Positions 1 through 34,925 are shown, counted from the stretch's first letter. The stretch is 34,925 bases of DNA from an uncultured Bacillota bacterium (GCA_900317575.1 ONHH01000107.1:1-34925); one strand, 5' to 3'. The notes: generated by a model not told the origin, from the sequence alone. Program-made: numbers and translations.

Positions 1-11
1 TAGCTGATGAA

Positions 12-683
12 ATGTTAACACTTGATTTAATTAATAAAGATTATTATCAAATAGAATATAAAGATATAGCATATGATACAATTGATGTCATGAAAGCAAA
101 TGATCACATTAAAGATGCATTTCTTCCATATACAACAGATATTAATGAATCATCAATATTATCAATGACATACTATACGTATCGAATGTTTACATCTAAT
201 GAAAGTTATCATTTAAGAAGTAGTGAACTTAAAGATAGTGATTTATTTGATTTAATGGTAGATTTAGCTGAAGGTTTTGAACATTCAATAGATGTTGAAT
301 TTGAAAAATATTTAAAATATTATGATAAATATCCTGCTTGTGTTAATTATATCAATCAAGTAAAGAATTTAGAGACAGAATTTGATTACTTTGAAATATT
401 TAAAATGTATCTAAATTATAATTATTTTGAAGATGAAAAGTTTTTAAATAATCATGAACTTCTTGCAAAACATAATTCACATGAAGCATGGGCAAAAAAA
501 TCATTTTATCCATATTATCGATTGTTAACCTTTATTTTAGATTCTTCATGGGTAGATTATGAAATAAATGAAGATAATTATCTCTGGTTTTATTTTAGTT
601 TAGAACCAAAAGAAAGAATATTATATTTATTAAATACTGCTGATTCTCTAATTAAAGAATATAGAAAAAATATAAAAGTGTAG
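12..683 (+). CDS. hypothetical protein (possibly 5'-truncated by the window edge)
   Basis: 223-aa ORF. The frame stays open upstream of the ATG to position 3, so the true start may lie outside the window. Asn/Tyr/Glu-rich with no signal peptide and no motif I recognise. Followed by a hairpin terminator at 687-722. Confidence 0.55.
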   Translation: MLTLDLINKDYYQIEYKDIAYDTIDVMKANDHIKDAFLPYTTDINESSILSMTYYTYRMFTSNESYHLRSSELKDSDLFDLMVDLAEGFEHSIDVEFEKYLKYYDKYPACVNYINQVKNLETEFDYFEIFKMYLNYNYFEDEKFLNNHELLAKHNSHEAWAKKSFYPYYRLLTFILDSSWVDYEINEDNYLWFYFSLEPKERILYLLNTADSLIKEYRKNIKV

Positions 684-686
684 AAA

Positions 687-722
687 AAATGCTGAAAGAT
701 ATTCTTTCAGCATTTTATTTTT
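687..722. terminator. bidirectional rho-independent terminator between convergent genes
   Basis: Stem AAATGCTGAAAG (687-698) / CTTTCAGCATTT (704-715) with a 5-nt loop. An A-run lies on the left and a T-run on the right. Overlaps the lysR stop. Confidence 0.8.
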
Positions 723-1599
723 TATTGATAATTGTATCTTTGACCATAGAAAAGATATTGCTTTTAGTACTATGGGTTCTTGTAACTAAGGTAATATTTC
801 TTTTTGGAGCTTTTTCTAGTAAATCAATGATAAAACATTTTTCATCTTTGATAGCTTCAAGTGCCATTTCTTTAGGAATAAAAGCTAATCCATAATTCTT
901 TTCAACCATTGGTGTTATCACACCAACACTATCAGTTTCATATTCAGGGTGGAATATTATATTATATTTAGCTGCGAAGCTATCGATATGGACTCTAAAT
1001 TGATTATCTTTTGAAAGAAGAATTAAAGGATAATTAATTAGGTCTTTTATAGATAGGGGACTATTGATTTTATTTTTATAATTATTCCCAGCGATAATAA
1101 CATCTTCAATTTTTTTAATTTGATAAAGTTCTAGATCTTGCTCAATTTTAAATGGAGTTGTCACGAAAGCAAAATCAATCTTACCCTTATCAACCATATC
1201 TAAGATTTTAGTTGTTGAACCAGTATAGATTTGATAATGAATATTAGGGAATTGTCCTTGTAAACTCTTTACTAAATCAAATACATAGCATTCAAGAGAG
1301 GTAAGGGTTGCGCCAATATAGATATCTGCATCAACAGCTTTACTAAAATTTTGAATATCTTTTTCAATTCGTGATAATTGATTGAAAGGTATTTCAATCA
1401 TTTGATATAATCTTTCTCCTTCTTTAGTTAGCATTACTCCACTCTTAGTTCTTAAAAAAAGTTTGGTTGAAAGCTCAGCTTCAAGGCTAGAAATAATTCT
1501 TGAAATAGCTGGTTGGGATGTATATAATTCTTTTGCAGCTTTTGAGAAATTGTGATATTCACATACTAAATAAAACACTTTTAAATATTCATAATTCAT
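715..1599 (-). CDS. LysR-family transcriptional regulator
   Basis: 294 aa. N-terminal winged-HTH signature FSKAAKELYTSQPAISRIISSLE...LFLRTKSGVMLTKEG. GGAG lies upstream of the ATG. Divergent from the 1719-9329 operon. Confidence 0.9.
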   Translation of the reverse strand: MNYEYLKVFYLVCEYHNFSKAAKELYTSQPAISRIISSLEAELSTKLFLRTKSGVMLTKEGERLYQMIEIPFNQLSRIEKDIQNFSKAVDADIYIGATLTSLECYVFDLVKSLQGQFPNIHYQIYTGSTTKILDMVDKGKIDFAFVTTPFKIEQDLELYQIKKIEDVIIAGNNYKNKINSPLSIKDLINYPLILLSKDNQFRVHIDSFAAKYNIIFHPEYETDSVGVITPMVEKNYGLAFIPKEMALEAIKDEKCFIIDLLEKAPKRNITLVTRTHSTKSNIFSMVKDTIINKK

Positions 1600-1622
1600 A
1601 GATTACTCCAGATATAACAAAT

Positions 1623-1640
1623 TGATATAACATTATATCA
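1623..1640. promoter_or_regulatory. inverted repeat TGATATAA-ca-TTATATCA, candidate LysR operator; also carries the lysR extended -10 (minus strand, 1632-1640)
   Basis: 8+8 bp perfect inverted repeat. On the minus strand it reads TGATATAAT 32 nt upstream of the lysR ATG. A direct repeat GATATAACA occurs at 1611-1619 and 1624-1632. Confidence 0.45.
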
Positions 1641-1649
1641 TTTTATTTG

Positions 1650-1678
1650 TTTACATTATATAATAAAAATGTTATAAT
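1650..1678 (+). promoter_or_regulatory. sigma-70-type promoter of the lipoprotein/hydrolase operon
   Basis: TTTACA (1650-1655), 17-nt spacer, TGtTATAAT (1670-1678). Lies about 40 nt upstream of the ATG at 1719, with AGGAGG at 1705-1710. Confidence 0.6.
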
Positions 1679-1683
1679 GTAAA

Positions 1684-1698
1684 TGAAAACGCTTGTCA
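1684..1698. promoter_or_regulatory. cre-like / LacI-family operator-like site
   Basis: TGAAAACGCTTGTCA is a CG-centred near-palindrome. It resembles the Firmicute cre consensus TGWAANCGNTNWCA, though the right half is imperfect. It sits at about +1 to +20 of the 1650-1678 promoter. Confidence 0.35.
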
Positions 1699-1718
1699 AT
1701 TTTTTAGGAGGTTAGTAA

Positions 1719-3389
1719 ATGAAGTATTTATCTAAAATATTGATAGTATTTCTCTTAATTAGTATTTTAATTACCACATCATGTGGTACTAAAGATGAAG
1801 ATAAACATAATAATTATGATGATGTTACTTATGATATATCTATTAATCAAGATAATTCATTAACTGCACATTTACTTAAGGTTGGTAATGAATATACTTT
1901 AACAATTAATGGAACAGGTAAAGGAAAATCTTTTAATAAAAAAGAAGAAGTTCCTTGGAATCCAGTTGTTAAAAAAATAACTCAAGTCTTCATTAATGAT
2001 GGTATAACTAGTATTGGTGATTATTATTTTTCCTCAATTGCTTTAAAACAAATTATTTTACCAAAGAGTGTTAGACGAATTGAAGATAATTCTTTTAATA
2101 GTATTACTGAATTATATTCATATAATACAGAAGTTGATAACGCAAAATATAATAATATTTATTATTATAGTGAAAATGAACCAACTACTAATGGTAATTA
2201 TTTCCATGTTGTTAATGATCAAATTGTATTATGGAAGATAATTAAATTATTATTTATTGGTAATAGTTTTACTTATCGACCAGGAACAACTGATAATCCA
2301 TTTATTCCATATGCTTTTATGGAACTTGGAAAGAAAGCAGGTCTTAATTTACAAGTAGATTCTGTAGTAATGGGATCTTATACCTTAGCTAAATTTATTA
2401 ATCCTAGTGATTCAATGGGTGCAATTGTTAATCAAAAATTAGATGATAATAATGATTATGATTATATTATTCTTCAAGAGCAATCAACTACACCAATTAA
2501 TTCATATAATGGTTTTGAAACAGCTGTTGGTAAATTTGTTACGAAAGTAAAAGAAACCCAAGATCATGCGAAAATAATATTATATGAAACATGGGGATCA
2601 CCTGGAGGCTTATCTTCAGCTAATTGTAAAACCATTGAAGAAATGGAAGATAAATTGAGAAAAGCTTATGCTGATTGTGGTGATAAATATAATTTACAAG
2701 TTAATTATGTAGGTAAAGGCTTCACTCATGTCTATAAGAATTATCCAGATATCAATTTATATGATGCAGATGAAAGACATCCATCATATGAAGGAGCATA
2801 TTTATCGAGCTGTATTCATTTAATATCTATCTTTGGTTTAGATATCACCAATGTTGATTTTAAATATTCATTAGGTGATAAAGCATCTCTATTAAGAAGA
2901 ATAGCAATGGATGTATGTCATGATACTACAATATATACTAATTCAAGTACTGAACCGGAAATAGATATTGATGAAGTAATTGAAAATCCCGTTATTAAAA
3001 TTGCGTGGTATGCAAAAACTGCTACTAGTGGATTGAATGAAACAATTATTAAAAAATTAAAAGCTGGTATTATTGAATATTTAAAGAAGAATAATATCGC
3101 AAATAGCGATAAAGTGTATTTGAAAAGCTACAGTGGAAATGTAGAAAGTAGCTGTGGTGCCATTCTAATGGATGGCGATGTTGATGTAATGGTTGGATGG
3201 AAATCCAACGTTGATACCGTGGGTTATATTGATTATCTTCAAGCCTATCCTGGTAATGATTCAAGTGAACCTGGTATCAAAATGGGGAATGTTGAAGGTC
3301 GCTGGATTCATTTATTGAGAAATAATGAAGTAGCGCGATTAGTTTTTAATTATTTAAAAACTAGTGAGGGGCAAGCTTTATTTAGTTAA
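1719..3389 (+). CDS. surface lipoprotein: BspA-type LRR segment + SGNH/GDSL-like hydrolase + C-terminal shared module
   Basis: 556 aa. Signal peptide with lipobox LITTSC (Cys22). LRR_5-like segment ITQVFINDGITSIGDYYF...ILPKSVRRIEDNSF. SGNH blocks FIGNSFT (Ser183, 2265-2267) and DERHPS (DxxH, 2769-2780). The C-terminal 133 aa (2988-3386) are shared with the next two genes. Confidence 0.8.
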   Translation: MKYLSKILIVFLLISILITTSCGTKDEDKHNNYDDVTYDISINQDNSLTAHLLKVGNEYTLTINGTGKGKSFNKKEEVPWNPVVKKITQVFINDGITSIGDYYFSSIALKQIILPKSVRRIEDNSFNSITELYSYNTEVDNAKYNNIYYYSENEPTTNGNYFHVVNDQIVLWKIIKLLFIGNSFTYRPGTTDNPFIPYAFMELGKKAGLNLQVDSVVMGSYTLAKFINPSDSMGAIVNQKLDDNNDYDYIILQEQSTTPINSYNGFETAVGKFVTKVKETQDHAKIILYETWGSPGGLSSANCKTIEEMEDKLRKAYADCGDKYNLQVNYVGKGFTHVYKNYPDINLYDADERHPSYEGAYLSSCIHLISIFGLDITNVDFKYSLGDKASLLRRIAMDVCHDTTIYTNSSTEPEIDIDEVIENPVIKIAWYAKTATSGLNETIIKKLKAGIIEYLKKNNIANSDKVYLKSYSGNVESSCGAILMDGDVDVMVGWKSNVDTVGYIDYLQAYPGNDSSEPGIKMGNVEGRWIHLLRNNEVARLVFNYLKTSEGQALFS

Positions 3390-3416
3390 TAAAAAATTTT
3401 CATATGGAGGTTAAAA

Positions 3417-4898
3417 ATGAAAATTAAAAATTTATTATTATTCTTAGTTTTAGCACTATTTATGATTGGTGCTGTTGCGTGTGACGACGACAAAGAACCA
3501 GCAGATGATCAACCTGTTGATGAAAAAACTGTTTATACAGTTATCTTTGAAGTTGATGGTGCTCGTCATGCTACTGCAAAAGTAGAAGCTGGTCAAACCA
3601 TTAAAGATGAAATTGCTGATCCAGTAAAAGAAAATCATTTATTTGTTTCTTGGATGGATGGCGAAACAGCTGTTGATCTTGCATCATACAAGGTAACAAA
3701 GAATGTTACTTTAACTGCTAAATTTGAAATGATTGATCATTCAGATTTAAATGTTAATATGACAAAAGAACCAGGTACAGCATACTATCTTGTAATTGGT
3801 TGGTGGGAATGTACTGATGTTAAAGATGATGGTTCTCCTAAATATACAAGTTATTTAACTGAACCACTTGTTCAATTATTCTATTACAATCTAAATCTAT
3901 ATCTAAAAGCTTGTGGAGCAAGTAATGATGATTTAGCTAAAGTAAGCTTCAGAAATTATTCTAGTAAAGATGTAGCAGCTATGGTAGCAGGCGTTAAAGC
4001 TGATGCAGATTGCGAAATCTTAATCGGTGTTGGTAACAATGTTAACTCATCTGGTAATTTAACACTTCTTGGTGGTAATGATGGTAAATGTGATGTTACA
4101 ATGGGTACTACTCCAACTACAAGAAAAGTAGCAGTTCTAGATGGCGCTGGTGAAGTTGCACAAAATGTATATGAATGGATTAAACATACTCAAGAAGGTA
4201 AAGATGCATTCAATAAACATTTAAATCCAGATACATTAGAAAAATATGTAGAAGTAATCAACCTAACTGTTACAGTTCATGGTGATACTGATGCTGTTAC
4301 TGAATTACATGATCGTGAAACTTTAATCAATTTACCTACTATTACTGTTCCAACTGGTAAAGCATTTGCTGGTTTTGCGACAAGTGAAAATGCTGAAGAA
4401 GCTCAATTAGTTGCAAATGTTGATTCAGAATTAAAGTATGGTGATGTTGAAAAATTAGCAACAGGTGCTACTCTTGATTTATATCCAGTATTTGTTGAAA
4501 AGAATACAAGTGATAAAGTATTAATCGTTTATGTACATATGTCAGCTAGTAAATCAACATATATTACAGATGATGAATTAACTCTATTAGAAGCTAATTT
4601 CAAAGCTACTCTTGAAGAAGGAGAAAGTGTACAATTCGTTCCAATTAAAGGTGTAAACGGCGAAGGCTTTAATAAAGCTGTATTGGCTGTTATTGAAGAA
4701 GGAACAATTGTTGATATGGTTATTGGTGGTAATACTATTACTTCAACAGCTCCTGTACTAGTTGCTGAAAATTATGATGTTGCAGCTGGACATTTTGCTA
4801 AGGACTCTCGTAAATTTGGTGTTCTTACTGGTTGCAACAGTGAAGATATTGCTGCTAAATTAACTGCATTCTTATCTACACCAGTAGTTACTGAATAA
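3417..4898 (+). CDS. surface lipoprotein: Listeria-Bacteroides (Flg_new) repeat + two copies of the shared module
   Basis: 493 aa. Strong SD GGAGG. Lipobox IGAVAC (Cys22). Flg_new-like segment YTVIFEVDG...HLFVSWMDGE...VTLTAKF, with a second degenerate Flg_new-like segment around residues 280-360. Module copies lie at about 3777-4220 and 4512-4886. Codon usage is visibly GC3/T3-richer than in neighbouring genes. Confidence 0.8.
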   Translation: MKIKNLLLFLVLALFMIGAVACDDDKEPADDQPVDEKTVYTVIFEVDGARHATAKVEAGQTIKDEIADPVKENHLFVSWMDGETAVDLASYKVTKNVTLTAKFEMIDHSDLNVNMTKEPGTAYYLVIGWWECTDVKDDGSPKYTSYLTEPLVQLFYYNLNLYLKACGASNDDLAKVSFRNYSSKDVAAMVAGVKADADCEILIGVGNNVNSSGNLTLLGGNDGKCDVTMGTTPTTRKVAVLDGAGEVAQNVYEWIKHTQEGKDAFNKHLNPDTLEKYVEVINLTVTVHGDTDAVTELHDRETLINLPTITVPTGKAFAGFATSENAEEAQLVANVDSELKYGDVEKLATGATLDLYPVFVEKNTSDKVLIVYVHMSASKSTYITDDELTLLEANFKATLEEGESVQFVPIKGVNGEGFNKAVLAVIEEGTIVDMVIGGNTITSTAPVLVAENYDVAAGHFAKDSRKFGVLTGCNSEDIAAKLTAFLSTPVVTE

Positions 4899-4914
4899 AA
4901 GATTTAATAATACA

Positions 4915-5700
4915 ATGAAAAGAATAATCTTACTTTTCCTTTTATTAGTAGTAGGATTGACAACAACATCTTGTATTGCAGGTGTTTTTGAAGAAGAAAT
5001 AAAAGTCGTATTTGTATGTGATGGAGATGAAATCGGATCAGGAGTTGTTACTCAATTTAAGAATATCAAGACTCCTGAACTTGATTCAAAATATATTCCA
5101 GCTAATTATAAATTCTTTGGTTGGACAGCTTTAAATCCTAATAAGATTAAAGCAACTGATGAAAACTTTAGTGAAGAATATCTCTATACTGGAGCAATGG
5201 TTCATTGGAGTGATATCAAAGATCATATCAAAAATAAGACTGTAACTTATCAAGCATTGATGATTAATAAAGATGATATTCCAGTAGTTCATCATTATGT
5301 ATCTATCGCATGGTATGATAAGGAAGCAACATCAGGCATTACTACTAAGCAAATGGAACAATTTACAACTAAACTAAAAGCATATTTAACTAGTCAAGGT
5401 GTTCCTGAATCTGAATTAAATACAATTGTTATTCGTGGATATACTGGTCAAGTTGGTCAATCATGTGGAGCTATTATGAAAGATGGTGACATTGATATTA
5501 TGCTTGGATGGGGTTCTAGATCTAATGTAGTTGATACAGGTGGTATGAAAGAAGAAATGCTACTTGAATCAGTTTCATTTCAGGTTACATATAATGGAAC
5601 AGTTAAGAATCGTAATATTCATCGTCTAACTGATAATGAAGCAGTATTATTAGTTATGGAATGGATGAAGGGCGAAGAATGCTCTAGCATCTTCAATTAG
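4915..5700 (+). CDS. surface lipoprotein: Flg_new repeat + shared module
   Basis: 261 aa. Lipobox GLTTTSC (Cys20). Flg_new-like segment IKVVFVCDGDEIG...YKFFGWTALNP. The C-terminal 138 aa (5284-5697) align with 2988-3386 through IAWY.K.ATSG, Y(S/T)G.V..SCGAI..DGD.D.M.GW and R.IH.L..NE. Confidence 0.8.
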   Translation: MKRIILLFLLLVVGLTTTSCIAGVFEEEIKVVFVCDGDEIGSGVVTQFKNIKTPELDSKYIPANYKFFGWTALNPNKIKATDENFSEEYLYTGAMVHWSDIKDHIKNKTVTYQALMINKDDIPVVHHYVSIAWYDKEATSGITTKQMEQFTTKLKAYLTSQGVPESELNTIVIRGYTGQVGQSCGAIMKDGDIDIMLGWGSRSNVVDTGGMKEEMLLESVSFQVTYNGTVKNRNIHRLTDNEAVLLVMEWMKGEECSSIFN

Positions 5701-5709
5701 GAGGGCTAT

Positions 5710-8139
5710 ATGAAAAGAAAATATTTAAAATTAGCTCAAATATTTGAATATATCTTCGCATTCATCTATGCCTTTATTTGTGCTTTATTCTTCTCAGTTA
5801 GTGAAAAGATTTATATCGTATTCTTAATTCTTGTACCATTATCATTGATGATGGGTTTATATCAAGAAGGTATTAAATATCGTTTAGAAGAAGATAGTGA
5901 ATTTACTGCAAAAGATAAGATCGCTCAAATTGTAATAACAATATTATCTATCATTTCTTGTCCTAGTATTATCTTTAATATTTTGGCTTTATTATCTAAT
6001 AAAGAAGATAACAAAGAACTTAAACCAAGAGAAGAAAAAGAACATATTGAAAAGAAATGGTATCAAAAATCATCTGTTATTACAGCTTGCGCATCATTTG
6101 TATTGATTCTATTACTTTCTTTAACTGGTTTCTTAGTTGAATCAAGTATGGGCAAAGTACAAGTTAAAGATTTTACTTTAACTAAAGCTGAAACTGATTT
6201 ATATAATCGTGGTCAAGCTTTAAATGGTACTAGTTATACAATTGATGATCCAACTGTATCAGTATCTTATACTCTATATAAACCTAAAGATGCATCAGCT
6301 ACTAATATTTATCCAGTAGTCTTTGTTCTTCCTGGCTTTACTAGAACTAAGGCGACAATGGCGCAATATGCGATTGAACTTTCTCGCCGTGGAGCAGTTG
6401 TCTTTACTATTGACCCAGGTTCACAAGGAGCTACTACTTATGGTGGATATGAAGCTGATGAAAATGGAGAATATATCTTAGATGAGAACGGCAATAAAAC
6501 CCAAAATTCATATAGCGTAGCTAGAAGTGGTATGGGATATTTAGTGCAATATGTCTACAATAATGTTAATGATTTTGATTATATCGATCGTGATCGTTTC
6601 GGTATTGCGGGACATAGTGCTGGTGGTGGTGATGCATGTAAACTTGCGGCAGACTTTGCAGGTACAACTGATGAATCATCAATCATTAAAGCCTTATATA
6701 TCTCTGGATATATTAAAACATCTGCAGCTAGTCAATTCTATAAATTAAGATGTAATACAGCTCTATCATATGCTAAATATGATGAAGGTTCATTTAGATA
6801 TCAAGATGAAAATCAAGCTTATGAAGTAATTGCGTTAAGATTTATTAATGAAGTTAATAGTAAAACTGCAGGAAAAAATGGTCATTTTGATGAATTCGAA
6901 GAAGATAAAGATTATGGTGATATTAGTACTGGTACTTATCGTATTATTCATCATGAAGATATCAATCACTGTTTTGAAATGTATGATCCATTATCAATTA
7001 CTAATACTATTAATTTCTTTAGAAGATGTCTTAATTTAGAAACTGATTTAGCTGATAATAAACAAGTATGGTTTGGTAAAGAATTATCTAATGGTTTAGC
7101 TCTTGCGGCAGCCTTTACATTAATTATTTCATTAGTATATATTGTAGTAGAATATGTACCATTTATGAAATCATTAAAGGTGGCAGGTGATGCAAGATTA
7201 CTTGAAGAAAAGACAATCAGAGAAGAATATACATCTGATGGCTATGTAAGAATGGAACTTGGAACTAAACGTAAATATCGTAGTTTTGGTAAACGTTGTT
7301 TATTCTGGCTACCAATGATTCTTACAGCTATTATTGCATGTTTAGATTACATTCCTCTCGCAAGATTATCAATGGATCTATTCCCTGATGCAGCCGGTAA
7401 TACTTATACATATTACTTCCCTGCAAGAATGATGAATGCCGTCTTCTTATGGGCTGTAATCAATGGATCTGTTGGTCTTGTTATTTGGTGTCTAACTACC
7501 TTATTAGAAAATTTATATTATACAATTGAATCAAAGATTAAAGGCTGTGAAAATCGTAGTGATTGGTCTAAATTCAAAGGCTTAAAAGTTAAACCTCTTG
7601 ATTTACTTAAATCATTAGGCTTTGCGGTATTATTATTTGCAGTATTCTATGGATTATTACAATTAATGTATTTATTAACTCATCAAGATTGGCGTTTCAT
7701 GCTAGTTTCAGCATCTCCTCTTCAAATGAGATTTGTTGTTACATGGTTAATTTATCTAGCTGGATTCTTTGTATTCTATATTTCTAATTCAATTAGAGTT
7801 AATCTTACTATCGCAAGAGAAGGCTATAAAGAATGGCAAGTATTATTAATATCAGCTTTAGCTAATTCTCTTGGTTTAGTATTCATTATCATTATTAATT
7901 ATTTTGTATATTTTAAAACTGGTACAGTTTATTATGGATTCTATTCTAAAACTGACGCATCAGAAATGTGGTTATATATCAATATGGTATTCCCACTAAT
8001 AGTTATGATGGGTATATTACCAATCTTTAATCGTCTTGTTTATAAAAAATTTGGAAATGTTTATGCAGGTGCTCTACTTTGGTGTATGATCTTTATTATG
8101 ATGTCACTATCTGCATCAATATCATTCATTCCAATGTAA
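5710..8139 (+). CDS. polytopic membrane protein with an embedded alpha/beta-hydrolase (esterase-like) domain
   Basis: 809 aa. SD AGGAGGG. About 3-4 N-terminal hydrophobic segments. A soluble domain of roughly 300 aa contains VVFVLPGFTRTK and the nucleophile elbow GIAGHSAGGG (Ser303, 6616-6618). By eye, about 8 further hydrophobic segments run to the C-terminus. Confidence 0.8.
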   Translation: MKRKYLKLAQIFEYIFAFIYAFICALFFSVSEKIYIVFLILVPLSLMMGLYQEGIKYRLEEDSEFTAKDKIAQIVITILSIISCPSIIFNILALLSNKEDNKELKPREEKEHIEKKWYQKSSVITACASFVLILLLSLTGFLVESSMGKVQVKDFTLTKAETDLYNRGQALNGTSYTIDDPTVSVSYTLYKPKDASATNIYPVVFVLPGFTRTKATMAQYAIELSRRGAVVFTIDPGSQGATTYGGYEADENGEYILDENGNKTQNSYSVARSGMGYLVQYVYNNVNDFDYIDRDRFGIAGHSAGGGDACKLAADFAGTTDESSIIKALYISGYIKTSAASQFYKLRCNTALSYAKYDEGSFRYQDENQAYEVIALRFINEVNSKTAGKNGHFDEFEEDKDYGDISTGTYRIIHHEDINHCFEMYDPLSITNTINFFRRCLNLETDLADNKQVWFGKELSNGLALAAAFTLIISLVYIVVEYVPFMKSLKVAGDARLLEEKTIREEYTSDGYVRMELGTKRKYRSFGKRCLFWLPMILTAIIACLDYIPLARLSMDLFPDAAGNTYTYYFPARMMNAVFLWAVINGSVGLVIWCLTTLLENLYYTIESKIKGCENRSDWSKFKGLKVKPLDLLKSLGFAVLLFAVFYGLLQLMYLLTHQDWRFMLVSASPLQMRFVVTWLIYLAGFFVFYISNSIRVNLTIAREGYKEWQVLLISALANSLGLVFIIIINYFVYFKTGTVYYGFYSKTDASEMWLYINMVFPLIVMMGILPIFNRLVYKKFGNVYAGALLWCMIFIMMSLSASISFIPM

Positions 8140-8156
8140 AAAGGAGAAATTAACTT

Positions 8157-9329
8157 ATGGATTATCGTAAAGAATCTCTAAAGAAACATGCTGAATGGCA
8201 AGGTAAAATAGAGATTAAACCGAGAGTTGAAGTAGATACAAGGGAAAAATTATCATTAGCTTATACTCCAGGAGTAGCAGAGCCATGTCTTGCGATAAGA
8301 GATGATCAAGATAAAAGCTTTACTTTAACTAGAAGATGGAATACAGTTCCTGTTATTACTGATGGAACAGCAGTTCTTGGATTAGGAAATATTGGTCCTT
8401 TAGCTGGTATGCCAGTAATGGAAGGTAAATGTGCTCTCTTTAAGACCTTTGGTGATGTTGATGCATATCCATTATGTATTAATACTACTGATACAGAAGA
8501 AATAATTAAAACAATTAAATTATTTGCTGGATCATGGGGAGGCATTAATCTAGAAGATATTTCAGCACCTCGTTGTTTTGAAATAGAAACAAGATTAAAA
8601 GAAGAATTAGATATTCCAGTATTCCATGATGATCAACATGGAACTGCTATTGTAACTGCAGCCGCTTTACTTAATGCCTTAAAACTTGCTAATAAGAAAT
8701 TAGAAGAAGTTAAAATTGTTATTAATGGAGCAGGTGCTGCTGGTATATCTATTTGTAAATACCTACTAAGCTTTGGTGCAAAACATGTTATAGTTTGTGA
8801 TTTAAAAGGAATTATCTATGATGGTGCTCCATGGTTAAATGAACCACAAAAGGAAATCGCAAAATTAACTAATCAATCAAAGAAATCTGGTTTACTTAAA
8901 GATGCAATGCTAAATAGTGATGTCTTTATTGGTGTATCTGGACCTAATTGTGTAACTAAAGAAATGGTTAAATCAATGAATGATAAATCAATTCTCTTTA
9001 CACTTGCTAACCCAGTTCCAGAAATCAATCCTAAGGACGCAAAAGAAGCAGGTGCATTTATTATTGGAACAGGTTCTAGTGAATACGCAAATCAAATCAA
9101 TAATGTATTAGTATTCCCAGGCTTATTTAGAGGAGCATTAGATGCTAGAAGCTCAACTATTAATATTGAAATGATGAAGGCTGCATCAATTGGTATTAGT
9201 AGTTGTGTAAGTGATGAAGAATTATCACCTGATTATATTCTTCCATATGCTTATGATAAAAAAGCTCATAAAGCTGTAAGTAAAGCTGTTAAAGAAGCTG
9301 CTTATAGAACCGGAGTTAATAAAATATAA
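8157..9329 (+). CDS. NAD(P)-dependent malic enzyme (short, about 390-aa type)
   Basis: 390 aa. LSLAYTPGVAEPC, VITDGTAVLGLGNIGP, FGGINLEDI-like GGINLEDISAPRCFEIE, and the dinucleotide fold INGAGAAG. SD AGGAG. Confidence 0.9.
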   Translation: MDYRKESLKKHAEWQGKIEIKPRVEVDTREKLSLAYTPGVAEPCLAIRDDQDKSFTLTRRWNTVPVITDGTAVLGLGNIGPLAGMPVMEGKCALFKTFGDVDAYPLCINTTDTEEIIKTIKLFAGSWGGINLEDISAPRCFEIETRLKEELDIPVFHDDQHGTAIVTAAALLNALKLANKKLEEVKIVINGAGAAGISICKYLLSFGAKHVIVCDLKGIIYDGAPWLNEPQKEIAKLTNQSKKSGLLKDAMLNSDVFIGVSGPNCVTKEMVKSMNDKSILFTLANPVPEINPKDAKEAGAFIIGTGSSEYANQINNVLVFPGLFRGALDARSSTINIEMMKAASIGISSCVSDEELSPDYILPYAYDKKAHKAVSKAVKEAAYRTGVNKI

Positions 9330-9333
9330 AATA

Positions 9334-9369
9334 AAAAATAGAGTTCTAAATATTTAGAACTCTATTTTT
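9334..9369. terminator. bidirectional terminator between the malic enzyme gene and def
   Basis: Long palindrome AAAAATAGAGTTCTAAATATTTAGAACTCTATTTTT. Overlaps the def stop codon. Confidence 0.8.
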
Positions 9370-9958
9370 GTTCTTCATTTTTCTCATCATCAAATATTAT
9401 TGGTGATGCATTATCAGGAATCTCATATGGATTAATTGGATTTGCTTTAGATACAAATAAGATACCATTTAAATGATCAAATTCATGATTAAAGACAACA
9501 GATAAATAGCCTTTTAATTTAATTCTTTCTTTTTTTAATTCTCTTGTTTCATAATTGTAAACATAGGATTCAATCATAGTTCTTCTGGGTCTAAAGATAT
9601 AAGCATCACATTTACGATCAACTGATAAACATCCTTCTCCACCAGGTAGATATGCTAATTCATCAGAATATGATAAAATCTTGGGATTAACTAAAAATAA
9701 TTCATGATCTTTATAATGCTCATCTGGGGCTATTATCGCAATCATTTTTTTTAAGACGCCAATTTGTGGTGCTGCAATGCCAACTGCAGGACGATAATCA
9801 GGATTATCAATATTTTCTTCTTTAATAGATTCTTTTACATAATCAATCATATCTCTTAAGATATTTTCATCTTCAACTGACAATGGTAAATTAACATCTA
9901 TTGATTTTTCATTAAGAAGGGGATTTCCTTCTTTTAAAACATTTTTCATTGTAATCAT
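9362..9958 (-). CDS. def: peptide deformylase
   Basis: Motifs GIAAPQIG, EGCLS and HEFDHLNG. I moved the start to the ATG at 9956-9958 (MITMKNV...), which has GAGGT upstream. The ORF-track start at 10012 lies inside the promoter. Confidence 0.9.
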   Translation of the reverse strand: MITMKNVLKEGNPLLNEKSIDVNLPLSVEDENILRDMIDYVKESIKEENIDNPDYRPAVGIAAPQIGVLKKMIAIIAPDEHYKDHELFLVNPKILSYSDELAYLPGGEGCLSVDRKCDAYIFRPRRTMIESYVYNYETRELKKERIKLKGYLSVVFNHEFDHLNGILFVSKANPINPYEIPDNASPIIFDDEKNEEQK

Positions 9959-9976
9959 AATCTTTACCTCATAAAT

Positions 9977-10005
9977 ATTATACACTAAATTAGTGTTTTT
10001 TTCAA
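9977..10005 (-). promoter_or_regulatory. def promoter
   Basis: The minus strand reads TTGAAA, a 17-nt spacer, then TATAAT. Confidence 0.6.
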
Positions 10006-10011
10006 GGGACA

Positions 10012-10047
10012 AACAAAAAAGGGTAAGTGATACTTACCCTCTTTTTT
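10012..10047 (-). terminator. terminator downstream of mscL
   Basis: Stem AGGGTAAGT / ACTTACCCT (10020-10040) with a 3-nt loop. It is flanked by A- and T-runs, giving a U-run on the minus-strand transcript. Confidence 0.75.
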
Positions 10048-10050
10048 ATC

Positions 10051-10629
10051 CTATTTATCTAATTTGTGTAATAGTTCTACTAATAATTCGTTAGTAGTTT
10101 TTTCTTCTGCTTTAATCTTATCAAGTCTTGCTTGTTCTTCAGCAGCTTCAATTTCAGCTTTTGCTTGAGCTTCTTGTTCAGCCTTTAGAGCTTCTTCATC
10201 AACAGGATTAAGTCTTGCTTCTCTAGCAGCTTTCTTTTCTTCCATTTTATTATGAACACCATTAATGATCTTAATAATTAGGAATAATACTAACGCAATA
10301 AGTAAGAAGTTGATGATTGCTTCAATAAAGTTAGACCAATTAATGAAAATACATTTTGGATTTACTGTCATTAATGGTTCATCAACAGTACCAGTATTAA
10401 TTAAATATTCTTCTTTATTTAGAACAGTAATTAATAATACTTCTTTTCCATTAGTAATTAATGAAATAACGGCATTAATTAGGGGCATTAAGATATCATT
10501 AGTTAATGATGTAACAATCTTAGTAAATGCACCCGCAATGATAACGCCGACAGCCATGTCAACTACATTACCACGAGTAATGAAAGCTTTAAATTCTGCG
10601 AAAAAACCTTTTTTATCTTTCTTTGCCAT
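10051..10629 (-). CDS. mscL: large-conductance mechanosensitive channel MscL with an extended charged C-terminal helix
   Basis: FKAFITRGNVVDMAVGVIIAGAFTKIVTSLTNDILMPLI is the MscL TM1 signature. Start set to MAKKDKKGFF (ATG 10627-10629) with GAGAGGTG upstream. The ORF-track start at 10677 overlaps the -35 element. Confidence 0.85.
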   Translation of the reverse strand: MAKKDKKGFFAEFKAFITRGNVVDMAVGVIIAGAFTKIVTSLTNDILMPLINAVISLITNGKEVLLITVLNKEEYLINTGTVDEPLMTVNPKCIFINWSNFIEAIINFLLIALVLFLIIKIINGVHNKMEEKKAAREARLNPVDEEALKAEQEAQAKAEIEAAEEQARLDKIKAEEKTTNELLVELLHKLDK

Positions 10630-10648
10630 AAATATCACCTCTCTCTTT

Positions 10649-10677
10649 ATTATACCAAAAAAATAAAATATTGCCAA
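10649..10677 (-). promoter_or_regulatory. mscL promoter
   Basis: The minus strand reads TTGGCA, a 17-nt spacer, then TATAAT. The last three spacer bases are TGG, giving an extended -10. Confidence 0.6.
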
Positions 10678-10692
10678 AAAATATACTTATAA

Positions 10693-10722
10693 TTGAACAA
10701 AGTAAATAAAATTTGCTATAAT
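10693..10722 (+). promoter_or_regulatory. promoter of the UPF0223 gene
   Basis: TTGAAC (10693-10698), 18-nt spacer, TGcTATAAT (10714-10722). Confidence 0.55.
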
Positions 10723-10738
10723 ATATTGAGGTGAGAAG

Positions 10739-11005
10739 ATGAAAACAAAAGAAGAAAATATAAGTTTTGATATTGATTATGATTCATTTACTAAAGATGA
10801 AATCATTAAGATTATTGAATTCTTTAATCAGGTTACATTATATGTGGATGGTAAAATCAGTAGTGATTATTTCTTAGAAAGATATAATGAATATCGTAAG
10901 ATTTTAAATAGTCCATCATTTGAAAAACGTTATGATAAAATGTATTTTGATCAAACAGGAATATCAATATATAAATTAATTAAGGAGATAAAGGATAATA
11001 AATAA
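10739..11005 (+). CDS. UPF0223 (YktA-like) small protein
   Basis: 88 aa, the same length as B. subtilis YktA as I recall it. Shared pattern: DYD.(F/W)...E......F(F/Y), then Y..(F/Y)(R/K).I(L/V).S..(E)(K/E)(K/R).(D)K.(F)....G.SIY..I. Confidence 0.55.
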   Translation: MKTKEENISFDIDYDSFTKDEIIKIIEFFNQVTLYVDGKISSDYFLERYNEYRKILNSPSFEKRYDKMYFDQTGISIYKLIKEIKDNK

Positions 11006-11023
11006 TGTGTCAAGTTAAATTAC

Positions 11024-11052
11024 TTGACAGCGCTTTAATAATATTGTATAAT
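11024..11052 (+). promoter_or_regulatory. rpsP promoter
   Basis: TTGACA (11024-11029), 17-nt spacer, TATAAT (11047-11052). A cre-like TGACAGCGCTTTAA (11025-11038) overlaps the -35. Confidence 0.65.
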
Positions 11053-11086
11053 ATAGACAGTTAAATTAAGAAGGAGGTATACACAA

Positions 11087-11353
11087 ATGGTTAAATTAAG
11101 ATCTCAAAGATTTGGTTCAAAAAAGAATCCTTTCTATCGTATTGTAGCCACTGACTCTCGTAATCCTCGTGATGGTAGATATATTGAAATAGTTGGTACA
11201 TATGATCCACTAGCTAATCCTGTAAAAGTTACTTTCGATGAAGAAAAGGTACAAAAATGGTTAGCTGTTGGTGCTAAACCTACTGATACAGTTAAGTCTT
11301 TATTAAAGAAACAAGGTTTACTTAATAAGGCTAATGAGAAGAGTGAAGAGTAG
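11087..11353 (+). CDS. rpsP: 30S ribosomal protein bS16
   Basis: [49 protein letters not shown]. Confidence 0.95.
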
Positions 11354-11617
11354 GTGATTGAAGTGGATAGCGTTAATTATGTTAATCTAGTAACGGAAAT
11401 CATTAAACCTTTAGTATCTCATCCAGAAGATGTCGTAGTTAACCAAAAAGAATTTGTTGATAATAATTGTAAATTAACAGTTATTGTTAATAAAGATGAT
11501 ATTGGTCGTGTTATTGGCAAAAAAGGAAGAGTAGCATCATCAATTAGAACAATTGTTCATGCAGCTAGTATTAGATGCAAACAAAATGTCGAAATTGAAT
11601 TTATTGACGAAGAATAA
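11354..11617 (+). CDS. khpA: KH-domain RNA-binding protein (YlqC/KhpA family)
   Basis: 87 aa. GxxG KH loop in VIGKKGRVASSIRTIVHAA. Canonical position directly after rpsP. GTG start abuts the rpsP stop. Confidence 0.8.
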   Translation: MIEVDSVNYVNLVTEIIKPLVSHPEDVVVNQKEFVDNNCKLTVIVNKDDIGRVIGKKGRVASSIRTIVHAASIRCKQNVEIEFIDEE

Positions 11618-11643
11618 CTATACTTTAAGTATAGTTTTTTTCT
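11617..11643 (+). terminator. rho-independent terminator after khpA
   Basis: Perfect palindrome AACTATACTT/AAGTATAGTT (11617-11636) followed by a T-run. Confidence 0.75.
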
Positions 11644-11647
11644 TTAT

Positions 11648-11676
11648 TTGCTATTATTTAATAAATATTGTATAAT
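11648..11676 (+). promoter_or_regulatory. promoter of the P-type ATPase (and probably of rimM-trmD)
   Basis: TTGCTA (11648-11653), 17-nt spacer, TATAAT (11671-11676). SD AAGGAGG at 11682-11688. Confidence 0.6.
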
Positions 11677-11696
11677 ATATTAAGGAGGTTAAGTCC

Positions 11697-14210
11697 ATGG
11701 AAGTCAAAAAGTATCAAATAACAAAGATGAGTTCTGGTAAAGGACTTAATCGTATTGTTAATGAAATAAAGAAAATTGATTCAGTCTTTAACGCAACAAT
11801 TGATCGAGAAACAAAGATTTTAGTTGTTGAATGTACTCCACCTGAAGAAAAATATAAATTAGATGATTATTATAAATCATTAAATAATAAAATCTTAAAA
11901 GCTATTCGTGTTTTTGAAAAGAAAGCTAATATAGAATCAATCGATGAAAAAGAAATCTATCGTCGAGTTCTCTATTTAAATGGCTTGGATTGTGCTTATT
12001 GTGGTTTAAGAGTAGAAACCTTAGCTAAACAAGAATTCAATCATCAAAGAATAGTTGTTGATTATCCTACATATCGTTTTATTATTGAAACAACTGATAA
12101 AGATTTAATTGATCATATTGAAGAAAGAGTATCGGATATTGCTCATAAGGTTGATGAAAGAATTGTTGTTCAAAGTGCTGAAAAAGGAAAACCAATTGAA
12201 CAAGAAATATCAACTAAGATGAAGAAACCACAAGTAATCATTATGCTTATTGGTACCTTATTATTAATAGTAGGAATCATGATAGCATATGATTTTAAAG
12301 CAATTTTTCTTCAACGTAATTATTCACCAATTCAAGGCGCTCAAGGCTATATTGGTGCATCAATTTTAATTGCGGGTTATTTATTAGTAGGTCATCAAAT
12401 AATTTTTAGATTCATTAAGAATCTTTTTAGAGGAAGAATCTTTGATGAGAATTTCTTGATGACGATTGCGTCAGTCGGAGCTATTATTACTCAACACTTC
12501 CCTGAAGCGGGATTGATTATGATTCTATATCAATTAGGTGAATTCTTACAAAATCTAGCTGTTAATAGAAGTCGTAAATCAATTCAAGAACTTCTTAGCT
12601 ATGAAGTACAACTAGTTAAGGTAAGATTAGGTGAAGATATCACCGAAATTGGTGTTGAAGGAGTATTACCTGATGATGTAATTATTATCTCTAAAGGAGA
12701 AATGATTCCAGTTGATGGTATTGTATGTAAGGGTAGAACAATCCTTGATACGAAAAATATTACTGGTGAATCAAAAGCACGTCAAGTAAATGTCAATGAT
12801 GAAGTATTATCAGGTAGTTTAAATTTAGGTTCTAATATTGAAATTAGAGTTACTAGAGCTTATAATAATTCGATGATGACAAGAATCTTAGATATGGTTG
12901 AGAATGCAACTATTAATAAATCAAAGAGTGAAAACTTTATTACTCGATTCTGTCGTTATTATACACCAATTGTTGTGGGAATTGCGGGGATCTTATTATT
13001 AGTAGGTATTATTGGTGGCTTCTTCCATCCTGGTTATGAAGATTATTTAAGCTTCTTTATGCATTGGTTATATGTAGCTAGTGAATATTTAATTATTTCT
13101 TGTCCATGTGCTCTTGTTATCAGTGTACCACTAGCCTTCTTCTGTGGTATTGGTGTTGCGAGTAAAAGAGGTATCTTAATTAGAGGATCTAATTTCCTTG
13201 AAGCATCAGCTAATATTGAAAATATTGTTTTTGATAAAACTGGTACCTTAACTAAAGGTAATTTCGTTATTACTAACGTTGTAACTGCACCCGGATATAA
13301 ACCAGAAGAAGTAAAAAGATTATTCTTATATACTGAATATTATTCTGATCATCCAATTGGTAGAAGCTTAGTAGATGATGCAGGACGTGATGGTATCTTT
13401 ACCGAAATTATTGATGATTTCCATTCCATGCTAGGTGGTGCTCGTGCAACTATTAATGGTAGTCATATCATCGTAGCTAATAGAAGACTTGCGATAAAAG
13501 AAAAATTAGTTTTCCCTGAAGTCTTTAATCCTAATCTAGTCATCTATGTCTTTAAAGAAAGAATCTTTATTGGCTATGTAGTAATCGGTGATTCGATTAG
13601 AGAAGATGCTTATCCAACCATTAATAAATTAAGAAAGAATGGTATTGATAAGGTTATTATGCTAACTGGTGATTCTAAATCCATTGCTGATAATGTAGCA
13701 AACGTTCTACAAATCGATGAAGTATATGCTGAACTTCTTCCTGATGAAAAAGTAGAATATATGGATAAAATTAAAGAATCATCTAAGCGAAAGAATAGTA
13801 CAACTGCTTATGTTGGTGATGGTATTAACGATGCACCAGTCATTGCCGCGAGTGATGTTGGTATCGCAATGGGTGATACCGCAAGCGATGCAACTATTTC
13901 GATATCCGATATTGTAATTATGAGTGATGATTTAAATAAATTAAATGAACTCATGAAAATTACTAGAGCTACTAAACGTAAAGTAATCTTTAATATTGCG
14001 TTTAGTTTAGCTATTAAAGGTTTAATTGCTATTGTAGCACTACTTGCGCATAGTGAAGAAACGGAGATTTTATCTTTATGGCTAGCAATCTTCTCCGATG
14101 TTGGAGTATCGCTTCTCGCAATCCTTAATTCCTTAACCTTACTTAGATTATTTGGTAAACAAAAGAAAATCGATTTAGGAGGATCAGCAAATGACAAAGA
14201 AGTATCTTAA
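11697..14210 (+). CDS. heavy-metal-translocating P1B-type ATPase (Zn/Cd-type signature)
   Basis: 837 aa. CPC in TM6 (13101-13109). DKTGTLT (Asp513, 13233-13235). GDGINDAP. C-terminal LAIFSDVGVSLLAILNSL. One HMA domain has LDCAYC (11991-12002). It is preceded by an HMA-like domain whose CxxC is replaced by KMSSGKG. Confidence 0.9.
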   Translation: MEVKKYQITKMSSGKGLNRIVNEIKKIDSVFNATIDRETKILVVECTPPEEKYKLDDYYKSLNNKILKAIRVFEKKANIESIDEKEIYRRVLYLNGLDCAYCGLRVETLAKQEFNHQRIVVDYPTYRFIIETTDKDLIDHIEERVSDIAHKVDERIVVQSAEKGKPIEQEISTKMKKPQVIIMLIGTLLLIVGIMIAYDFKAIFLQRNYSPIQGAQGYIGASILIAGYLLVGHQIIFRFIKNLFRGRIFDENFLMTIASVGAIITQHFPEAGLIMILYQLGEFLQNLAVNRSRKSIQELLSYEVQLVKVRLGEDITEIGVEGVLPDDVIIISKGEMIPVDGIVCKGRTILDTKNITGESKARQVNVNDEVLSGSLNLGSNIEIRVTRAYNNSMMTRILDMVENATINKSKSENFITRFCRYYTPIVVGIAGILLLVGIIGGFFHPGYEDYLSFFMHWLYVASEYLIISCPCALVISVPLAFFCGIGVASKRGILIRGSNFLEASANIENIVFDKTGTLTKGNFVITNVVTAPGYKPEEVKRLFLYTEYYSDHPIGRSLVDDAGRDGIFTEIIDDFHSMLGGARATINGSHIIVANRRLAIKEKLVFPEVFNPNLVIYVFKERIFIGYVVIGDSIREDAYPTINKLRKNGIDKVIMLTGDSKSIADNVANVLQIDEVYAELLPDEKVEYMDKIKESSKRKNSTTAYVGDGINDAPVIAASDVGIAMGDTASDATISISDIVIMSDDLNKLNELMKITRATKRKVIFNIAFSLAIKGLIAIVALLAHSEETEILSLWLAIFSDVGVSLLAILNSLTLLRLFGKQKKIDLGGSANDKEVS

Positions 14211-14700
14211 GGTTGGTCATATCGTTAATTCTTTTGGTTTAAAAGGAGAATTAAAAGTTGTAACTGAGAGTGATTTTATTGAAGAAAGATTTAAAAAAGG
14301 ATCAAAGATCTATTTTAAATATCATAATGACTATCAACTTCATATCATCAGCTCTATGCGTTTAATCAAGAATAATCCTATGATTACTCTTGATGAAAAA
14401 TATGATATCAATCAAGTATTAAATTATATTGGTCAAGATATCTATGTTGATAGTGCTGATAATCCTAAATTAAAAGATAATGAATATTTTATTGATGAAT
14501 TAATTGGTAAAAAAGTCTATGATGAAGATAGTAATTTCATCGGTATTTTAAATGATATCATCATCTTACCTAGTAATGATGTTATGGAAATAAAGAAAGA
14601 TAATGGCGAAATCATCTTAGCACCATTTATTAATGATTTCATCATCGATATTAAAGATGACATCATCATTAAGAAATATGAGGTGGAAAATGCGCTTTGA
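14191..14700 (+). CDS. rimM: 16S rRNA processing protein RimM
   Basis: KVGHIVNSFGLKGELKV signature. The AGGAGG SD lies inside the ATPase 3' end. 20-nt overlap with the ATPase CDS. Confidence 0.9.
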   Translation: MTKKYLKVGHIVNSFGLKGELKVVTESDFIEERFKKGSKIYFKYHNDYQLHIISSMRLIKNNPMITLDEKYDINQVLNYIGQDIYVDSADNPKLKDNEYFIDELIGKKVYDEDSNFIGILNDIIILPSNDVMEIKKDNGEIILAPFINDFIIDIKDDIIIKKYEVENAL

Positions 14701-15418
14701 TGTTTTAACTCTATTTCCTGATATGATAGAATCAACTATCAATGATTCCATCTTAAAAAGAGCAATTGATAAAAAGATCATTGAGGTTAATATTATTAAT
14801 TTTCGAGCTTTCAGTGATAATAAACATCTAACAGTTGATGATTATGCATATAGTGGGGGAAAAGGAATGTTAATTCGTTTTGATCCCATTGTTCGAGCTT
14901 TAAAAACTATTCCTGGATATGAAAAAGCTTTAAAAATTCTAACTACTCCATCAGGAGTATTATATAATCAAGAAAGAGCTAGAAATATTTCAACTAAATA
15001 TGATCATATTATCATCATCTGTGGTCATTATGAAGGAATTGACGCAAGAATCTTAAATTATGTAGATTTAGAATTATCTATTGGTGATTACATCTTAACT
15101 GGTGGGGAACTTGCAGCTTCTATTATTATTGATTCAGTATCCAGACTTATCCCTGGTGTAATCAGTGAAGGATCAACAGATATTGAAAGCTTTGAAAATA
15201 ATTTATTAGAATACCCTCAATATACTCGTCCTCAGAGTTATGATGGATATGAAGTACCAGAAATCTTAATATCTGGTCATCACGCAAATATTAAAAAATG
15301 GCAGCATCGTGAGTCTTTAAAAAAGACATATCTTATGCGACCAGATTTACTTGAAAAAGCGGATTTAAGTGCGGAAGATAAATTAATAATTGAGGAAATC
15401 AAGAATGAAGAAAAATAA
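14690..15418 (+). CDS. trmD: tRNA (guanine37-N1)-methyltransferase
   Basis: MRFDVLTLFPDM..., ICGHYEGIDARI, GDYILTGGELAA. Start moved to the ATG at 14690, which has GAGGTGG upstream and overlaps the rimM stop. The ORF-track start at 14633 is an in-frame extension inside rimM. Confidence 0.95.
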   Translation: MRFDVLTLFPDMIESTINDSILKRAIDKKIIEVNIINFRAFSDNKHLTVDDYAYSGGKGMLIRFDPIVRALKTIPGYEKALKILTTPSGVLYNQERARNISTKYDHIIIICGHYEGIDARILNYVDLELSIGDYILTGGELAASIIIDSVSRLIPGVISEGSTDIESFENNLLEYPQYTRPQSYDGYEVPEILISGHHANIKKWQHRESLKKTYLMRPDLLEKADLSAEDKLIIEEIKNEEK

Positions 15419-15839
15419 TATTTTATTAATCTTTTTATTCTTGATAATAATATCTTGTATATCTTGTAAAAAGAATGAATTAAAAATCTATCAGCATGAT
15501 GAAATCAATAATTATATTGATGAATTATATCAAACAATTAATGATTTATCTCTTAAATATGCTTGTTTTGATTTAAGAGATAAAGATATTTATGAAGAAG
15601 GTCATCTTCGTCAATTTCAGAATATTAATCAAGAACAATTAATAAATTATATCTTAGATAATTATCGTAATAATTATTATATTTATATCTTTTCTGAAAA
15701 TTATTTAGAAGATGATATTCTTAAAGAATTAGCTAATTATAAGGAAGTTCATATCTTAATTGATAATTATGATGAATTAAGAGCTTTAGGTGATGAATAT
15801 TTTATCTTTGATACAGGACCATATGATTGTATGTGTTAA
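15405..15839 (+). CDS. lipoprotein with a rhodanese-like domain, apparently without the catalytic Cys
   Basis: 144 aa from MKKNNILLIFLFLIIISCISC (lipobox). CFDLRDKDIYEEGHLRQFQNI resembles the rhodanese D.R...E...GHI.GA.NI block. No Cys-x5-Arg loop seen. The ATG overlaps the trmD 3' end by 14 nt, with GAGGAA upstream. Confidence 0.55.
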   Translation: MKKNNILLIFLFLIIISCISCKKNELKIYQHDEINNYIDELYQTINDLSLKYACFDLRDKDIYEEGHLRQFQNINQEQLINYILDNYRNNYYIYIFSENYLEDDILKELANYKEVHILIDNYDELRALGDEYFIFDTGPYDCMC

Positions 15840-15855
15840 ATAATAGGTGAAGAGA

Positions 15856-18720
15856 ATGAAAAAAGTCGGATTGTTTTTTCTTTTATTATCATTAATCATC
15901 TTTATTTCATCTTGTAATTTAATTAATAAATATGCAGGAAATGAATATAAAGTTACTTTTATGGCGGGTGAAGAAACAGTAACGACTTCTCTTGATAGTT
16001 ATATTGCGGGGAAGCGTTATAAGCTTCCTCTTTTAAATGATACTAAGTCATTAAAATTTGTTGGTTGGTTTTTAAATAAAGAATTTAAAGGAACTAAACA
16101 AACAGTTATCCCAGTTAGTAGTTATGGAGATAAAACTTATTTCGCAAAATTTGATATTGTTGATTCGACTATGCTACCAGTCAATTTTGATATTGCGTTA
16201 AAGAAATTAACAATAGCTGATTATGATATCAAAAGGATAATTGATGATGAAATAATTAGAGAAAGATTAATTGTTAATAATAATACAAGGTATTATAAAT
16301 TCTATAATGATTTAGATCATAAATATTATGAATATTATTTTAATAATGATAATTATGATTCTAATATCTATTATAATGAAGATGATCGATGGTATAAAAT
16401 AGATCTTGATCATCCATCCTTCTTTACTTATTTTAAAAAGATCTTTTCTCTTTATCCATCTAGAGTAAGTGATATCATTGATAATTACGCATATATCAGT
16501 GATTATGTTTATGAAACAAAAGATAATTTTGGTAAAAGATATCTGGAATATTTTACTAATCTCAATACCGAAAATATGGATAAAGTAAAAATTAGATTTT
16601 ATTTTAAGAATCCTAATAATATTGAAAAGATTGAATTATTCTATTATGATAAGCTTTATAAAAAAGATATTAAATATGAATTAAATATCACGACTTATGA
16701 TAAATTAAAAATTGATCTACCAGAAGATATTTATAATATCTATGGAACCGAACTTAAAATTAAAGATGTTAAAAACATTACTGAAAAATCCATAGTGGAA
16801 TTTAGAGGTATCATCAGTAGTAAATTCATTCTTAATGATGAATCGTATTATATGATTAATGATGAAACTGCATCGATAATTATTAAAGATCATAATGATA
16901 AATTAATTAGTGGCGATAAAATCATTGTTAAAGGAATAATGGAAAATCATCAATTTATTGAAGAACCAAATATTAGCTTAATCAGTCTTAATAATGAAAT
17001 CATTAAAGAAACAGTCGATGAATTAAAAGAAATAAATGATGATAATCTATATGATATTAATTTATTGAGAGTAATTAATCATAATGATAATCAATATCTC
17101 TTAAAAGATTATAATGATGATTATATTTATTACACAACTGATAAAGAATTAATTATTAATTCATGTATTAAATTAAATAATATTATTTATTATGAAAATA
17201 AGTTAATTGACAGTATGGATACTAAGATTGATGTAATCTATAATGATGGTGATGAATTATCAATCAATTATTTGAAATTAGATAATGAAGCGCTTGATAT
17301 TGATAATGGCACACAAATTGATGAAATTAAAGAATTAATTAAATGCTATAAATATTATAATAATGGGGATAAAGAATTATTAGATTCTTCATTATTTGAA
17401 ATTAGTTGTGATAATTATTCTCCATTCGTTGTTGGAAAATATTATTTTAAATTGACTTATTTATCTTATCAAATTAATTTTATTATTAATGTATATGAGA
17501 ATGATGATTCAATTCTACATTTTGGAACTTATAAGACCTTATATGATATTGCGGAAGAGAATGAATTAGGAGTTCCAATTAAATCAATTGGTGATGTTAA
17601 TTTATTAATCGTACCAGTCCTTTTTATTGATCAAGAAGTAAGAATTGATTTAAAAAATAAAATTGAAGAAGCCTTCTTTGGCTATGATACCGGCTATGAA
17701 AGTGTCACCAGCTATTATCATAAATCATCATTTGGTAAATTAAATATTCAGGGAGATGTTGCGAAACCAATATCTTGTGATTATTCAACATCAGCTGTAG
17801 AATTAGCTTATAGTAAGAACAAAAATAGCTTAGGCTTGATGCTGCAAACACTCCTTAAACGAATGGATGATGAAATTGATTATAGTAAATATGATGGTTT
17901 ATTCTTTATTTATGATGCACCATATATTAGCTATAATAATGATGAAGTATTCTGGGCTAGAACATCTAAATTTAATAAATCAATAACTTTAGATGAAAAG
18001 AATTTTGATTATTTTGCGTTTGCATCTAGTTATTATATGGATGATAAATTAAGAGATGGATCAACTATTTTCATCAATTCTACAACCTATATTCATGAAA
18101 TGGGACATTTGTTAGGTCTAAGTGATTATTATGACACTTTAAAATCAACTACTGGTCGTTTAGGTGGTAGTGGTGGTGGAAATATGATGGATCAAACTAT
18201 TGGTGATTTAGATCCATTTAGTAAATTATTATTAGGTTGGATTGAACCAACAATTGTTTACAATAAGACAATTGAAATGAGTCTTGCTAAATATGAAATA
18301 AAAAATGAAGCTATCTTAATTCCTAAGAAATGGGAAAAAGATATCTTCAGTGAATATTATTTAATTATTTATTATACGCCAGATAATTTAAATGAAAAAG
18401 AAAAAGGATATAGTGGTTTAATAGATGATAGTGGTATTATTATTTATCATGTAGACGCAACATTAAAACCTAATATTACTAATATCTTTGATCTTACTTT
18501 ATATAATAATGATGCGACATCACCTCATAAATTATTAGATGTTATTGAAGCTGATCATAATAATTCGATTATTAATGGCGAATATTTTAATAGTAATGAT
18601 CTATTTAAAGTCAATAATATTTTTGATTTTGGTACTTGGAATAATAAAGTAAAACTTAATTACCAAATCACTATTAAATCAATTGGTGATACCGCAAGAA
18701 TACTTATTGAATATATATAA
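15856..18720 (+). CDS. lipoprotein, M6 (immune inhibitor A-like) zinc metalloprotease with an N-terminal Flg_new repeat
   Basis: Lipobox IFISSC. Flg_new segment YKVTFMAGEE...LKFVGWFLNKEF...TYFAKF. HEMGHLLGLSDYYD (HEXXH at 18094-18108), preceded by VNLLIVPVLFIDQ and followed by IIIYHVD, as in M6 domains. ATG 15856 is preferred over GTG 15847 because AGGTGA lies 5 nt upstream. Confidence 0.8.
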   Translation: MKKVGLFFLLLSLIIFISSCNLINKYAGNEYKVTFMAGEETVTTSLDSYIAGKRYKLPLLNDTKSLKFVGWFLNKEFKGTKQTVIPVSSYGDKTYFAKFDIVDSTMLPVNFDIALKKLTIADYDIKRIIDDEIIRERLIVNNNTRYYKFYNDLDHKYYEYYFNNDNYDSNIYYNEDDRWYKIDLDHPSFFTYFKKIFSLYPSRVSDIIDNYAYISDYVYETKDNFGKRYLEYFTNLNTENMDKVKIRFYFKNPNNIEKIELFYYDKLYKKDIKYELNITTYDKLKIDLPEDIYNIYGTELKIKDVKNITEKSIVEFRGIISSKFILNDESYYMINDETASIIIKDHNDKLISGDKIIVKGIMENHQFIEEPNISLISLNNEIIKETVDELKEINDDNLYDINLLRVINHNDNQYLLKDYNDDYIYYTTDKELIINSCIKLNNIIYYENKLIDSMDTKIDVIYNDGDELSINYLKLDNEALDIDNGTQIDEIKELIKCYKYYNNGDKELLDSSLFEISCDNYSPFVVGKYYFKLTYLSYQINFIINVYENDDSILHFGTYKTLYDIAEENELGVPIKSIGDVNLLIVPVLFIDQEVRIDLKNKIEEAFFGYDTGYESVTSYYHKSSFGKLNIQGDVAKPISCDYSTSAVELAYSKNKNSLGLMLQTLLKRMDDEIDYSKYDGLFFIYDAPYISYNNDEVFWARTSKFNKSITLDEKNFDYFAFASSYYMDDKLRDGSTIFINSTTYIHEMGHLLGLSDYYDTLKSTTGRLGGSGGGNMMDQTIGDLDPFSKLLLGWIEPTIVYNKTIEMSLAKYEIKNEAILIPKKWEKDIFSEYYLIIYYTPDNLNEKEKGYSGLIDDSGIIIYHVDATLKPNITNIFDLTLYNNDATSPHKLLDVIEADHNNSIINGEYFNSNDLFKVNNIFDFGTWNNKVKLNYQITIKSIGDTARILIEYI

Positions 18721-18723
18721 AAG

Positions 18724-18758
18724 GACTAAATTCTATTAATTTAGAATTTAGTCTTTTG
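18724..18758. terminator. bidirectional terminator between the M6 protease gene and cvfB
   Basis: Stem GACTAAATTCTA (18724-18735) / TAGAATTTAGTC (18742-18753), followed by a T-run. Overlaps the cvfB stop. Confidence 0.8.
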
Positions 18759-19593
18759 TTTTGATGATTCGATAATCTTCAATAATAATTAGATGTTGCT
18801 TATATAAATTACCAATTGAACGCTTAAAGGCACTTTTTGATAATGGAAATATTTTTTGAATCTCTTCAGGTGTTGATTTATCACCTAGAGGGACAACACC
18901 AAAGCTATTCAAATAATTTAGAATCATTGCGGCATCATTTTCCATCATTGTTTCTTTTTGTTCAATTAGGGATCCATCATATTCATTATGTTTATTGATA
19001 CCAACAATTGTAATATTAATCTTTTCCCCTAAATGATATTTCTTTCTCATTAAAGAATTATGAATATAAATACAAGTAAGATTATCCGTTACCGCAATTA
19101 ATCCTGTTGATGTAAAATGGGTAACAATTCCATCTACCTTATCTTTAAGATGGAATTTATCTATATTAGGTAATTCTTGTTTACTTGGAATATGGGCAAC
19201 CATTGATGAAGTCTTTAATCTTAAAATGATTGGCAGTTTATCCCCAATTGTTGGCCATGCTTTAAGATTTTTTGGTAATTCATCAATTGATAATAAGATA
19301 TCTTTAGATATACCAATATTCATAAAAAGTCCAATTTTAGGATTAATATTTACAACTTCCGCAAAACCAATTTTATTTACAGTAACATTAGGTAATTTCA
19401 TTGTTGCGGCTAATCTTTTTTTATTATCATAATATAAGAAAGCATCAATCTTATCATTTACTTTTAAGGGATGTAAGGTCTCATTAAAATGTAAGAAGAA
19501 TTCTTCTTCATTACCATCTAAAGTTAAGATATAACTGATATCTGTTTCTCTTTTAACAGTAAATTGATTTATTTCACCAATTCTAGGTTGCAT
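18748..19593 (-). CDS. cvfB: S1-domain RNA-binding protein, CvfB/YitL family
   Basis: 281 aa. Repeated S1/OB-like segments and a C-terminal winged-helix-like tail (KSAFKRSIGNLYKQHLI). Size and layout match the CvfB family. SD GAGGTG. Confidence 0.65.
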   Translation of the reverse strand: MQPRIGEINQFTVKRETDISYILTLDGNEEEFFLHFNETLHPLKVNDKIDAFLYYDNKKRLAATMKLPNVTVNKIGFAEVVNINPKIGLFMNIGISKDILLSIDELPKNLKAWPTIGDKLPIILRLKTSSMVAHIPSKQELPNIDKFHLKDKVDGIVTHFTSTGLIAVTDNLTCIYIHNSLMRKKYHLGEKINITIVGINKHNEYDGSLIEQKETMMENDAAMILNYLNSFGVVPLGDKSTPEEIQKIFPLSKSAFKRSIGNLYKQHLIIIEDYRIIKTKD

Positions 19594-19610
19594 AATATCA
19601 CCTCTTAATT

Positions 19611-19619
19611 ATTATACCA
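19611..19619 (-). promoter_or_regulatory. extended -10 of the cvfB promoter
   Basis: The minus strand reads TGGTATAAT, 17 nt upstream of the ATG at 19593. The -35 is weak. Confidence 0.5.
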
Positions 19620-19645
19620 TATTTATTTAATTCTTAAATGAAAAG

Positions 19646-19654
19646 TGGTATAAT
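19646..19654 (+). promoter_or_regulatory. extended -10 of the 19692 membrane-protein gene
   Basis: TGGTATAAT. It lies inside the ORF-track N-terminal extension (19638), which argues for the ATG at 19692. Confidence 0.5.
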
Positions 19655-19691
19655 ATATATACATAAGAATAAAAAAAGAAAGGAAAGAAAA

Positions 19692-20306
19692 ATGAAAACT
19701 CAAGCAAAGGTATTATTAATTACTGCCCAACTATTAAAATTATTTGAAGCAGTTCTAGTTTTTATTATTGGTCTTGCTTTAATAATCAATCATAGTTTTG
19801 ATCGTACTATTAGTATTATTGTTGGTATTGTTTTACTTCTTACTGGTTTTGCAACTCTAGTTGCTGATTTAATTAATGAAAAGAAGGCTCTAACTACTTC
19901 AGCATCAGTTAATGCCGGAACAATTGCGTTAGGTGTATTATGCTTTATTTCTTATATTCCAGTAGAAGAATATCTTGCATTATTATTAATCGTACTTGGA
20001 TCATATGCAGTTCTTGAAGCAATCCTTACTTTAATCTTCAAGAGGGGAGCTCTTAAAGCTGTTATTTATTTAGTAATTGGAGCTCTATTACTTGTAGCAG
20101 GTATCTTATTCTTAACTAATCCAGATGTAAAAGAAGTTCTATGCATTATTATTGGTGTATTATTATTATTAGTTGGACTTCTATTAATTCTTGAAACTGT
20201 TCTTGAATTAATTAAAGGATTAAAATTAGTATCAACTATTGATAAGAAATTAGTTGAAGAAGAACAAGATCCAGAAGAAGAAGTAAAAGAAGCTGTAATG
20301 GAATAA
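19692..20306 (+). CDS. integral membrane protein (DUF308/HdeD-like repeats?) with an acidic C-terminal tail
   Basis: 204 aa from MKTQAKVLL. About 6 hydrophobic segments with recurring G..LL..G spacing. Tail VEEEQDPEEEVKEAVME. Confidence 0.55.
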   Translation: MKTQAKVLLITAQLLKLFEAVLVFIIGLALIINHSFDRTISIIVGIVLLLTGFATLVADLINEKKALTTSASVNAGTIALGVLCFISYIPVEEYLALLLIVLGSYAVLEAILTLIFKRGALKAVIYLVIGALLLVAGILFLTNPDVKEVLCIIIGVLLLLVGLLLILETVLELIKGLKLVSTIDKKLVEEEQDPEEEVKEAVME

Positions 20307-20313
20307 TAAAAAA

Positions 20314-20353
20314 GCTCAAGATATCTTGATTATTCAAGATCTTGAGTTTTTTT
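20314..20353 (+). terminator. rho-independent terminator
   Basis: CTCAAGAT ... ATCTTGAG arms with an internal alternative hairpin, followed by T7. Confidence 0.75.
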
Positions 20354-20365
20354 AATTTCAATTAT

Positions 20366-20394
20366 TTGATAATTCTTTATAGTAATGATATAAT
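20366..20394 (+). promoter_or_regulatory. promoter of the STAS/kinase pair
   Basis: TTGATA (20366-20371), 17-nt spacer, TGaTATAAT (20386-20394). Confidence 0.6.
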
Positions 20395-20416
20395 CTTTAC
20401 TGGATAGGTGGAGTAT

Positions 20417-20725
20417 ATGGAATTATTATGTAAGGTGAATAATGAAGAATTAGTTATTAATGTGATAGGCAGATTAGATACTAATACATCACTAGATTAT
20501 GAAAATTTAATTAAGGAGAAGATATCTAATATTAATTCATTAATCTTAGATTTTAATGATTTAATATATATATCAAGTGCTGGTTTAAGAGTGGTACTAG
20601 TTACTAAAAAATTAATGAATGATAAATCAATGAAAATCATTAATTGTAGTAAAGAAGTAATGAATATCTTTAAGATGACTGGCTTTGATAAAATATTAGA
20701 TATTGGTTTAAAACATGATTGTTAA
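20417..20725 (+). CDS. STAS-domain anti-sigma-factor antagonist (SpoIIAA/RsbV-like)
   Basis: LDFNDLIYISSAGLRVVLV matches the STAS phospho-Ser loop (second Ser at 20576-20578). The start is ATG 20417 or the in-frame GTG at 20408. Confidence 0.8.
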   Translation: MELLCKVNNEELVINVIGRLDTNTSLDYENLIKEKISNINSLILDFNDLIYISSAGLRVVLVTKKLMNDKSMKIINCSKEVMNIFKMTGFDKILDIGLKHDC

Positions 20726-21131
20726 AAAAGATTTATCTTTAACTGCTCATATATCTAATTTACATATTTTCCTTGATCAAATGGAAGAAGATATGTTAAC
20801 TCAAGGTGTTGATTATTCTAAATCAATTAATGTATCGGTGGCATGTGAAGAAATCTTTACGAATATTTGTTCTTATGCCTATCAAAAAGATAATGAGGAA
20901 ATGATGATTAGTTATGAAATAACTAATGATGAAGCAATCCAAATAACATTTATTGATTCAGGGATTGCCTTTAATCCTCTAGAATATAAAGAACCAGATA
21001 TTAGTCAAAGTGCTGATGAAAGAAAAATTGGGGGATTAGGGATTTTTATTGTTAAAAATTCCATGGATGAATTAAATTATTCAAGAATTGATGGAAAGAA
21101 TATCTTTACAATTAAGAAATATTTTAAATAA
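20715..21131 (+). CDS. anti-sigma regulatory Ser/Thr kinase (SpoIIAB/RsbW-like, HATPase_c)
   Basis: 138 aa. N-box EEIFTNICSYAY, G1 IDSGIAFNP, G2 GGLGIFIVKNSMD. 11-nt overlap with the STAS gene. Confidence 0.8.
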   Translation: MIVKKDLSLTAHISNLHIFLDQMEEDMLTQGVDYSKSINVSVACEEIFTNICSYAYQKDNEEMMISYEITNDEAIQITFIDSGIAFNPLEYKEPDISQSADERKIGGLGIFIVKNSMDELNYSRIDGKNIFTIKKYFK

Positions 21132-21150
21132 AATACGTCTTGCAATATGA

Positions 21151-21179
21151 TTGCAATAAGTACTAAATTATGATATAAT
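21151..21179 (+). promoter_or_regulatory. rplS promoter
   Basis: TTGCAA (21151-21156), 17-nt spacer, TGaTATAAT (21171-21179). Confidence 0.6.
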
Positions 21180-21185
21180 ATTTAA

Positions 21186-21285
21186 GGCTTGAAAATAGTT
21201 CAGGCTCATCACATTATTCCGCTGTAACCTTGGAGATGATGGTTAGAATGAATAGTGGTAGAATAAGAAAAGGAGTGTAACAAAC
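21186..21285 (+). promoter_or_regulatory. long rplS 5' leader, candidate L19 autoregulatory leader
   Basis: About 100 nt lie between the -10 and the ATG, versus 20-45 nt for most other genes here. The leader is relatively GC-rich (GGCTTGAAAATAGTTCAGGCTCATCAC...GGAGATGATGG). An L19 leader motif is known upstream of rplS in Firmicutes, but I could not confirm the fold by eye. Confidence 0.3.
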
Positions 21286-21633
21286 ATGAGTAAATTACTT
21301 GAAGCGGTAACAAACGAATACATGAAAAATGATGTTCCAGAATTCCGTGCTGGTGATACAGTTAGAGTACACGTAAGAATTAAGGAAGGCGACAAGGAAA
21401 GAATCCAAGTATTTGAAGGTCTAGTTATTGGCCGTCAAGGTGGTGGAATCGGCGCTACATACACTGTACGTAAAATCTCTTCCGGAATTGGTGTTGAAAG
21501 AACATTCCCAGTTCATAGCCCTCTAGTTGCAAAAATTGAAGTAACACGTCGTGGTGTTGTACGTCGTGCTAAGATCAATTATGTACGTAAACTTTCTGCA
21601 AAACAAGCTCGTATTAAAGAAAGAAGAGACTAA
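21286..21633 (+). CDS. rplS: 50S ribosomal protein bL19
   Basis: [28 protein letters not shown]...GGGI..T.TVRKIS.G.GVER.FP.HSP. SD AAGGAG. Confidence 0.95.
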
Positions 21634-21649
21634 TTTTGTATCAAAATGG

Positions 21650-21684
21650 AAATGCTGTTTAACACTAAACAGCATTTTTATTTA
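21650..21684 (+). terminator. rho-independent terminator after rplS
   Basis: AAATGCTGTTTA (21650-21661) / TAAACAGCATTT (21666-21677), followed by a T-run. Confidence 0.8.
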
Positions 21685-21701
21685 TTAATTAAGGAGGCAT
21701 T

Positions 21702-22217
21702 ATGAAGAAATTCTTATTTATTATACTTTTATTATTTTTAATCTTTACTTTTTCTTGTAAGAAGAATTCATCAAATTATGATGAAGAAATTAGAACAGGT
21801 TTAAATCGAATCTATTATTTTGATAAAGATGAAAAATTAATTAAGATAGAACCAACAGATATTATTAAAAGAGATTTAATTATTGATAATAAAATAAGAT
21901 TAGATTTCTATTTTAATTATATCATTAAAACTAATGATGAATCACTCTTACCTAAGGTATTATATCAAGGAAGTAATTTTATTTATTCTCTATATGTTGA
22001 TAATAAACTCATTGGTACTATTGGTGATAATAAAGGTAATAGTCATAATGTTGAATTTAAAAAAGAAAATGATGATGAATATATCATCAGTGAAGTTGAT
22101 AATATTTATTTAAATTTAGCCCAAACTGGTAATTATGTTATTAAATATTATTATAATTATTATGCTAATAATAAACAAATAACTAAGGAACAAACATGTA
22201 GTTTTAGGGTTGAATAA
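21702..22217 (+). CDS. hypothetical lipoprotein
   Basis: 171 aa. Signal peptide with lipobox IFTFSC. SD AAGGAGG. No recognisable domain. Confidence 0.65.
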   Translation: MKKFLFIILLLFLIFTFSCKKNSSNYDEEIRTGLNRIYYFDKDEKLIKIEPTDIIKRDLIIDNKIRLDFYFNYIIKTNDESLLPKVLYQGSNFIYSLYVDNKLIGTIGDNKGNSHNVEFKKENDDEYIISEVDNIYLNLAQTGNYVIKYYYNYYANNKQITKEQTCSFRVE

Positions 22218-22258
22218 TGAAAATAATGTAAAAAATTATGAAAAAATGAAAATCTCAC

Positions 22259-22287
22259 TTGCAAATTACATTATAGTATGATATAAT
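22259..22287 (+). promoter_or_regulatory. promoter of the LacI/CcpA-like gene
   Basis: TTGCAA (22259-22264), 17-nt spacer, TGaTATAAT (22279-22287). Confidence 0.6.
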
Positions 22288-22329
22288 ATAGACGGAGAAA
22301 TTTGTAGATAAGGAGATTCGAGGTAAGTT

Positions 22330-23361
22330 ATGAAAATTGACAACAAACAAAACAATCAAACCACGATCATGGAAGTTGCGCTTGCAGCCGGAGTTAGCCT
22401 TGCGACAGTATCTCGTGTTACAAATCATCCTGAAAAAGTAAAAAAAGCAACGAGAGAAAAAATTGAAAGAATTATTAAGGAAAAAGGCTACAAACCCAAT
22501 TTAAATGCTAAGAGTCTTGCAAGCTCAAAATCAACTACCGTTGCGGTAGTAGTACCAGAACTTGCTCGTTCATCAATTGGTGGCTTAGTTGATGGTATTG
22601 CTGCATGTGCTCAAAAGCGTGGTTATTTATTAAGATTATTTGTCAACAATGTAGGACAAGAATCTTATAAGAATGATGAAGATCTATGGAGTACGATTCT
22701 ATCATCAGTAGTTGATGGTATCTTATTTATTGATGATGAAATCAATGAAGAAAAGATTAATTTAATTAAGAATTCATATGCTCCAGTAGTATTAACTAGT
22801 GTATCTTGTGATGATCCAGATGTTCCTAGTGTTTCTATTGATTATTTTAAAGCTGTTTATGAAATAACTAAAGAAATGATTAATCGAGGCAACAAGAAGA
22901 TTTGGTTAGTATCAACAGTTCGTAGATATCTAGTTAATGATATTAAGATTAGTGGTTATACTAAAGCAATGGAAGAAGCTGGACTTGAAGTATGTGTTAA
23001 ACATGTACCAGGTGATCCAGAAAAGAATGCATCAATCTTTAAAGATATCTTAACTGAAGATGTTCCTGAAGTAGCAATCGTTGTTAGAGATTCTATTGCG
23101 GTATCATTAATCAATGTTGCTAAATCATTATCAATTAGCATTCCTGATTCAATGCAAGTAATTGGTTGCCAAAATGCTCGTTATGCTGAACTAGCTCGTC
23201 CTAGTCTAACTTGTATTAATACACCAATCTTTGATTTAGGTGAAGTAGCAATGGATCTATTAAAAGAATTAATTGACGCAAGTCAATCTGAAGAAGAAGT
23301 TAACGTTGATGGAAAACGTATTGTTGATTACAATATTATTTGGCGTGGATCAACAAAATAA
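22330..23361 (+). CDS. ccpA: LacI-family transcriptional regulator, CcpA-like
   Basis: 343 aa. HTH TIMEVALAAGVSLATVSRV. Several blocks track B. subtilis CcpA as I recall it: LASSKSTTVAVVVPE vs LASKKTTTVGVIIPD; VDGILF...PVVL...VPSVSIDY..A.Y; IPDSMQVIG..N......RPSLT....P....G..AM.LL. Orthology, as opposed to a paralog, is not proven. Confidence 0.7.
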   Translation: MKIDNKQNNQTTIMEVALAAGVSLATVSRVTNHPEKVKKATREKIERIIKEKGYKPNLNAKSLASSKSTTVAVVVPELARSSIGGLVDGIAACAQKRGYLLRLFVNNVGQESYKNDEDLWSTILSSVVDGILFIDDEINEEKINLIKNSYAPVVLTSVSCDDPDVPSVSIDYFKAVYEITKEMINRGNKKIWLVSTVRRYLVNDIKISGYTKAMEEAGLEVCVKHVPGDPEKNASIFKDILTEDVPEVAIVVRDSIAVSLINVAKSLSISIPDSMQVIGCQNARYAELARPSLTCINTPIFDLGEVAMDLLKELIDASQSEEEVNVDGKRIVDYNIIWRGSTK

Positions 23362-23374
23362 ATTAGTAGTTTTA

Positions 23375-23556
23375 TAATTAGAAAGATAGAGATTATTCGG
23401 TTGGTGGAAGAGTAACTATATTATCAAATGAATTACACGGTATGAATATTTTTATTTGAGTGCACGATACTTTAAATTAATAATTTAAAGTTAGTGAATT
23501 AAGGTGGTACCGCGGAATTATTTCGTCCTTAGTTATTAACTAAGGATTTTTTTATT
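23375..23556 (+). promoter_or_regulatory. T-box riboswitch leader (tRNA-Tyr) of tyrS
   Basis: AGAGA box (about 23389-23393). GGTGGAAG distal-loop-like element (23403-23410). Canonical T-box sequence AAGGTGGTACCGCGG (23501-23515). Terminator TCCTTAGTT/AACTAAGGA (23526-23546) plus T7. Tyr codons TAT (23417-23419) and TAC (23434-23436), each followed by A, lie in the 3' half of stem I. Confidence 0.85.
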
Positions 23557-23571
23557 TATTAGGAGGAAAAA

Positions 23572-24804
23572 ATGACATTATTTGAAGAATTAGAATATCG
23601 AGGATTAGTATATAATACTACAGATGAAGAAGTAATAAAAAGAATTAATAAAGGTGGAGAAAAATTCTATTTAGGAACTGATCCTACTGGTGATAGTTTA
23701 CATGTAGGACATTTACTTGTCTTTATTTTAGCAAAAAGATTAGAAAAAGCTGGTCATCATCCAATTTTATTAATCGGTGGAGGAACTGGTTTTATTGGCG
23801 ACCCTAAACCAACTGCAGAAAGAAAGATGTTAACAAAAGAACAAATTAATCATAATGCAGAATGCTTATATAAACAAGTAAAGAATCTATTTAATTGTGA
23901 AATGGTTAATAATTATGATTGGTTATCAAGCCTTGATCTAATTAGCTTTTTACGTGATTATGGTAAATTATTCAATGTTAATTATATGATTAATAAAGAA
24001 ACAGTTAAATCAAGATTAGATACTGGTATTTCTTATACTGAATTTACATATCAAATTCTTCAAGCAGTAGATTTCTATCATCTATTTAAAGATAAGGGTG
24101 TAACCCTTCAAATTGGTGGACAAGATCAATGGGGTAATATCACTAGTGGTCTTGAATTAATTAGAAAATTAGAAGGTAATGATGTCTTTGCGGGGGGACT
24201 TACTTGTCCATTATTTATGAAGAGTGATGGAACTAAATTTGGTAAATCAGAATCAGGTACTGTATGGCTTGATAAAGATAAAACAAGTCCTTATACTTTC
24301 TATCAATTCTGGTTAAATACTCCAGATGCTGATGTTATTAAAGAATTAAAACAATTTACTTTCTTAACTAAAGAAGAAATTGAAAAATTAGAAATTAGTT
24401 TTAATGAAGCACCTCATCTAAGAGAAGCCCAAAAAGCTCTAGCTAGAGAAATGACAGTAATGATTCATGGTGAAGAAGCATATAAAGAAGCATTAAAAGT
24501 ATCTGCATCTTTATTTAGTGGTAATATTCAAGAACTATCAATCGATGAAATTAAAATGGGATTTGAAGGAGTACCATCTATCGAAGTAAATGAAGATTTA
24601 GGCTTAATTAATTTATTAACTCTAGTTGGCGCAAGTAAATCTAACCGTGAAGCCCGTGATTTCATTAATGGCGGTGGAGTAATGGTTAATGGAAGTCAAG
24701 TAAAAGATATGAATTTTGTCGTTAAAAAAGAGGACGCAATCAATCAAGAAATAACAATTATTCGAAGAGGCAAGAAGAATTATTATGTCATTAAACATCA
24801 ATAA
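23572..24804 (+). CDS. tyrS: tyrosine--tRNA ligase
   Basis: 410 aa. HIGH-type HVGHL, KMSKS-type KFGKS, GGQDQWGNI, and a C-terminal S4-like domain. SD AGGAGG. Confidence 0.95.
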   Translation: MTLFEELEYRGLVYNTTDEEVIKRINKGGEKFYLGTDPTGDSLHVGHLLVFILAKRLEKAGHHPILLIGGGTGFIGDPKPTAERKMLTKEQINHNAECLYKQVKNLFNCEMVNNYDWLSSLDLISFLRDYGKLFNVNYMINKETVKSRLDTGISYTEFTYQILQAVDFYHLFKDKGVTLQIGGQDQWGNITSGLELIRKLEGNDVFAGGLTCPLFMKSDGTKFGKSESGTVWLDKDKTSPYTFYQFWLNTPDADVIKELKQFTFLTKEEIEKLEISFNEAPHLREAQKALAREMTVMIHGEEAYKEALKVSASLFSGNIQELSIDEIKMGFEGVPSIEVNEDLGLINLLTLVGASKSNREARDFINGGGVMVNGSQVKDMNFVVKKEDAINQEITIIRRGKKNYYVIKHQ

Positions 24805-25876
24805 AAATAATATTAATTCTGAAATTGAAAAAATCTTAAATGAAGCGATTGATGATGGAGCATTTCCTGGTGCTACTTACGCATTCATCACTAAAGATCA
24901 TGTTTATAGTGGTGTAGTAGGAAATAGGGAATTATTTCCTAAAATTATTAAAAATGATATTAATACTATTTATGATATGGCATCATTAACTAAAGTTGTT
25001 GCGACGACAACATCGGTGATGCAGCTTCTAGAAGATGGAAAGATTCGTTTATTCGATCCTGTTCAATATTATCTTCCACGCTTTAAATATCCCAAAATTA
25101 CTTTATGGCATCTTTTAGTTCATACATCCGGACTTCCTGAAGGAATTGGTGGACCAAAGGATGAATTAAGTGAAGAAGATGTTTGGAATAAGATTTATGA
25201 AACCGAACAAAGATTTAATGAAGGCAGTAAAATTATGTATTCAGATATTAATTTTATTCTTCTAGGTAAGATTGTTGAACTAGTCAGTGGTGAAAAATTA
25301 AATGATTATGTTGTAAATCATATCTTTAAGCCTTTAAAGATGTTTGATACTTCTTATTTACCAAAAGATAAGGAAAGATGTGCTGCTACTGAATTAAGAA
25401 ACGATAAGAGCTATAATGGTTATGTTAAAGGTTTTGTTCATGATGAAACTAGCTTTGCGTTAGGAGGAGTAGCCGGTCATGCTGGCTTATTCTCAACAGC
25501 TTTGGATGTTTCTCGTTTTATTAAGATGATTCTTAATGAAGGAGAATTGGATAATGAAAGAATCTTAAGTAAAGAAACAGTAAGAATGCTATATAAGACA
25601 CAAATTGCTGAATTTGATTCTATCGGTAATATTCCAGTACGTGCTCGTAAACTTGGATGGCAAGCTCATGAAACTTATTCTAATGCTGGTGATTATATCA
25701 GTGATGAATCTATTATGCATACTGGATTTACTGGAACTAATATATGGATTGATAAGAAACGTAATCTAGGCTTTGTATTATTAACTAATAGAGTTCATCC
25801 AACTAGAAATAATACTAAGCATATGCGTGTGCGCGCAAGACTTGCAAATATGATTCTTGCTAATTGGAGTGAATAA
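24785..25876 (+). CDS. beta-lactamase-fold serine hydrolase (AmiE/YbbE- or PBP4B-like)
   Basis: 363 aa. SxxK = SLTK (Ser67, 24983-24985), YSD(I)N, VHDETSFALGGVAGHAGLFST, HTGFTGTNIWID...VLLTNRVHP. 20-nt overlap with the tyrS 3' end. Confidence 0.8.
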   Translation: MSLNINKNNINSEIEKILNEAIDDGAFPGATYAFITKDHVYSGVVGNRELFPKIIKNDINTIYDMASLTKVVATTTSVMQLLEDGKIRLFDPVQYYLPRFKYPKITLWHLLVHTSGLPEGIGGPKDELSEEDVWNKIYETEQRFNEGSKIMYSDINFILLGKIVELVSGEKLNDYVVNHIFKPLKMFDTSYLPKDKERCAATELRNDKSYNGYVKGFVHDETSFALGGVAGHAGLFSTALDVSRFIKMILNEGELDNERILSKETVRMLYKTQIAEFDSIGNIPVRARKLGWQAHETYSNAGDYISDESIMHTGFTGTNIWIDKKRNLGFVLLTNRVHPTRNNTKHMRVRARLANMILANWSE

Positions 25877-26856
25877 TGGATATCATTAAATTTAAAGATT
25901 CTAAATATCAAATTAAAGATCTATTTAATTTATATAATCAAGTAGTAAAAGAAGATCATATTTATGAAGAAGTAGATTATGAATTCTTCTTAAATAATAC
26001 AATTAATCATCCTGAATATGATGAAGAAGGAATTTTCCTTTGTATAATTGATAACATGCTTGTTGCCTTTATCATGTCACATATTCGTCATATTGAAGAA
26101 GGTGTTAATTATCCTGGATATATATCAACAATTATTGTAGATAAGATGTATCGAAATAGAGGAATAGGCTCAGCATTAATTGATAGAGCTTGTTCATATC
26201 TTAAAGAAAGAGGCAAGAAGAAAGTAGTATTTGGCTATATTTCAACGCTTAATTGGCCATGGATTATTCCTAACACCACAGCTGATCATAATGGTGCTCC
26301 AGGGATTATGGTTAATAGTGATTTCTATCTATATCTTTTACATCATTCATTTCATATCATTGATGAAGAAGATGCTTTTTATCTACCTTTAGATAGTTTT
26401 GAGAGAAAAGAAAGAGTAACTAATGATTTAAAAGAATTAGCTAAAGAAAATATTCATATTGAATTATATAATAATAAAATTCATTATGGATTAGAAGAAT
26501 TCTTTGCAGCAATTAATAGTGAACCCTTTGAAAGAGTAATTAGATACAACTTATCATTAAAAGAACCTAAACCTTTTGCGGTAGTGGTAAAGGATAACAG
26601 AATCGTTGGTTGGACTGGTGCTTTCTATACAGAAAAGAGTGGTCGTGCTCATTTTGATGGAATCATTATCTCTCCTGAAGTAAGAGGTAAAGGAATAGGT
26701 AGAGCATTATTTAGTTATTTAGCTGAGTATTCCAAAAAGAATGGATCAAAATTCTTAACTTTCTTTACTGGTAGAACTAATTTCGCAAGAAATATTTATA
26801 TGTTCTTAGGATTTAAGATTGTTAGAAGCTTTGCATTAATGGAAAAAGATATCTAA
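25876..26856 (+). CDS. tandem-GNAT N-acetyltransferase
   Basis: 326 aa. Two acetyl-CoA motif-A segments: IVDKMYRNRGIGSALIDRA and ISPEVRGKGIGRALFSYL. The ATG overlaps the preceding stop (TAATG). Confidence 0.75.
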   Translation: MDIIKFKDSKYQIKDLFNLYNQVVKEDHIYEEVDYEFFLNNTINHPEYDEEGIFLCIIDNMLVAFIMSHIRHIEEGVNYPGYISTIIVDKMYRNRGIGSALIDRACSYLKERGKKKVVFGYISTLNWPWIIPNTTADHNGAPGIMVNSDFYLYLLHHSFHIIDEEDAFYLPLDSFERKERVTNDLKELAKENIHIELYNNKIHYGLEEFFAAINSEPFERVIRYNLSLKEPKPFAVVVKDNRIVGWTGAFYTEKSGRAHFDGIIISPEVRGKGIGRALFSYLAEYSKKNGSKFLTFFTGRTNFARNIYMFLGFKIVRSFALMEKDI

Positions 26857-26864
26857 AAAAGAAT

Positions 26865-26902
26865 AAAACTTAATATCATTATAATTGGTATTAAGTTTTT
26901 TT
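26865..26902 (+). terminator. rho-independent terminator ending the tyrS transcription unit
   Basis: AAAACTTAATA (26865-26875) / TATTAAGTTTT (26889-26899) with a 13-nt loop, followed by a T-run. Confidence 0.6.
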
Positions 26903-26904
26903 AA

Positions 26905-26933
26905 TTGATAATTGTTTTATGAAATGGTAAAAT
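26905..26933 (+). promoter_or_regulatory. promoter of the 26976 gene
   Basis: TTGATA (26905-26910), 17-nt spacer, TGgTAAAAT (26925-26933). Confidence 0.5.
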
Positions 26934-26975
26934 AAATAAAATTATGTAATAGGAAATAATGGTATTAAATTGAAT

Positions 26976-27791
26976 ATGAAGAAGTCACTAATCACTTTTA
27001 TCACACTTTTATCAGTATTATTATATTTGAATATTAATTTTACTAATATATGTAGTAGTAATTCAAGCGAAACTAGAAATATAAATGCTGATTATAAAAT
27101 CTATGGAGATTTATTATATAAGGAGATTCCAATAAGTCAATTACATAAAAATGGATGTACTATAAATTTACTAAGTGAAGAAGTATTTATTAGAATTGTG
27201 GGATTGAGTGAAGAAGGGAAAAATAAAGAAATTATCATTATTCCTCAGTATATTAATGGGATAGAAGTTAAGGAAATAGGAGAGATTAGTAAGAGTATAG
27301 AAATATACTGGGAATCTGAAAAATTGAGAAGAGTATATATGGATTTTGCACCAAAATCTTTCTATAATGTTTTTAAGCAAATTAAATGTATATTATGTGT
27401 GAATGAAATACCTAATGATTGTATAATTAATCAGCATATATATATATCCAGTTATAACCATGTAAATGGAGATATATATAATAATGTCGAAAGAGATTAT
27501 AGAGGACAAAGCAATTATTGTTACTATGCTAATGTTTCATATTTTTATAATTATGATGATGCTCCAGAAAATGGATATTATTTTATTGATGATTATGAAT
27601 ATGGGACCAAAATAAATTATATACCACCTAATCCTACAAGAGAGGGGTTTTTATTTGAAGGGTGGTATAAAGAGAAAGAATGTGTTAATAAATGGAATTT
27701 TGATTCTGATACATTACCTATAAGAGAATATGTAGATTCAAAAGTGAAATATCAAGAAACCAGACTATTTGCAAAATGGATTAAAGAATAA
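26976..27791 (+). CDS. secreted/surface protein with a BspA-type LRR segment and a C-terminal Flg_new repeat
   Basis: Signal peptide MKKSLITFITLLSVLLYL. IIIIPQYINGIEVKEIGE is LRR_5-like. PPNPTREGFLFEGWYKEKE...ETRLFAKW is a clear Flg_new repeat. The SD is weak, and the start could instead be TTG 26970. Confidence 0.7.
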   Translation: MKKSLITFITLLSVLLYLNINFTNICSSNSSETRNINADYKIYGDLLYKEIPISQLHKNGCTINLLSEEVFIRIVGLSEEGKNKEIIIIPQYINGIEVKEIGEISKSIEIYWESEKLRRVYMDFAPKSFYNVFKQIKCILCVNEIPNDCIINQHIYISSYNHVNGDIYNNVERDYRGQSNYCYYANVSYFYNYDDAPENGYYFIDDYEYGTKINYIPPNPTREGFLFEGWYKEKECVNKWNFDSDTLPIREYVDSKVKYQETRLFAKWIKE

Positions 27792-27798
27792 TACTTTT

Positions 27799-27831
27799 CT
27801 ACAACACTTTTTTAAGTGTTGTAGTTTTTTT
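27799..27831 (+). terminator. rho-independent terminator
   Basis: CTACAACACTT (27799-27809) / AAGTGTTGTAG (27814-27824) plus T7. Confidence 0.85.
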
Positions 27832-27865
27832 ATAGATTTATTTAATAGTAAATAATCCTTAAATG

Positions 27866-27874
27866 TGTTATAAT
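27866..27874 (+). promoter_or_regulatory. extended -10 of the dipeptidase/GHL10 operon
   Basis: TGtTATAAT, 20 nt upstream of the ATG at 27895, with AGAGG as SD. The -35 is weak. Confidence 0.5.
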
Positions 27875-27894
27875 TAAAAAAAGAGGTATTAATA

Positions 27895-28779
27895 ATGAAA
27901 ACATATGATGCGCATGTTGATGTATTTAGTAATCTATATGAAAGAACTATAAAAGGAGAAACAGAAGTCTTTAAAAAATATCACCTTGATAATATGAAAA
28001 AAGGAGAAATTGCTGGTGGTATATGGGTAGTCTATAGTGAATATGATTTTGATGTCTATGAAGCCTATAAGATTGCGTTAAAAGATTTTGAACCATATAA
28101 GAATGAATTTGATGTAACTTTAGGACTAGAAGGCTTAAGAAATGTTCATAATCTTGATGAATTAAAGAAGATGCATGATTTAGGTATTAGACATGCTATG
28201 CTAACTTGGAATGAAGAAAATCATCTATCAACTGGTGTAGCTGGTCCTAGTGATCATGGATTAAAAGAAGAAGGGAAAAAATTCCTTCGCTTTATGGAAG
28301 ATAATAATTGGATTGTTGATGTCAGTCATGCAAATATAAAAAGCTTCTATGATATCTTAGATTATGTATCTAAACCGGTTATCGCAAGCCATTCATGCTG
28401 CTACAGCTTATCTGATCATCGTCGTAATTTAAATGATGATCAATTAGCACTCTTAAAAAAGACTAGTGGTTATGTAGGTGTTAATAGTGCTCGTAATTTT
28501 GTTAGTAAAGATAAAGATCATCAAAATATTCAAGGACTAGTTGATCATATTGAATATTTAGTTGATAAATTAGATATTGATCATGTCATGTTTGGTTTAG
28601 ATATGATGGATTTCTTAGATGATTTTGGTAAGAAACCTAATCTTGATGATTTAGTAACTCATGCGGATACTCAAGGAATTATTAAAGAAATGTCAAGAAG
28701 AGGTTTTAATGAAGGAGACATTAGAAAGGTTGCAATGCTAAACTTTTTAGATATGCGTAAAAAACTAATAGGTAAATAA
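27895..28779 (+). CDS. M19-family (renal-type) dipeptidase
   Basis: 294 aa. DAHVDV at the N-terminus, LTWNEENHLSTG, IVDVSHAN, ASHSCCYSLSDHRRNLNDDQL. These are typical M19 metal-ligand blocks. Confidence 0.85.
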   Translation: MKTYDAHVDVFSNLYERTIKGETEVFKKYHLDNMKKGEIAGGIWVVYSEYDFDVYEAYKIALKDFEPYKNEFDVTLGLEGLRNVHNLDELKKMHDLGIRHAMLTWNEENHLSTGVAGPSDHGLKEEGKKFLRFMEDNNWIVDVSHANIKSFYDILDYVSKPVIASHSCCYSLSDHRRNLNDDQLALLKKTSGYVGVNSARNFVSKDKDHQNIQGLVDHIEYLVDKLDIDHVMFGLDMMDFLDDFGKKPNLDDLVTHADTQGIIKEMSRRGFNEGDIRKVAMLNFLDMRKKLIGK

Positions 28780-28780
28780 A

Positions 28781-30997
28781 ATGAAAATCTGTAAAATAAG
28801 TATTTCTTTAATTCTAATTTCCCTTATGGTTATTTTACTTGGCTCTTGGACAGCACCAACAGTTAAACCATATGTAAAAGAAGAAATAGAATTTAGAAGT
28901 GTTTGGGTTTGTACAGTTTCGAACATGGATGTTGATATGCAAATGGGAACTAGTGAAGATGCTATCAATAATTGGAAAAAACAATATTTAGAAATTTTAG
29001 AAACTTCTAAAGCGAAATCTTGTAATGCTATAATCTTCCAAGTAAGACCTAATAATGATGCTTTCTATCCATCTAAATATAATCCTTGGAGTGAATATTT
29101 AGCTGGATATGGTGTAGATCCAGGATGGGATCCTCTTGAATGGATGATTGAAGTAACTCATGCAGCTGGTTTAGAATATCATGCATGGCTTAATCCATAT
29201 CGTACTAGCACAATGACTTTATCTTATACTCCATATGGTTATGATTCAGCTACTAAATCTAATTACTGGTGTGATAATGATGAAGCTGAAGCTTATAATT
29301 ATAAACAAGATTTCTTTACTGGACTTGCAAATACTTTAAAACATCAAAATAATATTGTTGATAATCCAGTAATGGATACTGGAAATGTCTTAGATGAAGA
29401 AATCGTATTTGGAGCTGAAGGTAAATTTGTTCTTAATCCAGCTAATCCAAGAACTATTCAACATTTAAATAATACTATTGATGAATTAGTTACTAATTAT
29501 GATATTGATGGTATTCATTTTGATGATTATTTCTATCCTGATGATAAAAACTATCGTGGTAATAATAACAATTATAAAGGAATAACTTTCTCTACTGAAC
29601 CTAAATATGATTATCAAGATTATATGGCATATAAAGGTAATGGTGGAACATTATCAATCTATGATTGGCGTAGAGAAAATGTTAATAATTTAATTCATTC
29701 CTTAAGTCAAATAATTCGTGCTCATAATGAGACGTCTAAGGTTAAATGTGCATTTGGTATTAGTCCAGCCGCAAGATGGGCTCCATCTATTGAAACTTGT
29801 CCTGCAGGTTCTCCAAGAGCAGCTGAAGGCGGTGAAGATTCCGGCTGTAATAATTATTATTCTTATTCAGATTTATATGCTGATACTCGTAAATGGGTAA
29901 AAGAAAATTGGATTGATTATATCTTACCACAAGCATATACATATCTTGGAACTAGTTCTAATGGTACTCCGACAGGAACATATAGTAGTATTGTTAGCTG
30001 GTGGAGTAAAGAAATAGTAGGAACTAAATGTCGTTTATATATTGGTACACCAGCTTATCAAATAGCTACATGGAGATCTGGTAAATTATGTGAATTGACT
30101 GAATTGTTTTATCAAATCCGTTATTGTCAATCAATGAATTTCAATGTTGATGGCTTTGTAATGTTTAGATATAAATCTATTATTAGTGGTGATGGTGAAA
30201 AGGCTATGAATACAGTCATTAAAAATCTATGGCCAATGGCAGCTTTAACACCAATTTATGAATCATATTCATATCCTAAAGTAACTTCCTCAGCATCCAT
30301 TACTAAGATTGATCGTAATGATGAAAATAATTATTCAGTATATTATGAAGGTGTTGATAACGCTAAAGCCTATGGTATTGTTGATGAAGATGGTACGGCT
30401 GTAGCAAGAGTATTAGGTAAAGATTATGTGATGAATTTTAATGCTCAAAGCGGTAAGAAATATTATTTAATCACATATAGCCCTGATAATACAATCTTTG
30501 AAGAAAGAAAAGAAATTGATCTATCGATTGCAAAAGACAATGAAGCCCCAGTCATCACCATGAATGATGTAGAAAAAGAATATTTAACATCCGAATCGGT
30601 AACTTTTACTGCTCAAGTTACAGATGACCGTGATGCAGAATTAACTTATCAAGTATATCAATATTATGATGACGCAAGCTATTTATATAAAGAAGGAATT
30701 GTTGAAGGAAATAGTATTGAATTCACTTATAAGATGGATCAATATCCAACAGAGAATATCGCATTTGAAGTAGTAGTTAGTGATGGAAAAAATGAATCAA
30801 GATTTAAAACATCTTATTTCAATGTTGTATCAAAGAAAACTGATCCAACTCCTACTCCCCCAACACCAGTAGATCCAGTTGATCCAACACCAGTTCCTAC
30901 GGAACCTAAGAAAAAATGTGGTAAGAAGAGTATGATATTTGTTGAATTATTATCAATGATTAGTTTAATGGGAATAATCATTAGGAGGAAGAAATAA
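28781..30997 (+). CDS. extracellular GHL10-family (YngK/YddW-DigH-like, PF02638-type) glycoside hydrolase with a Pro/Thr stalk and C-terminal membrane anchor
   Basis: 738 aa. N-terminal signal/anchor. FRSVWV...IIFQVRPNNDAFYPSKYNPWSEYLAG, HAWLNPYR, DGIHFDDYFYP, WIDYILPQAY. C-terminal region TDPTPTPPTPVDPVDPTPVPTEP-KKKCGKK-hydrophobic-RRKK (30839-30994). Confidence 0.8.
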   Translation: MKICKISISLILISLMVILLGSWTAPTVKPYVKEEIEFRSVWVCTVSNMDVDMQMGTSEDAINNWKKQYLEILETSKAKSCNAIIFQVRPNNDAFYPSKYNPWSEYLAGYGVDPGWDPLEWMIEVTHAAGLEYHAWLNPYRTSTMTLSYTPYGYDSATKSNYWCDNDEAEAYNYKQDFFTGLANTLKHQNNIVDNPVMDTGNVLDEEIVFGAEGKFVLNPANPRTIQHLNNTIDELVTNYDIDGIHFDDYFYPDDKNYRGNNNNYKGITFSTEPKYDYQDYMAYKGNGGTLSIYDWRRENVNNLIHSLSQIIRAHNETSKVKCAFGISPAARWAPSIETCPAGSPRAAEGGEDSGCNNYYSYSDLYADTRKWVKENWIDYILPQAYTYLGTSSNGTPTGTYSSIVSWWSKEIVGTKCRLYIGTPAYQIATWRSGKLCELTELFYQIRYCQSMNFNVDGFVMFRYKSIISGDGEKAMNTVIKNLWPMAALTPIYESYSYPKVTSSASITKIDRNDENNYSVYYEGVDNAKAYGIVDEDGTAVARVLGKDYVMNFNAQSGKKYYLITYSPDNTIFEERKEIDLSIAKDNEAPVITMNDVEKEYLTSESVTFTAQVTDDRDAELTYQVYQYYDDASYLYKEGIVEGNSIEFTYKMDQYPTENIAFEVVVSDGKNESRFKTSYFNVVSKKTDPTPTPPTPVDPVDPTPVPTEPKKKCGKKSMIFVELLSMISLMGIIIRRKK

Positions 30998-32259
30998 TGA
31001 AATTAAAGAAATATGCAGTTGAATATGTTAAATATCGTCATAATGGCGAAATGATTGATCTACCTCGTTATAAATTTAAAGAAGATGATGTTAGAGGTGT
31101 ATGGATTAGTAATGTAGCTAATATTGATACACCATGTGGTGTAACTGAAGAAGAATACAAAAAACATTTAATTGGTATTCTAGACAATATGAAAAGCTAT
31201 AATATGAATACTGCTATCTTCCAAGTACGTCCTACTAATGATAGCTATTATCCATCAAAACTCAATCCATGGAGCCGTTTTATTACTGGCGTTGAAGATA
31301 AAGATCCTGGATTTGATGTTTTAAAATTCTTTATTGATGAAGCAAAGAAACGTAATATTAAGGTTCATGCATGGATGAATCCATATCGTGTTCATGGAAC
31401 TGATATTACTACTTTAGGACTTACTAAAGATCAATTCTTAGATACTTTATCAGAAAAGAACTGGGCAAGAAGAAATAAAGAACATACAATTTTAGATGGA
31501 ACTAACAAAGTAATATTATCTCCATCTCATCCTGAAGTAATCAAATTCGTTACTGATTCTATTATGGAAGTAGCCGAAAATTATGATGTTGAAGGAGTTC
31601 ACATTGATGATTATTTCTACCCATATGCAAAGATTAAAGAAGAAGATGAAATGGCAGATTATCTAAAATACCGTACTTCTCCTGAACAATCATTTGCGGA
31701 TTTTAGAAGAATGAATGTTGACAAAATGATTGAAAATGTTCATAATGAATTGAAAAAATTGCTTAGCAAAAAAAATAAAAAAGTCCTCTTTGGTATTAGC
31801 CCTTTTGCGATATACAGAACCCACTCATCAATAGTTGAAGGTGGATGGGATAAAGGAAGTTATAATTCAGCTGGTGCTTTACAATGCTATTCTGAATTAT
31901 ATTCTGATGTATACAAATGGATGAAAGAAGGATGGATTGATTATGTCGTTCCTCAAAATTATTTCTCCTTTGATCGTAAAGATGTAAGCTATCATGATAT
32001 TACATGGTGGTGGTCAGAAAGATGTAAAGAAACAGGAACCATTCTTTATATCGGACAAGGCCTATATCAATGTGGTGCAAAAGAAGGATTTGCTGCTCCT
32101 TATTGGCAAAATCCAAAAGAAATGAGCAACCAACTTCGTTTTAATTGTAATTTTGATAATGTTAAAGGAACTATCTTCTTCACTTATAAAGATTTAGTAC
32201 CAGGAAAGAATAAAATAAAAGATCAAAATTTACAAGACATTAAAAAATTATGGAATTAA
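30997..32259 (+). CDS. cytoplasmic GHL10-family glycoside hydrolase paralog
   Basis: 420 aa with no signal peptide. VRGVWI...AIFQVRPTNDSYYPSKLNPWSRFITG, HAWMNPYR, EGVHIDDYFYP, WIDYVVPQNY. The ATG overlaps the preceding stop (TAATG). Confidence 0.8.
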   Translation: MKLKKYAVEYVKYRHNGEMIDLPRYKFKEDDVRGVWISNVANIDTPCGVTEEEYKKHLIGILDNMKSYNMNTAIFQVRPTNDSYYPSKLNPWSRFITGVEDKDPGFDVLKFFIDEAKKRNIKVHAWMNPYRVHGTDITTLGLTKDQFLDTLSEKNWARRNKEHTILDGTNKVILSPSHPEVIKFVTDSIMEVAENYDVEGVHIDDYFYPYAKIKEEDEMADYLKYRTSPEQSFADFRRMNVDKMIENVHNELKKLLSKKNKKVLFGISPFAIYRTHSSIVEGGWDKGSYNSAGALQCYSELYSDVYKWMKEGWIDYVVPQNYFSFDRKDVSYHDITWWWSERCKETGTILYIGQGLYQCGAKEGFAAPYWQNPKEMSNQLRFNCNFDNVKGTIFFTYKDLVPGKNKIKDQNLQDIKKLWN

Positions 32260-32265
32260 TAAATG

Positions 32266-32299
32266 CCCTCTAATAGATTGCTATTAGAGGACTTTTTTT
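32266..32299 (+). terminator. rho-independent terminator
   Basis: CCTCTAATAG (32267-32276) / CTATTAGAGG (32281-32290), then T7. Confidence 0.85.
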
Positions 32300-32314
32300 A
32301 ATAATATATTTTTA

Positions 32315-32343
32315 TTGAAAAAAAATCTTATTTTTGGTATAAT
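32315..32343 (+). promoter_or_regulatory. promoter of the GH20 gene
   Basis: TTGAAA (32315-32320), 17-nt spacer, TGgTATAAT (32335-32343). Confidence 0.6.
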
Positions 32344-32402
32344 GATATAAAATAGGGTACTTTTTGAAAAATTGCAAAAATAAAAAAATTTCGAGGTAAA
32401 TT

Positions 32403-34199
32403 ATGAATAAAATCTTCCCAATTCCTCACGAATTCGTGACCTTATCTGGTCAAATTGAAAGCGCTTTATTAAAAACAGTTGACTTAAGTTGCTTCGATGA
32501 TTTAATAATTCGTGAAGAATTAAAAAAAATTAATCCTCATTTTAAATATGCACATTCTGCTGATATCAGTTTTATTCAATCAAAGCTAGATATTGAAGAA
32601 TTTAAGATTGAAGCAAAGAATAATCGCATTCGTATCTTTGTAGCTACACTTAATGCAGCCTATTATGCTATTCAAGTATTAAAGAAATTCTTAATTCTCG
32701 AGCAATTCGAATGTTTCTATCTTCACGATTATCCTGATTTAAAGATTCGTGGTTTAATGCTTGATATATCAAGAGATAGAATCTATAATCTTGATACTTT
32801 AAAAAAGATAGTTTATGATATGTCAGTCTTAAGAATCAATCATTTAGAATTATATGTTGAAGGCTTTAGTTTTGAACTTGAACATTTCCGAGATGAAATA
32901 AATATTTACAATAATTATATTACGTTAAAAGAAATCAAAGAATTAGAAAAATATTGTAATGATCATTTCATCGATTTAGTACCAAATCAAAATGGATTTG
33001 GACATATGGCAGAATTCTTAAAATTAGATAAATATCATAAATTAGCTGAAGCTGAAGATGGAATTTATCTTTGGGGAGCTAATAGGGAACCAGCTACTTT
33101 AGATTTTAGAAATCCAGCTTCATTTGAATTAGTGAAAAAATTATATCAGGATATGATTCCTCATTTCAAATCACAATATTTCAATATGGATTTTGATGAA
33201 CCAATGGAACTGGGTAAAGGGAAGAACCAAGCATATATTGAAGAACATGGTGAAGCAAATGCATATCTTGAATATTTTAATAAATTACGTGCAGTTGTTG
33301 AAGGATATGGAAAAATACCAATGCTGTGGGGAGATGTCTTAATCAAACATAAAGAAGCATTAAAGATGATTCCCAAAAATGTAATCTTTATCGATTGGGG
33401 CTATGATCATAAATATGATTTTGAAAGTCACAGTAAATTACTTCAAGAAAATCATGTCCAATTTATGAATGCACCAGGAACTTGTACTTGGGCAAACATT
33501 GTTGGTAAAGATATTGATATGATTGGATCAATCGATCACGCAACTTCAGCTGCTAAAAAATATGGAGCGCTCGGGGTGATTAATACCGATTGGGGTGATT
33601 TTGGTCATCTTCAAGCACTATCATCAAGCTATCCAGGATATATTTATGCTGCCTGCAATAGCTGGAGCACCCTTGATAAAAATGCTATTATCTATGTTTT
33701 AAATGAATTCTATAATCCTAAGCTTGCTAGTATCATTATCGAACTTATGTCTTATTCTAATTTAGATGAATATCGTGGTTATGGTAATACATTATTCTCA
33801 GCTATTACTAATAGTTCATTAGCTGAAAGATATCAAGATAAATTAGCTTTCTTTATGGAAAAGATGAATACTAATTATATTAGAGATGAAATATATCAAA
33901 AATATTTAGAATTCTTTAATGACAAATTAGAAAGATTAAAACAATTAGATGCAACAATTGATCGTGATGAATTGATTAACAATGTTGAATTATTAATTAT
34001 TCTCAATAAAATCAATCATAAATTGAAATTAAATTCTTCAGTAATGGAAGAAATAAACGAATTGGATAAATTTAGTATTAGACAAAAAGAATTATGGCCA
34101 ATTCATTCTAAGATGAATGGCTACTATCTAAGCAATAAAAAAATACAAAATTTAAAACAGATTCTTGAAAGCTATCAAGAATCTATGGAAAGGAAATAA
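32403..34199 (+). CDS. GH20-family beta-N-acetylhexosaminidase-like protein (cytoplasmic)
   Basis: 598 aa with no signal peptide. DYPDLKIRGLMLDISRDRI...LKKIVYDMSVLRINHLELYVEG (GH20 TIM-barrel start), NQNGFGHM, FNMDFDEPMELG (putative catalytic D-E pair), WGD. Confidence 0.7.
   Translation: MNKIFPIPHEFVTLSGQIESALLKTVDLSCFDDLIIREELKKINPHFKYAHSADISFIQSKLDIEEFKIEAKNNRIRIFVATLNAAYYAIQVLKKFLILEQFECFYLHDYPDLKIRGLMLDISRDRIYNLDTLKKIVYDMSVLRINHLELYVEGFSFELEHFRDEINIYNNYITLKEIKELEKYCNDHFIDLVPNQNGFGHMAEFLKLDKYHKLAEAEDGIYLWGANREPATLDFRNPASFELVKKLYQDMIPHFKSQYFNMDFDEPMELGKGKNQAYIEEHGEANAYLEYFNKLRAVVEGYGKIPMLWGDVLIKHKEALKMIPKNVIFIDWGYDHKYDFESHSKLLQENHVQFMNAPGTCTWANIVGKDIDMIGSIDHATSAAKKYGALGVINTDWGDFGHLQALSSSYPGYIYAACNSWSTLDKNAIIYVLNEFYNPKLASIIIELMSYSNLDEYRGYGNTLFSAITNSSLAERYQDKLAFFMEKMNTNYIRDEIYQKYLEFFNDKLERLKQLDATIDRDELINNVELLIILNKINHKLKLNSSVMEEINELDKFSIRQKELWPIHSKMNGYYLSNKKIQNLKQILESYQESMERK
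32426..32439. promoter_or_regulatory. perfect 14-bp palindrome TCACGAATTCGTGA inside the first 13 codons of the GH20 gene
   Basis: Read directly from the sequence. Unusually GC-rich for this genome. Candidate operator; function unknown. Confidence 0.3.
32456..32469. promoter_or_regulatory. cre-like site in the GH20 5' coding region
   Basis: TGAAAGCGCTTTAT matches 12 of 14 positions of TGWAANCGNTNWCA. It lies about +54 from the start codon, a position where CcpA roadblock sites are known in Firmicutes. Confidence 0.4.
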
Positions 34200-34200
34200 A

Positions 34201-34925
34201 ATGAAAAGGATAAGAAGAATTATTGTTTTCGCATTCTCATTGATATTTTCAGTAGGTATCTTTATTGGCTATTTTAATGAAGATTCAAAACTTAATCTTA
34301 AAGCCGATAGTGGTAATGTTATCGCCAATACCTCTTCAGGATATCAAGCATATGTTCAAGAAAAAACGGAATATCATCACAATAAATATGGTGAAAATAG
34401 TGATGTAACTCCAAGCCTTGCTGAAAGCATTGTAATTAAAGGTGAAGATTATATTGAAAGTCAATCTACTCTTGATATTACATCAACTGGTGAAGCTGCA
34501 ATTGAAAAATTAAATATTGCAGATTATACAGAATATGCTAACAGTGAAACTGCTAAAGCTGGAGGAACTAGTGTTGTTGCTCATCGTGGTGGAAGTATCG
34601 TTTATAAACTAACTGTTAGTGAACCAGGCTTCTATAATATATTCTTGAATTATTATACTTTTGATGGCTATTCATCAAATGTTGAGCGTAGTGCTTATTT
34701 AAATGATGAACTTCCTTTCTCGGATAGTGGCTCATTATCATTCTCCAGAGTTTGGAAAGATAAGCCTTTAACTAAAGATGGAAAAGATTATAATGTACCA
34801 GTTACAACTGCTGAAGATAATCATATCCTTGTTCAAAAAGAATGGCGTTCCGATGTTAATGGTAACCATTTAAAGCCTCAACAAATTGAAGTAGCTAATT
34901 CTAAAGTATGTGCTCCATTCAAAGA
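34201..34925 (+). CDS. N-terminally anchored extracellular protein, 3'-truncated by the window edge
   Basis: Not in the ORF track because it has no stop codon. I translated 34201-34925 and found no stop. It begins MKRIRRIIVFAFSLIFSVGIFIGYF (signal anchor). It then has a beta-rich region (SIVYKLTVSEPGFYNIFLNYYTFDGY) reminiscent of a carbohydrate-binding-module fold. The ATG lies 1 nt after the GH20 stop. Confidence 0.55.
   Translation, partial: MKRIRRIIVFAFSLIFSVGIFIGYFNEDSKLNLKADSGNVIANTSSGYQAYVQEKTEYHHNKYGENSDVTPSLAESIVIKGEDYIESQSTLDITSTGEAAIEKLNIADYTEYANSETAKAGGTSVVAHRGGSIVYKLTVSEPGFYNIFLNYYTFDGYSSNVERSAYLNDELPFSDSGSLSFSRVWKDKPLTKDGKDYNVPVTTAEDNHILVQKEWRSDVNGNHLKPQQIEVANSKVCAPFK

Follow-up and report, generated by a model that had tools for sequence, protein, structure and literature searches.

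In canonical malate loci such as maePE/maeKR of the Lactobacillales, a regulator and a transporter accompany the malic enzyme (PMC5457438). The malolactic mle locus has a LysR-type regulator divergent from its catabolic genes, and malate-utilization loci of Firmicutes carry catabolite-control signatures. C4-dicarboxylates are also carried by the binding-protein-dependent secondary carboxylate transporters TRAP (DctPQM) and TTT (TctABC), in which extracytoplasmic binding-type proteins stand beside a polytopic membrane protein, with no ATPase.

The locus described here, positions 1719-9329 of the window (the whole stretch of DNA analyzed, 34,925 nt), is a tightly packed LysR-associated operon of an uncultured gut/rumen bacterium (Table 1). 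It resembles maePE/maeKR in that a malic-enzyme-family gene lies beside a dedicated regulator and membrane component(s) (PMC5457438), the mle locus in its divergent LysR, and Firmicutes malate loci in its catabolite-control signatures. It differs from malate loci in having no 2-hydroxycarboxylate-type or other recognizable malate permease; a set of lipoproteins and the membrane hydrolase g4 takes the transporter's place, so that two surface esterases and module lipoproteins accompany the enzyme. The first-pass annotation had drawn a parallel with MleR, and this holds loosely: the divergent LysR is there, but g5 is a small malic enzyme rather than the malolactic enzyme of the mle locus, scoring only 77 bits against NF041582 (cutoff 850). 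It contains the Pfam malic and Malic_M domains and matches PDB entry 2A9F (E=2e-126), as well as 5CEE and 2HAE. The TRAP and TTT systems likewise combine binding-type proteins and a polytopic protein without an ATPase, as this cluster does, but they have no sequence or Pfam relationship to it; the lipoprotein module is weakly like one type-II lobe, the membrane protein bears a hydrolase, and its transport role is putative.

Table 1. Features of the locus in window coordinates; aa positions refer to the encoded protein.
Feature	Position	Strand	Description
lysR	715-1599	-	294-aa LysR-type transcriptional regulator, transcribed away from the operon
Candidate LysR recognition box	1614-1628		ATAACAAATTGATAT; T-N11-A dyad, centre about -64 from the predicted operon start
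34-bp palindrome	1650-1683		TTTACATTATA-N12-TATAATGTAAA; two divergent, fully overlapping sigma70-type promoters
g1	1719-3389	+	556-aa lipoprotein: BspA-type LRR, SGNH/DUF4886, C-terminal module
g2	3417-4898	+	493-aa lipoprotein: Flg_new and module
g3	4915-5700	+	261-aa lipoprotein: Flg_new-like beta domain and module
g4	5710-8139	+	809-aa polytopic membrane hydrolase
g4 N-terminal extension	5710-6144	+	aa 1-145; four predicted TM helices, poorly conserved
g4 alpha/beta-hydrolase domain	6145-7068	+	aa 146-453; presumed extracytoplasmic, cutinase/PETase-like
g4 8-TM domain	7069-8139	+	aa 454-809; C-terminal, no relative in Pfam, NCBIfam or PDB
g5	8157-9329	+	Small NAD(P)-dependent malic enzyme, 390 aa
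Bidirectional intrinsic terminator	9334-9369		16-bp stem; common to the operon and the convergent def gene

Operon layout and the divergent promoter region

The five genes lie on one strand with spacings of 27, 16, 9 and 17 nt. A Shine-Dalgarno sequence stands before each of g1, g2, g4 and g5, and none was obvious in the sequence upstream of g3. The operon promoter (TTTACA-17-TATAAT, 1650-1678) has a TG preceding its -10 element, and the hairpin behind g5 scores as a terminator on both strands. We found no terminator-like hairpin in the gaps between g1 and g5, the only internal matches being weak ones within coding sequence (3095-3111 and 5836-5854). The unit first annotated was confirmed: five same-strand genes with no hairpin between them, an upstream promoter, a downstream terminator and a lysR that diverges from them.

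The regulator carries the Pfam domains HTH_1 (E=7e-19) and LysR_substrate (E=1.5e-25). Synteny was sampled at 80 loci, one set at species level, in Bacilli and Clostridia of the gut. Forty of the loci are well-flanked, and a lysR orthologue is divergent from the cluster in 31 of these 40. The promoters of the operon (plus strand) and of lysR (minus strand) each score 11/12, and the palindrome that they form occurs once in the window, where the chance expectation is 0. Among 42 intergenic regions divergent with lysR, 19 contained it, both classes being represented, and it is kept whether the SGNH gene or the malic enzyme gene stands first. The aligned T-N11-A box, which in one locus (L069) is a perfect dyad (ATATCAAATTGATAT), keeps its position in Bacilli and Clostridia; relative to the predicted operon start this position is the classical one for LysR, and we infer that LysR would bind there. 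Other sub-clades have cre-like boxes (4 exact, 8 with at most one mismatch), as expected of a catabolic operon. This promoter/operator region is conserved across both classes.

Surface lipoproteins and the membrane hydrolase

The g1 protein comprises a signal sequence with the lipobox residue Cys22, a BspA-type LRR (aa 86-138; Pfam LRR_5, 32 bits, over cutoff), an SGNH/DUF4886 esterase domain (aa ~175-400) and a C-terminal module (aa 426-556). Its DUF4886/SGNH match (aa 241-385) scores 24.5 bits, slightly below the 26.7 cutoff, and homologues score 27-37 bits. Cys22 and the putative catalytic residues Ser183 (GNS) and Asp351-x-x-His354 are all kept in 45/45 family members, and by residue conservation the esterase looks active. 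DUF4886 (PF16227; PDB 4S1P), to which g1 and its orthologues are related by profile match and by the retained Ser and Asp-x-x-His, has no known activity (PMC9487903). What sets g1 apart is the joining of this domain to a lipoprotein anchor, to a BspA-type LRR and, within this lineage, to the new module.

This module of ~130 aa, for which we found no Pfam family, links the three lipoproteins: that of g1 (426-556) is 32% identical to g3 129-261 (E=1e-19) and matches g2 144-266 at E=1e-6, and a module HMM run across the whole window matched g1, g2 and g3 only. In g2, a Pfam Flg_new domain (aa 40-102) precedes the module (aa ~144-266), and a second Flg_new-like segment (aa ~275-365) follows it; the remainder (aa 365-493) is probably a diverged second module, judging by eye and by transitive phmmer matches, and gave no significant match to the g3 module profile. 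The g3 protein, without a Pfam or NCBIfam match, is composed of a Flg_new-like beta domain (aa 24-124) and the module (aa 125-261), which is predicted to fold as a five-stranded alpha/beta sandwich (AlphaFold model of g3, pLDDT 92). Foldseek gave g3 only weak matches (E about 0.01), to one lobe of ModA-type/type-II binding proteins, and the binding-protein look previously attributed to the lipoproteins depends on these. The lipoboxes are non-canonical (TTSC, AVAC and TTSC), and the Cys after the signal helix, C20 in g3, is invariant. Across loci, one to three module lipoproteins carry 1-5 module copies.

The hydrolase domain of g4 shares with actinobacterial cutinases and polyester hydrolases (PF12740, 7QJP, PHL7, the ancestral PETases 8ETX-8EU1 and the Streptomyces lipase 1JFR) the alpha/beta fold, the G-H-S-x-G elbow (GHSAG, 301-305), the Ser-Asp-His order (Ser303-Asp358-His420) and the 'PGFT...A' oxyanion region. 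Secreted cutinases are soluble and about 260 aa long, whereas the g4 domain (~310 aa) lies between TM helices and is fused to the 8-TM domain; identity is 16-20%, and the PETase/cutinase-like Pfam match (25.2) falls under the gathering cutoff of 28. Cutinase 7QJP was nevertheless matched at E=2e-8, and Foldseek gave TM scores of 0.5-0.57, normalized to cutinases. Across 41 distant relatives neither S303 nor H420 varies, at least 90% keep D358, and the domain looks catalytically intact and active. It probably faces outward, because distant family members have a single signal anchor in place of the N-terminal extension and because the loop following TM5 (490-529) contains 11 K/R; the four helices of the extension itself are ambiguous in topology under the positive-inside rule.

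Conservation is unevenly distributed along g4: in the extension only 1% of positions reach 97% conservation, as compared with 24% in aa 530-809 over 76 species, a level that equals the catalytic domain. The conserved polar residues of the 8-TM domain include D546, R573, N576, H658, D660, R662, N693, N698, E704, N758 and R775. We could not detect a relative of this domain in Pfam, NCBIfam or PDB, any transporter similarity, or an internal repeat. OatA/PatB-type enzymes are similarly built, with a multi-TM domain working with an outward hydrolase-fold domain at the membrane surface, but g4 has no AT3/MBOAT homology and its catalytic domain is an alpha/beta-hydrolase where theirs is SGNH; the gene context is catabolic for g4 and envelope biosynthesis for OatA/PatB.

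Recurrence of the gene set in gut species

The cluster was found in MAGs of Acholeplasmatales/Mollicutes-labelled Bacilli and of Clostridia. A module-lipoprotein gene lies immediately upstream of g4 in 72/72 loci, and these two genes are the minimal core. The SGNH family was present in 56/80 loci (35/40 of those well-flanked), and the malic enzyme occurred in the cluster on the same strand in 33/40 well-flanked loci, in eight gene orders, preceding the core in some loci and following it in others. Median gaps between adjacent genes were 16 nt from g4 to the malic enzyme gene and 13.5 nt from the latter to a module gene. In the Clostridia-type order the gap from malic enzyme to SGNH gene has a median of 79 nt and usually holds a GC-rich hairpin without a U-tract, so that the malic enzyme may be partly uncoupled there. 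Well-flanked loci without malic enzyme (7/40) or without LysR (9/40) have no replacement catabolic gene nearby, which means that neither is indispensable to the working of the esterase core.

When all neighbors were clustered, none of the other families exceeded 17 of the 80 loci. The other neighbors are scrambled, at six loci or fewer each, with the exception of a pyrophosphatase-like gene next to the malic enzyme in 17 loci. Neither the cluster nor its conserved neighbors include an ABC, TRAP, TTT or PTS component, in line with the canonical transporter having been reported missing.

The recurrence of the gene set in about 80 species of two classes argues that the first-pass annotation was right to treat it as a single unit, and profile and structure searches agree with the anatomy proposed there (three module lipoproteins, two esterase-type domains, a membrane hydrolase, a malic enzyme and LysR). 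The cluster, conserved among Firmicutes of gut and rumen, encodes an extracytoplasmic two-esterase assembly genetically coupled to a cytoplasmic malic enzyme. As had been suspected of its composition, we found no description of the cluster, its module or the 8-TM domain of g4 in Pfam, NCBIfam, PDB or the searchable literature; the gene set, recurrent in ~80 gut species, is one whose function the searchable literature does not yet describe.

Proposed function and competing explanations

From the gene linkage we tentatively propose, with a probability of roughly 40%, a LysR-controlled machine for surface de-esterification and capture that supplies the malic enzyme with a C4 acid, probably malate. 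A carboxylic ester from outside the cell would be bound at its surface by the modules together with the LRR and Flg_new domains, and the SGNH enzyme and the membrane hydrolase would de-esterify it beside the membrane. The released acid, most probably L-malate or another C4 acid usable by malic enzyme, would then enter the cell, probably by way of the conserved polar 8-TM domain of g4, given that the cluster offers no alternative transporter, and would be turned into pyruvate, CO2 and NAD(P)H. LysR at the T-N11-A box, together with an effector (malate or a product), would switch the palindromic promoter towards the operon. Forage-plant hydroxycinnamoyl-malate esters are candidate substrates, as are other esters or polyesters that contain malate. 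Forage is rich in malate esters: in red clover leaves, caffeic acid derivatives, caffeoyl-malate included, amount to 5-15 mmol/kg fresh weight (PMC7838361). Against this proposal, two esterases seem excessive for a simple mono-ester, the putative malate tie comes solely from the gene neighborhood, and the top neighbor in the wider hydrolase family is not a catabolic enzyme but a MarR regulator (37/74 loci, the hydrolase itself being recovered in 67).

That wider family (signal anchor, alpha/beta hydrolase and 8-TM, 600-700 aa), which includes proteins of Diplocloster hominis, Ruthenibacterium and Cryobacterium arcticum labelled 'alpha/beta hydrolase', has the same hydrolase and 8-TM domain as g4 and keeps equivalents of S303, H420, R662 and N698, but lacks the four-helix extension, the module lipoproteins, the SGNH partner and the malic enzyme. 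It bears on an unlikely alternative, in which a membrane-integrated lipase/cutinase system scavenges the glycerol and acyl chains of lipids from the diet or the host (acylglycerols, galactolipids or cutin/suberin-type polyesters), the 8-TM domain handling a hydrophobic product in the membrane and the malic enzyme being merely co-regulated, for example for NAD(P)H or pyruvate supply. Cutinases, polyester hydrolases and the Streptomyces lipase are the nearest solved relatives of the g4 domain, and lipases exist among SGNH enzymes. Genes for glycerol kinase, GlpP, G3P dehydrogenase or Fe-ADH adjoin the wider family in 4/6 contexts looked up singly, tying these proteins to catabolism of a hydrolysis product, a precedent for our own proposal too, and one g4 relative (L090) has a GDSL lipase, an acyltransferase and a GDPD nearby. 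With the metagenome sample added, however, the glycerol-type neighbors were found in 12/74 loci (~16%), without glpF, and the g4 subfamily has no conserved neighbor for glycerol, fatty-acid (FakAB-type) or lipid metabolism. Lipid scavenging also leaves the retention of the malic enzyme through eight rearrangements unexplained.

This retention likewise counts against inherited adjacency, a still less probable explanation in which an ordinary LysR-malic enzyme pair lies beside an unrelated surface-protein operon and has spread vertically and by block transfer. The core (module lipoprotein and g4, with or without SGNH) does occur without malic enzyme or LysR in 7/40 loci, many Clostridia loci have a hairpin between the malic enzyme and SGNH genes, and the pyrophosphatase-like neighbors and a PPDK gene beside the malic enzyme in one locus (L001) suggest a central-metabolism setting. 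But while other neighbors are scrambled, the malic enzyme has kept its strand, whether it precedes or follows the core, the g4-malic enzyme and malic enzyme-g1 junctions of Bacilli measure 4-44 nt, and one conserved promoter/operator serves whichever gene leads.

Remodelling of the cell envelope, in which g4 and g1 would deacylate or acyl-transfer the cell's own lipoproteins, glycolipids or wall polymers with the adjacent lipoproteins as substrates or partners, in a design analogous to OatA/PatB/DltD, would fit the joining of a polytopic domain to an outward-facing hydrolase-fold domain, the obligatory adjacency of the lipoprotein genes and the several SGNH families that are O-acyltransferases for envelope polymers (PMC9487903), but is improbable for a cluster that has no AT3/MBOAT-type domain or envelope-biosynthesis gene, that occurs in Bacilli and Clostridia likely to differ in envelope type, and whose cre boxes and LysR/malic-enzyme linkage point towards catabolism.

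Conservation of the cluster across gut bacteria

The five operon genes (g1 to g5) lie on one strand of a window of ~28% G+C, separated by 27, 16, 9 and 17 nt, and g1, g2, g4 and g5 are each preceded by a Shine-Dalgarno sequence. An ORF listing and a consensus scan recovered the run of genes, its spacing, the promoter in front and the terminator behind at the coordinates given in the first-pass annotation, which had also noted the lack of hairpins between the genes; the scan likewise found no terminator-like site in the four gaps.

Positions of the operon genes, predicted signals and further features, in the window unless a related locus (L number) is named
Feature	Position or locus	Strand	Basis or remark
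lysR	715-1599	-	ORF listing
g1, SGNH/LRR lipoprotein	1719-3389	+	ORF listing, 556 aa
g2, Flg_new-type lipoprotein	3417-4898	+	ORF listing, 493 aa
g3, Flg_new-type lipoprotein	4915-5700	+	ORF listing, 261 aa
g4, hydrolase-8TM membrane protein	5710-8139	+	ORF listing, 809 aa
g5, malic enzyme (ME)	8157-9329	+	ORF listing, 390 aa
Likely LysR box ATAACAAATTGATAT	1614-1628		T-N11-A
Predicted operon promoter	1650-1678		TTTACA-17-TATAAT with TG extension, consensus scan
Palindrome TTTACATTATA-N12-TATAATGTAAA	1650-1683		perfect, 11+11 nt
Terminator-like hairpin	9334-9369		16-bp stem, terminator score on either strand, consensus scan
Predicted surface protein	15847-18720		957 aa
Predicted surface protein	26970-27791		273 aa
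Possible glycan or amino-sugar cluster	27895-34199
GC-rich ME-SGNH stem-loops	L033, L034, L039, L042, L046, L049, L051-L053, L056, L057, L060		folded gap ~-23 to -107 kcal/mol, typically ~-30
Pyrophosphatase-like ORF, examples	L022 13617-14201, L043 13574-14122, L033 3951-4523
Split g4 homologue	L079 3215-6480		overlapping ORFs of 711 and 387 aa
cre-box sub-clade loci without palindrome	L022, L023, L024, L029, L032, L068, L073, L077		lysR-operon intergenic regions
Short g4 relatives beside glycerol genes	L086, L087, L088/L089, L090, L132-L136, L142, L152, L155		no glycerol facilitator

Close homologues of g4 number more than 870 in a collection of 5.8 billion proteins, all of them unnamed or 'hypothetical' and found in metagenome-assembled genomes (MAGs) labelled Bacilli, Erysipelotrichaceae, Clostridia or Candidatus Enteromonas. 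The divergent alignment of 41 g4 sequences used in the first search had no stretch conserved enough; with a closer alignment, a scan of one genome per species yielded 80 loci carrying full-length g4 relatives (43-74% identity), in all of which ORFs were called and queried with the window proteins and with an HMM of the ~130-aa module common to the three predicted lipoproteins. The MAGs behind these loci derive from the rumen and from human, mouse, chicken, rabbit and horse guts and belong to RFN20/Acholeplasma-like Bacilli and Christensenellales-type Clostridia (bins labelled Christensenella, Borkfalkiaceae, Gallimonas and Coproplasma among the latter), with a few further bins labelled Spirochaetales.

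A module-lipoprotein gene occurred directly upstream of g4 in every locus with at least 900 nt of upstream sequence (72/72). In the 40 well-flanked loci (6 kb or more before g4 and 1.3 kb or more after it), we found the SGNH/LRR gene in 35 and a divergent lysR in 31, and 33 have a same-strand malic enzyme gene no further than 7 kb away, positioned downstream of g4 as in the window in 15 of these and upstream in 18. Unsupervised clustering of 1000 neighbour genes from the 80 loci returned g4 (79), module proteins (75), malic enzyme (59), SGNH (56) and LysR (46) as the leading families, followed by a pyrophosphatase-like ORF in 17 loci, with all others in at most 6. The minimal core is the module lipoprotein together with g4, the SGNH, malic enzyme and LysR genes being frequent but dispensable. 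The first-pass annotation had held that absence of synteny in related genomes would undo the proposed unit; the neighbourhood search found the genes syntenic.

The linkage to malic enzyme is persistent: the gene is kept across eight distinct gene orders, with median gaps of 16 nt (g4 to ME), 13.5 nt (ME to module gene) and 79 nt (ME to SGNH). It is missing from 7 of the 40 well-flanked loci, and in the loci that lack it no substitute catabolic gene occupies its position. In the Clostridia-type order, the ME-SGNH gap often holds GC-rich stem-loops not followed by a U-tract, which may be attenuators or mRNA-stability elements and may lead to differential expression or partial uncoupling of the flanking genes.

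Several loci showed individual peculiarities. The ORF adjoining the cluster in 17 loci (~180 aa) resembles inorganic pyrophosphatases by motif recognition alone, and in L001 a pyruvate phosphate dikinase gene follows the malic enzyme on the opposite strand. Six loci (L054, L070, L074, L078, L027, L061) belong to bins labelled Spirochaetales/Sphaerochaetaceae, Prevotella or Alistipes, reflecting mis-binned contigs or else a laterally transferred cluster; only L070 has flanks long enough, and it encodes the SGNH protein, the module lipoprotein and g4 but neither malic enzyme nor LysR, the remaining contigs with a Spirochaete label being too short to judge gene content. In L079, the g4 homologue is divided into two ORFs, both matching g4, which could stem from a frameshift, a misassembly or a duplication of part of the gene.

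Predicted surface esterases, shared module and membrane domain

The g4 protein comprises four N-terminal TM helices, an alpha/beta-hydrolase domain of ~310 aa with a GHSAG elbow (aa 301-305), and eight more TM helices. Actinobacterial cutinases and polyester hydrolases are the closest PDB sequences to the hydrolase domain (E=2e-8), with Foldseek TM scores of 0.5-0.57 when normalised to these enzymes. The window protein falls short of the threshold of the cutinase/PETase-like family PF12740 (25.2 bits, cutoff 28), and 32 of 41 members of the g4 family match PF12740 at E<=0.01 (best 1.3e-12). Ser303 and His420 do not vary among 41 relatives, the most distant at 21% identity, and at least 90% of these keep Asp358; Arg662 and Asn698 of the membrane domain are likewise invariant. 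We infer that the hydrolase faces outwards, because distant relatives carry a single signal anchor with the hydrolase immediately after it and because the loop following TM5 contains 11 Lys/Arg.

The eight-helix domain is predicted to be more than an anchor: conservation across 76 species reaches 97% or more at 24% of the positions in aa 530-809, many of them Arg, Asn, Asp or His, a share equal to that of the catalytic domain, as compared with 1% in the N-terminal helices. Its profile matched no PDB sequence at E<=10 and gave noise only against Pfam and NCBIfam, whether at E<=10 or E<=1; hhalign detected no internal 4+4 repeat (probability 0.3), Foldseek of the whole g4 model returned hydrolase-domain matches only, and no transporter similarity emerged from these comparisons. 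By these measures it constitutes a new, strongly constrained membrane domain.

The second putative esterase, g1, begins with a hydrophobic helix followed by a Cys invariant in 45/45 orthologues and carries a BspA-type LRR. Its esterase domain scores 24.5 bits against DUF4886 (PF16227), under the cutoff of 26.7 that orthologues exceed (27.3-36.9), and matches PDB 4S1P (E=1e-4); DUF4886 has no known activity (PMC9487903). The SGNH residues of block I (G181-N182-S183, in FIGNSFT) and block V (D351-x-x-H354) are kept in all 45 aligned orthologues. Judging from their conserved residues, g1 and g4 are predicted to be extracytoplasmic esterases, both of them catalytically intact. In g1 orthologues of unusual length (967-1427 aa), no carbohydrate-binding or other informative domain was recognised. 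The putative lipoprotein signals of g1, g2 and g3 consist of a hydrophobic N-terminal helix and an invariant Cys, and the residues at -3 to -1 (TTS, AVA and TTS) do not follow the L-[AS]-[GA] consensus.

That the three lipoproteins share an unassigned module, as the first-pass annotation had it, was borne out by BLASTP (E=1e-19 and 1e-6) and HMM alike: it spans aa 426-556 of g1, ~144-266 of g2, which also carries a Flg_new repeat, and 125-261 of g3, with no other HMM match in the window and no match in Pfam, NCBIfam or PDB sequences. Relatives carry one to five copies in tandem; a putative second module in g2 failed to reach significance with the g3 profile. The module is new and obligatorily linked to g4. 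In an AlphaFold model of g3 (47 homologues, pLDDT 92), a beta domain precedes a five-stranded alpha/beta sandwich, and the best Foldseek match of the model is one lobe of ModA-type binding proteins (E=0.012, TM 0.32-0.38, ~96-100 residues aligned). We do not call the module a binding protein, because no PDB sequence matches it and the fold matches are weak, and a type-II periplasmic binding protein was rejected for g3, which has a single alpha/beta lobe and a beta domain rather than two hinged lobes.

The g5 product is, by its domain matches, a canonical prokaryotic small malic enzyme (PF00390, 96.8 bits; PF03949, 86.3 bits; PDB 2A9F, E=2e-126). A malolactic enzyme was rejected (NCBIfam NF041582, 77 bits against a cutoff of 850). 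The unit had been described as having no canonical transporter, and indeed neither the window genes nor the conserved neighbours in the 80 loci include ABC, TRAP, TTT or PTS permeases, ATPases or components.

A palindromic control region

The divergent lysR is predicted to encode a LysR-type transcriptional regulator with an N-terminal HTH_1 (PF00126, 68 bits) and a C-terminal substrate-binding domain (PF03466, 90 bits), both above cutoff. The T-N11-A box is centred at ~-64 from the predicted operon start site, close to the classical LysR site position in the vicinity of -65; its position is conserved among related loci, and in L069 it forms a perfect dyad. It is a likely LysR recognition site. 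The operon promoter is itself half of a perfect palindrome, which creates two predicted promoters that overlap fully and point in opposite directions, towards the operon and towards lysR. This palindrome occurs once in the window (0 expected by chance) and recurs, its 12-nt spacer unchanged in length, in 19 of 42 lysR-divergent intergenic regions from two bacterial classes, the carriers including the window-like Bacilli loci L015 and L069, in which the SGNH gene comes first, and 16 Clostridia loci, in which malic enzyme does. It is retained irrespective of which gene leads the operon. The operon as a whole is conserved and is probably under LysR control.

Other sub-clades lack the palindrome and have a different, more distant LysR (E of 1e-15 to 1e-21 in L022-L024; closer in L068, L073 and L077, at 1e-55 to 1e-62). 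Since their leaders carry cre-like boxes such as TGAAAGCGCTTTCA and TGTAACCGCTTACA (4 exact and 8 with at most one mismatch in lysR-operon intergenic regions), CcpA-type catabolite control is suggested for these loci.

Candidate function and the wider hydrolase family

We read the cluster as a regulator-controlled catabolic locus for an extracellular ester. In the mechanism we tentatively favour (probability roughly 0.4), the surface proteins would capture and de-esterify an exogenous ester, the released acid moiety, most simply malate, would enter the cell, plausibly via the 8-TM domain, and malic enzyme would decarboxylate it. This reading is weakened because malic enzyme is absent without replacement from some well-flanked loci, because the likeness of the module to binding proteins is weak, and because the 8-TM domain lacks transporter similarity. 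Known malate loci combine malic enzyme and regulator with a permease, as in maePE/maeKR (PMC5457438), whereas here the lipoprotein/g4 set stands in the permease position. Forage legumes contain malate esters such as caffeoyl-malate at high levels, and red clover leaves hold caffeic acid derivatives at 5-15 mmol/kg fresh weight (PMC7838361). A bacterial polymalate hydrolase is reported not to be a serine esterase (PMC9210645); it is a functional analogy only.

A bolder form, which we consider doubtful, is hydrolysis-coupled, binding-protein-assisted uptake, in which the outward-facing serine esterase, fused to a new 8-TM conduit and fed by the module lipoproteins, would couple ester hydrolysis directly to import of the released malate for decarboxylation by malic enzyme; with equal doubt, such a machine would be categorically new and unrelated to ABC, TRAP, TTT and PTS systems. 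If it were real, the wider hydrolase-8TM family would serve other ester moieties likewise, e.g., glycerol. It is unlikely that the operon encodes a lipase system acting on lipids or polyesters, to which malic enzyme would be tied by co-regulation alone; the cutinase-like sequence of the g4 hydrolase sits well with such an activity, but this reading does not account for the retention of malic enzyme through eight gene orders. Two unrelated units with inherited adjacency would accommodate the loci devoid of malic enzyme, and we hold this to be less likely still, given the same rearrangements. Envelope remodelling is improbable. The shedding of adjacent lipoproteins by g4 through anchor deacylation was rated low, having neither precedent nor supporting evidence.

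The regulator and malic enzyme are ordinary and the esterase folds known. The gene combination, the lipoprotein module, the hydrolase-8TM fusion and the conserved palindromic control region are new with respect to the libraries and literature searched, and the earlier statement that no described system has this composition stands for the protein-family libraries and for the literature on RFN20, DUF4886, malate-ester, polymalate and feruloyl esterase contexts, which contained no description of the cluster. The cluster is widespread in gut lineages that have hardly been cultured or had their physiology studied by experiment, and brings together two domains without family assignment and the DUF4886 family; its persistent malic-enzyme coupling offers a concrete handle on substrate and function. 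Were the ester-to-malate reading true, it would show how abundant gut bacteria harvest plant organic-acid esters, through a new architecture coupling extracellular hydrolysis to uptake. Even conservative readings provide context for a large uncharacterised family of membrane-integrated esterases.

That wider family comprises 532 g4-related clusters in a search of 1.84 billion representatives, mostly proteins of 600-700 aa in which a signal anchor precedes the hydrolase and the 8-TM domain. They occur in Lachnospiraceae, Oscillospiraceae, Actinobacteria and Treponema and carry no annotation beyond 'alpha/beta hydrolase'. Unlike in the window cluster, no module lipoprotein, SGNH partner or malic enzyme accompanies them. 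In four of six singly checked contexts, the neighbours were genes for glycerol kinase, GlpP, glycerol-3-phosphate dehydrogenase or Fe-ADH, without glpF; a sample of 74 loci, including a 67-locus metagenome sample, narrowed this glycerol link to 12, the commonest neighbour being a MarR regulator (37/74). The family looks like one of membrane-integrated carboxylic-ester hydrolases, the product being catabolised by neighbours in some lineages.

Elsewhere in the window, two further predicted surface proteins contain Flg_new repeats and no module, and a same-strand run encoding an M19 dipeptidase, two GHL10-family proteins and a GH20 hexosaminidase-type protein may form a glycan or amino-sugar utilisation cluster.
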